From assembly GCA_031551405.1 (NCBI GenBank), contig JAVBNQ010000007.1:1-64000 (forward strand): 64,000 bases of DNA, written 5' to 3'. The notes under the pieces were generated by a model. The model did no database searches. It saw only the letters and a program-made list of their open reading frames with translations, and was not told the DNA's origin. Each line of letters begins with the position of its first letter. Position 1 is the first letter of the stretch. This DNA comes from a bacterium. GTDB taxonomy: Bacteria; RUG730. The translations under genes were made by a program, and so were the position numbers. Shown here piece after piece: positions 1 to 64,000 of the stretch.

Positions 1-406
1 TGAGTGATTAATACTTTTGTTGTTGTCGACGCTAAATCGTTTGTTATCTCTGATTTCGCTTTTTCGTTTTGTGCTTCAGTCTCGATAATCAAAAAAGCCG
101 AAGGCTTTCCATAAATTGTTTGTCTCACTTTTTGGCTCGGAAATATTTTTGAAAAATAAATTCCCAGTAAAATTGTATATCCTAAAATATACGCTTGATT
201 CAATTTTTCGAATATTTCCCCAATCTCAGACGTAAAAAAAAACTCATTTGAGCATTTATATTCGCATTATTTAGCTCAATTCCTCTTAAATCCACACCGA
301 TTTGCCCGGCTAAATGAATGCTTAACACTAAAGGGGCTAGAACTTTTCTGATCTTTAAATTAAAAAAATTTGTTCTGTTTGTTTGTGTGTTTTTCATTTT
401 ACGCAC
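1..406 (-). pseudogene. Probable 5' part of a gene running off the left edge, interrupted by a 1-nt frameshift at an A9 tract (234-242)
   Basis: The 68-aa ORF 200..406 has a basic N-terminus and a hydrophobic stretch. A second frame is stop-free from 242 down to base 1 (FFFTSEIGEIFEKLNQAYILGYTILLGIYFSKIF...LASTTTKVLIT). One extra T in the tract would fuse the two. Confidence 0.45.
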
Positions 407-528
407 CGGGAAATTTTTTGCCTGTATTTTTTTAATATATTAATTTTTCTTTCTTTTGCAAAACGAGTTTTTGGTGAATTTTTCGCAGTGAAGCCAAACT
501 GAGTATTAAGTGAGTTAAATTTCTATAA

Positions 529-556
529 TTGACATTTCCAATTTTTTTTATACAAT
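529..556 (+). promoter_or_regulatory. Sigma70-type promoter of the csoR-ATPase operon
   Basis: TTGACA (529-534), 16-nt spacer, TACAAT (551-556), upstream of the GTG start at 606. Confidence 0.65.
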
Positions 557-574
557 ATAGGGGTAAGGGCTATA
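556..574. promoter_or_regulatory. Putative CsoR-family operator
   Basis: TATAG-GGGTAAGGG-CTATA: G-tracts flanked by an AT-rich inverted repeat directly downstream of the -10 box, the known architecture of CsoR/RcnR operators. Confidence 0.55.
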
Positions 575-605
575 AATTAAAAAATATTGTAATGAGGTGA
601 AATAA

Positions 606-881
606 GTGAAAAAAACTAAATGTTCTGAGGCAGTATTTAATCGTTTGAGGAGAATAGAGGGCCAAGTGAGGGGGGTTATAAAAATGATTGAAAATGATAA
701 ACCTTGCGAGGAAATCCTCATCCAGATTGGTTCGATAAAATCTGCTTTGCATAAAGCCGGACAGGTTATACTTGAAAATCATCTCAACCATTGCGTTTTG
801 AAAGGAATTCAAGAAGGAAATGGAGAAGAAACCATAAAAAAATTATCGTCAGCATTAGAGCAGTTTTCAAGAATAGTTTAA
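606..881 (+). CDS. csoR: CsoR/RcnR-family metal-sensing transcriptional repressor
   Basis: RLRRIEGQVRG, PCEEILIQI and HLNHC (C-H-C metal site); 91 aa; directly upstream of a P1B-ATPase. Confidence 0.9.
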   Translation: MKKTKCSEAVFNRLRRIEGQVRGVIKMIENDKPCEEILIQIGSIKSALHKAGQVILENHLNHCVLKGIQEGNGEETIKKLSSALEQFSRIV

Positions 882-894
882 AAAAGAGGCACCT

Positions 895-2760
895 ATGTTA
901 AACAAAATAGTCGAGATATTTTCAACTTTCAAAATGACAGTTTTTGCCGGAATTTCGTTGGCTGTGAGTTTGGTATTTATGTTGGGAAAAATTCCAATTC
1001 CGGTTGATCCAGCTTGGATTTCTGTGATTGTTTGCGGATTTCCGATTGTTTTTGTGGCGGTTTATCGTCTGATTTTTTTGAGGAAAATTTCAACGCCGTT
1101 TTTGATTTCAACTGCTATGATAGCGTCCATTGCTATCGGTGAAATTTTCGCAGCCGGAGAAGTCGCGTTCATTATGGCAATCGGCGAACTTCTCGAGGAA
1201 AAAACTATCGATAGAGCCAAAAAAGGTATTTCGAGTCTGATAAAACTTGTTCCTAAAAAAGCTCGTAAAATTTTGGCTGATGAAGCTCGAGAAGAAATGT
1301 TGGAAATTGAATTGGTAAAATCCGGCGATATTTTGCGTGTTTTGCCCGGAGAAGCAATTCCGGTCGACGGAATAATTTTGGCTGGAAATACTTCTGTCGA
1401 TCAATCGATAATCAGTGGAGAATCTTTACCGATTGACAAAACTGTTGGAGACAGCGTTTTTTGCGGGACTATAAACAGGTTTGGTGTGATCGAAATCAAA
1501 ACTACGAAAATCGGCGAAGATTCGTCGTTGCAAAAACTGATTCGGCTAATTCAAGAAGCAGAAAGTAACAAAGCGCCGATGCAGCGAATTATTGACAAAT
1601 GGGCGAATTGGCTCGTACCAATCGCATTTTTTATTGCCGTAGCTGTTTATTTTTTGACTCTTGACGTAGTAAGAGGGGTGACGATTTTGGTGGTTTTTTG
1701 TCCATGTGCTCTCGTTCTCGCGACTCCGACTGCAATCATGGCTGCAATCGCTCAAGCCGCCAAACACGGCGTAATCATAAAATCCGGCGCCGCTCTTGAA
1801 AAAATGGGAAAAGTCGATTGTATTACGTTTGATAAAACCGGGACTTTGACGCAAGGAAAACTGACTGTGAGCGACGTGGTTTCGTTTATTCAAGAATTGT
1901 CGGAGGACGAATTATTGGAAATCGCGGCTTCTGCAGAATCGCACTCGGAGCATCCTCTAGGAAAAGCGATTGTTTCGTACGCGAAAAAGCAAGATCTAAA
2001 AATTCACGATATCAAAGATTTCAGAATGATTCCGGGAAAAGGAATTAGCGCTTACGTCTATGATAAATGTATTTTGGCCGGAACCAGCAAATATTTGATG
2101 GAAGAAGACGTTCAGATCGATGAAAAAATGTTGGAAATTTTGAACAAATTTTGCAGGCAAGGAAAAGGAATAATCTTGGTTTCAAGCGAAAATGTTTGCA
2201 TTGGAATAGTTGCGCTTTCTGATGCACTGCGAGATACCACAAAAACCGTGATTGAAAATTTGAAAAAGATGAAAGTTGAAGTTATTATTTTGACCGGGGA
2301 TCACGAGCAAACGGCAAAATATCTTGCAAATCAAATAGGAGTTGAAACTGTTTATGCGGATTTATTGCCGGCAAAAAAAGTTGAAATGATAGAAAAATTC
2401 AAGCAAGAAAACCTAATCGTTTGTATGGTTGGCGACGGAGTGAATGATGCGCCGGCTTTAAAAACTGCTGACGTTGGGATTGCGATGGGGGCAATGGGAA
2501 GCGATATTGCAATAGACGCGGCTGACATAGCTTTGATGGGCGACGATATTTCGAAGGTTCCTTATCTCAAACACCTGTCAAATTCAACTCTCAAAACGAT
2601 AAAATTTAATATTGCCATGTCAATGTGTATTAATTTTACAGGAATTACGTTATCTGTTCTTGGCATTTTGGGCCCGGTTACCGGCGCTTTTGTTCATAAT
2701 ATCGGTTCGATTTTGGTGGTTTTGAATGCTGCGAGGCTTTACGAGAGAAAATATTTATGA
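895..2760 (+). CDS. Heavy-metal-translocating P1B-type ATPase without an N-terminal metal-binding domain
   Basis: SGES, CPC, DKTGT, SEHP, GDGVNDAP and late-TM HNIGS motifs. Confidence 0.92.
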   Translation: MLNKIVEIFSTFKMTVFAGISLAVSLVFMLGKIPIPVDPAWISVIVCGFPIVFVAVYRLIFLRKISTPFLISTAMIASIAIGEIFAAGEVAFIMAIGELLEEKTIDRAKKGISSLIKLVPKKARKILADEAREEMLEIELVKSGDILRVLPGEAIPVDGIILAGNTSVDQSIISGESLPIDKTVGDSVFCGTINRFGVIEIKTTKIGEDSSLQKLIRLIQEAESNKAPMQRIIDKWANWLVPIAFFIAVAVYFLTLDVVRGVTILVVFCPCALVLATPTAIMAAIAQAAKHGVIIKSGAALEKMGKVDCITFDKTGTLTQGKLTVSDVVSFIQELSEDELLEIAASAESHSEHPLGKAIVSYAKKQDLKIHDIKDFRMIPGKGISAYVYDKCILAGTSKYLMEEDVQIDEKMLEILNKFCRQGKGIILVSSENVCIGIVALSDALRDTTKTVIENLKKMKVEVIILTGDHEQTAKYLANQIGVETVYADLLPAKKVEMIEKFKQENLIVCMVGDGVNDAPALKTADVGIAMGAMGSDIAIDAADIALMGDDISKVPYLKHLSNSTLKTIKFNIAMSMCINFTGITLSVLGILGPVTGAFVHNIGSILVVLNAARLYERKYL

Positions 2761-2780
2761 AAAGACTTCCGCTTTTTTGC

Positions 2781-3692
2781 TTATAACGTTTTTTGTTTTG
2801 GAACAAAAAAATTCAAACTTTTAGGCATAATCCCAACTTTTATTGGTAAATACCCGGCTGCTTCTCCGTCTACTTGAAAAACGATTTTGTTTTGGCTATT
2901 GCTTTGAATTGACGCAGTTTTTATTTTTTGGTAGATTACGCCGTCGTTTTTTAATTTTCGGCTATATTGTAGGCTTGCAAGATCTTTGAGGAGAGTCACG
3001 TTATTTTCTGCCGTAAAAACGCACATATCCAAAAATCCATCGTTCATTCTAGCCAACGGAAAAAGTTTGATATTCCCGCCGTAAAGACGACCGTTGCTAA
3101 TTATTACAGAGTGTACATTTTCAATCTTTTTGTCGTCATACTGCAAGTCCAATTGTCTAGGTTTAAAAGTCAAAAGATTTTTTACTCCGCTAAAAAGGTA
3201 TGTTGCTTTCCCGAGGATTTTTTTTACGTTCGCGTCTATTTCTTTTACTGCTATCGCGTCTAATCCGATACCAATCATCAGCAAAAAATAATTTTTGCCT
3301 TTTTTATGCTCGACAAATCCGACGTCGCATGCGTCAATTTTCCCGTTAATTAAAATATTGACAGCTTTATCAAGATTTTTTGTTAATTTTTTTTCTAAAT
3401 AAAAAACGTTTGCTGTTCCTCCCGGAATGAGCAAAATCGGAACTTTTACGTTATTTTCCAGCATATAAGTTGCGATTTTGTTGAGAGTTCCGTCACCTCC
3501 GACTACGATTATCGCATATTTTTGCTCGAGCTGATAAAGTACTTGCTCTCGTTCAGAATGATCGGGTTTCGTGTAGACGATCTCAGGCGTAAAACTGTTC
3601 TCGCTCAAAAGCCAAAGCAGACGTTTTATATCGAAAGTATCTGTGCTGACTTTCCCGGCTGCAGGATTAATTACTAATTTAACTGGCAACAT
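2781..3692 (-). CDS. Diacylglycerol/lipid kinase family protein (YegS/DgkB-like)
   Basis: NPAAG, GGDGT, PGGTAN, GIGLDA and QVDGE motifs. Confidence 0.88.
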   Translation of the reverse strand: MLPVKLVINPAAGKVSTDTFDIKRLLWLLSENSFTPEIVYTKPDHSEREQVLYQLEQKYAIIVVGGDGTLNKIATYMLENNVKVPILLIPGGTANVFYLEKKLTKNLDKAVNILINGKIDACDVGFVEHKKGKNYFLLMIGIGLDAIAVKEIDANVKKILGKATYLFSGVKNLLTFKPRQLDLQYDDKKIENVHSVIISNGRLYGGNIKLFPLARMNDGFLDMCVFTAENNVTLLKDLASLQYSRKLKNDGVIYQKIKTASIQSNSQNKIVFQVDGEAAGYLPIKVGIMPKSLNFFVPKQKTL

Positions 3693-3710
3693 AGAGGCTA
3701 GCCTCGAATT

Positions 3711-4430
3711 TTAAGGATTGCTTTTTAGAGCGTTGAGAGGATTTTCGGCAGGATTTGGAGAAGTCGTTACATTTGGATCATTCGGGTTTGTAATCTGAAT
3801 TTTTCCAGCTAAAGTCAAAAAATTGAGCCTAGCTTTTGCGAATTCGCCCCAGTCAGTGCTTACAAACATTCCGTTCATCAAGCGATAAATTTCTTCAGCT
3901 TTTTTGTAGTCGCCGAAAAGCTCGTGATTTCGAGCAATGCTTTTGTATGCGTTCATAATCAAATAATTATCGCTGTATTCGTCGATAACCTTTTGCCAAA
4001 CAGAAATCGCGTCCGAATATTTTCCCTGCATTTCAAGGCAATACGCTAGACTATCAATAAAATTTGGCGCTAAATAATGTTTTGGATAATTTTGCAGCAA
4101 ATCTCGAAAAACCGTCTCGCTCTCTACATATTTTTGCGTTTCATATAAAGAATTTGCTTTCATGAGTAAAACCAAAGGTCGAAGTTTGTTCTTTTTGCCT
4201 AAATTGCTCAATAAAACGTCACTTTCTTTTAGGCTATTCTCATAATGTTTTTGATAATAATTCGACTGAAGCATAGCGTAAGATTTCAAGTTTTGCTTAT
4301 CTTTTTTGTCAGTGTAATTTAACAAAAGCGGAACAAGCGCAATTAAAAATACGATTACTGCAAAAACAATGATTATTTGGTCTTTATTTTCTTTTGCCCA
4401 GTTTATTTTTTGTTCTAAATTTATAGACAT
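3711..4430 (-). CDS. Membrane-anchored TPR protein (YfgM-like)
   Basis: Single N-terminal TM helix, several TPR-like helical pairs, N/P-rich tail. Confidence 0.7.
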   Translation of the reverse strand: MSINLEQKINWAKENKDQIIIVFAVIVFLIALVPLLLNYTDKKDKQNLKSYAMLQSNYYQKHYENSLKESDVLLSNLGKKNKLRPLVLLMKANSLYETQKYVESETVFRDLLQNYPKHYLAPNFIDSLAYCLEMQGKYSDAISVWQKVIDEYSDNYLIMNAYKSIARNHELFGDYKKAEEIYRLMNGMFVSTDWGEFAKARLNFLTLAGKIQITNPNDPNVTTSPNPAENPLNALKSNP

Positions 4431-4457
4431 TTTTCCTCACTTTTTTATAATGCAAAT

Positions 4458-5405
4458 TTAGACAATACTGTATCGTCCAATTTTTCGCAATCTTTCGTAT
4501 CTTTTTTCTATCAATTCAAGAGGTTTGTATTTTTGAAGATTTTGTATGGTGGATAGTACAAAATTTTTTATAGTTTCGCTCATTTTAAGAGGATCGGAGT
4601 GAGCGGCTCCGAGCGGCTCTTTTAGGATTTTATCGATTATTCCGAGATCTTCTAGATCAGACGGAAATAATTTGAGGGCTTCGGCTGCTTTTGGAGCGAG
4701 CGCAGAATCTCGCCACAGAATCGACGCACAGCCTTCCGGAGAAATGACGGAATAAATCGTATACTCGAGCATAGCCAGGCAATCCGAAACTCCAATTGCC
4801 AGAGCGCCGCCGCTTCCGCCTTCGCCGGTTACAATCGAAATTATTGGAACCTCAAGAATTGCCATTTCTTTCAAATTGCGAGCTATCGCTTCTGCTTGGC
4901 CTCTTTCTTCAGCTCCCAAACCAGGATAAGCGCCCGACGTGTCGATGAATGTTAAAACAGGAAACTTGAATTTTTCTGCAAGTTTCATTACTCTCAAGGC
5001 TTTTCTGTAGCCTTCCGGGTTAGGCATTCCGAAATTTCGCAGAATATTTTCATCAACATTGCGTCCTTTTTGTTCCCCAATGATCACGATTTTTTGCCCG
5101 TCAATCTCAGCTATTCCTGATACAATTGACAAATCATCGCCAAATAATCGATCTCCGTGTAATTCGATGAAAGTCGACGATATGAGGTTGATGTAATCTA
5201 GAGCATACGGCCTTTGCGGGTGACGTGCCAGCAAAACTTTTTCCCAACTCCCGAGGCTACCGTAAATTTCTTTTGTGAGCTTGTTGCATTTCGTCTCTAG
5301 TTTTTTTAGGTCATTACTTAAATCAATGTTCGGATTTGTTTTTAGTTCTTCGATTTTTTGTTTTAGCTCATAAATTGGTTTTTCAAAATCAAGATAATTT
5401 TGCAT
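4458..5405 (-). CDS. accA: Acetyl-CoA carboxylase carboxyltransferase subunit alpha
   Basis: LDFEKPI, ARHPQRP, NFGMPNPEGYRKALR, GEGGSGGALA, YSVISPEGCASILW. Confidence 0.97.
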   Translation of the reverse strand: MQNYLDFEKPIYELKQKIEELKTNPNIDLSNDLKKLETKCNKLTKEIYGSLGSWEKVLLARHPQRPYALDYINLISSTFIELHGDRLFGDDLSIVSGIAEIDGQKIVIIGEQKGRNVDENILRNFGMPNPEGYRKALRVMKLAEKFKFPVLTFIDTSGAYPGLGAEERGQAEAIARNLKEMAILEVPIISIVTGEGGSGGALAIGVSDCLAMLEYTIYSVISPEGCASILWRDSALAPKAAEALKLFPSDLEDLGIIDKILKEPLGAAHSDPLKMSETIKNFVLSTIQNLQKYKPLELIEKRYERLRKIGRYSIV

Positions 5406-5504
5406 AAAAGGCTCCGTTTTTGAGATAACGTATATTTTACTGCGTCGATAATTTTTTAAATTAAGTATTATTATATACCAGAAAAAGCTTAATTAGTAAA
5501 CTTA

Positions 5505-5534
5505 AATCAACGTAATTTTGGTGTTATGTACTGA
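5505..5534 (-). other. dif/cer-like Xer recombination site candidate
   Basis: Minus strand reads TCAGTACATAA-CACCAAAA-TTACGTTGATT: two 11-bp arms resembling XerC and XerD boxes around an 8-bp spacer. Confidence 0.35.
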
Positions 5535-5563
5535 AAAAATTAAAGAAATATTTTAAGCTTTCA

Positions 5564-5718
5564 TTTTCCGGCAAAGCCTGCAGATTTCAAAAAACAAAAG
5601 TTTGATCAAATTTTTGGCAACGAAATAAAAATTTACAAAAATTTTAGAAAAATAAAGCTAAAAATTTCCGTTTTCCGGCAAAGCCTGCGGATTTTAAAAA
5701 ACAAAAGTTTGGACAAAT
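5564..5718 (+). repeat. Two ~48-bp direct repeats (5564-5611 and 5671-5718)
   Basis: TTTTCCGGCAAAGCCTGC(A/G)GATTT(C/T)AAAAAACAAAAGTTTG.. occurs twice with a 107-bp period; the first copy overlaps the near-palindrome CAAAAGTTTGATCAAATTTTTG (5595-5616). Confidence 0.85.
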
Positions 5719-5719
5719 C

Positions 5720-6385
5720 TTTATTTTCTTTTTTGGCATTGCCCAAAAAATAAACAAAAAAGGCTAGTCTGCTGTACCTCAGAGATAGGGGGGAAAATTT
5801 TCTAAAATCTAAATTTCTAAAACTCGCCACAAAAAATTGGGCTCAAACAGTTGAAAATTTCTTAACAGTTTTTCAAAAATTTTTCCACTTTCCTACATGA
5901 TGGGGTTTTGAAAAAATTACATCGGAATTTTTAGAGATAAAACCGAAACAAAAAAACAGAAGAAAACTACAAAAAAATCTCGTGAGAATGGGAAAATTAA
6001 ACAGAAATTTTAAAGAAAAATGTTTGAAGGAATTTAAAAGCTGAGAGAGAGGACTTTAGGAAGGGGCAGACGAATTGGCGGGGGTTAAATAAGAAAACCT
6101 TGCTCGCAACTGTATGAGCGAAACGGAGTGGAGCGAGTTTTGCGAGAAAAAGTCTAGGAAAAGCTCGAAAAACCTACGGCTTTGGAGTTGGTTTTTCGAA
6201 AGAAAAGAACGCCTCGCACGTGGAAAATGAAAATCTCATCGTGAGGACTAGAAGATAAAAAAGTTTTGTAAAAGCAAAAAAACGTGAACATTTTTTTGTA
6301 TTTTTGTGAAATTTTCACTCTCAAAACGCGTGGCCTTGAAACGGAAAAACAACATTTCCGAACAAACAAACGAAAATATAAATTC
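5720..6385 (+). repeat. Dispersed ~650-bp intergenic structured repeat element, copy 1
   Basis: 5827-5905 is identical (79 nt) to the reverse complement of 15301-15379; ~6095-6284 closely matches the reverse complement of ~14921-15110; multiple hairpins; outer boundaries approximate. Confidence 0.88.
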
Positions 6386-6394
6386 TCTAAATTT

Positions 6395-7096
6395 TTATCG
6401 TAATTTGATTTCTTTGCCAAAAATTTTTTCAATTTTATTTTTAAAAGTTTGCAAAGTCTTGGAATCATATGGCTTGATTTTTGCCAGATTTTTGTCAAAA
6501 ACAGCGTCGGAATAACGGAAGTTTTGCCAAATCCAGTTAGTATTTTTTATTTGAGAGGCAATATTTTCTAGATCTGAAAAATCAACGTAGTTTGGGCAAA
6601 TTGTCGTCCTGAATTCGTAGTCAATTTTCGAGTCTAAGATTAGTTTTATAGACTTTTTTATTTTACTTAAATCTATCGCTTTTAGCCCGCAAGCATTCGC
6701 GTATCTGGCTTCGATAAACGAACTTTTTATATCCATTGCAACATAATCTAGCAATTCTTCGTCTAATAACTTCTGCAAAACTAGAGGCTCAAACCCGTTT
6801 GTGTCTAGCTTTATAAGGAATTTTTCGTTTTTCAAGATTCTGATGAAATCGAATAAATCTTTTTGCAGAGTCGGTTCTCCACCTGAAATTACAACTCCGT
6901 CAATCCATTTTTTGTTTTTTATCAAATAATTTAGAATTTTGTCATCGGGAAAAACGTCTAGAGCATTATTTTCTGTGATTAAGTCGCTATTGTGGCAAAA
7001 TGGGCACCTGAAATTACATTTTTCTGTAAAAATCAGACTCGCGATTTTTCCGTCCCAGTCAAGAAAAGAATTTTTGATAAAGCCTTTTATTTTCAT
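6395..7096 (-). CDS. Radical SAM protein, anaerobic ribonucleoside-triphosphate reductase activating protein family (NrdG-like)
   Basis: CNFRCPFCHN (CxxxCxxC), ISGGEPTL, KLDTNG, DYVAMDIK, YEFRTT. Confidence 0.85.
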   Translation of the reverse strand: MKIKGFIKNSFLDWDGKIASLIFTEKCNFRCPFCHNSDLITENNALDVFPDDKILNYLIKNKKWIDGVVISGGEPTLQKDLFDFIRILKNEKFLIKLDTNGFEPLVLQKLLDEELLDYVAMDIKSSFIEARYANACGLKAIDLSKIKKSIKLILDSKIDYEFRTTICPNYVDFSDLENIASQIKNTNWIWQNFRYSDAVFDKNLAKIKPYDSKTLQTFKNKIEKIFGKEIKLR

Positions 7097-7135
7097 ATAG
7101 CACTCGAATTATTATTTTTATGATCGTTGTTCTCG

Positions 7136-7948
7136 TTATAATGCAACGCTGCCTTCAAAAACAACTGCTACCTTTCCTTCTAGATAAACGTTTTTCACTA
7201 CATTATTCTCAATCTCAAAATATATTGTCAGAACTTCGCCGCTTTTCGTATGAACTTTAACTGGACTTTTGAGTTGAAAAGTAAGCGCTGAAATCAAGGC
7301 TGAGGCTGTGGAGCCTGACCCGCACGATAAAGTCTCGCTTTCAACACCTCTCTCGTAAGTTCGGACAAAAATGTTATTGTTTTCAGTGATTTTCACGAAA
7401 TTCACATTTGTGCCTTTTGGAGCAAAATTTGGGTGATTTCTGACGAATCTGCCGAGTTTGTCCACGTCGATTGCTTCGAGTTCATTAGTAAAAATTACAG
7501 CATGTGGAACGCCGGTGTTGATGCTTGTTATTTCGAATTTCTTTGAATTTTCATATTCAATTTCTGATTTTACGAGAGAATGCGGCGTGATCATTTTTAA
7601 TTTTACGTTTTTTGCGTTCTCGTCGACTTCTGCGCTGATTTTGCCGGCCAAAGTCTCAAAACGCATATTTTTTCTCGCAATGCCTTTAAAAACTGCAAAA
7701 AAAGCGACGCATCTCGCGCCATTTCCGCACATTTCAGCTTCGCTTCCATCGGAATTTAGGATTCGCATTTTGAAGTCTGAAGTATTTGACGCTTCGATCA
7801 AAATAATTCCGTCAGCTCCGATTCCGATAATTCTGTTACAAAGTTTTTTGACGAGTTGGGCATTTTGTGCATCGAACAGATTTTGTCTGTTATCCAAAAT
7901 TATAAAATCATTTCCGCTTCCGACTAATTTTGTAAATTCTATTCTCAT
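7136..7948 (-). CDS. dapF: Diaminopimelate epimerase
   Basis: GSGNDF, GIGADG, EMCGNG, NTGVPH, ERGV..ETLSCGSG. Confidence 0.96.
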   Translation of the reverse strand: MRIEFTKLVGSGNDFIILDNRQNLFDAQNAQLVKKLCNRIIGIGADGIILIEASNTSDFKMRILNSDGSEAEMCGNGARCVAFFAVFKGIARKNMRFETLAGKISAEVDENAKNVKLKMITPHSLVKSEIEYENSKKFEITSINTGVPHAVIFTNELEAIDVDKLGRFVRNHPNFAPKGTNVNFVKITENNNIFVRTYERGVESETLSCGSGSTASALISALTFQLKSPVKVHTKSGEVLTIYFEIENNVVKNVYLEGKVAVVFEGSVAL

Positions 7949-7975
7949 AAAATCCTCATTTATTTTTAATTAATT

Positions 7976-8797
7976 TTATTTCCAGGCGAGCAAGTGGCCG
8001 ATTTTTTTCAAGTGCAAACGACGGTTCTTGTAATCCGGCAAAACCTCTGCGACAGTGTTCCAGAAATTTTGAGAGTGATTTAAGTGTAGCAAATGTGACA
8101 GCTCGTGAACAACTAAATAATCAACGAGTTCGAGTGGAGCCATAATTATGCGCCAATTAAAATTTAAGTTTTTTTTAAAATTACACGAACCCCATCGAGT
8201 CTTTTGGTCTTTAATTTTGATTAGGTTTGGTTCGACATTCAGTATTTTTTTGTAGTATTCAATTCGATTAAAAATTATCTCGCCAGCTTTTTGTTTGTAC
8301 CAATTTTTTAAAATTTCCTCGGATTTTTCGTGGGTTGCGTACAAAAAAAATTTGTTTTCAGATAATTTTACGTCGTCAAATAACTGGGTTTCGATAATTT
8401 CCAAGCTATATTTTTGTCCTAAAAACAAAAATTCTTCGTCGTTTACGAATTTTTTTTCAACTGTTTTTTTGTTTTTTAATTCAGCGCTTTTTCTAGAAAT
8501 CCAAGCAGCTTTTTGCTCGACAAGCTTTACAACTTCAGAATTTTTCAAAAAAGTTGGCGCTAAAATTTTTATGCAGCCGGAGCTATCAATTTTTATAGTA
8601 AAAGTTTTGCGTTTTTTATATATTAATTCAAACTCAAATTTTTTCCCATCAATAAAAAAATGTAAATTTTGGGAGGTTTGGGTTCTATTATTTTTTGATT
8701 TTTTTTTAAAATTTATAAACATTTTAGTTGAAAAATAGGATAGATTTTTTAATTTTTTTGTTTTTTTCTTCGATTCCAGTTGTAATAATGTTTTCAA
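7976..8797 (-). CDS. YgjP/DUF45-type (M48-like) zinc metalloprotein; true start may be the ATG at 8722
   Basis: KTRWGSC, LNFNWR, YLVVHELSH (HExxH), NHSQNFW. Confidence 0.85.
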   Translation of the reverse strand: MKTLLQLESKKKTKKLKNLSYFSTKMFINFKKKSKNNRTQTSQNLHFFIDGKKFEFELIYKKRKTFTIKIDSSGCIKILAPTFLKNSEVVKLVEQKAAWISRKSAELKNKKTVEKKFVNDEEFLFLGQKYSLEIIETQLFDDVKLSENKFFLYATHEKSEEILKNWYKQKAGEIIFNRIEYYKKILNVEPNLIKIKDQKTRWGSCNFKKNLNFNWRIIMAPLELVDYLVVHELSHLLHLNHSQNFWNTVAEVLPDYKNRRLHLKKIGHLLAWK

Positions 8798-8836
8798 AAT
8801 TTTAAAACGAGATTTAACAAGTTTTTATATGAAACC

Positions 8837-8864
8837 GTAACATTTTATAAAAAAGTTTGTCAAA
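8837..8864 (+). promoter_or_regulatory. Putative ECF-sigma autoregulatory promoter
   Basis: GTAAC-N17-GTCAAA just upstream of the ECF sigma gene; resembles the AAC / GTC-type ECF consensus. Confidence 0.45.
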
Positions 8865-8881
8865 ATGTCAAAAGGAATAAA

Positions 8882-9448
8882 ATGAATCTCGAGAATCTAG
8901 AAAATCATCCAAATTTTATTGCTGATTTCAAAAAAGCTGACTCAAAAATATTCGAATTTGTCATAAAAAAATATCAAAACAAAATTTTTAACATCGTGTT
9001 GAATATTTTAAAAAATCGAACAGACGCGGAAGATTTAACACAAAAAGTTTTCTTGAAAATTTTCGAAAAAAGAATGCAATTTAACGGACGCTCTAGTTTT
9101 TATACGTGGATTTATCGAATAGCGATCAACGAAAGTTTGAATGAATTCAAAAAAACTAAAAAAAATGGTGTTTACATCGAGGAAATTATTGCGGATGAAA
9201 ACGGTGCTTTTCAAGTTTACGAGGAGAAACTCGAAAAAGATGAGCTTCAAAAAAAATTCGACAAAATTTTCAATAAACTCCCGGATAAATATCGCATTAT
9301 TTTGACTTTAAAAGATTTTGAAAAAATGTCGTACAATGAAATTTCTGAAACCCTAAATATTTCGCTCGATAAAGTAAAAGTTTGGATTTTTAGAGGCCGC
9401 GAAAATTTGAGAAAATTAATTGAATCAGAAGGACAAGATTTATTATGA
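8882..9448 (+). CDS. ECF RNA polymerase sigma-70 factor
   Basis: DAEDLTQKVF, FYTWIYRIAIN (region 2); LPDKYR...MSYNEISETL (region 4). Confidence 0.92.
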   Translation: MNLENLENHPNFIADFKKADSKIFEFVIKKYQNKIFNIVLNILKNRTDAEDLTQKVFLKIFEKRMQFNGRSSFYTWIYRIAINESLNEFKKTKKNGVYIEEIIADENGAFQVYEEKLEKDELQKKFDKIFNKLPDKYRIILTLKDFEKMSYNEISETLNISLDKVKVWIFRGRENLRKLIESEGQDLL

Positions 9449-9840
9449 AACACAAAAAATATTATAAATTGATTTCAGCTTTTATTGACGACGAAATTAC
9501 GGAAAAAGAAAATCGTAAACTGCAAAAACATTTGGAGGTATGCGATGAATGTCGCGAATATTTGCAGGATTTGCGAAAACTACAAAATTTTTCAGCACCT
9601 AAAAAGCGTGAGCCCATAGATTTGAATTCAAACCAAATAATCTCGAATTTTTTTGAGAAACAACCTCACTTTAGTCATAATTTTAAATTTAAACTCGCGA
9701 TTTCTTTTTGTGTATTTTTATTTTTTGTGACGAGCATGCCGCAAATTTATCAGAAAAAAAACATGCAAGTTTCATTGTGGCCAGATTATGATAATAATAT
9801 TGAAAAGGAGGTGTTAGATATTTATTACCCATCTTTCTAA
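9445..9840 (+). CDS. Zinc-finger (zf-HC2/ZAS) membrane anti-sigma factor
   Basis: ISAFIDDE and HLEVCDEC (HxxxCxxC); one TM helix; ATGA overlap with the sigma gene. Confidence 0.85.
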   Translation: MKHKKYYKLISAFIDDEITEKENRKLQKHLEVCDECREYLQDLRKLQNFSAPKKREPIDLNSNQIISNFFEKQPHFSHNFKFKLAISFCVFLFFVTSMPQIYQKKNMQVSLWPDYDNNIEKEVLDIYYPSF

Positions 9841-9865
9841 AAAATATTTTATATGGGAGTATTTT

Positions 9866-10309
9866 ATGAAAAGAAACATCGCAATTTTAATTTCTTTATT
9901 TTTGATCTTCAATTGTTCTTATTTGTTTGCCGGAAAAAACAAGAAAAAACCAAGTGATTGTTGCTGTTGCTCTTGTTCTGCACAAAAAGCGGAAAAAGCT
10001 CTGTGCCGAGAACATAAATTCGATCCTGAAATGAAAAAGAAAATGCATGAGGAATTTGTAGAAAAATTATCGAAAGAATTAAACTTGACGAAAGAACAGC
10101 GCGAAAATGTAGATAAGATTTTGAAAGAAGGTTGGGATGAAATGAAGGCAAAAAAAGAGCAGATGAAAAAAGAAATGCAGGAGATGAGAGAAGCAAAAAA
10201 CAGCAAAATAAAAGAATCTTTAGATGAAAAACAAAAAGTAAAGTTTGATGAGATCACACAAAAAATGAAGGAAAAATTTGAAGCTGGGAAAATGCATAAA
10301 AACGATTAA
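9866..10309 (+). CDS. Secreted Spy/CpxP-like helical protein with a Cys-rich N-terminus
   Basis: Signal peptide; LNLTKEQ and LDEKQKVKF (LTxxQ-like) motifs; DCCCCSC. Confidence 0.6.
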   Translation: MKRNIAILISLFLIFNCSYLFAGKNKKKPSDCCCCSCSAQKAEKALCREHKFDPEMKKKMHEEFVEKLSKELNLTKEQRENVDKILKEGWDEMKAKKEQMKKEMQEMREAKNSKIKESLDEKQKVKFDEITQKMKEKFEAGKMHKND

Positions 10310-10322
10310 TTTCGCCTAGCTT

Positions 10323-11201
10323 TCACTCGCGAGTTCTAAAAAATTTGATTAACGGATCGACATAAGATCTTTCAGTATTTATGTCGATCACAGTTAACGC
10401 GTTTTTTCGGCATAGACTCTTGAAAATTTCTTTTTCCAGTGCTAATGTTTTTTTGAATTCGTTAGCAAATTTTTGATTCGAAGTATTAATTTCCAGGACT
10501 TCGCCGGTTTCGTTGTCTTTTAAGTTTACGAACCCGATTTTTGGCAGATCAACTTCTCTTGTGTCAAAAATGCGAACATTGATTAAATCGTGTTTTTTGT
10601 TCGTAATTCTAATTGCTTTTTCATAGTCTTGTCCCAAAAAATCTGAAATCAAAAAAACAACGGATTTATGCTTCAAGACTTGATTCAAATAATCTAGGGA
10701 TTTTGTAATATCCGTAGTTCGATTTTTCGGCTCAAAATACAAAATCTCTCGAATGATTCTCAGAATATGTTGCTTGCCCTTTTTCGGCTTAATAAATTTT
10801 TCTACCTCATCCGTAAAAATCAAAAGACCGACTTTGTCGTTGTTTTTGATTGCAGAAAAAGCTAAAATCGCCGCAATCTCAGCCACAATTTCCACCTTAA
10901 ACTTCTCACCGGACCCAAACTCAAGCGATTTACTCATATCAACCGAAATCATCACTGTCATTTCACGTTCTTCCGTGTATTTTTTGATGAACGGTTTCCT
11001 ATTTTTTGCAGTAACGTTCCAGTCGATGCTTCGTATGTCGTCTCCGACTTCATATTCTCTGACTTCGGAAAATTCGATCCCTTGACCTTTGAAAACGCTC
11101 GAATATTGCCCTGCAAAAATGTTATTAACGATTTTTGATGTTTTGATTTCGATCTGGCGGATGTGAGATAAAATTTCTTTTGTATCACGATTTCTAAGCA
11201 T
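10323..11201 (-). CDS. DUF58 (MoxR-associated VWA-like) protein
   Basis: GQGIEFSEVREYEVGDDIRSIDWNVTA, VDMSKS, LISDF. Confidence 0.9.
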   Translation of the reverse strand: MLRNRDTKEILSHIRQIEIKTSKIVNNIFAGQYSSVFKGQGIEFSEVREYEVGDDIRSIDWNVTAKNRKPFIKKYTEEREMTVMISVDMSKSLEFGSGEKFKVEIVAEIAAILAFSAIKNNDKVGLLIFTDEVEKFIKPKKGKQHILRIIREILYFEPKNRTTDITKSLDYLNQVLKHKSVVFLISDFLGQDYEKAIRITNKKHDLINVRIFDTREVDLPKIGFVNLKDNETGEVLEINTSNQKFANEFKKTLALEKEIFKSLCRKNALTVIDINTERSYVDPLIKFFRTRE

Positions 11202-11202
11202 T

Positions 11203-12192
11203 TTACGGCACTTCTATCTCGTTAAAAATCTTTTTCACGACTTCTTCCGGTGTGATTCCTTCGGCTTCCGCCTCGTATGTGATGCTAATTCTATGCCTAA
11301 GAACGTCAAGCCCAATCGCTTTTATGTCCTCCGGTGTGACGTAGCCTCGTCCTGAAATAAATGCAAAAGCTTTCGCAGCTTTGACTAAATTTATTGTTGC
11401 TCGAGGAGATGCACCGTAGTTTATCAAACTTTTTAGGTCTGCCAAGTTGTGATCTTCAGGAAATCTAGTAGCAAAAACTATGTTCAAAATATATTGTTCG
11501 ATTTTTTCATCAACGTAAATATTATCGACAAGCTCTCTCACTCGAATTAAGTCTTCGCGTGTAAAGATTCGAGATACGCTGTCCTCGTGAAGCTTTGATT
11601 TTCGTCTCAAAATTTCGAGCTCATCATTTTTCGTCGGATACGTGATATTAAGTTTCAGCATGAATCTGTCGACTTGCGCTTCAGGCAAAGGATACGTTCC
11701 TTCCTGCTCGACTGGATTTTGCGTCGCCAAAACTAAAAATGGAGAATCGAGTTTGTACGTTGTTTCTCCAATAGTAACGCATTTTTCTTGCATTGCTTCT
11801 AGGAGAGCACTTTGGACTTTTGCAGGAGCGCAGTTGATCTCGTCAGCCAAAATTATGTTTGAGAAAATCGGTCCTTTCTTGATCTGAAACTCGGATTTTT
11901 GCATATTGTAAATCAACGTTCCTATGAGATCCGCAGGCAACAAATCAGGCGTGAACTGGATTCTTTGAAAATCCACATTTACTATGTCAGCTATCGTTTT
12001 TACAGCCAAAGTTTTTGCAAGACCGGGCACTCCTTCGATAAGAATGTGTCCGTCTGCAAACAGTCCCACCAAAATTCTTTCCAAGAGATATCTTTGCCCG
12101 ACTATAACCTTGCCGAATTCTACAAATATCGAACGCAAGAAATCAGTTTCTAGTTTTATTTTTTCATTTATTTCTCTTATGTCGTACGCCAT
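11203..12192 (-). CDS. moxR: MoxR-family AAA+ ATPase (start set at ATG 12192 with GGAGG RBS)
   Basis: EGVPGLAKT, RIQFTPDLLPAD, ATQNPVEQEGTYPLPEAQVDRF, GASPRA. Confidence 0.92.
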   Translation of the reverse strand: MAYDIREINEKIKLETDFLRSIFVEFGKVIVGQRYLLERILVGLFADGHILIEGVPGLAKTLAVKTIADIVNVDFQRIQFTPDLLPADLIGTLIYNMQKSEFQIKKGPIFSNIILADEINCAPAKVQSALLEAMQEKCVTIGETTYKLDSPFLVLATQNPVEQEGTYPLPEAQVDRFMLKLNITYPTKNDELEILRRKSKLHEDSVSRIFTREDLIRVRELVDNIYVDEKIEQYILNIVFATRFPEDHNLADLKSLINYGASPRATINLVKAAKAFAFISGRGYVTPEDIKAIGLDVLRHRISITYEAEAEGITPEEVVKKIFNEIEVP

Positions 12193-12236
12193 TTTGCCTC
12201 CTTTTTTGCAGCAGAAATTTTTTTCCTGAGATTTTG

Positions 12237-13091
12237 TCAATTTATATGAATCAAAATATTGTCGATCAGACGCGTTTTCCCGATATAAACGGCCAGCGCT
12301 AAAAGAATATTTTTTTGATTTTTTAAATCTTGCAGAGGTTCCAAATTTTTTGAATCTCCGACGAAAATGTAGTCTATTTTAGCAAGAGTATTTTTGATGA
12401 TAATTTTTTCGATTTCGTTTTTTATCGAATTTGCGTCTGAAATTTCGCCGGATTCAATTGAATTTTTTACAAATCTTAACGCCTGGCTCAGGCAAACTGC
12501 TTGCTGACGTTCGAGTTGATTCAAATATTTGTTCCTCGAACTCATCGCGAGCCCATCGTTTTCTCGAATGATTTCGCACATTTCGAGCTTTACGTCAAAT
12601 CCGAGTTGCTCAGTCATCCTCTTGATTACCAAAAACTGTTGATAGTCTTTTTGCCCAAAATACGCAACTTGCGGTTTTAGGATATTGAAAAGTTTTGCTA
12701 CAATCGTCGCCACGCCTTGGAAATGCCCTGGACGTGACGCTCCGCAAAGCCCAGAGGTGATATTTTGGACATCCACGAAAACGTTTTGTTTCGTGGGGTA
12801 AATTTCGGTAACAGCTGGCGCAAAAATCACGTCGACATTAGCTTTTTTTGCAATTTCGATGTCGTCTTGAAAAGTTCTTGGATATTTCGAAAAATCCTCA
12901 TTTTCTCCGAATTGAAGCGGATTCACGAAAATGCTCAAAACTACTATTTCGTTTTCTTGCCTGGCTTTATTTAGGAGAGAAAGATGTCCCTCATGCAACG
13001 CGCCCATAGTCGGGATAAAGCCGATTTTTTTATTGAATCCAAATTTTTTGAGCCAGTTTTTATAATCAAGGATTGTTTCGAGAATTAACAT
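12237..13091 (-). CDS. panC: Pantoate-beta-alanine ligase
   Basis: PTMGALHEGH, SIFVNPLQF, RPGHFQGV, FGQKDYQQ, GLAMSSRN, TRLIDN. Confidence 0.96.
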   Translation of the reverse strand: MLILETILDYKNWLKKFGFNKKIGFIPTMGALHEGHLSLLNKARQENEIVVLSIFVNPLQFGENEDFSKYPRTFQDDIEIAKKANVDVIFAPAVTEIYPTKQNVFVDVQNITSGLCGASRPGHFQGVATIVAKLFNILKPQVAYFGQKDYQQFLVIKRMTEQLGFDVKLEMCEIIRENDGLAMSSRNKYLNQLERQQAVCLSQALRFVKNSIESGEISDANSIKNEIEKIIIKNTLAKIDYIFVGDSKNLEPLQDLKNQKNILLALAVYIGKTRLIDNILIHIN

Positions 13092-14455
13092 TTTTTCAAA
13101 TATTCTTCGCCGATTTTGTAAACATCCCCGGCACCAAGAGTTAAAATTATTGCTTTTCCGTCAATATTTTCGGCTAAAAATTTTTGCACTTTGTCCGGAG
13201 TTTCAAAAAATACGACTTGATCTTCACGATTTTTTTGCATTTTATCTACGATAAAATTTATGTCAATATTATTCACGTTTTTCTCGCCGGCTGGATAAAT
13301 CGGCAAAAGCAAAACATTATCCATTTTTTCCAAAACTTTTGCAAATTCATCAGCCAAAATTTCTGTTCTTGAGTATCGATGCGGCTGAAAAATTACGTAT
13401 TTTTTGTGTTCCGGCCAAAAATTTTTTACGGATTTCCAAGTAGCCAGCATTTCCGTCGGATGATGTCCGTAATCGTCAATTACCAAAATTTCGCCTTTTT
13501 TGCCTTTTAGCTGGAGACGACGTTCTACGCCTCGGAAAGATTGGATCGCAGACGCTATATCCTCAAATTTTTGTTTGAGCTCGAGCATCACTCCTATAGA
13601 CGCCAAAGCATTCAAAATATTGTGTTCTCCGGGCATAGGTAGAAAAATTTTCCCAAGATTTTCCGATTTATAAATTACTTCAAAAACCGTTTTTCCGTCA
13701 CTAACACAAATATTTTTCGCCATCAAATCAGCTTCGTTTTTTATGCCGTACGTAATACATTTTCTGTTCGTTTTTTTCGCGAGCTGACTTGCATTTTCGT
13801 CATCATTGCAAATCACGCTGAATCCATAAAATGGCACTTTGTCGACGAAACTAAGAAACGCGTTTTTTAAATTATCCATATTTTTGTAATAATCAAGGTG
13901 ATCAGAATCTATGTTTGTCACGACGGCAACAATTGGGTTGTATTTCAGAAACGAGCCGTCGCTTTCGTCAGCTTCTGCGACGAAAAATTTGCCTTGTCCG
14001 AGTTTCGCACCAGTGCCAAAGTCGTTCAATTTCCCGCCAATAACTATCGTCGGATCAAGACCAAGTGAGTGCATTAACCATGAGATTAGAGAAGTTGTCG
14101 TTGTTTTTCCGTGTGTCCCGGCCACTAAGATTGAGTATTTTAGTCGCATCAGCTCAGCCAACATTTCTGAGCGAGGAATTACCGGAATTTTCCTTGATTT
14201 TGCGAAAACCACCTCAGGATTTTCACTCGAAATTGCAGTTGAAGTCACGACTACTTCCACGTCGTCCGATATGTTTTTCTCCGAATGTCCCAAAAATATT
14301 TCGATATTTTTATTCCGCAAGTGAGTCGTAACACTCGTTTCTTTCAAGTCAGAGCCCGAAATTTTGTAACCTAAGTTATTCAAAACTTCGGCGATACCGC
14401 TCATTCCGGAGCCGCCGATTCCAACAAAATGAATTTTTTTGATCAAACTAAACAT
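13085..14455 (-). CDS. murC: UDP-N-acetylmuramate-L-alanine ligase
   Basis: HFVGIGGSGMSGIA, GTHGKTTT, EADESDGSF, DDYGHHPTE, FQPHRYSRT. Confidence 0.96.
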   Translation of the reverse strand: MFSLIKKIHFVGIGGSGMSGIAEVLNNLGYKISGSDLKETSVTTHLRNKNIEIFLGHSEKNISDDVEVVVTSTAISSENPEVVFAKSRKIPVIPRSEMLAELMRLKYSILVAGTHGKTTTTSLISWLMHSLGLDPTIVIGGKLNDFGTGAKLGQGKFFVAEADESDGSFLKYNPIVAVVTNIDSDHLDYYKNMDNLKNAFLSFVDKVPFYGFSVICNDDENASQLAKKTNRKCITYGIKNEADLMAKNICVSDGKTVFEVIYKSENLGKIFLPMPGEHNILNALASIGVMLELKQKFEDIASAIQSFRGVERRLQLKGKKGEILVIDDYGHHPTEMLATWKSVKNFWPEHKKYVIFQPHRYSRTEILADEFAKVLEKMDNVLLLPIYPAGEKNVNNIDINFIVDKMQKNREDQVVFFETPDKVQKFLAENIDGKAIILTLGAGDVYKIGEEYLKKC

Positions 14456-14807
14456 TTTTAAAAACTACCTTTTTATTTATGATTTTTATGCCTTCTTCTT
14501 CGAGCATCTCGATTTTTTGCTCTATTCCGCGTTCAGCTGAAAATCCGCCGAGACTTCCGTCTTTTCTAACTACTCGGTGACAAGGAATTATTCCCAAAAT
14601 TGGGTTTTTTCCAAGAGCAAGTCCGACAGCGCGGGAGCCTTTTGGACAACCGATTTTTTCAGCAATCCACGAATAAGTTCTGACTTCTCCACTCGGGATA
14701 GTCATAGCAGCTTCCCAAACTTTTTGATAAAAAATCGGATATTTTGAAATAATTTTTTTAATTTCTTTTTTTGTCATAAAAGTTTTATTTAAGCTAAGGT
14801 TTTTCAC
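14448..14807 (-). CDS. ogt: Methylated-DNA-protein-cysteine methyltransferase (MGMT; C-terminal domain only)
   Basis: IPSGEVRTY, RAVGLAL, IPCHRVV with the catalytic Cys intact. Confidence 0.85.
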   Translation of the reverse strand: MKNLSLNKTFMTKKEIKKIISKYPIFYQKVWEAAMTIPSGEVRTYSWIAEKIGCPKGSRAVGLALGKNPILGIIPCHRVVRKDGSLGGFSAERGIEQKIEMLEEEGIKIINKKVVFKNV

Positions 14808-14834
14808 GTAAGCCGTCTTTACAATAAGTTTTTA

Positions 14835-15480
14835 TTTAAAATTTTCGTTTAGATTTGCTATTTTTCACGAGTTTTTTTCAAAAATTAAATTCCTAAAAAA
14901 AATTAAAACCAAAATTCTATCGTTTTTTTGATTTTACAAAACTTTTTTATCTTTCAGTCCTCACGATGGAATTTTTATTTTCCACGTGCGCGGCGTTCTT
15001 TTTTCGAAAAACCAACTCCAAAGCCGTAGGTTTTTCAAGCTTTTCCTAGGCTTTTTCTCGCAAAACTCGCTTCACTCCGTTTCGCTCATACAGTTGCGAG
15101 CAAGGTTTTTTTACTTCTACCCCCGCCTAATTTTTTCGTTCCTTCCTAAAGTTTTTTTGGTCTACTTTTAGGAGCCTATAGACGATAAACTTTAAAAACC
15201 TTGTTTTAATTTTTTCTTTCTCGTAAGGGTTTTTTGTAGTTTTCTTCTATTTTATTGTTTCAGTTTTATCTCTAAAAATTGCTAGACAATTTTTTCAAAC
15301 CCCCATCATGTAGGAAAGTGGAAAAATTTTTGAAAAACTGTTAAGAAATTTTCAACTGTTTGAGCCCAATTTTTTGTGGTGAGTTTTGAAAATTTTTACC
15401 TATATCCGGAATGTTTGGGGCGTCGTTTTCTTTTGGTTCATTTTCTTTCTGGACGAGCAAAAGAAAATGAACCAGACTCG
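14835..15480 (-). repeat. Dispersed ~650-bp intergenic structured repeat element, copy 2 (inverted relative to copy 1)
   Basis: Reverse-complement match to 5720-6385; includes a perfect 15-bp stem TGGTTCATTTTCTTT/AAAGAAAATGAACCA (15434-15474). Confidence 0.88.
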
Positions 15481-15581
15481 CAAAAACAATTTTGGAAAAA
15501 ATAAAACAGATGTCGTTAGCGGAAAAACAATAATGGTGAAAAGTTTCTTGTTTTTTTCAATATAGAAGTACGAGAAATAGT

Positions 15582-17069
15582 TTAGTAATAAATTTTCAAA
15601 GTATTTTCTAGCCTTTTTACGACTTTTTCTTTCCCTAAAACCTCGAGATAGTGGAAAAGGCTTGGGCCTTTTGTTCGTCCAGAAGTTGCAACTCTGACTG
15701 GATGAAAAATTTGTCCGGTTTTTATACTATTTTTTTCTGCGTAACTTCTGAATAATTCTTCTAATTTTTCTGCTGTAAAAACTTCAAGATTTCGGATATT
15801 TTCCAGCATTTCCTTCAAAATTTTGTTCGAAATTTCTTTGTTTTTAATTAAAACTTTTTCAACATCTTCTGAATTATACTCGATTTCGTCTTTAAGCATA
15901 AAATCAAACAAACCCGGAATATCCGTCAAATATTTGACTTTTTCCTGTTCGAGAGCGATTATTTTTTTCAAGTTTTCTTTATCAACGTCCGTCAAATTTT
16001 TGGACACAAGCTTTGCGTCTTCTAGCCAGGAAATAGCGATTTCCGTAAACTCGTCCAGAGATTTCGCTCGAATATACTCGCCATTCAGCCACAACAGTTT
16101 TTTGTCGTCAAAGATCGCTGCGCTCGAGCTGCATTTGTAAAGATCGAATTTTTGAACGAGCTCTTCGTGAGAAAAAATTTGCTGGCTGTCTTGAGTCGAC
16201 CAACCGAGTAGAGCGAGATAATTCACAAGTGCATCAGGCAAAAATCCCATTTCTCGATACGCCAAAACCGAGGTTGCGCCGTGTCTTTTCGAAAGCCTTG
16301 AGCCGTCTGATCCCAAAATCATCGGAATATGCGCAAATTTCGGGATTTTGAACCCGAAAGCTTTGTAGAGCATAATTTGGCGCGGAGTGTTCGAGATATG
16401 GTCATCGCCGCGAACAACGTGGCTGATTTCCATTAAAGCGTCGTCGATTACAACCGCAAAATTATAAACAGGAACGCCGGATGATTTTACTATCACGAAA
16501 TCGTCGAGCAAACTATTGTCAAAACGTATTTCGCCCTTGATTATATCCTTAAAAATTGTCTCGCCAATTCCATCGTTTTTGAAGCGAATTACCGGTTTTA
16601 TTCCTTGATTTTCAAAATTTTTGATCTGTTCCGTTGATAAATTGCGGCATTTGTTATCATATTTTGGAGCTTTATGTTCTTTTTGAGCTTGTTCTCTTTT
16701 AGCCGCTAATTCTTCGGTAGAGCAGAAACATTTGTACGCTTTGCCTTCATCCAACAATTTTTGCACATATTCGTCATAAATTTTTGTTCTTTGCATTTGA
16801 AAGTACGGGCCAAATTCGCCTTTTGTTCCGATCGAGCCATTAGCGTCAATCGTCGGACCTTCGTCCCACCCGAGACCGAGCCATTGTATCCCGTAAAGAA
16901 TCGCCAAAACCGATTCGTCAGTTGATCTGAGTTCGTCTGTATCTTCGATTCTCAAAATGAATTTTCCGTTAGTATGTTTAGCAAAAAGATAGTTGTAAAG
17001 AGCAGTTCTCGCTCCTCCAATATGCAAAAATCCGGTTGGGCTTGGCGCAAATCTTACTCGTACTGTCAT
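15582..17069 (-). CDS. gltX: Glutamate-tRNA ligase
   Basis: RFAPSPTG, HIGG, LRIEDTD, RGDDH, LSKRHG. Confidence 0.97.
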   Translation of the reverse strand: MTVRVRFAPSPTGFLHIGGARTALYNYLFAKHTNGKFILRIEDTDELRSTDESVLAILYGIQWLGLGWDEGPTIDANGSIGTKGEFGPYFQMQRTKIYDEYVQKLLDEGKAYKCFCSTEELAAKREQAQKEHKAPKYDNKCRNLSTEQIKNFENQGIKPVIRFKNDGIGETIFKDIIKGEIRFDNSLLDDFVIVKSSGVPVYNFAVVIDDALMEISHVVRGDDHISNTPRQIMLYKAFGFKIPKFAHIPMILGSDGSRLSKRHGATSVLAYREMGFLPDALVNYLALLGWSTQDSQQIFSHEELVQKFDLYKCSSSAAIFDDKKLLWLNGEYIRAKSLDEFTEIAISWLEDAKLVSKNLTDVDKENLKKIIALEQEKVKYLTDIPGLFDFMLKDEIEYNSEDVEKVLIKNKEISNKILKEMLENIRNLEVFTAEKLEELFRSYAEKNSIKTGQIFHPVRVATSGRTKGPSLFHYLEVLGKEKVVKRLENTLKIYY

Positions 17070-17081
17070 AATATTTTCCTC

Positions 17082-17957
17082 TTAATAAATTACTTTTGTG
17101 AGCGGATATTCGATGATTCCTTCGGCACCGGCTTTTTTCAAAAGTGGCAATATTTTTTTCAATTCTTTCTCCTCGATAATTACTTCTATTGCGACCCAAT
17201 CATTCGAGTAAAGAGGCGAAATAGTTGGTTTTTTGAGAGATGGCAAAATTTTTGTAAGCTCGTCTAATTTGTTTTTTTCAATATTCATTTTTAATCCGAC
17301 GAGTCCTTCTGCTGCTAGCGCGCCTTTTAAGAGCATCATAATATTTTCGATTTTTTCTTTTTTCCATGAGTTTTCCAAAGCTTTTTCATTTGCAATGAAC
17401 CTCGTCGTAGATTGCAAAAGTTCTTCAACAATTCGTAATTTATTAGCTCTGAGCGAGCTTCCGGTTTCAGTCAATTCTACAATCGCGTCGACGAGAGCTG
17501 GCGTTTTTGCTTCCGTCGCGCCCCAGGAAAATTCGATTTCAACTTTGATATTTTTGGAGTTGAAATAATTTTGAGTGACGTTTACAAGCTCGGTTGCGAT
17601 TCGTTTCCCATCGAGATCGGCGGCTTTTTTTATTGCAGAATCTTCTGGAACCGCCAAAACCCATCTGACTGGACGAAATCCTGATTTCGCATAAATGAGC
17701 TCGCCAATTTCTTTTACTTTGGCTTTTGACTCGCAAATCCAGTCGTAACCAGTCAGTCCGGCGTCAAAAACGCCTTGCTCGACGTATTTCGCCATTTCTT
17801 GGCTTCTGACGAGAATGATTTCGAGGTCTTCGTCGTCACAATATGGAAAGTATGATCTTGAGCCCGGAACTATTCTGATTCCGGCTTTTTTGAATAATTC
17901 TATCGTCGATTCTTGCAAGCTGCCTTTCGGCAAGCCTAATTTTAATTTTTGAGTCAT
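17082..17957 (-). CDS. hisG: ATP phosphoribosyltransferase (long form)
   Basis: LPKGSL, GATE, DAIVELTETGSSLRAN and the C-terminal regulatory domain. Confidence 0.95.
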   Translation of the reverse strand: MTQKLKLGLPKGSLQESTIELFKKAGIRIVPGSRSYFPYCDDEDLEIILVRSQEMAKYVEQGVFDAGLTGYDWICESKAKVKEIGELIYAKSGFRPVRWVLAVPEDSAIKKAADLDGKRIATELVNVTQNYFNSKNIKVEIEFSWGATEAKTPALVDAIVELTETGSSLRANKLRIVEELLQSTTRFIANEKALENSWKKEKIENIMMLLKGALAAEGLVGLKMNIEKNKLDELTKILPSLKKPTISPLYSNDWVAIEVIIEEKELKKILPLLKKAGAEGIIEYPLTKVIY

Positions 17958-18104
17958 TTTTCTCTCCGTTTGTTTTTGTAAAAAATTTAGAAATTATCGT
18001 TTAATTGAGTTGAAAATTTAAAGTCTTAATTTTATCAAAAAAAATTTTTTTCTCCAAAATAAAAATTGAGTGAAAGCCTTGTTTAAAAAATTTGTTTGTC
18101 GAGT

Positions 18105-18995
18105 TTATTTTGATTTTGAGTGGGGGTGGGCTTTGTTGTAATCTTTTTTGAGGCGATTTATATCGAGATGCGCGTAAATTTGCGTAGTCGATAAATTTGC
18201 GTGACCGAGCATCTCTTGAACGCTTCGAATATCGCAGCCTTGATTTAGCAAGTGCGTCGCAAACGTATGTCTGATTTTGTGGGGACTGATTTTTTTTGTG
18301 AGAGCGAGTTTTCGAATATATTTGCTAATAATCCTCGAAACGCTTCGCACATTCAAAACCTCTCCTTTAAAATTTCTGAACAAAAAATCTTTTGAAGTTA
18401 GACTGTATTTGAAAATTATCTCGTCGATATATTTTTTGACAATTTTGATGCTATTTGTGCCAATCGGAACAATTCTTTCTTTTCTGCCTTTCCCGAGAAT
18501 TTTTATTGTTTCTCCGAATAGATCGATATCTTGAATTTTTATGCTGATAAGTTCAGCGACTCGTATTCCCGTCGAATAAAGAATTTCGAGAATTGCGGTA
18601 TCTCTCAGCTCGAATTTTTGGTCGCCTTCCGGAGCATTCAAAAGATCAAACATTTCGTCTTGAGATAAAAAAATCGGAATATTTTTGGATTTTTTAGGAA
18701 GCCTCGTGTATAAAAAATTATTTTTTTCTAGTAAATTTTCGCTAGTCAAAAATTTCAAGAAACTTTTTATAGATGAGATTTTTCGTGAGATTGTAGTTGG
18801 TTTATAATTATTTGCGTACAGACCTGACAAATATTCTCTTCCTAATCTCCTATCGAAATCCTGTAAATTTTTTGTCTGGTTTTTTAGAAATTCTGCCAGA
18901 TTTTTTAAGTCAATTTCGTAGTTTTTTATTGTATGGATCGAGTAATTTTTCTCGATTTTGAGATAATTTATAAACTTTTCGATTAAATTTTTCAT
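18105..18995 (-). CDS. xerC: Tyrosine recombinase XerC/XerD
   Basis: N-terminal SAM-like domain; catalytic R (TGIRV), K (GKGRKER), HxxR (PHKIRH), LGH and Y (TQIY). Confidence 0.85.
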   Translation of the reverse strand: MKNLIEKFINYLKIEKNYSIHTIKNYEIDLKNLAEFLKNQTKNLQDFDRRLGREYLSGLYANNYKPTTISRKISSIKSFLKFLTSENLLEKNNFLYTRLPKKSKNIPIFLSQDEMFDLLNAPEGDQKFELRDTAILEILYSTGIRVAELISIKIQDIDLFGETIKILGKGRKERIVPIGTNSIKIVKKYIDEIIFKYSLTSKDFLFRNFKGEVLNVRSVSRIISKYIRKLALTKKISPHKIRHTFATHLLNQGCDIRSVQEMLGHANLSTTQIYAHLDINRLKKDYNKAHPHSKSK

Positions 18996-19705
18996 TTGAT
19001 TTTCAAAAATTTGTGGATCTGCGGCAGGAATAAAACTTTGTCAAATTTCTTTAGCGCAAGAGCCAAAAATTCGTCAAAATTTTTCGAATAAATATTTTTT
19101 ATTTTAAAAATTGGCTGGAGGATTAGAGTGGTTTTTGGCGTTATTTTGTGAATTTCGTTTAAAAAAAATTTAAATTCTTCGATGGACAGTTTTTGATCGC
19201 AGATTATTTTTACGTAAAAAATTTTTCCGCTATTTTTTAAAATTTTCAGGAATTTTTTTTGATTTTTGAGCAAGTTTGCGTCCAAAATCCCATCTTTCAA
19301 ATATTTGTGAATCTTGAAATCCGCAGAAATTATATCGATATTTTCGATACAATTTTGCAATTGTTGTGGCAGTGACCCGTTAGTTTCAAGCATAATTTTT
19401 AGCTTCAATTTTTTTTTTGCTTCGTACGCAAAATTTTTTATAAATTCCGAATGAATCAGAGGTTCTCCGCCGGTTAAAACCAAAGTTTTGTGCAGCTTCC
19501 ATGGAAATTCGAGCTTTTCTTTTATCTTCAGAATTATTTCGTCTGCTGTAAGCAATTTATATTTTTTCTCATCTAAAATTGTGTCACAAAAATTACAAGC
19601 GAGGTTGCAGCCGAAAAATCTTACAAAAATTTGCCTTTCGCCAATAAGCAAACCTTCTCCTTGAATCGACGAAAAAATTTCAGAAACAGGCGCTTTTTTT
19701 GTCAT
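18992..19705 (-). CDS. queE: 7-carboxy-7-deazaguanine synthase
   Basis: EIFSSIQGEG, FVRFFGCNLACNFCDT, TGGEP, ETNG, PQIHK. Confidence 0.88.
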   Translation of the reverse strand: MTKKAPVSEIFSSIQGEGLLIGERQIFVRFFGCNLACNFCDTILDEKKYKLLTADEIILKIKEKLEFPWKLHKTLVLTGGEPLIHSEFIKNFAYEAKKKLKLKIMLETNGSLPQQLQNCIENIDIISADFKIHKYLKDGILDANLLKNQKKFLKILKNSGKIFYVKIICDQKLSIEEFKFFLNEIHKITPKTTLILQPIFKIKNIYSKNFDEFLALALKKFDKVLFLPQIHKFLKIK

Positions 19706-19765
19706 AATTTTACCGGTTTGATTTCAAGTTGTGAATAGAAAAACAAGACTTTAATTTTTTGCAAT

Positions 19766-20902
19766 TTAACAGCTCATATTTTTGATGATTTCAACGAAGA
19801 TATTTACGCCTATTTCTAACGCGTCTTCGTCAATATCAAATTTCGGACTATGCCAATCATAAATCGCGTTTTTTTTAGGATTTCCGACGCCAAGATAAAA
19901 ATAACAGCCCGGGATTTTTTCTAAATATTCCGAAAAATCTTCGCCGCCCATACAAGGCTCTGTCAGTAAAATTACGTTTTTTTTGCCCACAACTTTTTCG
20001 CTCGTTTTCTTGACTAAATTCACCAAATTTTTATCATTAATTAACGCATTTCCCATCTTCAAAATCTGAATATTGGATTTTATATCGTGAGCTTTCGCGT
20101 AATTTTCAACAATCGCCTGCATTTTGTTCATTATGATTTCTCTCGTTTCTTTGTCAAAAGTACGTATTGTGCCGAGAATTTCGCAATTTTTTGGAATTAT
20201 GTTGAAAGCAGTTCCTGAAACGATTTTACAAACGCTAAGAGTCGCGGGTTTCGCCGGATTTATGGATCTTGAAACAATGTAATTCAGGCTCTGCACAATG
20301 TCTGCAGCAGATAAAATCACGTCTTGAGTCAAGTGTGGCAGCCCGGCGTGTCCGCCTTTGCCGGACAGAGAAATTTTAAATTCATCGACAGCTGCCATCA
20401 TCTCGTCGTATTTTACACCAACTGTCCCAACTTTGAGGTCAGACTTCACGTGGAGACCAAAAATCGCTGTAGCATTATCTGTTAAAGCGCCATTTTTTAT
20501 CATGAAAGCTGCGCCGTTAATTCCTTCCTCGTTCGGTTGAAAAACAAACCGGACTTTTTTCGTCAATTTTTCCCGGAATTTCAAAGTTTCACGAATAGTT
20601 CCAAGCAAAATTGCGACGTGATTATCGTGACCGCAAGCATGCATTTTGCCTTTGATTTTCGAGGCGTAAACCTTGTTCGTTTCCTCTTCAACTGGCAAAG
20701 CGTCCATGTCTGCTCGAAAAATTATTGTTTCTTCCCCTGAACCGATTTCGCAAATCACACCTGTCTTTTTTTTCTCGAAATCGAGCTTGAACTTTTTGAG
20801 TTCGCTGATTATCAATTTTTGAGTCTCAAATTCCTCAAACCCGAGCTCCGGATTTTGATGAATCTGCCGTCTCAAATTTATCACATAATTTTTTAAATCC
20901 AC
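19766..20902 (-). CDS. M20 family amidohydrolase
   Basis: HQNPELGFEE, RADMDAL, MHACGHD, FQPNEE, GGEDF. Confidence 0.92.
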   Translation of the reverse strand: MDLKNYVINLRRQIHQNPELGFEEFETQKLIISELKKFKLDFEKKKTGVICEIGSGEETIIFRADMDALPVEEETNKVYASKIKGKMHACGHDNHVAILLGTIRETLKFREKLTKKVRFVFQPNEEGINGAAFMIKNGALTDNATAIFGLHVKSDLKVGTVGVKYDEMMAAVDEFKISLSGKGGHAGLPHLTQDVILSAADIVQSLNYIVSRSINPAKPATLSVCKIVSGTAFNIIPKNCEILGTIRTFDKETREIIMNKMQAIVENYAKAHDIKSNIQILKMGNALINDKNLVNLVKKTSEKVVGKKNVILLTEPCMGGEDFSEYLEKIPGCYFYLGVGNPKKNAIYDWHSPKFDIDEDALEIGVNIFVEIIKNMSC

Positions 20903-20912
20903 GGTTTGCCTC

Positions 20913-22007
20913 TCATCTTTTTAATTTTGAGATTAAAAATATACTCGCGCTTAAAAATAAAAAATTCGTAAACCAGGCTGCAATCAATGGTGGTAAAATT
21001 TTGTTGGCTCCGAGACTGATAAAAACTGACGTGATTCCCCAATACGTGAAGCTGACGACGATGCTTACTGCGAAACTTATGACTTTACTGGTTTTGATCG
21101 TCGAAGCCGCAAACGCGATTCCTATCAAAATCACGATAAGATTCACAAATGGGAAAGCGAGCTTGTGGTACATTTCGGTGATTTCGCGGTCTGCCGGGAT
21201 AGAATTTTTTTTGAGTTTTACGATGGTTTTTTTCAGTTCGCGGCGAGTCATCAAATTCGTTTCTATTTCGTCGATCATAAAATTTTCCGGCGGCTCGTCT
21301 AAATTTATAATTTTTTCGTCAAAAATTTCTTCCTTTACGATTTGGCTCATTCCGTTATCAAAAGTCCGTCTTACGCCATTTTGAAATTTCCATGTTCCGC
21401 CTTTTACCCAAACTGCGTTTTTTGCATAAATTTGTTCTTTCAGAAAAACATTTTCTTTTTCTTCAAAAATATCGATATTTAAATTGTGTAAAGTTTTGGT
21501 TTTTGCGTCGAAAGATTGAATAATATATTTTGCGTTATTTTTCCCCAAATAATTTATGTTTTCAAAAAAATCTTTTTTGTAGTTTTCGTTCCCTCGAATT
21601 TTGACGCTATAAAGTTCGTTTGCGAGTTTGTTGGATTTTGGAGTAATTGTCTCACTTGCAAAAAGCGTGAAAAAACTTACGCCTAAAGCAAACAAAATAA
21701 TCGGAAAAAATATTCGATTTAAATTTATTCCACCGGCTTTTATGGCTGTGACTTCATTGAAATTCGCTAAATTTCCGAACGAGAACAAAAAGCCAAGAAG
21801 CATAGAAATTGGAAGAATTTGCGTGAGCCAGATTGGAGTTTGGTAGATTAAATAAAGCGGCAAAAAATATAGAGCATTTTCCGGTTTTTGAGAGATGTTA
21901 ATAATTCTAAAAGATTCTGACAAAAAAAATAATGTCAAAAAAATAAATAAACTTGAAGCAAATGGCTTAAAAAATTCTTTCAAAATGTGTTTAGTTAAAA
22001 TTTTCAT
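20913..22007 (-). CDS. LptF/LptG-family LPS export permease
   Basis: 3 TM + periplasmic domain + 3 TM; NEVTAIKAGG; LPPLIAAWFTN. Confidence 0.88.
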   Translation of the reverse strand: MKILTKHILKEFFKPFASSLFIFLTLFFLSESFRIINISQKPENALYFLPLYLIYQTPIWLTQILPISMLLGFLFSFGNLANFNEVTAIKAGGINLNRIFFPIILFALGVSFFTLFASETITPKSNKLANELYSVKIRGNENYKKDFFENINYLGKNNAKYIIQSFDAKTKTLHNLNIDIFEEKENVFLKEQIYAKNAVWVKGGTWKFQNGVRRTFDNGMSQIVKEEIFDEKIINLDEPPENFMIDEIETNLMTRRELKKTIVKLKKNSIPADREITEMYHKLAFPFVNLIVILIGIAFAASTIKTSKVISFAVSIVVSFTYWGITSVFISLGANKILPPLIAAWFTNFLFLSASIFLISKLKR

Positions 22008-22031
22008 TCTTTTTAAAATTTAGTAAATTTT

Positions 22032-23018
22032 TCAATTGGAATGTAAGTCATGCAGATAGTTTAGAAGTTCGTTTTGATTGGTCGTAGCTGTGCCGATTTT
22101 GCCGACGACAATCCCCGCTGCGAAATTTGCGATATTTGCGCTGTCGATCAGGCTTAGACCGTTTGCGAGGCATACCGCCAAAACGCTAATCACAGTATCT
22201 CCGGCTCCGGTTACGTCAAAAACTTCTTTTGCTACAGTTGGAATATGCGTTATTTTGTCTTTTTCGAACAAACTCATGCCTTCTTCTCCTCGAGTGATAA
22301 GTATAGATTTAGCGTTCAAGAGCTCCAAAATATCTGTTCCAAGCTGCTCGATCTCAGCATTTCCTCTTACTTTCATTCGGTTCATTCCTTGACGAGCTTC
22401 TAAAAAATTTGGTGTCATACACGTGATATTTTTGTATTTTTTAAAATTCTCGATTTTCGGATCAACTAAAACGGGAATATTTTTTTGATTGCAAAGTTCG
22501 ATCGTAAACTCTAAAATCTCCTCTGAAATCAAGCCTTTCCCATAATCCGAAATTATGCAAATTTTCGAAATTTCTAGTTTTTCTGTAATTTGATCTTTGA
22601 GTTTTACTATCTCGTATATTGCCAAATCTTTTTTGCTTTCTCTGTCGACTCGTACAACTTGCTGGCTATTTCCGATCACTCTGGTTTTTGTAATCGTTGG
22701 CAGTTCTGCAGATTTCAAAACACTTGAAATATCTACGTTTTGAGATTCTAGTTCTTTTGTCAAAAATGCGCCAAAAAGATCGCTGCCGATATTTCCGACC
22801 AAGTAGCTTTGCGAGCCAAATGCAGAAATATTACAAGCTACATTCCCGGCTCCGCCCGGCATGAGAGTTTCTTTCGTGACTTCGACAACCGGGACAGGCG
22901 CTTCAGGAGAAATCCTAGTCACGTTTCCCCAAATAAATCTATCGAGCATCAAATCCCCAATCACCAAAATTGCAACTTTTTGTAAATTTCTAACTAATTC
23001 CGAATAATATGTCAGCAT
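22032..23018 (-). CDS. rfaE1: D-glycero-beta-D-manno-heptose-7-phosphate kinase (stand-alone RfaE domain I)
   Basis: GDLMLD, RISPEAPVPV, PGGAGNVA, SDYGKG, DVTGAGDT. Confidence 0.92.
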   Translation of the reverse strand: MLTYYSELVRNLQKVAILVIGDLMLDRFIWGNVTRISPEAPVPVVEVTKETLMPGGAGNVACNISAFGSQSYLVGNIGSDLFGAFLTKELESQNVDISSVLKSAELPTITKTRVIGNSQQVVRVDRESKKDLAIYEIVKLKDQITEKLEISKICIISDYGKGLISEEILEFTIELCNQKNIPVLVDPKIENFKKYKNITCMTPNFLEARQGMNRMKVRGNAEIEQLGTDILELLNAKSILITRGEEGMSLFEKDKITHIPTVAKEVFDVTGAGDTVISVLAVCLANGLSLIDSANIANFAAGIVVGKIGTATTNQNELLNYLHDLHSN

Positions 23019-23036
23019 TTTTTGTCCTTTTTCACG

Positions 23037-24191
23037 TTAAAATTTTTTTGAAGCGACTGCTTTAAAATTCCGTTTTGTTTCCAAAATATTGTCTCCACCG
23101 AATTTGTCGAGGTAAAATTCTGATAATTTTATGCAAGCCATTGCTTCAGCTACAACAACTGCCGATGGAGCCACTGCTACGTCTGAACGAACTATCTCAG
23201 CTTTCGCGCTTTTTTTCGTTAAAAAATCGACGGATTTTAGCGGTTTGTATAAAGTCGGGATAGGTTTCAAACCTATAGTTAATTTTATCGTTTCGCCGTT
23301 GCTAATTCCGCCTTCAATTCCGCCAGCATTATTCGTCTTACGTGAAAATTTTCCGTCTGAGAAAATAATTTCATCATGAGCGTTTTTCCCGGATACGTGA
23401 CTTATATTTTCGTCTCCAATCAAGACCTCTTTGACTGACGGAATTCCCATCATTACCTGAGCCAAAGCGGCGTCGAGCCTTCTGTCGTATTCAATGTGGC
23501 TCCCGATTCCGGGCACAACGCCAAAAATATTAACACAAACCTTTCCACCAAGCGTGTCCCCGGCTTTTTTCGTTATGTCGATTAATTGTACCATTTCCTT
23601 TGATTTGGCTGCATCAGGACATCGTACGTCTGAGCTTTCAATTTTTTTCCTAAAAGTTTTTATGTCAGAAATTTTTGCTGAGTTTATCTCAATATCCCCG
23701 ATTGACTTAACGTACCCACAAACCTCGACTCCAAACTCTTCAAGAAATTTTTTACAGATGCTTCCAACAGCGACGAGAGTAGCGGTATTTCTAGCGCTTG
23801 CTCTTTCCAAAATCGGCTTTGCGTCTGAAAATCCGTATTTCAGCATTCCTGGCAAATCCGCGTGCCCCGGACGAGGACAAGTTATGGCTGGACTAGAATT
23901 CGCGTCTTTTGGCGAAATCGACATTTCTTTTGGTCTATTTTTCCAATCTTTGTTTTCTATCAAAAGCCCGATTGGAGCGCCCGTGGTTTGTCCCCATCTG
24001 ACGCCTGCGATAAATTGAACTGTGTCAGTTTCGATTTTTGTAGAACGCTCGCCACGACCATAGCCTTTTTGTCTGCGGCATAAATCAAGGTTTATATCGT
24101 CCTCGAGTAAAGCTAAGCCTGCCGGGATCCCTTCGATGATCGCAGCCAGCATTTTTCCATGCGATTCTCCGCAAGTCAAAAATCTAAACAC
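23037..24191 (-). CDS. aroC: Chorismate synthase
   Basis: TCGESHG, RRQKGYGRG, PRPGHAD, ERASAR, GGIEGGISNG, RSD. Confidence 0.96.
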   Translation of the reverse strand: MFRFLTCGESHGKMLAAIIEGIPAGLALLEDDINLDLCRRQKGYGRGERSTKIETDTVQFIAGVRWGQTTGAPIGLLIENKDWKNRPKEMSISPKDANSSPAITCPRPGHADLPGMLKYGFSDAKPILERASARNTATLVAVGSICKKFLEEFGVEVCGYVKSIGDIEINSAKISDIKTFRKKIESSDVRCPDAAKSKEMVQLIDITKKAGDTLGGKVCVNIFGVVPGIGSHIEYDRRLDAALAQVMMGIPSVKEVLIGDENISHVSGKNAHDEIIFSDGKFSRKTNNAGGIEGGISNGETIKLTIGLKPIPTLYKPLKSVDFLTKKSAKAEIVRSDVAVAPSAVVVAEAMACIKLSEFYLDKFGGDNILETKRNFKAVASKKF

Positions 24192-24220
24192 AGTGGTTTT
24201 CTCCTATTTTTTTGTAAAAA

Positions 24221-24979
24221 TTAAACTGCTATTTCTAGAATTACTTTTGAGTTTTTTTTGAGAACTTCGTCAACTTCTGGGTTTTGTTTTACAACTGTAT
24301 TTTTTGGGACATCAGACGAGGCAGAAACCTCGTTAATAACAAAATTAATCTCATTCTGCGTTAGTAAAGCCGTCGATTCATCTAGAGTCATATTCAAAAT
24401 TAGAGGCATAAGCTTTATATTGTCAGGCGGGGATCCTTTAGAAATTTTTAGATTTACCATGCTGTCTTTTATGACGAGGGAGTTTGCGGCGGGTTTTTGT
24501 TGCATTATTCTGCCAGAAGCCATTATCAGGGAGTATGCGTATTCTTCCTGTCCTACGACAAGGGCACTGTTCTTTATGGTGAGCTCAGCTATTCTCTGAG
24601 GCATTGAAATTAGAAGCGGGACTTCAACTTTGTTCCCGCCTCTACTTATTATTAGTTTTATGACTCGACCTTGACGAACGATTGTATCTTTGATAGGCAA
24701 TTGAGAAATTACACAACCGGAAGCAATTTTTATGTCGTAAATTTCAGATTCTATGACATAATTTAATTTGATTTTTTTTAAAATTTCATCAACTTTGTCA
24801 ATGGGTAAGGTAATCAAGTCAGGAACATTAACTTCTTTATTTTTATGTACTATTTTTTCGGTAATCTTATCTGCAAAAAACAGAAGTACAAAAAAACAAA
24901 TGATGGAGGCAACGAAAATTAATACAAAATTTCTTTTTATTTTGATTTTCTGGAGTAGGAATTGAAATATCTGATACAA
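24221..24979 (-). CDS. Membrane protein with three PASTA domains
   Basis: N-terminal TM; repeated VPDL/VPLL/MPLI...VxxQxP motifs. Confidence 0.85.
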   Translation of the reverse strand: MYQIFQFLLQKIKIKRNFVLIFVASIICFFVLLFFADKITEKIVHKNKEVNVPDLITLPIDKVDEILKKIKLNYVIESEIYDIKIASGCVISQLPIKDTIVRQGRVIKLIISRGGNKVEVPLLISMPQRIAELTIKNSALVVGQEEYAYSLIMASGRIMQQKPAANSLVIKDSMVNLKISKGSPPDNIKLMPLILNMTLDESTALLTQNEINFVINEVSASSDVPKNTVVKQNPEVDEVLKKNSKVILEIAV

Positions 24980-25003
24980 ATTAAATCTCGCTTTTGTAAA
25001 AAA

Positions 25004-25450
25004 TTAATGTTCTTTTACCACCCAAACTTTTAGTCTAGCTTTGACGTCGTGATGCAATTTTACGTCTATCGTATAAACCCCGAGGCTTTTCAAAACATCG
25101 TCTAACAAAATGTCTTTTTTGTTGATCTCAAACCCTTTGTTTTTTAAAGTTTTTGCGACGTCAGCGCTGGTGACAGACCCGAATAATTTATCGTCATCTC
25201 CGACTTTTACAGAAATATTTAGCTCGAGCTTGTTTAGTTTTTTCGCTAATTCTTCAGCTTCTTTAATTTGTTTTTTCTCAAATTTTTCTTCCTCGAGCTT
25301 TTTTGCGTTATAAATTTTCATATTTGTATCGTTTGCTTCGAGCGCAAGACTATTTTTGAACAAAAAATTTCTAGCAAAACCAGATTTTACGTCTTTTATC
25401 TCTCCGTTTTTACCAAGATTAGCGACATCTTTTAATAGAATTACTTTCAT
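25004..25450 (-). CDS. rplI: 50S ribosomal protein L9
   Basis: [23 protein letters not shown]. Confidence 0.97.
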
Positions 25451-25477
25451 AAATGCGCTCCTTATTATCGTGAAAAG

Positions 25478-25882
25478 CTAATTAGTATTTTGAGGGTCGG
25501 TAACTTCCGTGCTTTGAGTTTGCTGTGGTTGAGTCTGTTGCGTTTGAGCTTGAGAGTAATATCTAGGTGGTCTTGCCGGTCTTAATTTATATTTTACCGT
25601 CGTATAAGGGAGCAGCGCAAGATTTCTTAGAACTTTTATTGCAGTGCTGATTTGTCGTTGATGTTTGGCGCACGCTCCTGTGATTTTCCCAGGAATGATT
25701 TTGCCTCTATCTGTAGTATATTGCTCGAGTTGATCAACCTTTTTGTAATCAATCCAAACTACTCCTTCGCTACAAAATTTGCAATATTTTTTCTTAAATG
25801 GCTTGAATCTTCTATTTTGCTGTGAATTATTTGAATTATTACTATAAGTTTTTTTTGGTTTATTGTCCCTTGTGTTTTCCAC
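25478..25882 (-). CDS. rpsR: 30S ribosomal protein S18 with N- and C-terminal low-complexity extensions
   Basis: [29 protein letters not shown]; position in the rpsF-ssb-rpsR-rplI order. Confidence 0.93.
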
Positions 25883-25968
25883 GGGAATCCTCCGAATTTT
25901 GTGAATTGAAAAAATTGATCTCGATGAACCATTATTGGTAAATTTTAATCATCGAGCATTGTATAAAT

Positions 25969-26451
25969 TTAAAATGGGATTTCGTCATCTAGAGATTCGA
26001 TGCTTCCTTCTACATCCCAGGCTTTATCATCAGATTTTGAAGTCGATGAAGATGCTGGATGCGATTGGTTGCCCGGTATTCCGCTTTTGTCTTGATTTTC
26101 TAATCTCGTCAAAAACTGCAGCCTGTCTGCTATAATTTCTATCGTGCTTCTTTTTTCGCCTTGTTTTGTCTCCCAATTTCTGCTTTGAAGTCTGCCTTCG
26201 ACGTATACAGCGCTTCCTTTTTTTAATCTGTCAGCTGCTACTTCTGCTTGCTTTCCCCACACAACGATCGAAAGAAACGACGTGATTTCTTTCCATTCGC
26301 CGGTTTGGCTATCTTTGAAATTTCTATTTGTCGCTATCGAAAAAGTGCAGACCGCCTGGTTCGCTGGTGTAAATCTCAACTCTAAATCTTTTGTAACTCT
26401 TCCAACGACAATAGCTTTGTTTAATTCTGGAATGCGTAGAATTTCTGACAT
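25969..26451 (-). CDS. ssb: Single-stranded DNA-binding protein
   Basis: LNKAIVVGRV, VEGRLQSR, acidic tip DDEIPF. Confidence 0.96.
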   Translation of the reverse strand: MSEILRIPELNKAIVVGRVTKDLELRFTPANQAVCTFSIATNRNFKDSQTGEWKEITSFLSIVVWGKQAEVAADRLKKGSAVYVEGRLQSRNWETKQGEKRSTIEIIADRLQFLTRLENQDKSGIPGNQSHPASSSTSKSDDKAWDVEGSIESLDDEIPF

Positions 26452-26462
26452 TTTTACCTCGC

Positions 26463-26831
26463 TTAAGCTTCTGTTTTTTCAGTTTTATTTTCGTAAGAAT
26501 CTTGCGTTTTAGGTTTTCTGACTTTTTTGCGACGTTTTGAAAAATCGCATTCGATTTTCATAATGTTGTATCGCAAAAAATTTTCATTTAGACGCATCAG
26601 CTCTCTAAGCTCAAGAATAAATTTTGGCAAAACTTTAAATTTGCAAAAATAAAAATTAGCTTCGAAATAATTGTCGATAGGATACGCCAGTTTTTTCTGC
26701 CCCCAATCGTCAAATGAATCAATTTCGCCTTTATTGTCAGAAATAAAAGATTTAATTTTTGTATTTAAATCTTCAATTAATTCCTTTGACAGATCCGGCT
26801 TGTACGAAAAAATTAACTCGTAAAGGTTCAT
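26463..26831 (-). CDS. rpsF: 30S ribosomal protein S6
   Basis: YELIF, WGQKKLAYPI, LRY. Confidence 0.94.
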   Translation of the reverse strand: MNLYELIFSYKPDLSKELIEDLNTKIKSFISDNKGEIDSFDDWGQKKLAYPIDNYFEANFYFCKFKVLPKFILELRELMRLNENFLRYNIMKIECDFSKRRKKVRKPKTQDSYENKTEKTEA

Positions 26832-26833
26832 AA

Positions 26834-26877
26834 ATTCCTCCTTTTTGGACTATTCGGCTCTTGATAGAGCAAAGGTT
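26834..26877 (-). promoter_or_regulatory. S6:S18 ribosomal protein leader (autoregulatory RNA)
   Basis: Minus strand reads ACCTTTGCTCTATCAAGAGCCGAATAGTCCAAAAAGGAGG: anti-SD CCTTT, a GCTC/GAGC stem and an unpaired CC directly 5' of rpsF, matching the known S6:S18 motif architecture. Confidence 0.75.
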
Positions 26878-26889
26878 TAAAAGTTGTTC

Positions 26890-26918
26890 ATTATATTAAA
26901 AAATTTTTTTTTTAGCAA
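26890..26918 (-). promoter_or_regulatory. Sigma70-type promoter of the rpsF operon
   Basis: Minus strand TTGCTA-N17-TATAAT immediately upstream of the leader. Confidence 0.6.
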
Positions 26919-27094
26919 ACTATAAAAATGTCTGTTCAAAGCTGTGATAGCAGCTACTTCGTGAATAAGTTTTTTAGAAGAAAAATTTCGAAGATTTACA
27001 GGTTCTGGGAGGTTTAGTGCTGACTTATGGTAAAAATTGACAATTTCAGCAGAAAATTTTTGAAAAAAGATTATAGTTTAATAAAAATTTATTT

Positions 27095-29107
27095 TTAGGA
27101 TTTAAAAAGTTTGTTGAGAAGATTCGTTAAAGAAATTTGATAGCGCGGGTTTTTGAAATCGCCAAAAATCGTCAAAATATTTGGGGAATCGCCGTCAGAA
27201 AAATTTAGCGCTACATCAATAAATTTTTTACGAAAATTTAGATTCCCGGACGCTTTTATGAAAAACGATTCGCCGAGCAATTTTACATTGTTTAAATTTA
27301 AAATTTCATTTTTAAAAATAGTTTTTAACTCGAATGTTTTAAACTTTATTTTTTCCGATTTTTTGAAAGTTTTAATGAAGTCATCGATTTCATTATTGAA
27401 CTGCAGATTTCCGTCCGACAAAACAAGATTTGTTTCAAGTTTTTGCATTTTTTTATTTTTTATTTCGAGCTTTGCGTTTCCGTTGGTTTTGCCAGATAAG
27501 ATAAATTTATAGTCGAGATTTTTCTGCAAAAATAAATTCATATTTTCAAATTCGGAATTTTGAAAAAAAAAGTTTATATCGAGTGAAAAGTCATTTGGGT
27601 TTTTTGAGCGAAAAAAATTGGTCAAGTCCGAACTCAAATTCACATCTAATTTTCCGTTTTCGAAATTTCCGGTACTTTTTGCGTTCAATTTTGCATTCTT
27701 CAACTCGAAATTTAAATTCAAGTTTTTATATTTCAAGTTTTCGTAAGTAAGTTCGTTGATTTCAATATTTGTTTCATTGCGTAAGAAAGTTGTTTCAGTC
27801 GTGAAATTTGCGAAAATCAAGCCAAAAACATAAAGCGAAAAATTTTTTGTATTTTCGTTTTTATCAGGAAAACTTGTTAAATTTAAATTAGGAATCAAAG
27901 CGTTAAAATAATTTTTTTGTTTTTTGTCAGTCGATACAAAACAATTCAGAAAAGTTTTTTTTGTATTTTTACCGTCGACAAATTTCATATTTTCGATTTT
28001 TAATGCATCTTTATCGTAAATAATTTTCCCGTTTAAATTTTTCACTGACGAATTCTCAAAAATTTCTCCTGCGCAGTCCTCAAAATCTATCGTAAGTTTA
28101 GTATTTTTTTTGTTGTTATTCTTTGAATTTTCAGCATAAAAATTTATTTTCCCGGATAAATTTGAGTCCAGTTTTTTCCCAAAAAAAATGTTTAAACTCG
28201 AGAGCTCAATTTTTTCCTTAGAATTTTTCAGCTTAAAATCATACGAATTATTTTTGAAATCATAAAATCCATTCAAAAATAACAGATTTTCCCTCGCGAA
28301 TTTTTTGTTCAAAAAAAATTTTACGTTTTCAAAAAGTAGAGTTTTGTGTTCAAGATCAAACGAAATATTATTTTTTAAAGAAATTTGCAGATTATTTTTT
28401 TCATCGGAAATTGTTAAATTTTCTACAAAAACGTTTTTTTTGAAAATATCGATTTTTGCATTGATTTCAAAATTTAAAACTTGGGTCGAATTTATATCGA
28501 GAAATTTTGAGAGAATACTAGATTTTTGTAAAAAATCATTTTTTGCATCCACAGAAAACGCTAAATTCATGTCCGCAATTTTTCCAGCTTTTTTTTTCTG
28601 AGCAAAAAGACTCAAATTTTCTATCGAGATTTTTGAATTACCAATATCTAAAATGAATGCAGAATCTTCGATTTTTAATGACGAGATCGAGATTAAACTC
28701 GCAAATTTAAAATCCTCAAGAATTACGAAATTTATTTCAGAATACGGTTTTAGTTTTTTTATCTCGATTTTTTTTGGGGCTATAGACGGAAAAAATTTGA
28801 ACAAAAAGTTCGTTTTTATGTCTAAATTTTGCATAAAAAAAAGTTTTGAATTTTTTTGTAATGAGAATTCTGATGGATTTGGTTTTTTGATTATGTCGAT
28901 GGAAGTCATAGAAAAGCCGGTTTGCGTTGTTTGAAAGGTTTTTGAGCGCAAAATCGTTTTGTTTCCGAGTACTGCGCCAATATAATTTTCAAAATCTTGC
29001 TCAGAAAATTTTAATATTTTGTGTTTGAGAGCGAGAAATATTGTGAAAATTAAAAACAAAAAAATTAAAAAAACGTAAATTTTATTCAAATTTGTTAGGC
29101 TTCGCAT
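27095..29107 (-). CDS. AsmA-like (beta-taco) protein, highly divergent and K/N/F-rich
   Basis: N-terminal TM anchor; alternating beta-strand pattern; AsmA-like C-terminus (IKASGNLNF...IFGDFKNPRY). Confidence 0.65.
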   Translation of the reverse strand: MRSLTNLNKIYVFLIFLFLIFTIFLALKHKILKFSEQDFENYIGAVLGNKTILRSKTFQTTQTGFSMTSIDIIKKPNPSEFSLQKNSKLFFMQNLDIKTNFLFKFFPSIAPKKIEIKKLKPYSEINFVILEDFKFASLISISSLKIEDSAFILDIGNSKISIENLSLFAQKKKAGKIADMNLAFSVDAKNDFLQKSSILSKFLDINSTQVLNFEINAKIDIFKKNVFVENLTISDEKNNLQISLKNNISFDLEHKTLLFENVKFFLNKKFARENLLFLNGFYDFKNNSYDFKLKNSKEKIELSSLNIFFGKKLDSNLSGKINFYAENSKNNNKKNTKLTIDFEDCAGEIFENSSVKNLNGKIIYDKDALKIENMKFVDGKNTKKTFLNCFVSTDKKQKNYFNALIPNLNLTSFPDKNENTKNFSLYVFGLIFANFTTETTFLRNETNIEINELTYENLKYKNLNLNFELKNAKLNAKSTGNFENGKLDVNLSSDLTNFFRSKNPNDFSLDINFFFQNSEFENMNLFLQKNLDYKFILSGKTNGNAKLEIKNKKMQKLETNLVLSDGNLQFNNEIDDFIKTFKKSEKIKFKTFELKTIFKNEILNLNNVKLLGESFFIKASGNLNFRKKFIDVALNFSDGDSPNILTIFGDFKNPRYQISLTNLLNKLFKS

Positions 29108-29115
29108 TGCAAATT

Positions 29116-29544
29116 CTAGGCTTTCTCGACTTCGACGCCTAATGAAATTTTTGTAATGCCTTCACTTTTTACAATATCCAAAACTTTTACGACGGAATCG
29201 TATTTTACTGTTTTGTCTGCGTTGATGATGACGGATTTATTTTTATTTTTCGAGGCATAGTCTTGAATACGATTTTTTAAAACTTTTATTGAAATGGGAA
29301 CTTCGTCGATAAAAATATGCCCTTTTTCATCAATAATTATTGTAAGAACTTCGTCGCTCGAAACATCTGCCGACTTTTCGACTTGCGGCAGATTAACGTT
29401 AATATTCGACTGCATCATCATCGGGGTTGCGACCATGAATACCACTAAAAGCGTAAGAGCTATATCCGTCAGTGGCGTCACATTTATCGTCGTGAACATT
29501 TTGTTATTTTTGTTTAATCTTTTGTATGTTGCGATGGTTTTCAT
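29116..29544 (-). CDS. exbD: ExbD/TolR biopolymer transport protein
   Basis: INVTPLTDIALTLLVVFMVATP, NLP, INADK. Confidence 0.9.
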   Translation of the reverse strand: MKTIATYKRLNKNNKMFTTINVTPLTDIALTLLVVFMVATPMMMQSNINVNLPQVEKSADVSSDEVLTIIIDEKGHIFIDEVPISIKVLKNRIQDYASKNKNKSVIINADKTVKYDSVVKVLDIVKSEGITKISLGVEVEKA

Positions 29545-30167
29545 TTGTTTTGTCCTAGGAGGAGCAATAATTCTTCGACGTAAAATTCCATTTCTTTCAC
29601 GAAACCTTCGACGCGACTGAGGAAGTAATTGTACGCAATCACGGCTGGAATTGCGACCATCAAGCCAAATGCCGTCGTGATTAAAGCCTTAGAAACTCCG
29701 CCTATCACAATGTCGATTCCGCCCATGCCTTGCGTTGAAATGTTGTTAAATGCTTCGATGATTCCGATAATAGTTCCCAAAAGCCCTAAATATACAGAAA
29801 TATTTGCGATAGTGCCGACGAGGACTGAATATCTTTCTAATTCTTTAATGTTCCTGGAAATTTCTCTGTCAATAGCGCGGTTCATTTTTGCGAGATTTTT
29901 GTCTTTTAATGGAAGCGCAACTGCTGTGATATTCGCAAAAATTGACGAATTTGACTCGCAATATTCGATAGCTTTATTGATTTCGTTTTTGTCTAAATAT
30001 GCCTCAATCGTTCCTAGAAAATCGTCGTTACTAATTTTGCCTTTTGCTTTGAAACAAAGAATTTTGTTGATAATTATTGCAAGAGAAATTACTGAGCAGA
30101 GGATTAATAAATACGAAATAGTTCCGCCGCTATTGATTAAATCCATTATTTTTTGAAAATTAAACAT
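29541..30167 (-). CDS. exbB: ExbB/TolQ/MotA proton channel protein
   Basis: LGLLGTIIGIIEAF, GVSKALITTAFGLMVAIPA. Confidence 0.9.
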   Translation of the reverse strand: MFNFQKIMDLINSGGTISYLLILCSVISLAIIINKILCFKAKGKISNDDFLGTIEAYLDKNEINKAIEYCESNSSIFANITAVALPLKDKNLAKMNRAIDREISRNIKELERYSVLVGTIANISVYLGLLGTIIGIIEAFNNISTQGMGGIDIVIGGVSKALITTAFGLMVAIPAVIAYNYFLSRVEGFVKEMEFYVEELLLLLGQNK

Positions 30168-31113
30168 TTTGTTTTACCTCGAGTTTTTTTATGCGAGACT
30201 GAAAAAAATATACGAATTTGTATCTAGTTTTGTATTCGATTACAGCTAAAATTTTGTTTTTAAATTCTAAAGCAAAATAATCGTCCGAAAAATTATACCT
30301 CCTGAAATCCGCCAAAAAGCTCAAATTTCCGAGCTTGAATTTTTCTAAATCCTCAGGCAATAATTTTATTTTTGGGATTTCGCGAAACAAATCGTCAATG
30401 GGAAATAAATGTTTTTGCAAATATTCTTCAGAAAAATTTTGTGTAAAATCGCGTAAATTTAAACTTTCTGAAAGAGCGAAATTATCGAGTTTTGTTCGAG
30501 TCAAATGTTTGAGATAAGCCATTTCTCCAAGTTCGCTGCAAATATCTCGAAAAAGCGCTCGAATATAAGTTCCGGATGAACATTTTACAAAAAATTTTAT
30601 AGTTTTGCTATCCCAGCTTAAAATTTTTAGGTCGTAAATCAGAATTTTTCTAAGAGGAATTTCGATTTTCTCATTTTTTACTGCATAATCGTAAAGTTTT
30701 CTGCCATTTACTTTTATGGCGGAGTAAATTGGTGGTTTTTGGATGCTGCAGCCAATGTATTTTCGTAGAATTTTTTCGATTTTTGAGATGAATTTTTCGT
30801 CTAACAAAAAATCTTTTTCTTCAAGAATTTCGCCCGTCGAATCGTCTGTGGAAGTTTTCGTTCCAAATGCAAGTTCCGCTACATATTCCTTGTCGTGCTT
30901 CTGTAGGTTTTGCGTGAGCTTCGTCGCATCACCTAAAGTCAAAACTAAAATGCCGTCTGCAAAAGGATCAAGAGTACCTGTGTGTCCGACTTTGAAATTT
31001 TTGATTTTCAAAGAATTTTCGATTGTTTTGCGGACTTTGTGGACTGCAAAATGCGAGCTAATTCCGTCCGGTTTATTTATAGTTAGTAGTCCATTTAACA
31101 TATTTTGCGTCAT
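30160..31113 (-). CDS. truB: tRNA pseudouridine(55) synthase
   Basis: KVGHTGTLDPFADG, PPIYSAIKVNGRKLY, CSSGTYIR. Confidence 0.95.
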   Translation of the reverse strand: MTQNMLNGLLTINKPDGISSHFAVHKVRKTIENSLKIKNFKVGHTGTLDPFADGILVLTLGDATKLTQNLQKHDKEYVAELAFGTKTSTDDSTGEILEEKDFLLDEKFISKIEKILRKYIGCSIQKPPIYSAIKVNGRKLYDYAVKNEKIEIPLRKILIYDLKILSWDSKTIKFFVKCSSGTYIRALFRDICSELGEMAYLKHLTRTKLDNFALSESLNLRDFTQNFSEEYLQKHLFPIDDLFREIPKIKLLPEDLEKFKLGNLSFLADFRRYNFSDDYFALEFKNKILAVIEYKTRYKFVYFFQSRIKKLEVKQNV

Positions 31114-31138
31114 TCTTGAAGAGAGAAAGTTTAATTCG

Positions 31139-32113
31139 TTAAGATTTTTTTACGACAGATTTTATAAAGCAAACGTCTTCATTTGTCAATTTAAAATTTT
31201 TGTATTTCAAGTTTTCCTCGACTTGAGTTTTATTCCTAAATCCAAATAAAATTCCGGAAACAGTTTTATGGTAAAGCAGGAAATTAAGACAGAGTTTAGC
31301 AAAATCTTCATGCTTGGCGCCATATTTTTCTGCTAAAAAACCCAATTTCTGATTGATTATTTTTAAATTTTCAGGCTGAAGTTTTCGTAAATTTTGCCTG
31401 TGATCTCCGGGTGCAAAAAATGTTTTTTCGTGAAATTTGTATTTATTGAGTAAAATTCCATGCTCGAACGGACTAAAAGCTATGAATTTAACATCATATT
31501 TTTTAGTCAAAGTTGCGACTACACTATTTTCAGATATAAATTTTGTATCTAGAATATTCGCTTTTCCCTGGATGAATTTTGGTTTGATTTTTGGGATTAA
31601 TCTGGCGAAATCTCCAGTCTTGTAACACGACAAACCTAAACAGCGAATTTTGCCTTCAGAGTGGAGCTTTTCCATCGTTTCCATCGCTTCATCGAGATAG
31701 TGATCGTTTTTACCAAAATCCGAATGATGGAAATAATAAATATCGAGATATTCGCGTTTCAAATTTTTGAGGGAGTTTTCAAGCTGGAAAATTATGTTTT
31801 TTTTCGAATAGTGGTGTTGAAAATTATTAATAAATCCGATTTTTGAGGAAAGAAAGATTTGATTGGAAATGCTCAGTTCTTGCAGGATTTGTCCTAAAAG
31901 TTTTTCAGATAATCCATCGCCATAGCAGTCAGCTGTATCAAAATGATTGATTCCTTCGTTGAATGCAAACTTTATAGTTTTTTTTGCATCAGAATAGTCG
32001 ATAGGTTCCCAGCCACTCGAAATTCCATCGTGAAAATTTAAACCGCCGAGCTGCCAAAATCCAAGCCCGATTTTAGATAATTCTGCAGAATTAATCAAAG
32101 AGGTGTGGTTCAT
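31139..32113 (-). CDS. Aldo/keto reductase
   Basis: IGLGFW, FDTADCYG, SSK, SLKNLKREYLDIYYFH, GKIRCLGLS. Confidence 0.9.
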   Translation of the reverse strand: MNHTSLINSAELSKIGLGFWQLGGLNFHDGISSGWEPIDYSDAKKTIKFAFNEGINHFDTADCYGDGLSEKLLGQILQELSISNQIFLSSKIGFINNFQHHYSKKNIIFQLENSLKNLKREYLDIYYFHHSDFGKNDHYLDEAMETMEKLHSEGKIRCLGLSCYKTGDFARLIPKIKPKFIQGKANILDTKFISENSVVATLTKKYDVKFIAFSPFEHGILLNKYKFHEKTFFAPGDHRQNLRKLQPENLKIINQKLGFLAEKYGAKHEDFAKLCLNFLLYHKTVSGILFGFRNKTQVEENLKYKNFKLTNEDVCFIKSVVKKS

Positions 32114-33788
32114 CTAGTTTTATCGACGATAATGAAGGGACGTTTTTTTTAATAAGCCCCATTTCGTAGAGTTTTACAAATTCTTCGACAAGCTTTGGCT
32201 CAAATTGTGTGCCGGCGCATTTCTGAATTTCGTTAATTGCAAACGCGATACTTTCTGCTTCTTTATAAGCGCGTTTGGAGATAATCGCGTCAAACGAGTC
32301 AACAAGCTGAATAATTCTTGCTAAAATCGGAATTTCTTCTCCTTTCAATCCATCGGGGTAACCGGTCCCGTCCCATCTTTCATGGTGATATTTAACAACA
32401 TTTTTTACTTCTTTTAAAAAATTTATTTTGTCGAGTATGTTAGAGCCTTCAAAAGTATGCGATTTTATTAGATTAAATTCTTCGAATGTAAGAGTTTCTT
32501 CTTTATTTAAAATTGCGTCGTCGATCAAAATTTTTCCGATATCGTGAAGTATTCCGGCAAATTTTAGGATTTCCAGATCGCGAGCATTAAGGGCAAGCTT
32601 TTTCCCGAGAAGTAAGCTGTAATATAAAACGCGTTCAGAATGCCCTGAAGTATAATGATCCCTTGCATCTAATAAATTTGTCAGAACTCGAACGGAGTCC
32701 CAGTAACTATTTTTTAGTTCAATGTTTTTTGTAATCGTTGAACAAAATTTTGAGGTGCGTTTTATGATTTCATGCAATAAGTCGAAGTCATTGTCGTAAT
32801 AAAATTTTCGATTTTTTTTATTACCGGCTACAAAAATAGCAATAATTTCTTTTTCATTATAAATTGGGGCCAAGATTTTAATTTTTTTGTTCTGATAAGC
32901 TGAAGAGATATTTTTTTGATGTTTTAATATTTCCGCAAAATTATTTATGAATTTTTCATAGCTTTTTCTTTCGAGAAACTTTTCGAGTCCTATGCAATTT
33001 AATGCAGTATATTCTCCCATTATAGGATCGCAGAGGTAAATTGCACAAAATTCAGCTTCTAATTTTTTATACAAGAATCGATTTAGATTTTTTAGAACCT
33101 TTTCTATAGATATTTCGGGATTTGTTTTTAAAATGAAATTTTGTATTGAAATTATATAGTCTTTTTTGAAATATGAACCGAATATTTTTTTGTCATAATT
33201 TATTCTAAGCTGGTAAAAAAAGTAGTACGTTGAAAATACTGTAATAGTATAAACAACGAAGTGTTTTTGAAAGCTAAAATTACAGATTTTATTTAAAAAG
33301 AAAATTACATCAGCCAAAGTCATGAGGAATGAGCAGTAATTAAATAAATAAAAACTGATAAATTTTAGTCTTTTGTCTTCTGATGTTTCAGAAATAAGAA
33401 AATCAATAAAGAAAATTAATATGCAGACAATGTTCAGGAAACTTAGTAAATTTTGGTTTGTTTTTGCAAAAACAAGATGAAATAAAAGAAAAAATATTAC
33501 GAAGAAAAATTCAAATTTTGATTTATTTTTGAAAAGGATGATAGATTTTTTGTAGATTTTGTAATTTAGACGGTGGAAGTAGTAGAAAAAAGAAAGTATG
33601 ATGATGAGGGAGAAGGCGGAAAAAGCTAAAAATTCTATACTAAAAATATTGAATAAAGTATTATAAAGGACATAGATAGACAGGAATGTTATAAGAAGTA
33701 ATTTTGTGATTTTTATAATGCTGGATTGTTTTTTTGTAAAAATTAAGTAATATAAAATGACTAAATTTACAGTGTACTCAAAATTCAT
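32091..33788 (-). CDS. Multi-TM, GAF-like, HD-GYP cyclic-dinucleotide phosphodiesterase
   Basis: Hydrophobic N-terminus; HSERV, LHDIGK, HHERWDGTGYPDGLKG, ARII..VDSFDA. Confidence 0.88.
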   Translation of the reverse strand: MNFEYTVNLVILYYLIFTKKQSSIIKITKLLLITFLSIYVLYNTLFNIFSIEFLAFSAFSLIIILSFFYYFHRLNYKIYKKSIILFKNKSKFEFFFVIFFLLFHLVFAKTNQNLLSFLNIVCILIFFIDFLISETSEDKRLKFISFYLFNYCSFLMTLADVIFFLNKICNFSFQKHFVVYTITVFSTYYFFYQLRINYDKKIFGSYFKKDYIISIQNFILKTNPEISIEKVLKNLNRFLYKKLEAEFCAIYLCDPIMGEYTALNCIGLEKFLERKSYEKFINNFAEILKHQKNISSAYQNKKIKILAPIYNEKEIIAIFVAGNKKNRKFYYDNDFDLLHEIIKRTSKFCSTITKNIELKNSYWDSVRVLTNLLDARDHYTSGHSERVLYYSLLLGKKLALNARDLEILKFAGILHDIGKILIDDAILNKEETLTFEEFNLIKSHTFEGSNILDKINFLKEVKNVVKYHHERWDGTGYPDGLKGEEIPILARIIQLVDSFDAIISKRAYKEAESIAFAINEIQKCAGTQFEPKLVEEFVKLYEMGLIKKNVPSLSSIKLDEPHLFD

Positions 33789-33800
33789 TTAATCTCAATA

Positions 33801-34895
33801 TTAAATTGAAGATAATATTATTATTGTTTTTGTTAAAAATGGCTTTATTTCCTCAATAGAGAAAACGCTAGCTGAATATTGCTTTGAATCTATTTCAATG
33901 GTGTCTTTTATTAGCGTGTTTTTTGAGCTGTAAGCGTCGGTGAGAATTCTAATTAAGTCCGGATTACTGACTATATCCACTACATGCAAATCTATGACGT
34001 TGCCTTTTAGAAAACTATTTTTGTGCAATTTTGCGAATATTATTTTGTTTTCAGAATTAACGACTAAAATATCTGATGTTTCGTTAGCAATCATTGAAGT
34101 AACAATTTTTTCTAGTCTTTTTTCTTCAGCGACTAAAATTTCGTCATTACCATGCTCTTTTGATTTTATTACGCCGGATATTTCATTAATAAGACTATTT
34201 ATTCCGGAATAAATTTCTCCGATTTCATCGTGTTTGTTGAGTTTGAATTTAAAATTTGTAAGATTTTTTTTCATTAAAATTATGCCTTCTTTTATCATAG
34301 TCAAAGGTTTGGCGATGTCTATATAAAAAATTAGCAAAAATATGATTAAAAAAAGTGATGTGAAAATAAAGTTAAAAATAAATACGTATTTATTTTCTTT
34401 TTTTAGCCCGGTCACAACGGAATCTTTTGACATGCCGAAACGAATATAAGCGATTGGGCCTAATTCTTTATCGACGATAGGTGCCGCGCAAACGAGAATA
34501 CTTTTGCCTTCTTCAACGTGGTCTTTGTATGAAAAATCTTTTGTTTCAATTGCCCATGTTGTAAGAGGATCTTTGTATTTATTTCCGATTTCGTAAACAT
34601 CGCTGTGCCCGATCACGGTTCCATTGTTTGAAAAAATAATAGCGTATAAAATATCGTCGACGGATTCTATTTTTTCTATATGAGCTAGAAGAGAGATATC
34701 ATTATAATTTGTAATATCATTTATTATCACAAGATTAGACAACCTTACAACCAATTTGGCTTTGGTAAGGACTTTGTCGAGTAGCCGCTGTTTATATTGG
34801 TCTAAATAAAGTGCACTAGATAAGCCTAATAACGTCACCAAAATTAGAAAAGTATAACAAAATACTTTTAGATTTACATTGATCTTGAATTTCAT
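33801..34895 (-). CDS. Two-TM sensor-like protein (periplasmic domain, HAMP-like and degenerate PAS-like regions) with no output domain
   Basis: TM-periplasm-TM layout; KPL...HDEIGEIYSGINSL HAMP-like motif; no H-box or GGDEF. Confidence 0.6.
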   Translation of the reverse strand: MKFKINVNLKVFCYTFLILVTLLGLSSALYLDQYKQRLLDKVLTKAKLVVRLSNLVIINDITNYNDISLLAHIEKIESVDDILYAIIFSNNGTVIGHSDVYEIGNKYKDPLTTWAIETKDFSYKDHVEEGKSILVCAAPIVDKELGPIAYIRFGMSKDSVVTGLKKENKYVFIFNFIFTSLFLIIFLLIFYIDIAKPLTMIKEGIILMKKNLTNFKFKLNKHDEIGEIYSGINSLINEISGVIKSKEHGNDEILVAEEKRLEKIVTSMIANETSDILVVNSENKIIFAKLHKNSFLKGNVIDLHVVDIVSNPDLIRILTDAYSSKNTLIKDTIEIDSKQYSASVFSIEEIKPFLTKTIIILSSI

Positions 34896-34913
34896 AAGCG
34901 TTATTTCCTATAT

Positions 34914-36101
34914 TTATTTTTTTTCTAGAGCTTTTGCTCTCTGTAGGCTTGTGTAAGCTCTCTCATGTTCAGGATCAAGTGCTAACACAGTTTCCCATTC
35001 GGTAATAGCTTTTGTGATATAGCCATTTCTATAGTAGTATAAACCTTGATTATAATGTTTTCTTACTTCCTCTTGATTTGGAGATTTTTTGAGAGCTATT
35101 TGAACTTGTTGGGTCTCTACAAGCTTTGGAGTTTCGACTTCCACAGCTTCGACAGGTTTTGTTTGTTTTGATCTAGAGATTTCCAGGTTTGTTTTTGTAA
35201 TGGCATCTTTACATTTTTTTTGATTTTTTGAATCAAGAGCGAATTCAAGCGCTTTGTTAAAATTATCTAAAGCTTTTCGATATTCTCTAGAGCTAAGATT
35301 ATCAGAGCCCGCATTATAAAGTCTACTGAATTTTTCTGAAATTTTATTCAAAATCATTTTGTTTAACTCTAAAGCATCTTCATTTTTTTGATCTAGTTTT
35401 AAAGCTTTTATAATGTAGTCATAAGCTATGAGTTGATTATCTGTGTCGTAATTTCGTCTAGCCAAAGATATTAATTCTTTTAGTTTTACTTCAATGTTTT
35501 TTGCTTTAGCTTTTTCAACGAGAGCATCGAGACCCTGGTAATTTGGAACCAACGCCAGTACGTGTTCCCATTCTTCGATTGCTTTTTCAAAATCTTTTCT
35601 CTTGTATGCATCCCAACCTCGTTGGTAGTATGGTTCTGCTAAAAGTCGTCTGGCTTCAATAACGTAACCTTTGATAGTCTCTGCGTTTTCTGTCTCAAAA
35701 ATTACTAGTTTTTCCCAGATGTTTAATGCTGCTAAATAGTGTTTTGTGTCGAAATATTCCTTTCCAATATTAAAATATTCGTTTACAACAGTTTCTTTTG
35801 CTTCTTTTGTCGGATATTTCATCATTTTTTCTACTGCTTCAAGCAAAAAGACAGTTTCTTTGTAAGATTTTTTTATATCGAGAACCTTTTTGTAAAAAAA
35901 TGCTGAATTTTTGAAATCATTCATTTTGCAACATTGTAAGGCTCTATCATAAAGATCTTTTAAAATCGGATCTTCGGTATTTTCATAAGTATAATTTAGA
36001 CGTTGCATAAGATCTTCTTTGTCGTCCTTTAGAAGAGCAAAAAGGTTGATATTACAAAGTCCTAAAATGCTTAAAAATAGCAACAGTTTTTTGATTGTCA
36101 T
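34914..36101 (-). CDS. Secreted tetratricopeptide-repeat protein
   Basis: Signal peptide; repeated YxxG...AIxEWExVLALxP TPR motifs. Confidence 0.8.
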   Translation of the reverse strand: MTIKKLLLFLSILGLCNINLFALLKDDKEDLMQRLNYTYENTEDPILKDLYDRALQCCKMNDFKNSAFFYKKVLDIKKSYKETVFLLEAVEKMMKYPTKEAKETVVNEYFNIGKEYFDTKHYLAALNIWEKLVIFETENAETIKGYVIEARRLLAEPYYQRGWDAYKRKDFEKAIEEWEHVLALVPNYQGLDALVEKAKAKNIEVKLKELISLARRNYDTDNQLIAYDYIIKALKLDQKNEDALELNKMILNKISEKFSRLYNAGSDNLSSREYRKALDNFNKALEFALDSKNQKKCKDAITKTNLEISRSKQTKPVEAVEVETPKLVETQQVQIALKKSPNQEEVRKHYNQGLYYYRNGYITKAITEWETVLALDPEHERAYTSLQRAKALEKK

Positions 36102-36931
36102 AAAAACATCTCCATTAACTTGATTCCAATTGGGCCAAATATCAGGATAAAAACGCCGGGAAATATAAATATCATCATTGGTATTAGCATTTTGACAGGA
36201 GCCTCCATAGCTTGCTTTTCGGCGGATTGAAGTCGTTTTATTTTCATTTCTCCAGAGTAATCACGCAAAACTCCAGCCAAACTTGTTCCGAGCTCTTCAG
36301 CTTGAACCACGACTGAAACAAAAGCTGATACTATTTCTAAATCACATCTTGAAGCAAAATTTTTCATAGCTTGCTTTCTATCGGAACCCAGCTGTAATTC
36401 TCTGATAATTTCCTGAAATTCGTCTATTAGAGGATTTGGGTCGCTGTGCTCTATAATTTTGACTAGAGCAGACATGAAATCTATTCCCGCCTCAACGCAC
36501 AAAGTCATTAAGTCGAGAGCCGCTGGAAAATTCCGTTCGATTTCGCGAAGACGTAGGAAGGCTTTGTTCGAGAAATACCAGTCTGGCAGAAAAAAAGCAA
36601 CGCAGCCAAATGGAAAAGCGCCATAGGTCACGCCAAGAACCCAAGAAATCGCAAAAGTTAGCACAAAAAAGATTAGTTTAATTATGAGCATGTCCTCAGG
36701 TAGTGGATAATTTGGTTTTCCAAGTCTGATCCACATATCAGTCAATCTGCGATTTAAAAATTTGATTTTCATTATTTGGTGATGAATTGCAAAAACGTTT
36801 TTAATTTTTTCGGATAAAGGCAGTTTATGACCGTAATCTGCAGAGGGCGGGATTGAGGAAAAGATATTAAAAGCTATTATAAAAAATGCAAGAAATATAC
36901 AAAATAAAGCAAGGGCTAAATATAAAATCAT
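36098..36931 (-). CDS. tadC: Tad pilus inner-membrane platform protein TadC (T2SS-F family)
   Basis: PAALDLMTLCVEAG, QAEELGTSL, AEKQAMEAPVKMLIPM..FIFP. Confidence 0.88.
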   Translation of the reverse strand: MILYLALALFCIFLAFFIIAFNIFSSIPPSADYGHKLPLSEKIKNVFAIHHQIMKIKFLNRRLTDMWIRLGKPNYPLPEDMLIIKLIFFVLTFAISWVLGVTYGAFPFGCVAFFLPDWYFSNKAFLRLREIERNFPAALDLMTLCVEAGIDFMSALVKIIEHSDPNPLIDEFQEIIRELQLGSDRKQAMKNFASRCDLEIVSAFVSVVVQAEELGTSLAGVLRDYSGEMKIKRLQSAEKQAMEAPVKMLIPMMIFIFPGVFILIFGPIGIKLMEMFL

Positions 36932-36971
36932 ATTTTTGCAATCCTCTTTAGTAGTTTAAAGCAGTGGGACT

Positions 36972-37856
36972 TTAGACGTCGATCGTTGTAATTTTTTTGA
37001 TGACGAGAATCCCAATAAATTGCCATATAACGAGAAATCCTAAAAGTGTAGTCCCTATTGTAGTTTTGAACATCGGCAACATAAAGTCAGGCTGAATAGC
37101 AAATATTAATCCGCCCATACACCAAGGCAAAGACGATACAATAATAGATTGGATTTTACCTTGAGCAGTCAGAGTTTTGACCTTATTTTGCAGTTTATAA
37201 GTTTCTCTTACAGTTTGTACTATTTGTTCTATAATTTTTGTTACGTCGCCACCTGTTTCTCGCTGGATTATGAGTGAGGTGACAAAAGTATCGATTGGAC
37301 TAGATTTGAGACGTTCACGCATGCTGACCAACGCATCTTCTAAACTCACTCCGAGGTTGTATTCTTTCAAAATTTGTGCAAATTCATCTCGAATAGGCGG
37401 TTCTAAGCTTTCTAGCGAAAGTTCAATTCCTTGAATTATATCGAGGCCTGCTTTTAATGCGTTTCCTAGAAAGATTAACGCGGAAACTAATTGTTTTTCA
37501 ACTTTTGTAGTTCGCCTTTTTTGAATATTGTTTAAAACAAAACGTGGAAAAAAGTAGAGTAAAAATATAAAAAAAATCCACATTATCGCCGTTTTTGTTA
37601 TTAACAAAACAATAAATCCAACAAAATTGACTGCTAAAATATAAAAATACGGGATTATTTTTTCTTTAAGTTTTATTTTAAAAATTTTTGAATTAAAGGC
37701 TTTGATATCGTCGCAGTATTTTGTCCAGATTTTTTCGAAAACAGAGGTTTCGCCTTTTAGTTTTTTTGCGATTACGCTAGTTGAAATTATTCGTACAAAT
37801 AAAAAGAAAAAAGCAAAAAAAGATAAGATAGCAAAAAATTTTATAATGATTAGCAT
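36972..37856 (-). CDS. tadB: Tad pilus inner-membrane platform protein TadB (T2SS-F family)
   Basis: QL..AL...NALKAG, IQRETGG, VKTLTAQGK; paired with tadC. Confidence 0.88.
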   Translation of the reverse strand: MLIIIKFFAILSFFAFFFLFVRIISTSVIAKKLKGETSVFEKIWTKYCDDIKAFNSKIFKIKLKEKIIPYFYILAVNFVGFIVLLITKTAIMWIFFIFLLYFFPRFVLNNIQKRRTTKVEKQLVSALIFLGNALKAGLDIIQGIELSLESLEPPIRDEFAQILKEYNLGVSLEDALVSMRERLKSSPIDTFVTSLIIQRETGGDVTKIIEQIVQTVRETYKLQNKVKTLTAQGKIQSIIVSSLPWCMGGLIFAIQPDFMLPMFKTTIGTTLLGFLVIWQFIGILVIKKITTIDV

Positions 37857-37900
37857 ATTTTATCCTTGATTGTATTTTATTTTTAAAAAATTTCTTTAAA

Positions 37901-37929
37901 AATTTATCTAAATTAAAAAATATTGTCAA
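37901..37929 (-). promoter_or_regulatory. Putative sigma70 promoter for the tadB-tadC cluster
   Basis: Minus strand TTGACA-N17-TAAATT upstream of tadB. Confidence 0.5.
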
Positions 37930-37941
37930 CCTAAAAATTGT

Positions 37942-38337
37942 CTATTTTTTTATTTTACCGGAACGTTTGAGCAGATTTTTTACCCTCGCTAATAATTCTT
38001 TTGGTTCGAAAGGTTTATTCATGTAGTCATCACTTCCGCAGTCGAAACCAGTAATATAGTCCTGTTCTAGAGTTCTGACTGTGAGCATCAAAACCAAAAT
38101 GTCTTTAAACGAATATTTTTCTCTAATTTTTTTACACACCTCGTAGCCGTTCATTTTTGGCATATTTAGATCTAAAACAACCAGGTCCGGAATTTCCGAG
38201 ACTGCTTTTTGGTAGCCTTCTTCTCCATCATTTGCTATAGATACAGAATAGCCATCTTTCTCGAGAATTATTTTTAAAAGGAATGCAAAATCTTTTTCAT
38301 CGTCAACGACTAAAATTTTGAACTTTTGATCTTCCAA
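37942..38337 (-). CDS. Single-domain response regulator (receiver only)
   Basis: ILVVDD, DLVVLDLNMP, MLT, DDYMNKPF. Confidence 0.92.
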   Translation of the reverse strand: MEDQKFKILVVDDEKDFAFLLKIILEKDGYSVSIANDGEEGYQKAVSEIPDLVVLDLNMPKMNGYEVCKKIREKYSFKDILVLMLTVRTLEQDYITGFDCGSDDYMNKPFEPKELLARVKNLLKRSGKIKK

Positions 38338-38354
38338 AGTTCCTCCTACGGTAT

Positions 38355-39875
38355 TTATTCAACGACGAGAGCCGGTAATGTGAAATAAAAAGTTGATCCT
38401 TTTCCAAATTGGCTTTCAACCCATATTTCTCCGCCATGCGCTTCGACTAATCCTTTTGCCACTGATAAACCTAAACCTGTGCCAGGTTCATTAGTTTCAG
38501 CATGCTTGAGCTGTTCAAATTTATTAAAAACTTTTTCGAGATTTTCTTCGGCGATTCCTATTCCATTATCTTGAACGGAAAATTGCAATGAATGAATATT
38601 TTCTCTGTTTTTCTTTTTTCCATCATAAATTGGTTTCATTTCAATACTAATTTTCCCATTTTGGGCTGTGAATTTAATAGCATTATTTACTAAATTAATC
38701 AATAATTGTTTTACTTTTTCTTCGTCTGCGTAGATTTTAGTCAATGTAGAATCGAGATTTGTGAGTATGGTAATGTTCTTTTTTTTAGCTTCCATCAAGA
38801 AGAGTTTTTTCACGTCGGAAATTAATTTCACAAGATCGATCATTTCTTTTTCTAGATTTATGTTTCCGCTTTCAATTTTTGAAATATCGAGAAGAGTGTT
38901 AATGAATTTTCTGAGTCTACGTGTGTTGTCTCTCATTCGAGTTAAATATTCATATCTGTCATGTAAGTTTACATCGTTGAATTTGGCGTTTTTGTTTTGA
39001 TCAATTTTTGCAGCTTCGTCTTCAGATAACATGAAGTTTATATAACTTTCGATTGCGCCGAGCGGCGACCGGAGCTCGTGTGTGATGTTTGAAACAAAAT
39101 CTTCTTTCAAAACATCGATTGTTTTTAGTTTGTTTGTCATATCGTTGAAAGCTTTAGCCAGTTTTTCAAAATCATCTTTTGTATTCAATCTAATATTTAC
39201 ATCTAATTTTCCGTCACCAAAAAGTTTTAATGCATCGCGAAATATTTTTATATTCTTATGTAGACGTCTTGACAAAAAGAAAAAAAGCATTGAGCCAATT
39301 ATAAAAAATGAAATTCCGGCCCAAATTATTTTATTTTTTAGTTTAATGAAGTCAGTATAAAAATGTGAGAATAATGCTTCACTAAAAAATCCAATCTTGA
39401 TGCAGTACAAATATTCACCTTGTTTTGTGTAAAAATGTGAAAATTCTGTGATTTTCGTACCGAGTTCAAGTTCATTGAGCAGTTTGTCTATTGATTTGAC
39501 TTTTTTTGTGAGGATAAAATTTTTTGATTGAGTGGAATTGCTAGGTTTGTTGTATGTTTGTGAGGTTTCAAAATTTTTGTATTTATCGCGAGAGTGAGCC
39601 AGAATCTTTCCGTGTTTATCGATCACATAAAGGTAGAGCATTGACGGGTCATTTTTTAGTAAAATTTTTACGAGGAAATCTAACTCGTCAGTTTTGCTTT
39701 TTAGGTTTGCTTCATTTGCCGCCCAGACAACACTGTTTAAAGTTTCGGCTACAGAATCATCTATAGCGCGATCTAGAATTTTTTTTTGAAATTTTATTAA
39801 AGTAAAAACTAAACTTAACGTGAAAATAAAAAAAATTAAAGTTGAAATAAGCAAAATTCGAAATTTTAAAAACAT
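38355..39875 (-). CDS. Membrane sensor histidine kinase (HAMP, HisKA, HATPase)
   Basis: ITHELRSPL H-box, NLVNNAIKFT, DNGIGI, GTGLGL. Confidence 0.93.
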   Translation of the reverse strand: MFLKFRILLISTLIFFIFTLSLVFTLIKFQKKILDRAIDDSVAETLNSVVWAANEANLKSKTDELDFLVKILLKNDPSMLYLYVIDKHGKILAHSRDKYKNFETSQTYNKPSNSTQSKNFILTKKVKSIDKLLNELELGTKITEFSHFYTKQGEYLYCIKIGFFSEALFSHFYTDFIKLKNKIIWAGISFFIIGSMLFFFLSRRLHKNIKIFRDALKLFGDGKLDVNIRLNTKDDFEKLAKAFNDMTNKLKTIDVLKEDFVSNITHELRSPLGAIESYINFMLSEDEAAKIDQNKNAKFNDVNLHDRYEYLTRMRDNTRRLRKFINTLLDISKIESGNINLEKEMIDLVKLISDVKKLFLMEAKKKNITILTNLDSTLTKIYADEEKVKQLLINLVNNAIKFTAQNGKISIEMKPIYDGKKKNRENIHSLQFSVQDNGIGIAEENLEKVFNKFEQLKHAETNEPGTGLGLSVAKGLVEAHGGEIWVESQFGKGSTFYFTLPALVVE

Positions 39876-39899
39876 TTGTTACCTTTGTTTTTAGTTTTT

Positions 39900-41153
39900 T
39901 TAAGGTTCAATTAGTGTCTCATTTCTTAGCAAATCTTCAAAAATATCTCGTTTTCGAGCTATGATTATTTTGTTGTTTTTTATCAAAAGTTCCATAGGCT
40001 TTAGCCTCGAGTTATAATTGGATGACATGCTGAAACAATAAGCTCCGGCATTTTCAATAGCTAAAAATTCGCCGGGCTTTATGTCTTCAAGCTCTCTGTC
40101 TTTTGCGAAAAAATCCGTTGATTCACAAATTGGACCGACGATGTCGACTTTGTTTTTTTGAACGTCTTTTTTTGTGACAGGCAAAATTTCGTGGTAGGCG
40201 TCATAAAGTGATGGCCGAGCCAAATCGTTCATTCCTGCGTCGACGATTACGAATTTTTTCGTTTGACTTTTTTTGTTGTATAAAACTTTTGTTAAAAGAA
40301 GTCCGGCATTTCCGACTATAGATCTCCCGGGTTCGAGAATCAAAGTTAGGTTTTCAGCCTTAATTTTGTCATACAAATTTGTGTGCAGCATATCGTGTAA
40401 ATTCGGTTCACTTTGCGTCGAAGAATCGTAGACTATTCCCAATCCGCCGCCAATATTTAAATATTCGATTTTTACGTTTTGTTTTTTAAGGTTTTCGTAG
40501 AGTGAAAAAATCTTTTCAAAAGCTTCCAAATAAGGTGAAATATCCAAAATTTGTGACCCAATGTGTATATGAATTCCGATGGGATTTATGCTCTCTAGAG
40601 TTTTTGCGTATTTATAAATTTCTTCTGCTTCTAGATAATCAATGCCGAATTTATTTTTTGCAAGCCCGGTAGAAATATAAGGATGAGTTTTTGGATCAAC
40701 GTTAGGATTGACTCGCAAACTGATTTTTATTTTTTTGTTAGCGTTTTTTGCACGATCATTGAGCAAATTCAACTCTTCCGTTGATTCGACGTTAAACATC
40801 AAAATGTTCGACTTGATCGCGAAATCGATTTCTTCAGCGGTTTTGCCGACGCCGGCGTATACGATTTTTTGAGGATCAGCCCCGACGTTCAGTGCTTTAA
40901 AAATTTCGCCGCCGGAAACTGTGTCAAATCCTGAGCCTAACTCTTTTAAATTTTCGAGGATTAGAGAATTTGAGTTAGTCTTCATTGCAAAACAGATTAG
41001 ATGCTTTACACCTTGCAGTTCGTTTTGATAACGCAAAAAATTGTTTTTTATCGTCTCAAAACTGTAGACAAAAAGCGGAGTTCCGTATTTTTGTGCGAGC
41101 TCCTTGAGATTAAAATTATCAAAAAAAAGTTCATTATTCACATATAAGCTCAC
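39900..41153 (-). CDS. lysA: Diaminopimelate decarboxylase
   Basis: GTPLFVY, FAMKTN, HIGSQ, GGG, EPGRS, GPICES, SNYN. Confidence 0.96.
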   Translation of the reverse strand: MSLYVNNELFFDNFNLKELAQKYGTPLFVYSFETIKNNFLRYQNELQGVKHLICFAMKTNSNSLILENLKELGSGFDTVSGGEIFKALNVGADPQKIVYAGVGKTAEEIDFAIKSNILMFNVESTEELNLLNDRAKNANKKIKISLRVNPNVDPKTHPYISTGLAKNKFGIDYLEAEEIYKYAKTLESINPIGIHIHIGSQILDISPYLEAFEKIFSLYENLKKQNVKIEYLNIGGGLGIVYDSSTQSEPNLHDMLHTNLYDKIKAENLTLILEPGRSIVGNAGLLLTKVLYNKKSQTKKFVIVDAGMNDLARPSLYDAYHEILPVTKKDVQKNKVDIVGPICESTDFFAKDRELEDIKPGEFLAIENAGAYCFSMSSNYNSRLKPMELLIKNNKIIIARKRDIFEDLLRNETLIEP

Positions 41154-41166
41154 TTAATTTACCTCG

Positions 41167-42141
41167 TTAAATATTAAAATTGAAAAAGTAAAACCAGGCC
41201 GGAATCGTTATAAGACTGACTAAGTGCGTCGTCAAAACGCTTTTTGCAGCAAAGCGCGTGTCTGAGCCGAAAATATCTGAAAGTACGACGCTAGTGACCG
41301 CACAAGGCATTATACTTACTATCGAAATTATGATTTTTTTATCTATATCAAGTTGAAGTTTAAAGATTTTCAAGATTAAAAAAACGAAAAATGGAATCAA
41401 AAAAAGCCGCACAAAAACCAGACAAATTTGATTGAAATCAAAAAGATTTTTGAATTTCAGCGAGATCCCAAAAATGCGGCTTCCGGCGACGATCATCGCT
41501 ATCGGAAGAGTCGCTCTCCCAAAAATATCGATCACAAAAAATAATGACGCGCCAATCTCTCTCACTAAAATTGAGTCATTAAAACTCGAAAAAAATTGCT
41601 TTATGAACAAGAAAAAAATCGACAAAATTATTGCAATTATCGGCGGGCTGAAAATATTTTTAAGGAAATTTTTGTTAAGTTTTTCGCCAGTCAGACAGAA
41701 GACACCTATGCTCCAAATCGCAATTTCAGCGCCTAGGGTTGAAAACAAAAGCTTAGTCGCCATAGCTTCGCCAAAAAATAAGAGCAGTATCGGTAGAGGC
41801 AAAAACGAGTAATTGTTGATTAAACATTGAAATAAAAATATATCTTTTTCGTTTTTAGTATTGAATTTCAGAGATTTCACTACCAATATACCGATAAATA
41901 AACCGACTAGCATCATGAGAAAAACGCTAATTGGTAGAATGGCTTCGTTAAGTATGCTTTGAAACGTGAAATTCTGAGTAAAAAACGATAAAATCATGCA
42001 CGGGTAAAAAATTGTCAAAAAAAGCTTTGATAATTTATGTGTAGTTTTGTCGTCGATAAAATCGCGAGATCGTAAAAAATAACCCACAGCCATCATTAAA
42101 AATAATATTAAAATTCTAACGAATAAACTTAAAAATAACAT
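41167..42141 (-). CDS. AEC (auxin efflux carrier-like) family transporter
   Basis: About 10 TM; NYSFLPLP, SPPIIA, MPCA motifs. Confidence 0.85.
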   Translation of the reverse strand: MLFLSLFVRILILFLMMAVGYFLRSRDFIDDKTTHKLSKLFLTIFYPCMILSFFTQNFTFQSILNEAILPISVFLMMLVGLFIGILVVKSLKFNTKNEKDIFLFQCLINNYSFLPLPILLLFFGEAMATKLLFSTLGAEIAIWSIGVFCLTGEKLNKNFLKNIFSPPIIAIILSIFFLFIKQFFSSFNDSILVREIGASLFFVIDIFGRATLPIAMIVAGSRIFGISLKFKNLFDFNQICLVFVRLFLIPFFVFLILKIFKLQLDIDKKIIISIVSIMPCAVTSVVLSDIFGSDTRFAAKSVLTTHLVSLITIPAWFYFFNFNI

Positions 42142-42142
42142 T

Positions 42143-44311
42143 TTATTTTAGTAATTTTTCGTACAATTCTAGGTTTGTAGATACGTTTAGAAAATCTTGG
42201 ATATTCTCGTGGGCAAGCATTTGTGCTATTTCGGACATAAATTTTAGATACGGTTCTTGCGAATTTTTTGGAGCTAAAGTCAGGATGAAAAATTTTGAAA
42301 GATTTCCGTCAATAGCTTGAAAATCTACGCCGGATTTTTTTATCCCGATTGCAACTAGCATAGAATCAACGGTATCAGTTCTGACATGCGGCAAAGCTAT
42401 AAAATTTTGCATTCCGGTAGTTAAAATTTGTTCTCTATTAATCAACTCTTGTAGGATTGTTTCTTTTGAGTCGGGAGATAGCCTTTTAGCTTCCACGAGC
42501 AAATCCAACAATTCTCCTAGGATTCCATTTTTTGAATTTGACTTTAGGTCGATCGTGATTGCGTCTTGATTGATTAAATTTTTTAGTTTAGTCTCGATCG
42601 CAATTTTTTCTTTTGTGGAGTGAAAAATGTTACCCACGATCTTTTCTTTATTTGCGATTTTTTGCAAATTAGATATCGTGTTTTCCAAATCCCCCAAAAC
42701 TTCATAAAACATCGTGTAAATAAAAGGGGCTTCATTCTCAAGGCAATCGAATACAAAGCTATTTTCTTTATCAACTTTAAAAGATATGATATGCGTTTCT
42801 CGTCGTATTTGGTAAATTTTATCCTGAATGTCCAGGTTATGTACGAAATATCCCTCTTCTTCAAAATGTTCAATAATTTTTGGCAATATAAAATTTTGAG
42901 TTTCTTCGTTTGGCATTTTAAAGATAATTTCTTCTTTTTTTTCATCGGAAATATTTTTCTTTTCGGATTTTACGCCTGTCTTTGGAATACTGAACAGTTT
43001 GTCTAAAATCGGAGGAGTGATCAATGTAGTTAGAAAAGTCATGATGAGAGCGATACTAAAAATTTCTTTAGTAAGTACGCCTGCAGCAAGTCCAATCCCG
43101 ACTATAATTAAAGCGACTTCACCACGCGGAATCATGCCAACTCCAACTCTAAGGGCTCCGATATTGTTGAAATTCAAAAAATATGAAGGCAACATACAGC
43201 CTATTACTTTCCCGGCGACAGCGAAAAGAAGATAAAGTAATCCGAAAGTTAAAATTATAGGAGATCCCATTTGAGAAATATCGACGAGCATACCCATTAC
43301 ACAAAAGAAAACCGGTATTAGGAATTTCTGCAAAATGCCGAGATTTTCTTGTATCATGAGAGAAATGTCAGTTTTTGAAAGTGATAATCCGGTAATATAC
43401 GCTCCTACGATCATCGTGAGTCCGGATTTTTCAAAAAACCCTGCTAAAAACATTGCGAGAGCTACTGCCATGATGCTTATCGAAAATTTGTCTTTGAAAA
43501 GTTTGAGGGCTTTGCTGATTTTGTATGCGAAAATCAGTCCTAAAGCTGAAAATACGAGCCAAATCCCGACAGCTTTTAAAGCGATTGCCGAGACAGCGCC
43601 CCAAGCGATATGTCCGCTTTTTGCGATTCCGATAACGACAGCGAGTAAAATTATACCGAGAACGTCATCTATTACTGCAGCCGCCAAAATCGTTACGCCC
43701 TCCGGAGAATTCATTTTCTTTTTTTCAGATAAAATTCTTGCTGTTATTCCAACGGAAGTCGCAGTCGAAATTATGCCCAGGAATAAAGGCATTATATCGA
43801 GAAAGCCATAGTCTAAGCCTAAAGCGTATTTTGCAAAAATAATTCCCAAAATATCTCCTAGAACAAAGCTGAATACGACTCCAGATAGTCCGACTATAAG
43901 ACCTGCCAAAGAATATTTGAAGAATGTCTTCATGTCAGTCTCGAGTCCTACGAGAAATAGCAGAAGTATCGAGGCAACTGTTGCATAGGAGTAAAGCTCA
44001 GGACTTATTGGGAATGACGAATTTGCAATAGGAAAAATTCCATGTTCGAATCCTGGCAACTTGATTTGTCCCAGGCAATAAGGTCCTATTATCATTCCGG
44101 CAAAAATTTCGCCTAGTACGCTTTGCAGTTTAATTTTTTTGAATAAATATCCGCCCAGCCATGCTGCGATAATAATGAAACTTAATTGGAAAATGAGATT
44201 TACCATAGATGTAGAAATAGATGTTTCAGAATCTGCAGCAAAAATTAAACTCGAGCTTAAAATTAGTGAAAATATGAAAAATTGGATTAAAATTTTGATT
44301 TTTTTGGACAT
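42143..44311 (-). CDS. CPA2 cation:proton antiporter fused to a C-terminal PTS EIIA-like domain (start set at ATG 44311 with AAGGAG RBS)
   Basis: LGEIFAG, FLVGLE, ATSVGI, AAVIDD, MIPRGEV; C-terminal REQILTTGM..IALPH EIIA motif. Confidence 0.88.
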   Translation of the reverse strand: MSKKIKILIQFFIFSLILSSSLIFAADSETSISTSMVNLIFQLSFIIIAAWLGGYLFKKIKLQSVLGEIFAGMIIGPYCLGQIKLPGFEHGIFPIANSSFPISPELYSYATVASILLLFLVGLETDMKTFFKYSLAGLIVGLSGVVFSFVLGDILGIIFAKYALGLDYGFLDIMPLFLGIISTATSVGITARILSEKKKMNSPEGVTILAAAVIDDVLGIILLAVVIGIAKSGHIAWGAVSAIALKAVGIWLVFSALGLIFAYKISKALKLFKDKFSISIMAVALAMFLAGFFEKSGLTMIVGAYITGLSLSKTDISLMIQENLGILQKFLIPVFFCVMGMLVDISQMGSPIILTFGLLYLLFAVAGKVIGCMLPSYFLNFNNIGALRVGVGMIPRGEVALIIVGIGLAAGVLTKEIFSIALIMTFLTTLITPPILDKLFSIPKTGVKSEKKNISDEKKEEIIFKMPNEETQNFILPKIIEHFEEEGYFVHNLDIQDKIYQIRRETHIISFKVDKENSFVFDCLENEAPFIYTMFYEVLGDLENTISNLQKIANKEKIVGNIFHSTKEKIAIETKLKNLINQDAITIDLKSNSKNGILGELLDLLVEAKRLSPDSKETILQELINREQILTTGMQNFIALPHVRTDTVDSMLVAIGIKKSGVDFQAIDGNLSKFFILTLAPKNSQEPYLKFMSEIAQMLAHENIQDFLNVSTNLELYEKLLK

Positions 44312-44448
44312 GTATTTTCTCCTTAATATCACGTTGTGAAAAATTGGCCGGTGTTTTGGTTCTTAATTTTAAGGTGGTAGAGCCAATGTTTTATTTTTTT
44401 AAGAGATGGTTTTGATTGGATGAGATTAAGATTTCGTAAGAGAAATTT

Positions 44449-44522
44449 TAGCGGCGCAGGGATTTGAACCCCGGACACGCGGATTATGATTCCGCTGCTC
44501 TAACCAACTGAGCTACGCCGCC
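44449..44522 (-). tRNA. tRNA-Met (CAT), elongator type; CCA not encoded
   Basis: GGCGGCGTAGCTCAGTTGGTTAGAGCAGCGGAATCATAATCCGCGTGTCCGGGGTTCAAATCCCTGCGCCGCTA forms a cloverleaf; lacks initiator features (no 1:72 mismatch, no three consecutive G:C pairs). Confidence 0.92.
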
Positions 44523-44538
44523 TAAAAAATTGATTTTT

Positions 44539-44566
44539 ATTATAGCCTTTTTATTTTTATAGTCAA
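44539..44566 (-). promoter_or_regulatory. Sigma70 promoter for tRNA-Met
   Basis: Minus strand TTGACT-N16-TATAAT. Confidence 0.65.
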
Positions 44567-44619
44567 GATTTTTATGTTTTGCCTTTTTGATGAGCAGCCC
44601 TTCGAAAAACAATAAAAAA

Positions 44620-44648
44620 TTGACAATAGATTTAATTTTCTATATAGT
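44620..44648 (+). promoter_or_regulatory. Sigma70 promoter for tRNA-Leu (and probably thyX-serS)
   Basis: TTGACA-N17-TATAGT. Confidence 0.7.
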
Positions 44649-44666
44649 TATAAAAATTTATATTTT

Positions 44667-44749
44667 GCCTGGGTGGTGGAACGGTATACACGGTGGTCTC
44701 AAAAACCACTGGTCGCAAGACCTTGTGAGTTCAAATCTCACCCCAGGTA
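44667..44749 (+). tRNA. tRNA-Leu (CAA); CCA not encoded
   Basis: GCCTGGG/CCCAGGT acceptor stem, GTGGT-CTCAAAA-ACCAC anticodon arm, long variable arm GGTC-GCAA-GACC, GTTCAAATC T-loop. Confidence 0.95.
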
Positions 44750-44812
44750 TTTTTTGAAAATTCTCATTTTTTTCAAGACCTACAGCCATACTTGAAAGAC
44801 CCGGAGCAAGTA

Positions 44813-46282
44813 ATGCAAATTTATTTAGCTGGATATAATTTGGATGCTGAAATCATAAGGCGAATTAAAGAAATATGCCCCGATTTAGCTAGTAGCATCA
44901 CTCCGGAGACCATTTCCGCAGCTTATGCGAGGATTAGTCGCGATCCGCGTCCCATCAACGAACTCCGCAAAATATCTTCTCAAGAAATCGAAAAAACCAG
45001 AAAATCAAACGAAACAATAATTTTTGACATGGGTCACAGCTCTATTGCCGAGCACGCAGTTTTTAATTTTGATGTAATCGGCTTATCGAGGCTCGCGATA
45101 GAAGAATTGGAGAATTTTAGGCTAGCGTCATACACTGAAAAATCGCAAAGATACATTACTCTTGCAAATGATTTTATTATGCCAAAAGAAATCACAAATG
45201 ATGACGATATTCGCGAGTTTAGACGAATTATTGCGCTCCAAAATAATTTTTATCACGCGATTTATGATGATTTAAAAAAATACGTTTTTGCAAAACACAG
45301 AGACTTAGCGGAAAACGATAAGAATGCCAGACTTTTGGAAGGTTGGGCAAAAGAAGACGCGAGGTATATTTCATCTTTGGCGACGGAAGGGCAGCTTGGG
45401 ATGACGATCAATGCTCGGAGTTTGGAGCTGATGCTACGAAGATTAAATGCTTCGAAGCTCGAAGAAGCTAGAAGTCTTGGAGAAAGATTTTATAATGAAG
45501 TAAAAAACATTGCTCCATCACTCGTTAAATATGTGCAGGCTTCGAGTAATGATTTAAATAAATATGAAAATTTGAATAAGTTTTTGCTTGATTTGAAGAC
45601 GAACAAAGATGCGATTGATGGCTGTGAAGTAAAACTTTTAAATTTTACAAATAACGCGGATGACTTGATTTTGGCCAGCCTCCTACATAGACAAAGCGAA
45701 ATTTCGTTACAAGAAATTTTGGAAAATGTAAAGTCTTGGACAAAAGAAAGAAAACTTGAAATTTTTAAGGATAGCTTCCAGGATTTAAAGTTTTACGATA
45801 CAATGACTAGAGAATTCGAGTTTGTGGATTTTACGTTTGAGCTTGAAATATCAGCAGCTTGTTTCGGTCAAATTAAAAGACACAGAATGACGAGCATCAC
45901 AACGCAGGCTTACAATATTGATTTAGGAGTCAAGATTCCTGATTCCATTGTTGAGGTTGGCTTCAAAGACGAGTTTTTGAAAATAATTGACGAGACAAAT
46001 CGAGTTTACTTGAAATTAAAGAAAAACTATGGACAAAAAATTGCCGAATATATTTTAACTAACGCTCATAAGCGAAAAGTTTTTATGAAGATGAATTTGC
46101 GTGAACTTTATCATTTTTCACGATTGAGGGAAGATGCGCACGCTCAGTGGGACATTCGAAATATTGCCGGCAAAATGACAGAATCTGTAAAAAAAGTAGC
46201 GCCTATCTCAACTTTTTTGCTTTGCGGGAAAGATAGATTTCAGGAGTTGTACGCAAAAATTTATGGAGAGAAAAAATGTTAG
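44813..46282 (+). CDS. thyX: FAD-dependent thymidylate synthase with tandem ThyX domains (start set at ATG 44813)
   Basis: GHSSIAEH, SYTEKSQRY, KEDARY and INARSL in domain 1; KRHR, MNLREL and HAQWDIR in domain 2. Confidence 0.85.
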   Translation: MQIYLAGYNLDAEIIRRIKEICPDLASSITPETISAAYARISRDPRPINELRKISSQEIEKTRKSNETIIFDMGHSSIAEHAVFNFDVIGLSRLAIEELENFRLASYTEKSQRYITLANDFIMPKEITNDDDIREFRRIIALQNNFYHAIYDDLKKYVFAKHRDLAENDKNARLLEGWAKEDARYISSLATEGQLGMTINARSLELMLRRLNASKLEEARSLGERFYNEVKNIAPSLVKYVQASSNDLNKYENLNKFLLDLKTNKDAIDGCEVKLLNFTNNADDLILASLLHRQSEISLQEILENVKSWTKERKLEIFKDSFQDLKFYDTMTREFEFVDFTFELEISAACFGQIKRHRMTSITTQAYNIDLGVKIPDSIVEVGFKDEFLKIIDETNRVYLKLKKNYGQKIAEYILTNAHKRKVFMKMNLRELYHFSRLREDAHAQWDIRNIAGKMTESVKKVAPISTFLLCGKDRFQELYAKIYGEKKC

Positions 46283-47568
46283 ACATAAAATTTATACGAG
46301 AAAATAAAGATTTTGTCATAAACAGACTCAATACTAGAAATGGCGATTTTTCCAAACCTATTAATGATTTGTTGGAAAAAGATAAAATTCGTCGAGAACT
46401 AATCAAAAAAAAAGAAGAAATGCAGGAAGAATTGAATGATTCCTCAAAAAAAATAGCAGAATTTAAAAAAGCTAATGATACTGAGAAGCTTCAAAAAATC
46501 TTGAAAGATTTGAAGATTTTATCAAACAAAATTAGCGAGAAAGAATTTGAATTGGAAAAAATCGAGCTTGATTTTAATAATATTATTTTTAATCTTCCGA
46601 ATATTCCTCTAGCTGACGTTCCAATAGGAAAGAGCGAACAAGATAATAAAGTGATAAAAAATGTTGGAATTCCGAGAGATTTTGATTTTGAGATTAAAGA
46701 TCACGTAAAATTAGGCGAAATTTTACAAATTTTGAGTTTTGATACGGCTTGCAAGATTACGGGGGCTAGATTTGCATTTTTGAAGGGTTTTGGGGCTAGG
46801 CTCGAGAGAGCATTGATAAATTTTATGCTTGAAACGCACGCACAATCCGGTTACGAAGAAGTTTTCGTGCCGTTTCTGGTTAATCGTGATAGTTTGTTTG
46901 GTACCGGGCAATTGCCGAAATTTGAGGAAGAATTGTTTAAATGCGACGGAGATGAGTTTTATTTGATTCCGACTGCTGAGGTTCCAATTACAAATATTCA
47001 CAAAAAAGAATTTTTAGAAAAAAAATCTCTTCCTTACAAATACGTCGGATATACTGCGTGTTTTAGGCGTGAGGCTGGTTCGTATGGAAAAGATACGCGA
47101 GGGTTGATTCGAAATCACCAATTCAACAAAGTCGAGCTCGTCAAAATTGTAAATCCAGCTGACGGAGAAAAAGAGCTTGAAGCTTTACTTGCGGATGCTT
47201 GCAAAATTTTGGATTTGTTGGAGTTGCCTTACAGGATAATATCTTTATGCTCCGGAGATTTGGGATTTGCGTCTGCTAAAACTTATGATATTGAAGTTTG
47301 GATGCCGTCATCAAATTCTTACAGGGAAATTTCTTCGTGTAGTTTGTTCACGGATTTTCAGGCGAGAAGACTTTCAATGAAATTTCGAGATGAAAATAAA
47401 AATACAGATTTTGTTTATACCTTGAACGGTTCAGGTCTTGCGGTCGGCCGTACTTTTGCTGCTATTTTGGAAAACTATCAGGATAAAGATGGAAATGTGA
47501 TAGTGCCAAAAAATTTGAGAAAATATATAAATAATATTGAGAAAATTAGCATACAGCCTCGCGTTTAA
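46276..47568 (+). CDS. serS: Serine-tRNA ligase
   Basis: MLDIKFIR, LIPTAEV, FRREAGSYG, REISSCS, TLNGSGLAVGRT. Confidence 0.97.
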   Translation: MLDIKFIRENKDFVINRLNTRNGDFSKPINDLLEKDKIRRELIKKKEEMQEELNDSSKKIAEFKKANDTEKLQKILKDLKILSNKISEKEFELEKIELDFNNIIFNLPNIPLADVPIGKSEQDNKVIKNVGIPRDFDFEIKDHVKLGEILQILSFDTACKITGARFAFLKGFGARLERALINFMLETHAQSGYEEVFVPFLVNRDSLFGTGQLPKFEEELFKCDGDEFYLIPTAEVPITNIHKKEFLEKKSLPYKYVGYTACFRREAGSYGKDTRGLIRNHQFNKVELVKIVNPADGEKELEALLADACKILDLLELPYRIISLCSGDLGFASAKTYDIEVWMPSSNSYREISSCSLFTDFQARRLSMKFRDENKNTDFVYTLNGSGLAVGRTFAAILENYQDKDGNVIVPKNLRKYINNIEKISIQPRV

Positions 47569-47739
47569 AGATAAAAAATTTATTCGACAGTGAAAATAAA
47601 AATATATTAAGAATTTCGATATAAAACAAAAAAAGTTTGACATTTTTTTAAAAAAAGATATTTATATAGCTAGAGTCTAGATAAGAAAGCTACTATTTTA
47701 TATTTTTGTTAATTGAAAAATATTTAATAAGAGGTTTTT

Positions 47740-48414
47740 TTGATGAACAAAAGAATAATTTTTAGTCTTTTAACCGCGTTCATCCTAGTTACTAGTCTGT
47801 TTTCAGCTACCAAATATAAAATTTTATCTTGTAATCCTAACGTAATCGAACAAGGTGAGCAAGATATTACCTTGAATCTAGTAACAAATTCCCCTATGCC
47901 ACAAAAATCCAATAACGAGTATTTGTACTCGGAGATCCAATTCTCAAATCCAGGCATTCATATTCAAGAAGTTTTTTTTCAAAATGCGTTAATCATAAAC
48001 TGTAAAGTTTCATTAGATAAATACGTAGACGAGACTAAGCCCGTTGATATTTCAATTATAGGTTATGACGAGCAAGGGAATGATTTTATTTATGAAGGCA
48101 AGAAATTATTGACGATAAAAAGGAGGCCATTCATAGATAAAGTGATAGTACATAAAGCGGATGGTGCTATTATCCCTGGAGAAGAAGCTAATATTACACT
48201 AAAAGGCTATAATTTTCAGTCAGGGAAAATTGGTATACTTTTGATGTGGTCAGGACTTCCTCTAATTAATACCGCTTGCGATAATTCAAGACAATTGCGA
48301 TTCTCTCTGACAGCAGAACAAACAAAGCAAATAAAGCCCGGTGGATACAGTATTTATATTTACAATAGAGATGGATCCGGTTGTCAGTCTAGTGAAAAGG
48401 TATTAGTTTCCTAA
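47740..48414 (+). CDS. Secreted protein with two IPT/TIG-like domains
   Basis: Signal peptide; ILSCNPNVIEQGEQ and IIPGEEANITLKGYNF motifs resemble the repeats of the downstream giant protein. Confidence 0.65.
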   Translation: MMNKRIIFSLLTAFILVTSLFSATKYKILSCNPNVIEQGEQDITLNLVTNSPMPQKSNNEYLYSEIQFSNPGIHIQEVFFQNALIINCKVSLDKYVDETKPVDISIIGYDEQGNDFIYEGKKLLTIKRRPFIDKVIVHKADGAIIPGEEANITLKGYNFQSGKIGILLMWSGLPLINTACDNSRQLRFSLTAEQTKQIKPGGYSIYIYNRDGSGCQSSEKVLVS

Positions 48415-48447
48415 GTTCCCTAATAAAAAACAAAGGATTAAAAATCG

Positions 48448-51400
48448 ATGTTTAACAAAATGAAAAAAGTAATCTTTTCATTTTTAGTTTTGTACTTCAT
48501 TTTAATAGCTTTTGTGTTTGCTACTGTGACCGCAACTCCCTCACAAGTTACGCAAGATGATACAATAACTATTAGCGTGTATATTGATGGAACCGGAGTA
48601 AAAGAACCTACTACCGAAGTAATGTATAATCCAACTTTTGTAGTTGAGGGCTTTTCTTCAGAAGAAGAAGTTTCTTTTAGAAACAGAGGTTTATTGCAAG
48701 GAAAGTTCAAAGTCCTACGTAACGCAAACATAGGTAACCATACAGTAACTGTTTATGCTATTACAGGAGCTGCGTCGGGCTCCTCTAATAGAGCAACTTT
48801 AAGTGATTCTGTTATTTCAATAGGAACAACAACTATAAAGGTTATTTCAAAACCTATGATATTAGGTGTTTCTCCTGGAGCTACTTTTCAGCAAGCTAGT
48901 AAAGCGATTACGTTTTATGGAAAATATTTTGATACGAGCGGTGCTTCTATGGTGACAATTTCTGGCGCAGGTGTTTCGGGGACGGTTACGCCGACTACTA
49001 CCTCGGTTGCGCCTACCTTTAATTTGTCAAATGGTACGCCTGGTGGTCCTTATTCAATCCAAATTTTGAGTAACGACGGTGGAGTTGGTTTTTCTGATGA
49101 TGGCTCCGGAAATCCTACGCCTATTTTTACTCTTTACCCTGCTCCAAGTGTTATTAGTGTAAATAGAGCTAGCGTTTATCAGGCGCAAGAAAGTGTTGAG
49201 ATGCGGATACGTGGGACGGGATTTCATGCTCAAAGCAGTGTAGATCTAGGAGCAGGTATTTCTATACTCGGTGTGACTTCAAATGCTGATGGAGGCGAAA
49301 TTACAGTAAATTTTAATGTTGATAAAAATGCAACATTGGGAAATAGGACTTTAACTGTTTATAATCCGGATGGCGCAGCCGGTACTGCGAATAAAGCCAC
49401 TTTCGTCATAAATAGTTTTGTAACGCAAAAACTTACTCCAAACGTTAATGCAGGTATAAGTACTACTACGGTAGTTCAGGGTTTTAAGGGAGATATTACA
49501 ATAAAAAGCGTATCTGGGGCCGGAAATGGGTTCGACGATTTAGCAGTATCTGAAGTTTTAGTGAGTGGAGAAAATATTACGGTTTCAAAAGTTGTTTTTG
49601 TAGATACATCTACATTAAAAGTAAGTCTAATCGTAGAGCCGACAGCTGAGATTGGAGATAGAGCGGTAACAATAAAAAATCTGAGCTATAAAACTTTATC
49701 AACTTATACATTGAAAGTAGAAAAAGCTCCGGAAGCAAAATTGGAAGACGTAAATATATCCGTTTCACCGGCAAGTTTGTATCAGGGCGAATTTGCGACA
49801 GTCACTGTCACTTGCGCAAATGGAGCGGCATTTGAGTCAGGGGCAAATCTTAAAGTAACTGCCTCAGATGGAATAACTATAAAAAATATTACCTACATGA
49901 GTTCTACAACTTTGTGGTGTTACTTGAAAATAGATGAAAAAGCGCAAGTCGGTGAAAGAACATTTACCGTTGAAAATGTTTCTTATAAAGTTCAAAAGTC
50001 TACTTACATTACGATATTAGAATCCGATTTTAATAAGCTTGCGATAAATGCGATTTCTCCTAACGAGTTATACCAAGGGCAATCTGCAACAGTCACTGTA
50101 ACGGTCGCCGGTAAAATAGAAAACACAGCAGAAGTTTCTTTTAAGGGAATAGGCATTACCCTTAATGGTTATACAAAAAAATCCGATGCAGAGTTATGGT
50201 TGGATGTGACAGTTGACAAATTATCAAGCTTAGGGCAACATGCTTTTACTATAAAGAATCCAACTTATGAGAAAACTGTGACGGGTTTTATTAACATAAG
50301 TACATCTTCTTACTCAAATCCTTTCATAGACACAATCACAGACAGAATTTTGTATCAAGGCGAGCAAAAACAAATCGTTGTAACAGGTAGAGGCTTTCGA
50401 GCTCTTACAGTATTTACTTTCTCGGATCCAGGAATTGTTATTCAACAAGATACTATTGTAATCGAATCTCCGACAAAAGCTATATTGACGGTAAACATTC
50501 CGATTGATCTGGAGCCAAAATCATATGCTTTGGTCGTGAAAAATACTGATTTTGAGGCATCGTTTATTAAGCAGGATGCTGTAGAGGTAAGAGAAAAACA
50601 CTCAATTAGCTCCATAAGCCCGCAAATGCTTGCTCCCGGAACCAGTGAATATTTTTATATCAACGGTACAAATTTTGATCTCAATAGTGCATTTAAGATT
50701 TTTGTAGATGGGAAAGTAGTTGTTAATTCAACTTCGACTACAACTTATGATCAGATAGTTTTTGTTTCAAGTCGATGTGTAAGTAAAAATCAGATTGCTT
50801 GTAGCGTTTTAATTAGCTCGGATGTAAAAGCAGGAATCCATGATATTGGATTATATTTTGAAAGTAATGGAGCTACAATTACGCAGCGAGGTATCTTAAA
50901 TATTCCAAATAGACCGGTTATTACGAACATACCTAGCACTTTAAGTCAAGGAGATAATAATAAGGAAGTTACGATTCAGGGGCAGAATTTTGAGAATGGA
51001 GCAACTGTCGTGATTAGCGGTTCCGGAATTATTATTACCTCAGTCACTGTAATTTCAAGCAATATTATGACTTTTAGATGCGATGTGTCAAAAGACGCAG
51101 AAAGAACAGATAGGCAAATAAAAGTAATAAACCCAACAGGTCAATTCGCAACCGGGCTTGTTAAGGTAATTTCGCCGCCGATCATAGAAAGTTGTAGTCC
51201 ATCGAACGTGATGAAAGGAACAACTCGTTATTTAGAAATCTCAGGGCAAAATTTTAGTGAATTTTTCGACTTAAATTTCAGTGGACGTGTTACGACTACA
51301 ACTCCACATTCTGATGATGCAATCAATATTATTAGCGTTAAATATACTGGAAACACACAACTTTTAGCAGAGGTTTATATAGGAACCAACGTTATAAACG

Positions 51401-54400
51401 GTATGCACGACATCATGGTTGTGAACTACGAGGACTCTACAAAGGCTTCGATTCAATCGCAAGGAATAGGAGCTGGCTTATTAGACGTCAGAACTCCGCT
51501 CAAAATAAGCACCAGCACGATTACAACTGTACCGGCTGGATATTCGGGAAAAGTGATCGCAATTAGAGGAGAAGGGTTTTCAAAAAATTCAGTTATAAGT
51601 ATTAATGGTTCAGGGATTACGATTACTCACAATAATTTTATAAATACACAAGAAATAGAGATTGTGATAGATGTTGCAGCAAATGCACCTTTAGGACGCA
51701 GAACTGTAACTATAAAAGATAGTGATAATTCTGCATATGCCTCAATTTTGGATGTAATTCAAGCTGTTACCATCAACTCGGTTACTCCAATAAACATTCC
51801 AATTGGACTTCGTCACGCTACAATGACAGTAGTTGGACTTGGAATCGATATTCCTACTACGACTATTGTTACAAAAAATGGGGTGAAAGGAATTGACCCA
51901 GGAAATTACGTTGAAATTCTAGGCGGTGGAATTGATTCATTGGTAATTGATTCAACTACTTACAGCTCTACAAGCATGACTTTGTATTTTCAGGTTTTTT
52001 CGACCGCTACGGTTGGAAGTCGCGATATTAGAATTACAAATAAGGACTCAGAGAATATTTTATTCAAACAAGCAGCATTTAATTTAGTAGAATCGATTAA
52101 AATAGATTTATTCAGCCCGACAGATTATCAAATAGCCGGTGCAGTTGTTGATTTTAAAATAATAGGATCTGGCTTTGATCCTACAAATAACTACGGCGTT
52201 GACGGAAGTACAATTATTTTTTCAAATCCAAACGTCTCAATCACGGCTATTAACTATAGAAGCGGGAGTGAGATCAGTGGACAATTTACATGGCTTGACC
52301 AAACTGCCGTAATTACAAACCGAAGCGTAGATTTAAAAGTTGTGAATAAAGATGGCTCGATTGGTACAAAAAAAGGCGCGCTTTATCTTGTCGAACAGCT
52401 TGAGGTTATAGATGCCTCTCTTACACCTACAACAATTCCTGTTAATGCAAAAAATTATGTTGTTAATATTAAAGGAAAAGGCCTGATCAAGGGGGTTACA
52501 GCGTATTTTTATTTAGATGGGCCTCCTCAAGATTTTTCTAAGATTGTTTCAAAAAAATTGGAATATATAGATACTACGGAGATGAATTTATATATCGATA
52601 GTGATGCAGGGATTGCAGATGGAGCTCTTGCTACATTGGTTGTGACTAATCCAAATGGTGCTTCAGTGGAAAAGAGCGGAATTTTTGTAGTGAAAAATGT
52701 ACCTACAATTCATTCATTTGTTCCGGACTATATAAGAGTTGGCGGAGAAAAAGACGTTGTGATACAAGGAGCAAACCTAAACTTAGTTACGAGATTAGAA
52801 TTTAGTAATGGATTATATATTACTACGACTAGTATTACATCCGGGGAAATTAGGGGACGAATTAAAACAACGGCTGGTACATATCCAGGCGATGTAACTG
52901 TAAAATTATATACGGCCACGGTAGGAAATGAAGGTATTGCTAGGAAACTATTCAAAGTTTTGGAAGGGCCAAAGATTAGAGAAGTTTTGCCTAATATTTT
53001 GTATGCAGAAAAAGAGGTCCAATTTTATGTAAATGGTGACAATTTCGATGAAAATATAAAGATGGTGATAAGAAATATAAAGGATGGTAGCACAGATTAC
53101 ATTCACATGAACGATTCTACATCACTTGGAATCAGAAAGAGTACGACTAGAATTATTTTAGAAAAGTTGAAAATCGATAAAGAAGGGGAATATAGTCTTG
53201 AGTTGATTAATCCAGACGGTAGCTCTGTAAAACAAGATGTCTCTTTGACGGTTTATCCTCAGGCGACGCAGGCTCAAATCTTCAGTCTTTCTCCCCCTTA
53301 TGGTAAACCAAAAGAAACAAATAAAATTATAGAAGTGACCGGCAACAATTTTTTACCAGGAATGACGGTTTATGCCCAAGGAGCTGGAATTACGGTAAGC
53401 TCGTATACAGTCTACACAACGTCTGCTTCGTTGACTTTAGAAATAGCTGAAACAGCAGAGGTTGGCGAATACGGTATAGCCTTTTTGAATCCATTCTCAT
53501 CGCCAACAATTAAGAAATTTTACATAGTGGATGCACCGGTTGTAGAGTCAATTTATCCTGATAAATTGCAAAAAGGAACGACAAACCAGATCACAGTTAA
53601 AGGTAGAAATTTTATGTATACTGGTGGATCTGATGGTGGTGATATAGCTCTTGCTATAAATAGCAGTGATGGTGTAAGTATTTTTGGCATGAATTTCATA
53701 GGAACTACGGAATTAAAAGCCTATGTTTTTGTTTCAGAAAATGCTGTAACTGGTAAAAAAGATTTGGTAGTTACAAATCCTTTTGGTGTAAATGGAACAG
53801 GTCGAGGATTAATAAATATTGAGGATAGAATAGAGTTTAATAACATAAATCCAAGTACATTGACTCAAGGAACAAAAAATAAAGATCTAGTAATAAATGG
53901 AAAAGGTTTCAAGGAAGAAACAAAAGTAGAGTTTGTTCAGACCGGAATTATTCTAAATAAAACGACATATATTAATGACAACCAGTTATCAGTAAATGTT
54001 ACTGTTGCTGACGATGCCGCAGTTGGAAATGTAGATGTACGAATAATTAACGATGAGTACAATAACTTGGTTGCCAACAAAGTTTTCAGTATTGTCCCAA
54101 GGATTAGAGTTGAAAAAATTAATAACAATATTTTATATAGAGGGAAAGGTACAGCTTACGGAGATGATGTTATTGTTGAAATTATAGGAAGTAATTTCAC
54201 GCTTAGTACGAGCTCAAACATTGTTTCAGAATGTAAAGTTGAACTTATTGGCGCAGACAATGAAATTCAGGTTGTCAAAGTTGAAACAAAGAGCTCTGGA
54301 AATATTTTTGCTTATATAAAAACAAATCAAACCGCAAAACTTGGCTTTGTAGATATGAAAATTATTTGCAATAGTGATAAACGAGAATTGATTGTTTCCA

Positions 54401-57400
54401 ATGCTTTTGAAGTTGTAGACAAAATTAAAATCAACAATGTTACTCCATCGAATATAATGCTTCTAAAGAATGCATTTAATATCACAAATTCTGGAGCAGT
54501 AGCTACTTATTCTATAAGCGTTACTCACTTAACTCTTTCCGGAGTTGCGCCAATTTTGCTAGCTGGGAAAACAGTCGATCAGCTGATTTCGGCCATAAAT
54601 GCTGAAGCTGGATGGACAGCAACTCTTTCTAGCTCTCAAGCAGGAAGGCAGCCGGCTACATATTTAAAAACTGTTGGGACTACTGACGTTGCCAATGGTA
54701 AAACAAGCATAGCGAGCTTTACGAAGAATGGTATTTTTGACAATAGTGGTAGTGAAGTTACTTTGAATATCGCAGGAAGTGGTTTCGCAGCCGGGATTAA
54801 CGATTCAAAACTTTTATTTTCAGGTAATGGCATTTCTATTACTAACACCAATTTTGTAAGTGATAAAGAATTAACTGCAAAAATTACATTTGATCCTGCG
54901 TTAATTTTAGCGGGTAAACGAGACCTTACAATTACAAATTTAGATAATACTTTTGGAATCGCAGCCGGTATAGTCGAGTTTGTAGAGCCTCTTGAAGTAA
55001 GTCAAGTAAGCCCTCAGACTTTGGCTAGAGGTGCAGTAAAAGCTCCGATTACAATAAAAGGAAAAGGTTTTAGCGATAATTTATTGGTGACGTCAGGTTC
55101 CAGTTTGGTTTCTGTTTCAGATTTTAAATGCATAAGTCGTGACGAAATAAGCTTTAAAGTTACTATTGATCCAACATTTATATCGCCTACAAATATTTTT
55201 ACTTTGAAAAGCGCGACTGGAGAAAGTGTTCCTGCATCGATAAATGTTGAGCAATTGCCGGTTATTACGAGCGTTGTACCTAACGAACTCGGACAAGGCG
55301 CTTCAACTTGGATTACAATAAGCGGTTATAAACTCGCGAATATAATAACGCTGAATAATATTTTGTTTAGTCAAAACGACATAAGTATTCTAGATATGAA
55401 AGATTTTTCAGATACTGGTTTCAAGGTGTTAGTGAATGTTTCAAAATCAGCTCAATTGGGAGACAAAACAGTAACTCTTAAAGATTTTGTTATTGGTAAA
55501 GAAAATACTAACTCCGGAGTACTGTCAATTGTTGCCGAGCCAAGTATAGTTTCATTTAATCCAGATACATTATTCTTGGGGAGCGTTGGAGAGATTATAT
55601 TGAAAGGAAGCGGTTTCGTAAATGGAACCATACTTAAATTTTCGTCTCCGGATATAAAAGCGACAGGATACCAATTCTTTAATAATACTGAAATGAAAGC
55701 AACCTTGAATATAAGCAGCGTTACAATTCCTGCATTATACGACGTTGAAATAGTAAATCCGGATAGAAGCAATAATTATTATTCCGGTCTATTTAACGTT
55801 GTTGATCCGGAACGTATAATTACTTCTAGTCCAATAATCACAGGAATAAGCGTAGCTGCTCTTACTCAAGGTGCCACCTACACAGTATTTTTGGAAGGTG
55901 AGAATTTCTTAAAAGGAACAAACGTATCTTTCAGTAATAACGACGGGTTATTTATTAGTAATATTAATGTTTTGGGAAGCAAGGATATAACGTTTGATAT
56001 TTTTGTTTCGACGACTTCAAAAGTAGGTAAGCACGACATAAGCGTCATTACTAATAACGGCACTGTAACTGCGACTGGACTCCTCAATATCGTTTCGCCA
56101 CTAAAACTGGATAGACTCGATCCAAAAGTCTTGTCAAGGGGAACAAAAAGTAGAGACGTTTGGATTTATGGAGCCGGATTTGATGATACTACCAAGTGTT
56201 TGGTGGATGGCGATGGTGTTACAATAGAAAACACGTATTATTTAACGGACAAACTTTTACGTATTGTAGTAACTATAAGTGAGAGCGCGGTTTTGGGCAC
56301 AAGGAAAGTATCGCTTGTCAATGGCAATGGCTCAAAAGTAGAAGTAGAAGGCGCGATTGATATTATACCAGCGGTGACTGTCACAAGAGTGAGTCCGGAT
56401 AAAGTTGGAATTGGTTCTTTGTTGGAAAGAATTGAAATCGAAGGAACTGAATTCAGACCTAATTTGGACGTAAAAATACTTGGCTCCGGGGTTTCAGTCT
56501 CAAGCATAGAATTCAGAAGTGATACTCAAGTAAACGCGTATATTTCTGTTAGTCAAGATGCTTCAGCGGGTTCACGAGATATTAGAGTTATTAACAAAGA
56601 TGGAAATGAAGGAATTGGCAAAGGTGTTCTTACTCTAGAAAGTTTTGTAAAGGTTAATTCGATGGTAAGCGAAGGAGCGAATGTTAATTATTTTACGTTG
56701 ACACCAGGCACAACACATCAAGAAATAATCATTCGTGGTGATGGCTTTAGACTAGCAAATGATTTGGTGACAAAGCCAACTATCAGTTTTTCATTGCCAT
56801 ATTTAAGTATAGAACCAGGTACCATGAGATTTATGAATAGTGCAGAATTGAGAGCAACATTGTGGGTGGATACAGGATCTGCTCATGGTGGAGATAAAGT
56901 GGACGTCCGAGTCACAAATCCCGATGGAACAACAGGGCTTGGCAAAAATCTTTACATTATTTCTGAGCCTCTAGCATTGAGACAAGTGATCCCAAACATG
57001 CTAGGAGCTGGAGCACAAAATGAGACGCTATCGATTAATGGACAAGGATTTATTGATGGAATAAAACTGGAGTTTTTTGAAAAAAATCACATTACAATTC
57101 ATTCGATAAAATATATTAATGCAAATCAAATAGAGGCAAAAGTTAGTATCGACGAAGCAATGACAGTAGGGTATGCTACTTTTAGCGTAATAAATCCGGG
57201 GAATGTAAAGCTTACAACAAGCACACTATTTAGTATTGAGGAATGCCCGGTGGTTAATCTTGTAACACCTGATCATTATGCTCAAGGCGCTCTCAATCAA
57301 AATATAAAGATTGGCGGAAGATTGTTTGATATAAATAGCACTACAGTCACAATAAGTGGCGGTGTAACCGTTGCTTCTACTACAGTGGAAAGCTCAACGT

Positions 57401-60400
57401 CTATTATCGTAAATGTAAGCGTTGATAAAAGTGCTGCTGTTGGAGCTAAAGATATTATTGTTGAGTCTGGTGGAAAAGTTGGAATTGGTCGAGGAGTGTT
57501 TAAGGTCGTTGATGCTCCTACGATTTTGGAAGTAATTCCTAATACGATTGCTCAAGGAGCGCAAAATAGAGTTATTGAAATAAAAGGGCGCGGTTTTGTT
57601 TCTAAGTCGTCTGTCACTGTCAATATCCCCGGTTTAGTTGTAAATAATGTTGCAATTTACAGTGGAGAGAAAATAAGTTTGACTGTGAGCGTTGACAGTA
57701 TAACGAGTAGTCCAAATTATTATGACATAAATATTGCAAATCCGGATGGAAGTTCTGGGGTAGGTACTAGAGTTTTGCAAATAAAAGAGCCGCCTACGCC
57801 GCCGGTCATGATTAGTATTATTCCTAAAATGATGGCAGCAGGATCAAGCAATCAAAATATAATCATCGAGGGACAGAATTTGCAAGATGGAATCAATATG
57901 ATCATTTCCGGAGGAGGAGTAACCGTTTCTACTGTAAATCGTAGTGTAGAGAGTCCGTCGACTAGAGTTTATGCTACAATTTCGATTGATGCCGGAGCTG
58001 TTATTGGGAAACGAGATGTTTTATTTGTGAATCCAGATGGCGGATTCAAAACATATGCAAAAGAGTTTGAAATTATTACAAATCCGGTCATAGATTCCAT
58101 GGATCCAAGCGTAGTTATTAAAGATACTACTACGGCAAAAACTATAAAAGAGATAAATATTATTGGAAAAGCATTTAGCGAATACAGCATAGTTGAATTT
58201 ACCGGAGGTGGAATTACAGTTGATAGCTTTACATTTGTTGGTGAAGACCACTTGAGGATCGACATTACTGTGGCTACTAATGCTTTATCCGGATATCGTG
58301 ATGTGATAGTTAATAACCCATACGGAATGTCAGGTAAAAAAGAAGGTCTCTTTAGAATTTCTGAACCGGTTGTGATTACAAAAATTACTCCAAATCAAGC
58401 AAGCCAAGGCGTAATAAATAAAGAAATACGTATTGAAGGAACGAATTTTATGGAAGGCGCGAGTTTGGATTTCAGCGGTAGTGGAATTACGGTTTCATCG
58501 CTTAATGTTGTATCAAGTAGCTTGATTTTAGGGCGACTGGATATTGCAGATACAGCAACCACGAGCAAACGTAAAGTTACGATCATTAATAGAACAGGCG
58601 CAAGTTCAATGGAATCTGGTACTGATATGTTTGAGGTTACGCCAAAACCTTCGATTACAGAGGTTTATCCAAAATCGTTAGAGCAAGGCACAAGCAGCTG
58701 GATTACGATAAAAGGTAAAGGTTTCTATCAAGGAATGTTGGTTCAGCCGATTGTGACAGTTTCTGGCGAGGGAGTTTCTGTAAGTAGCGTACAATATAAT
58801 GGAGAAGCAGATGTTCAAGCATTCGTGATTGTATCAAGTGTTGCTGTTAGAGGGATGCGAGATGTTATAGTTCAAAATACGGACTCGAGCTCGACGACTA
58901 TCCGTGGCGAAGCGATGCTTGAAATTATCGAGCTTTTAAATTTAAAAAGTATTAACTTAACAAAAATTCCTCGAGGTGATAAATCTAGACAAATTATTTT
59001 GAATGGTGGTGGATTTGAGGAAAACGCAAAAATTACTTTCTCGGGAACAGGCATTACAGTTAGCACAGTTTCCTGGAAGAGCAGCAACCAGTTGGTCGCA
59101 GTAGTAGACGTTGATATTAATGCTGAGATTGGATTGAGAAGTGTAACAGTCGAAAATCCAAATACCAAAAAAGTAACGCTAAACAGTGTATTACAAGTTG
59201 TTGATCCAATATTTATTGCAACTTTGGAACCTAGCGAGCTTGGAGTGGGAGTTGCAGACAAAGAAATAAGAATTAAAGGAACAGGTTTTGAACCAAATTC
59301 TACAGTTGTAATTTCTGGGGATGGAATTGTTTACTCGACCGTGAGTTGTTCTGCTACTGAGATTATCTTAAAAGCGTCTGTAACAGTTAATGCGACTTTG
59401 GGTTTTAGAAGCATTGAAATTCAAACTCCGGAAGGAAACAGAGGAAAACTCGAGAAAGCAATCAATATTATCAATCACATAAATATCACTGAAATTTCTC
59501 CAAAATATATTGAAAAAGGATTTAATGGAACTGTTTACATTAAAGGTTATAATTTCGACGTTACCAGCGGAATAAAACCTGTCGTTCAAATCTCCGGTGA
59601 TGGACTAGTTGTGGGCGTAGTTACGGCGGTCAGCTCTACAGAGTTGCAAGTACACTTGACAGTTCAAAATACTGCTACTATAGGAACAAGAGATGTTACA
59701 ATTACAAATGCTGACGGAGCAAAGGGTTTTGGAAAAGGCGGTATTGAGATCACAGATGCGCTTAGCTTTGCAAGGCTCGAGCCAAATAATCTCGGCAAAG
59801 GTGCAAAAAATGAAATTGTTTGTCTTTATGGAAAAGGCCTTGTCGAAGACACAAAACTGGAGTTTAGCTCGTTAGACGTGGTTGTTTCGTCATTGCAGTA
59901 CATTAGTAACGATCAATTGAAGCTTACGATATCTATACCGGAAGCAGCAGCAACCGGAGCAGTTGACTTACTTATAAAAAATCCAAATAATATAAATGTT
60001 CCTATTGTGGGAGCATTTAGTGTTACCGACTCTCCAACAATTACAAAAGTTGAACCAAGCGAAATTGCTCAAGGCGCACTTAATCAGGAACTCAAAATAA
60101 CCGGAACAAATATCAGTGCAAATGCAACATTTGCAGTTAGCGGCCTTGGAGTAAATATTTCGAGCATGAACATAATTGATTCGCGTACTATGAAGGTATG
60201 GGTTAATGTTAAGAAAACGGCTACAGTTGGCGATAGAGACGTTGTAATAACGAATACTCTTGCAGCGACGAGCTCTTTTGGTATTGGTAAAGGTTTGTTA
60301 AAAATAATTGACGGGCCAAGTATTGAAACAGTGTCTCCTGAAATCATCGCTCAAGAAGATGTCAATAGAATTATTGAGTTGAAAGGAAAAGGATTCAAAC

Positions 60401-62259
60401 CTGGACTCAAGTTGGAAATTGTAGATGCAGTTGGCGTTCACATTTCCAGTTTGAACTATGTAAGTAGCGAGATTTTGCAAATTTTGGTCAATGTTGATAA
60501 TGATGCTCCGACGAGGGTTTATGACATAAAAGTTACGAATTTGGATTCTGGACAAGATACGCGTTTTAATGCTATAAAAGTTGTCCACCCTCCTAGAGTC
60601 GTGTCTGTTAATACGCCAATCGTGCAGAAAGGCGATATTGAAAAAATGATTGAAATTACCGGAAATAATTTTGAAATGGGAGCTGCAGTTTATATTGGAG
60701 ATATGACGACTAGTACGGTAACGTATGTTTCATCTTCAAAATTGATAGTGAAAGTAATTGTTGCACAAAATGCAACCGAAGGCGCAAAAGATATTACTGT
60801 AATAAATCCAAACGGCATTGTTGGAATCGGAAAAAGTTTGATAAAAATAGTGGAAAAAATGCCGATTATCAAAAATGTGACTTTAACATCTAAATCAATT
60901 GAGTACGAGAAAATTTCGTCTGCAATTAATCCTTTATTAAACGGAGTAAGTTTTTATTATGAATTGGTGCGTTCTGCAAAATCAGTTGAACTTGCAATTT
61001 ATAGAAGTTCAGAACTTCAGCCGGGTCAGGAAGTAAAACGAGTCATAAGAAGCAACTTACAAGCAGGTGTATATAACAATATTTATAATGCGGACAAAGT
61101 ATTTTACTGGGATGGATCGATTGAGTACAAGAAAAAAGATGATGGAAGTTCTGATTTGAAGAAGGAAAATGGCGATTATAGGTGTGTAATAAGAATTACT
61201 TCCGACGAAGGACAGGTTGAAGAATGGACGGAAACTATTACAGTTGATGTTGTAAACATTAACGATCAATATGTGGAATATACTTTGATGGGGCAAGAAA
61301 ATGTAAAAGTTTCTCCTTATAAGTTGCATTATACATTGTCAAAACCTGCGTATACAAAACTTGAAATTGTAAATAGTTCAGGCACACTTGTTCGAGAGTT
61401 TGGCACTGAATTGTCAAGCAAAGGTGAGAATGTGAAGATATGGGATGGAAGAGATCTTAATGGTGTAAGGCTTTCAAAGGGTATTTATAAAGTTATTCTA
61501 TCAGCATACGATACATCAAATCCTGTTGATGAAGCTAATATAAAGAATATCGCAATCTCTGTGGATCAATTAGTAGTAGCCGATGTAAAAATAGATTCTA
61601 TCCGAGCAGACAAACCTGAAACCACAATAAGTTTTGTTCCATCAGAAACCATGAGAGTAGATTTGGTGATCTACAAACCAAAAACAATGCTTGGAACAGC
61701 AACAAATGGATCAGGCACTGTTGTGCCAAGCCCATCTGGAACAGAAGTTAAGGTCTTCAACTTGTATGTTGAGAAGGGAACAACTTATCAAGTTACGTGG
61801 GGCGGGAAAAATGATAGGGGAGATATGCTTGTTGACGGTGATTATCCATTTGCAATTACGGGTAAAGACAGCCATGGTATCGTTATGGGGCAGCCTTACA
61901 TTAGCGTTATAGCGATTAATAGAGCAGCTAATTTGGAAATGAGACGTGAGATGTTCAAGAAAAATTCGTATGCATATCCTAACCCGGTTGATTTCAAAAA
62001 AGTCAAAGTTGCAAAAATCAATTATGGCATTAACAATATGTCGAATCTGAATTTGTATATTTATGATGTTTTGGGTAATATTGTCTGGGAAAAGCGGTTG
62101 GATAATGTGGATATAGGAGAGGGACAAATAAATTGGGCTCTCATAAATAATGGCGGAAAAGAAGTTGGTCGTGGATTGTATGTTTATGTCCTGGAAGCAG
62201 AAGAAATAAATACCGGTAAAAAATTAAAAACTACAAATAAAATAATGGTGATAAAATAA
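48448..62259 (+). CDS. Giant secreted surface protein (4603 aa): ~42 IPT/TIG-like repeats, three FlgD-Ig-like domains and a T9SS type A-like C-terminal domain
   Basis: Signal peptide; ~100-aa repeats P-x-I-x-x-V-x-P...QG...I-x-G-x-x-F...G-x-R-D-V-x-V-x-N-P; WDG..NG..GxY FlgD-type motifs; terminal YAYPNP...IYDVLGNIV...GLYVYVL...KIMVIK. Confidence 0.88.
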   Translation: MFNKMKKVIFSFLVLYFILIAFVFATVTATPSQVTQDDTITISVYIDGTGVKEPTTEVMYNPTFVVEGFSSEEEVSFRNRGLLQGKFKVLRNANIGNHTVTVYAITGAASGSSNRATLSDSVISIGTTTIKVISKPMILGVSPGATFQQASKAITFYGKYFDTSGASMVTISGAGVSGTVTPTTTSVAPTFNLSNGTPGGPYSIQILSNDGGVGFSDDGSGNPTPIFTLYPAPSVISVNRASVYQAQESVEMRIRGTGFHAQSSVDLGAGISILGVTSNADGGEITVNFNVDKNATLGNRTLTVYNPDGAAGTANKATFVINSFVTQKLTPNVNAGISTTTVVQGFKGDITIKSVSGAGNGFDDLAVSEVLVSGENITVSKVVFVDTSTLKVSLIVEPTAEIGDRAVTIKNLSYKTLSTYTLKVEKAPEAKLEDVNISVSPASLYQGEFATVTVTCANGAAFESGANLKVTASDGITIKNITYMSSTTLWCYLKIDEKAQVGERTFTVENVSYKVQKSTYITILESDFNKLAINAISPNELYQGQSATVTVTVAGKIENTAEVSFKGIGITLNGYTKKSDAELWLDVTVDKLSSLGQHAFTIKNPTYEKTVTGFINISTSSYSNPFIDTITDRILYQGEQKQIVVTGRGFRALTVFTFSDPGIVIQQDTIVIESPTKAILTVNIPIDLEPKSYALVVKNTDFEASFIKQDAVEVREKHSISSISPQMLAPGTSEYFYINGTNFDLNSAFKIFVDGKVVVNSTSTTTYDQIVFVSSRCVSKNQIACSVLISSDVKAGIHDIGLYFESNGATITQRGILNIPNRPVITNIPSTLSQGDNNKEVTIQGQNFENGATVVISGSGIIITSVTVISSNIMTFRCDVSKDAERTDRQIKVINPTGQFATGLVKVISPPIIESCSPSNVMKGTTRYLEISGQNFSEFFDLNFSGRVTTTTPHSDDAINIISVKYTGNTQLLAEVYIGTNVINGMHDIMVVNYEDSTKASIQSQGIGAGLLDVRTPLKISTSTITTVPAGYSGKVIAIRGEGFSKNSVISINGSGITITHNNFINTQEIEIVIDVAANAPLGRRTVTIKDSDNSAYASILDVIQAVTINSVTPINIPIGLRHATMTVVGLGIDIPTTTIVTKNGVKGIDPGNYVEILGGGIDSLVIDSTTYSSTSMTLYFQVFSTATVGSRDIRITNKDSENILFKQAAFNLVESIKIDLFSPTDYQIAGAVVDFKIIGSGFDPTNNYGVDGSTIIFSNPNVSITAINYRSGSEISGQFTWLDQTAVITNRSVDLKVVNKDGSIGTKKGALYLVEQLEVIDASLTPTTIPVNAKNYVVNIKGKGLIKGVTAYFYLDGPPQDFSKIVSKKLEYIDTTEMNLYIDSDAGIADGALATLVVTNPNGASVEKSGIFVVKNVPTIHSFVPDYIRVGGEKDVVIQGANLNLVTRLEFSNGLYITTTSITSGEIRGRIKTTAGTYPGDVTVKLYTATVGNEGIARKLFKVLEGPKIREVLPNILYAEKEVQFYVNGDNFDENIKMVIRNIKDGSTDYIHMNDSTSLGIRKSTTRIILEKLKIDKEGEYSLELINPDGSSVKQDVSLTVYPQATQAQIFSLSPPYGKPKETNKIIEVTGNNFLPGMTVYAQGAGITVSSYTVYTTSASLTLEIAETAEVGEYGIAFLNPFSSPTIKKFYIVDAPVVESIYPDKLQKGTTNQITVKGRNFMYTGGSDGGDIALAINSSDGVSIFGMNFIGTTELKAYVFVSENAVTGKKDLVVTNPFGVNGTGRGLINIEDRIEFNNINPSTLTQGTKNKDLVINGKGFKEETKVEFVQTGIILNKTTYINDNQLSVNVTVADDAAVGNVDVRIINDEYNNLVANKVFSIVPRIRVEKINNNILYRGKGTAYGDDVIVEIIGSNFTLSTSSNIVSECKVELIGADNEIQVVKVETKSSGNIFAYIKTNQTAKLGFVDMKIICNSDKRELIVSNAFEVVDKIKINNVTPSNIMLLKNAFNITNSGAVATYSISVTHLTLSGVAPILLAGKTVDQLISAINAEAGWTATLSSSQAGRQPATYLKTVGTTDVANGKTSIASFTKNGIFDNSGSEVTLNIAGSGFAAGINDSKLLFSGNGISITNTNFVSDKELTAKITFDPALILAGKRDLTITNLDNTFGIAAGIVEFVEPLEVSQVSPQTLARGAVKAPITIKGKGFSDNLLVTSGSSLVSVSDFKCISRDEISFKVTIDPTFISPTNIFTLKSATGESVPASINVEQLPVITSVVPNELGQGASTWITISGYKLANIITLNNILFSQNDISILDMKDFSDTGFKVLVNVSKSAQLGDKTVTLKDFVIGKENTNSGVLSIVAEPSIVSFNPDTLFLGSVGEIILKGSGFVNGTILKFSSPDIKATGYQFFNNTEMKATLNISSVTIPALYDVEIVNPDRSNNYYSGLFNVVDPERIITSSPIITGISVAALTQGATYTVFLEGENFLKGTNVSFSNNDGLFISNINVLGSKDITFDIFVSTTSKVGKHDISVITNNGTVTATGLLNIVSPLKLDRLDPKVLSRGTKSRDVWIYGAGFDDTTKCLVDGDGVTIENTYYLTDKLLRIVVTISESAVLGTRKVSLVNGNGSKVEVEGAIDIIPAVTVTRVSPDKVGIGSLLERIEIEGTEFRPNLDVKILGSGVSVSSIEFRSDTQVNAYISVSQDASAGSRDIRVINKDGNEGIGKGVLTLESFVKVNSMVSEGANVNYFTLTPGTTHQEIIIRGDGFRLANDLVTKPTISFSLPYLSIEPGTMRFMNSAELRATLWVDTGSAHGGDKVDVRVTNPDGTTGLGKNLYIISEPLALRQVIPNMLGAGAQNETLSINGQGFIDGIKLEFFEKNHITIHSIKYINANQIEAKVSIDEAMTVGYATFSVINPGNVKLTTSTLFSIEECPVVNLVTPDHYAQGALNQNIKIGGRLFDINSTTVTISGGVTVASTTVESSTSIIVNVSVDKSAAVGAKDIIVESGGKVGIGRGVFKVVDAPTILEVIPNTIAQGAQNRVIEIKGRGFVSKSSVTVNIPGLVVNNVAIYSGEKISLTVSVDSITSSPNYYDINIANPDGSSGVGTRVLQIKEPPTPPVMISIIPKMMAAGSSNQNIIIEGQNLQDGINMIISGGGVTVSTVNRSVESPSTRVYATISIDAGAVIGKRDVLFVNPDGGFKTYAKEFEIITNPVIDSMDPSVVIKDTTTAKTIKEINIIGKAFSEYSIVEFTGGGITVDSFTFVGEDHLRIDITVATNALSGYRDVIVNNPYGMSGKKEGLFRISEPVVITKITPNQASQGVINKEIRIEGTNFMEGASLDFSGSGITVSSLNVVSSSLILGRLDIADTATTSKRKVTIINRTGASSMESGTDMFEVTPKPSITEVYPKSLEQGTSSWITIKGKGFYQGMLVQPIVTVSGEGVSVSSVQYNGEADVQAFVIVSSVAVRGMRDVIVQNTDSSSTTIRGEAMLEIIELLNLKSINLTKIPRGDKSRQIILNGGGFEENAKITFSGTGITVSTVSWKSSNQLVAVVDVDINAEIGLRSVTVENPNTKKVTLNSVLQVVDPIFIATLEPSELGVGVADKEIRIKGTGFEPNSTVVISGDGIVYSTVSCSATEIILKASVTVNATLGFRSIEIQTPEGNRGKLEKAINIINHINITEISPKYIEKGFNGTVYIKGYNFDVTSGIKPVVQISGDGLVVGVVTAVSSTELQVHLTVQNTATIGTRDVTITNADGAKGFGKGGIEITDALSFARLEPNNLGKGAKNEIVCLYGKGLVEDTKLEFSSLDVVVSSLQYISNDQLKLTISIPEAAATGAVDLLIKNPNNINVPIVGAFSVTDSPTITKVEPSEIAQGALNQELKITGTNISANATFAVSGLGVNISSMNIIDSRTMKVWVNVKKTATVGDRDVVITNTLAATSSFGIGKGLLKIIDGPSIETVSPEIIAQEDVNRIIELKGKGFKPGLKLEIVDAVGVHISSLNYVSSEILQILVNVDNDAPTRVYDIKVTNLDSGQDTRFNAIKVVHPPRVVSVNTPIVQKGDIEKMIEITGNNFEMGAAVYIGDMTTSTVTYVSSSKLIVKVIVAQNATEGAKDITVINPNGIVGIGKSLIKIVEKMPIIKNVTLTSKSIEYEKISSAINPLLNGVSFYYELVRSAKSVELAIYRSSELQPGQEVKRVIRSNLQAGVYNNIYNADKVFYWDGSIEYKKKDDGSSDLKKENGDYRCVIRITSDEGQVEEWTETITVDVVNINDQYVEYTLMGQENVKVSPYKLHYTLSKPAYTKLEIVNSSGTLVREFGTELSSKGENVKIWDGRDLNGVRLSKGIYKVILSAYDTSNPVDEANIKNIAISVDQLVVADVKIDSIRADKPETTISFVPSETMRVDLVIYKPKTMLGTATNGSGTVVPSPSGTEVKVFNLYVEKGTTYQVTWGGKNDRGDMLVDGDYPFAITGKDSHGIVMGQPYISVIAINRAANLEMRREMFKKNSYAYPNPVDFKKVKVAKINYGINNMSNLNLYIYDVLGNIVWEKRLDNVDIGEGQINWALINNGGKEVGRGLYVYVLEAEEINTGKKLKTTNKIMVIK

Positions 62260-63227
62260 TGACAAAAAAAATTAAATTAACAATCGTTTTACTTTTACTT
62301 GTCTTATTTTTAAATGCTACTTTATGTGCAAAACAGGCTAGCGGAACAACAGATTTTCAATTTTTGAAATTAGACGTAGGCGCTAGGACTCTCGCGATGG
62401 GAGGAGCATTTGCCGGAGTTTCTGACGATATCTCTGCAATCCGTTATAATCCGGCGGGATTGCGACAATTGTCAAAAAAGGAAGCTTCTGCGACTCATAT
62501 GGAATGGATTGGTGATTTGAGAATTGAACATGTAGCATTTGCAATGCCATACAGCGTCAACAAAACTATAGGTACAAGTATTTTTTATATGACTACAAAA
62601 GACGACCTAATGGGACGTGATGAGTATGGAAAGCCTACGCATAATTTGAAGTTCGAACAAGTTTACGCAACTATTGGAGGGGCTACGCCTGTCGACCCGA
62701 TGACGGAAAAGCTTTTAGTTGGTGGGAACGTTAAATATGTTCAGGAAACACTAGACTACAGTAAAAGTACAGGTCTAGCTTTAGATGCTGGATTATTGTG
62801 GAATACTCATGATAATATGAGTTTTGGCTTAGTGGTGAGAAATCTTGGCATTAGCGACGGTAATTATCCGCTAGAAATAAGATTCGGCGGTAGTTACATT
62901 CGTCGTAATTTAGGTTTGAGCGCTGATTTGTATAAATTTAGAGATACTGACGTAAATTATGCGATTGGAGCAGAATATTTTATCAAAGATATGTTTGTTG
63001 TAAGAGCTGGATATAATTCAAGCCTTGGCTCTCTTGGCGAGTTGAATGAGGATGAAAGTTTATCGTCTTTTTCAGATTATTCGTTTTCCGGCCTTTCTCT
63101 TGGATTTGGTATTTTGACAAAACCGCTTAGTTTTTTAAATAAGCATTCTTTAAAATTTGATTATGCGATTGTTGATTACGGAAGATTAGGATTCACGCAT
63201 ATATTTACTTTATCCACTGAATTTTAA
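62259..63227 (+). CDS. PorV/PorQ-family (FadL-like) outer-membrane beta-barrel
   Basis: Signal peptide; FLKLDVGARTLAMGGAF..VSDD.SAI.YNPAGL signature; C-terminal Phe; start overlaps the giant gene stop (TAATG). Confidence 0.85.
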   Translation: MTKKIKLTIVLLLLVLFLNATLCAKQASGTTDFQFLKLDVGARTLAMGGAFAGVSDDISAIRYNPAGLRQLSKKEASATHMEWIGDLRIEHVAFAMPYSVNKTIGTSIFYMTTKDDLMGRDEYGKPTHNLKFEQVYATIGGATPVDPMTEKLLVGGNVKYVQETLDYSKSTGLALDAGLLWNTHDNMSFGLVVRNLGISDGNYPLEIRFGGSYIRRNLGLSADLYKFRDTDVNYAIGAEYFIKDMFVVRAGYNSSLGSLGELNEDESLSSFSDYSFSGLSLGFGILTKPLSFLNKHSLKFDYAIVDYGRLGFTHIFTLSTEF

Positions 63228-63232
63228 TAGAA

Positions 63233-63385
63233 ATGAAAGACAAAAAAGGGCAAGCTATTGTTGAATATGTGCTTTTGGTTTCGCTTGTAGCTTTAGCATT
63301 TGTGTCTACCACAGATTTTTTTAACAAAGCTGTTGAGGCGCTTTTCACAAAAATCGGAAATTCTTTCGCTCAGAAAGGTCCGTAA
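63233..63385 (+). CDS. Flp-type (type IVc) pilin, 50 aa, not in ORF track
   Basis: My translation: MKDKKG|QAIVEYVLLVSLVALAFVSTTDFFNKAVEALFTKIGNSFAQKGP; G|xxxxEY prepilin motif. Confidence 0.8.
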   Translation: MKDKKGQAIVEYVLLVSLVALAFVSTTDFFNKAVEALFTKIGNSFAQKGP

Positions 63386-63471
63386 ATAAATATCCCAAAA
63401 TAAGAAAGCACTGAGTGACAGTTCAAATTTAGTCACACTGTGAAAAAATAAAAATTTCCTGAGGAGGAAAA

Positions 63472-63627
63472 ATGAAACAAATAATGTTCAGAAAAAAAGG
63501 GCAAGGTTTAACAGAGTATATTTTGATTATTGCGTTGATCGCATTAGCGGCAATCGTATCTATCCAGGTTTTTGGTGAAAAAATAAAGGCAAAATTCACA
63601 GCCTTATCAGATACTCTCAGCTCATAG
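63472..63627 (+). CDS. flp: Flp pilin (probable major pilin), 51 aa, not in ORF track
   Basis: My translation: MKQIMFRKKG|QGLTEYILIIALIALAAIVSIQVFGEKIKAKFTALSDTLSS; strong GAGGAGG RBS. Confidence 0.9.
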   Translation: MKQIMFRKKGQGLTEYILIIALIALAAIVSIQVFGEKIKAKFTALSDTLSS

Positions 63628-63628
63628 G

Positions 63629-64000
63629 ATGAAGCAAAAAAAGTCTTTAAAAAATAAAAAAGCGCAAGCTATTCTTGAATTTACATTAGTTTTGATCCCG
63701 TTTTTTATTTTATTAATGGGAGCGATGCAGCTTTTGCATATAGCTGTGGTGAAATTATTAGTGAATCATGCCGTATTTACTACTGCAAGAGTCGCGTCTG
63801 TCACAGATAATAAAGATGAGATCACTTCGGCTGCCAAGAATTCGCTTATTTTTAAAGACAAAGAAAATATCACGGTTTATATTGTCGATCAAGCTTCTCA
63901 AGATGAAATACACGTAAAGCTTAATTATAAAATGGCGTTAATCTTTCCAATAGTAAACAAAATTATACAAGAAGCGAAAGGACTGCAGGATTATAAGTTA
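63629..64000 (+). CDS. TadE-like minor pilin, truncated by the window edge
   Basis: My translation: MKQKKSLKNKKA|QAILEFTLVLIPFFILLMGAMQLLHIAVVKLLVNHAVFTTARVASV...; open for 124 codons to the end of the window. Confidence 0.8.
   Translation, partial: MKQKKSLKNKKAQAILEFTLVLIPFFILLMGAMQLLHIAVVKLLVNHAVFTTARVASVTDNKDEITSAAKNSLIFKDKENITVYIVDQASQDEIHVKLNYKMALIFPIVNKIIQEAKGLQDYKL

Follow-up and report, generated by a model that had tools for sequence, protein, structure and literature searches.

The window, as we call the whole stretch of 64,000 nt analysed here, ends in what looks like an attachment locus assembled from parts so far known only from other secretion systems. The reading that we favour, with modest confidence, is that this locus, probably from a member of the Elusimicrobiota, joins two co-transcribed modules, which would be coupled by shared expression and not as one hybrid machine. 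Its core would be a cargo-anchor pair, formed by a giant surface protein and the outer-membrane barrel encoded next to it, and the locus presumably serves adhesion. The probable phylum is the one under which the nearest homologues are labelled; no rRNA was found in the window.

In the first module, the giant would be exported by Sec and make up a long fibre in which 42 Ig-like repeats are strung together. Its type IX secretion system (T9SS)-type C-terminal domain (CTD) would act as a stable handle rather than as a cleaved signal, docking onto the 14-strand FadL-like barrel of the translationally coupled next gene, in the same manner of holding as in PorQ-PorZ, PorV-PorU and SprF-SprB. The second module would be a Tad/Flp pilus with two Flp pilins and TadE, the TadB/TadC genes lying 10 kb away, and the two modules would cooperate in adhesion through their shared expression. 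For the crossing of the outer membrane a translocon elsewhere in the genome is supposed; none suited to the 4603-aa giant was found among the genes of the window, so the account is incomplete at this central step.

Gene order and junctions

The six open reading frames (ORFs) of the original prediction, from 47740 to 64000, all lie on the plus strand where they had been placed (Table 1). The junctions described for them were read again in the sequence: the stop codon of the giant gene overlaps the start of the barrel gene (TAATG), 5 nt separate the barrel gene from the first flp gene, and 1 nt separates the second flp gene from tadE. The spacer between the two flp genes is 86 nt long. In the intergenic stretches between 47.6 and 64 kb no plus-strand terminator-like site was detected, and the spacing suggests that the giant, barrel and Tad genes are co-transcribed. 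A scan for promoter consensus sites found 63, versus 66.1 in shuffled sequences. Since such sites are no commoner than in the shuffles, the promoter region upstream of the locus is only inferred.

Table 1. Coordinates of the features of the locus and of the distant Tad-like genes.
Feature	Position	Strand	Basis
A/T-rich spacer 3' of serS, probable promoter region	47569..47739	+	TTGACA at 47637
Small secreted IPT-like protein, 224 aa	47740..48414	+	ORF, translation
Giant surface protein, 4603 aa	48448..62259	+	ORF, family matches
42 IPT/TIG-like ("choice-of-anchor Z") repeats of the giant, residues 28-4118	48529..60801	+	Self-built HMM
FlgD-Ig-like domains before the tail, residues about 4130-4484	60835..61899	+	Pfam FlgD_ig
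T9SS-type CTD, last 119 aa of the giant	61900..62256	+	Closest to retained CTDs of PorU, PorZ
PorV/PorQ-family FadL-like outer-membrane barrel, 322 aa, proposed CTD anchor	62259..63227	+	NF033709
Flp-type pilin 1, 50 aa, G/QAIVEY	63233..63385	+	Motif, orthology
Flp-type pilin 2, 51 aa, G/QGLTEY	63472..63627	+	Motif, orthology
TadE-like minor pilin, 124 of about 133-140 aa, open at window end	63629..64000	+	TadE
TadB/TadC-like platform protein, 294 aa, one T2SSF domain	36972..37856	-	T2SSF 63 bits vs 25.2
Second TadB/TadC-like platform protein, 277 aa, one T2SSF domain	36098..36931	-	T2SSF 66.5 bits
TPR protein directly after the platform genes	34914..36101	-	TPR_2 67.4 bits

Families were searched for 51 distinct ORFs of the window (outside the locus, those of at least 100 aa), three of which had no family match (27095-29107, 9866-10309 and 47740-48414). 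As had been noted before, SprA, PorK/L/M/N and PorU are missing among these 51; the scans, which covered the T9SS core genes SprA/Sov, PorK/L/M/N (GldK/L/M/N), PorU and PorT, found none.

The last of the unmatched ORFs, upstream of the giant, had been called an IPT protein. The ORF is present on the plus strand, its likelier start being the ATG at 47743, 3' of AAGAGG, but its IPT identity is weak: it had no Pfam match at E≤0.01, and its resemblance to the giant's repeats is slight (BLASTP E=0.001). Language-model features place it close to IPT/TIG clusters (score 0.93), which is a lead only. Its N-terminus is hydrophobic, judged by eye.

The giant protein, its tail and the barrel

The giant begins with a Sec-type signal peptide, judged by eye from the translation. 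Its description as an IPT-repeat protein was borne out by the repeat count, made with an HMM built from the giant itself; the array is interrupted by one non-repeat insert of 139 aa (residues 1960-2098, nt 54325-54741). The protein matched the NCBIfam model CoaZ_rpt_PGGG ("choice-of-anchor Z repeating domain") with 514.9 bits over 21 stretches, Pfam TIG with 116.6 bits, and Pfam FlgD_ig with 47.2 bits over two stretches (best 4289-4355); FlgD models gave three matching stretches.

The tail aligned with the very end of the PorU model (32.5 bits, positions 995-1094 of 1095) and of the PorZ model (32.1 bits, positions 669-757 of 757). The type A model TIGR04183 was borderline (22.8, cut-off 23), as was Pfam CHU_C (27.1, cut-off 27), and the type B model TIGR04131 was absent among the CTD matches at E≤1. 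Three of the CTDs from the five closest related loci passed TIGR04183 (24.7, 26.4 and 30.5), whereas two fell short of it (22.7 and 22.6). In all six CTDs, that of the window and those of the relatives, the PorU and PorZ model tails outscored the generic type A model. The PDB matches were PorU (6za2, E=7e-4) and PorZ (5m11, E=0.037), and the invariant residues of the CTD are YPNP, G59, W79, G92, Y94 and K114. The CTDs of PorU and PorZ are uncleaved, and PorZ is anchored by PorQ, according to section 3.3 of PMC10947112. Given its likeness to these tails, the CTD of the giant would also be kept and not cleaved.

The barrel passed the PorV/PorQ family model NF033709 (125.7 bits, cut-off 90) over its full length, positions 1-326 of 326. 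It stayed below the cut-offs of the equivalogs PorV (NF033710, 32.9 vs 250) and PorQ (NF033711, 118 vs 220, the nearest by score), and also of PorV2 (61.6 vs 325) and PorP/SprF (TIGR03519, 16.2 vs 90.55). A dedicated PorV-like barrel for the giant had been proposed. The pairing is supported by the related loci, the CTD and barrel matches and a complex model (see below), but the name "PorV" is too narrow, because only the family-level model is passed. In a profile search, the sole significant PDB sequence match of the barrel was PorV (6h3i_F, E=4.3e-9). Its AF2 model was of moderate quality (pTM 0.70, pLDDT 66.7) and the strand count is not firm. Foldseek ranked two PorV chains first and second (8gl6_F and 6h3i_F, E 3e-13 and 2e-12, TM 0.66-0.67), with FadL, TbuX and TodX below them. 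The best Pfam matches were UPF0164 (36.6 bits) and, weakly, Toluene_X/FadL.

Gene order in the relatives points to a fixed pair. A CTD-bearing Ig/IPT-repeat protein, with a tail resembling FlgD_ig, CHU_C or Por_Secre_tail, is encoded directly upstream of the barrel in each of the five closest related loci (L001-L005), the barrels of which are 32-53% identical to that of the window. The two genes overlap by 4 nt in four of these five; in the window the overlap is 1 nt. In L001, L002 and L005 housekeeping genes follow the pair and no Tad genes adjoin it, which indicates that the pair stands as an independent module and fits the scheme of two separable modules. The conserved synteny of giant CTD, porV and flp that had been suggested was therefore found for CTD and barrel (5/5), but flp adjacency only in 2/5. 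The predicted hybrid attachment system fared in the same way, its cargo-anchor pair holding throughout and its Tad link proving weaker.

Modelling of the CTD with the barrel, also suggested originally, supported binding. The complex scored 0.87, versus 0.00 for the best of three controls, although this pass may reflect memory, because solved PorV-CTD complexes exist (8gl6). Among 80 solved complexes, 58 attained this mark; among 110 mismatched pairs, 2 did. Contact agreement between runs was at least 87% and partner pLDDT at least 85, for a model built on thin alignments of its own (10 and 6 rows). Modelled alone by AF2, the CTD was poorly folded, with a pLDDT of 41.4 that did not permit a fold search for the Ig-like 3+4 beta-sandwich of T9SS CTDs; inside the complex its pLDDT was 86. 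Of the nine invariant CTD residues, seven belonged to the interface of the model (hypergeometric P=0.004). Invariant barrel residues were not enriched there, 9 of 82 being among the 42 interface residues (P=0.87). The model suggests that the giant's CTD is probably bound by the adjoining barrel.

Could the giant be a canonical T9SS cargo, brought by a PorV-type shuttle, its CTD cleaved by a PorU-like sortase encoded elsewhere and the protein left on lipid or LPS, with the Tad genes as mere neighbours? The type A scores, near the cut-off or above it in three of five relatives, would suit this, as would the match of the barrel to solved PorV in fold and sequence and the wide spread of the CTD type (in a set of 1.84 billion representatives, the profile search found 59872 proteins at E≤0.001). 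We nevertheless consider it quite improbable: the barrel reaches neither equivalog, the CTD best fits tails of the retained kind, and no PorU or other core gene was detected in the window. Moreover, a shuttle for many cargoes is not expected to be translationally coupled to a single cargo gene, as the barrel is in five of six loci.

A further alternative would make the barrel an ordinary FadL/UPF0164-type channel that passes hydrophobic compounds, or else an aid to the Tad secretin, and would give its position next to the giant gene no functional meaning. The top Pfam matches and the rank of FadL, TbuX and TodX directly after PorV agree with a channel, and a spirochaete PorV/PorQ-family protein is read as a FadL-like transporter in the part of a preprint used here (10.1101/2025.01.03.631275). 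This alternative is very hard to reconcile with the overlapping gene ends, with a complex model that passes its controls, with PorV standing above FadL by sequence and fold, and with a barrel that stays with the CTD protein in all five relatives. The pairing is kept in three of them without Tad neighbours, which excludes a Tad-only helper role.

The Tad/Flp genes and their link to the pair

Both predicted Flp pilins were upheld by the G/QxxxEY processing motif and by orthologues that L003 and L004 carry at the corresponding place, their Pfam Flp_Fap scores (24.5 bits for the first, 29.4 for the second) being below the gathering score of 32.2; the second also matched Class_IIIsignal (23.1 bits). 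The predicted TadE was confirmed by Pfam TadE (29.7 vs 22.9), and is 56% identical to TadE of L003 and 40% to that of L004. An adjacent TadB/TadC-like pair, which the original prediction did not mention, was found at 36098-37856 on the other strand, and presumably serves the same Tad system as flp and tadE. The TPR protein that follows it may be comparable to TadD, and would then be a secretin helper of that kind. This analogy draws in part on sections of PMC6668835, in which Tad systems are reported in Elusimicrobia.

In L003 and L004, two of the five relatives, the barrel gene is followed in the same order by Flp, Flp, TadE, CpaB (147.8 bits vs 71), a very short secretin (258-260 aa) and a fused TadZ-TadA of 725-727 aa. 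The spacers between barrel and first flp gene are 2 and 22 nt there, and the barrels are 53% and 39% identical to that of the window. By orthology, CpaB, the short secretin and the fused TadZ-TadA should lie just past 64 kb. No Peptidase_A24 match, as expected of the prepilin peptidase TadV, was detected in the scanned ORFs of the window, L003 and L004; its gene may lie elsewhere.

This arrangement bears on whether the pilus machinery moves the giant. In a hybrid machine without T9SS, a Tad apparatus resembling a type II system would carry the Sec-exported giant out through its secretin, and the PorQ-like barrel would catch the CTD and keep the fibre at the cell surface. The same-strand run of giant, barrel, flp, flp and tadE in the window argues for it, as do the full run down to tadZ-tadA in L003 and L004 despite barrels so diverged, and the T9SS core genes missing among the 51 ORFs. 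The literature used here states that T9SS occurs only in Bacteroidota or the FCB superphylum. There is a precedent for the neighbourhood: giant genes of Omnitrophota, in the part of a preprint drawn on (10.1101/2023.11.21.568195), are preceded by a conserved locus of gspD, gspE, gspF, rcpC and small class III signal peptide genes.

Several points weigh on the other side. Three of the five related pairs have no adjoining Tad genes, although these may sit elsewhere, as tadB/tadC do here. According to the tree, the three Tad-adjacent loci may be one inherited arrangement and hence not independent; the adjacency is seen in the window and two relatives only, and thus appears lineage-specific. In other settings both the CTD and the barrel family belong with SprA-type translocons, and we know of no Tad system that secretes a protein. 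Tad-driven export of the giant is possible, and the hybrid machine as a whole unlikely. Slightly more doubtful is a broader form of it, a T9SS-independent display in which the giant fibre would leave the cell through a Tad-type type IV filament machine that has a minimal secretin, and the PorQ-like barrel would capture the retained CTD, the CTD-barrel handle being the older, free-standing device and adopted later by the T9SS of Bacteroidota. Coupling by shared expression remains our preferred reading, with some room for a mechanistic link, because the Tad adjacency is tight across barrels 39-53% identical, beyond what loose co-regulation would strictly call for.

Relation to known systems

To our knowledge, T9SS has not been described in Elusimicrobiota, and CTD-barrel anchoring is understood only within the T9SS of Bacteroidota. 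Here the genes for CTD protein and barrel are closely coupled in such a phylum, and in one lineage the pair is joined to a Tad pilus in an apparent operon. If the pair works without SprA, it would show how the attachment step of T9SS could have arisen, and would offer diderm cells a compact two-gene means of displaying very large proteins at their surface. Should a normal T9SS turn up in other parts of these genomes, what is described here would come down to an extension of the range of T9SS.

SprB of Flavobacterium johnsoniae (669 kDa) has its C-terminal region anchored by the adjoining 14-strand FadL-family barrel SprF, in the sections of PMC9143113 used here. As in the window, a giant repetitive surface adhesin is encoded beside a dedicated FadL-family barrel. 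In contrast, the window's barrel belongs to the PorV/PorQ and not the PorP/SprF family, the giant's CTD lacks a type B match at E≤1, the phylum does not belong to the FCB group, neither SprA nor gliding genes are seen, and Tad genes follow the barrel.

In the attachment complex of Porphyromonas gingivalis, PorQ and PorZ require the Sov translocon, of which no counterpart was found in the window. For PorZ-PorQ and PorU-PorV, the section of PMC10947112 cited above describes the retained CTD as a handle in a FadL-like barrel. The likeness is close, with a CTD nearest to the PorU/PorZ tails and a barrel nearest to PorQ, though below the PorQ and PorV equivalog cut-offs; the cargo here is a 4603-aa fibre and not a sortase or LPS carrier.

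With Tad/Flp pili the window shares Flp proteins carrying G/xxxxEY, TadE and two single-domain T2SSF genes, and L003 and L004 add CpaB, a secretin and an ATPase of the TadA type that carries a TadZ-like domain. The system differs from these pili in being split over two places and two strands in the window, in the TadZ-TadA fusion and very short secretin of L003 and L004, in the prepilin peptidase, none being seen, and in the giant CTD protein and PorQ-like barrel that precede the pilin genes. If Tad exports the fibre, it would be the first Tad protein substrate that we know of. Tad-like machines would then export giant adhesins in Elusimicrobiota, as suspected for Omnitrophota, and the export would accord with the pairing, so far unexplained, of giant genes with pilus-like loci there.

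In Omnitrophota, a very large surface protein gene lies beside a conserved locus of secretin, ATPase, platform-protein, rcpC and small class III signal peptide genes, taken by the authors for an export and attachment apparatus; the part of their preprint available to us mentions neither a T9SS-type CTD nor a PorV/PorQ barrel (10.1101/2023.11.21.568195). Those proteins, from another phylum, are far larger than the giant and have other domains, and their secretion locus lies upstream, whereas that of the window lies downstream.

Gene run and its junctions

The original prediction placed six ORFs on the plus strand between 47.7 and 64.0 kb, and ORF calling returned them exactly as claimed, with sizes of 224, 4603, 322, 50, 51 and 124 aa, the last being truncated by the window end. 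The overlap of the stop codon of the giant IPT-repeat gene with the start of the PorV/PorQ-family barrel gene (TAATG) was read in the sequence, and the spacings were likewise as proposed, 5 nt between the barrel gene and the first small ORF (flp1), and 1 nt between the second (flp2) and the last (tadE). The 50-aa and 51-aa ORFs are separated by 86 nt, and the sole candidate terminator in this gap is a weak hairpin without a U tract (-13.8 kcal/mol, z -1.89). No terminator-like sites were found on the plus strand between the genes of the run.

On the same strand, 5' of the run, lie tRNA-Leu, a double-length thyX and serS, and an A/T-rich spacer of 171 nt containing TTGACA separates serS from the run. 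A promoter scan was uninformative (63 sites, versus 66.1 in shuffled sequences). The remaining window, of about 35% G+C, carries diderm housekeeping genes, including those for LptG, TolQ/TolR, a heptose kinase and ribosomal proteins. No rRNA was found in the window; we infer the phylum, Elusimicrobiota, from the labels of the nearest named barrel homologues.

Locations of the features discussed in the text
Feature	Location	Strand
Giant IPT-repeat gene	window 48448-62259	+
Insert of the giant, residues 1960-2098	window 54325-54741	+
Barrel gene	window 62259-63227	+
MoxR AAA ATPase and DUF58/VWA gene	window 10323-12240	-
PASTA-repeat protein, 252 aa	window 24221-24979	-
ORF of 670 aa	window 27095-29107	-
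Histidine kinase, response regulator, two TadB/TadC-like T2SSF, TPR, sCache, HD-GYP response regulator	window 32091-39875	-
Two adjacent single-T2SSF-domain genes	window 36098-37856	-
CPA2 antiporter-PtsN-like fusion, 729 aa	window 42143-44332	-
thyX, 496 aa	window 44792-46282	+
Short secretin and fused ATPase, locus L003	L003:12524-15502
Short secretin and fused ATPase, locus L004	L004:12798-15817
Barrel fusion ORF, Spirochaetia locus L006	L006:1-1899

The terminal domain of the giant and the barrel

A profile built from the giant itself revealed 42 Ig-like repeats spanning residues 28-4118, which correspond in curated models to 'choice-of-anchor Z' (514.9 bits) and IPT/TIG. They are followed by FlgD-Ig-like domains and then by a terminal domain (CTD) of about 100 residues. 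A single insert of 139 residues, matching no repeat model, breaks the series of repeats; it may serve as a hinge or for binding.

Taken alone, the last 119 residues scored 32.5 bits with the PorU model and 32.1 bits with the PorZ model, each over the C-terminal 100 positions, whereas the generic type A sorting domain gave only 22.8 (cut-off 23). Five orthologous tails also scored better on PorU/PorZ than on type A, whose cut-off was passed by three of the five. Compared with solved structures, a profile of the six tails matched PorU (E=7e-4) and PorZ (E=0.037). Invariant across the six are a YPNP motif, two glycines, a W, a Y and a lysine close to the C-terminus. In section 3.3 of PMC10947112, PorU and PorZ are presented as the two T9SS proteins with kept CTDs, seated on PorV and PorQ.

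The CTD profile had 59872 matches among representative sequences, a search for longer proteins with the CTD alone gave one protein among 145 candidates, and the C-terminal 474 residues of the giant, used as query, brought up two more giants (5274 and 4774 aa). The profile also matches database proteins of 1300-2500 aa in which the same fold recurs 9-15 times in tandem (P0107-P0115). The 'sorting' CTD and the internal FlgD-Ig-like repeat are one family, and HMM calls of a terminal CTD are therefore ambiguous.

The barrel passes the curated PorV/PorQ family cut-off over the full model (125.7 versus 90) and stays below the equivalog cut-offs, PorQ being the best (118 versus 220). Nine close homologues share 47-59% identity with it and the next at most 32% (100 matches among 4260 candidates). 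The search profile was an alignment of 10 close orthologues (A2), leaving out distant members; its one significant match to a solved structure was PorV of F. johnsoniae (E=4.3e-9). An AF2 model of the barrel (pLDDT 66.7, pTM 0.70) matched first the PorV chains in two SprA complexes, and next FadL-type channels.

Modelled alone by AF2 on 6 sequences, the CTD reached a pLDDT of 41.4. The model of the CTD with the barrel, proposed together with the original prediction, scored 0.87, whereas the highest-scoring of three controls reached 0.00. For this model, residues 25-322 of the barrel were supplied with an alignment of 10 rows and the CTD with one of 6 rows; of 80 solved complexes, 58 attain the score mark applied, as do 2 of 110 mismatched pairs. 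Contacts agreed by at least 87% between runs, with partner pLDDT of at least 85. This pass may reflect likeness, because PorV-CTD complexes are already solved (8gl6). The modelled interface holds 7 of the 9 invariant CTD residues (P=0.004); on the barrel side it holds 9 of 82 invariant residues, without enrichment (P=0.87). The model supports the proposed CTD-barrel binding, in which the retained CTD of the giant would be held by the FadL-like barrel. SprB-SprF, as described in PMC9143113, is similar in that a FadL-like barrel holds a retained C-terminal domain, but the window barrel lies outside the SprF family. PorZ-PorQ also has a retained CTD held by a barrel, but the window barrel falls outside PorQ proper.

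Cargo-barrel pairing and Tad adjacency in relatives

A scan of species-representative genomes for the barrel gave nine loci from 59 pattern matches. The five closest barrels (L001-L005) are 32-53% identical to that of the window; four carry the label Elusimicrobiota and the fifth just 'bacterium'. In each of these loci the barrel gene is immediately preceded by a gene whose product ends in a FlgD_ig/CHU_C/Por_Secre_tail-like tail; the two genes overlap by 4 nt in four of the loci, while in L005 they are 164 nt apart. The upstream protein exceeds 3300 aa in L003 and L004 and 1339 aa in L002, and is 1322 aa long in L005; of the L001 protein, only the C-terminal 181 aa can be seen. What is conserved, and translationally coupled, is the unit of cargo plus barrel.

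The FadL-like proteins of L007-L009 (Leptospiraceae, Nitrospira) are larger or partial and were dropped as relatives; no CTD protein or pilus genes were recognised beside them. The Spirochaetia locus contains a single ORF joining a full PorV/PorQ-family barrel (130.7 bits versus 90), a FlgD_ig/CHU_C-like domain and an OmpA-type peptidoglycan-binding domain, a natural fusion of barrel with CTD-like fold that recalls PorP-PorE.

A test of conserved synteny had been proposed for giant CTD, barrel and flp together. The CTD-barrel part held in all five relatives, whereas flp adjacency was found in L003 and L004 and was absent from L001, L002 and L005, where the genes after the barrel are cinA, dus and acrB in L001, murJ in L002 and hydrogenase-like genes in L005. 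A role of the barrel as a mere Tad helper was ruled out, since it keeps its place beside the CTD gene in loci that lack Tad genes.

The pilus genes begin 2 nt after the barrel in L003 and 22 nt after it in L004. The series consists of two Flp-like ORFs, TadE, CpaB (147.8 bits versus 71), a secretin (258-260 aa), a fused TadZ-like and TadA-like ATPase (725-727 aa), a small membrane protein (DUF3566-like) and a BatD-like protein. The secretin is unusually short, and it is a CbiA/MinD-type domain that is fused to the ATPase. Platform and peptidase genes were not found in these two clusters. Both Flp types and TadE of the window align as orthologues of their L003 and L004 counterparts, so that the same series very probably goes on beyond 64 kb.

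A barrel tree was made of 20 sequences, six with known context and 14 from the database, other homologues being omitted; the L003 and L002 proteins stand for the identical database entries P0006 and P0012. The window barrel grouped with L003 (SH-aLRT 95), L001 and L002 formed a sister group (SH-aLRT 99), L004 was a separate branch within the same clade (SH-aLRT 100), and L005 fell outside. Tad adjacency therefore follows lineage, consistent with a single old arrangement that one group has lost or with a small number of gains, and the three Tad-adjacent loci are not three independent observations.

In the lineage of the window, the cargo-barrel unit heads a predicted Tad pilus operon. The plainest account, which we slightly favour from sequence and models, is that the long fibre and the pilus would be co-expressed for attachment. 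Export of the giant fibre by the Tad secretin seems rather improbable to us; it is made a little more plausible by a preprint on Omnitrophota, in which giant genes adjoin secretin, ATPase, platform and rcpC loci that also include small genes for class III signal peptides. T9SS has been described as confined to the FCB superphylum. In the literature, we found no paper describing T9SS parts in Elusimicrobiota, nor one linking a PorV/PorQ barrel with Tad genes. All functional readings draw on sequence, synteny and models, from 64 kb of one contig and nine loci.

A probable second Tad-type site and other genes of the window

Two adjacent single-T2SSF-domain genes, absent from the original prediction, have by sequence the TadB/TadC pattern. 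A TPR protein comes next, and a histidine kinase, response regulators and an HD-GYP protein lie on the flanks. This run, located on the opposite strand at a distance of 10 kb from the pilin genes, is likely the platform and regulatory part that the Tad system had seemed to lack. With the Tad system split in this way, the lack of Tad neighbours in L001, L002 and L005 does not prove that those genomes are Tad-less.

The window also contains a Bat-operon-like pair, a MoxR AAA ATPase and a DUF58/VWA gene; a tie to the BatD-like gene closing the L003 and L004 Tad clusters is possible. The thyX product is about twice the usual length, and two separate parts of it match the model, suggesting a tandem duplication of ThyX. 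The 670-aa ORF, directly after TolQ-TolR, has no Pfam or NCBIfam family match and by position could be a divergent TolA-like protein. In the 252-aa protein, the one match is to the PASTA repeats of Stk1-type kinases, and the kinase domain is missing. Finally, a single protein combines a CPA2 cation:proton antiporter with a PTS IIA (PtsN-like) domain.
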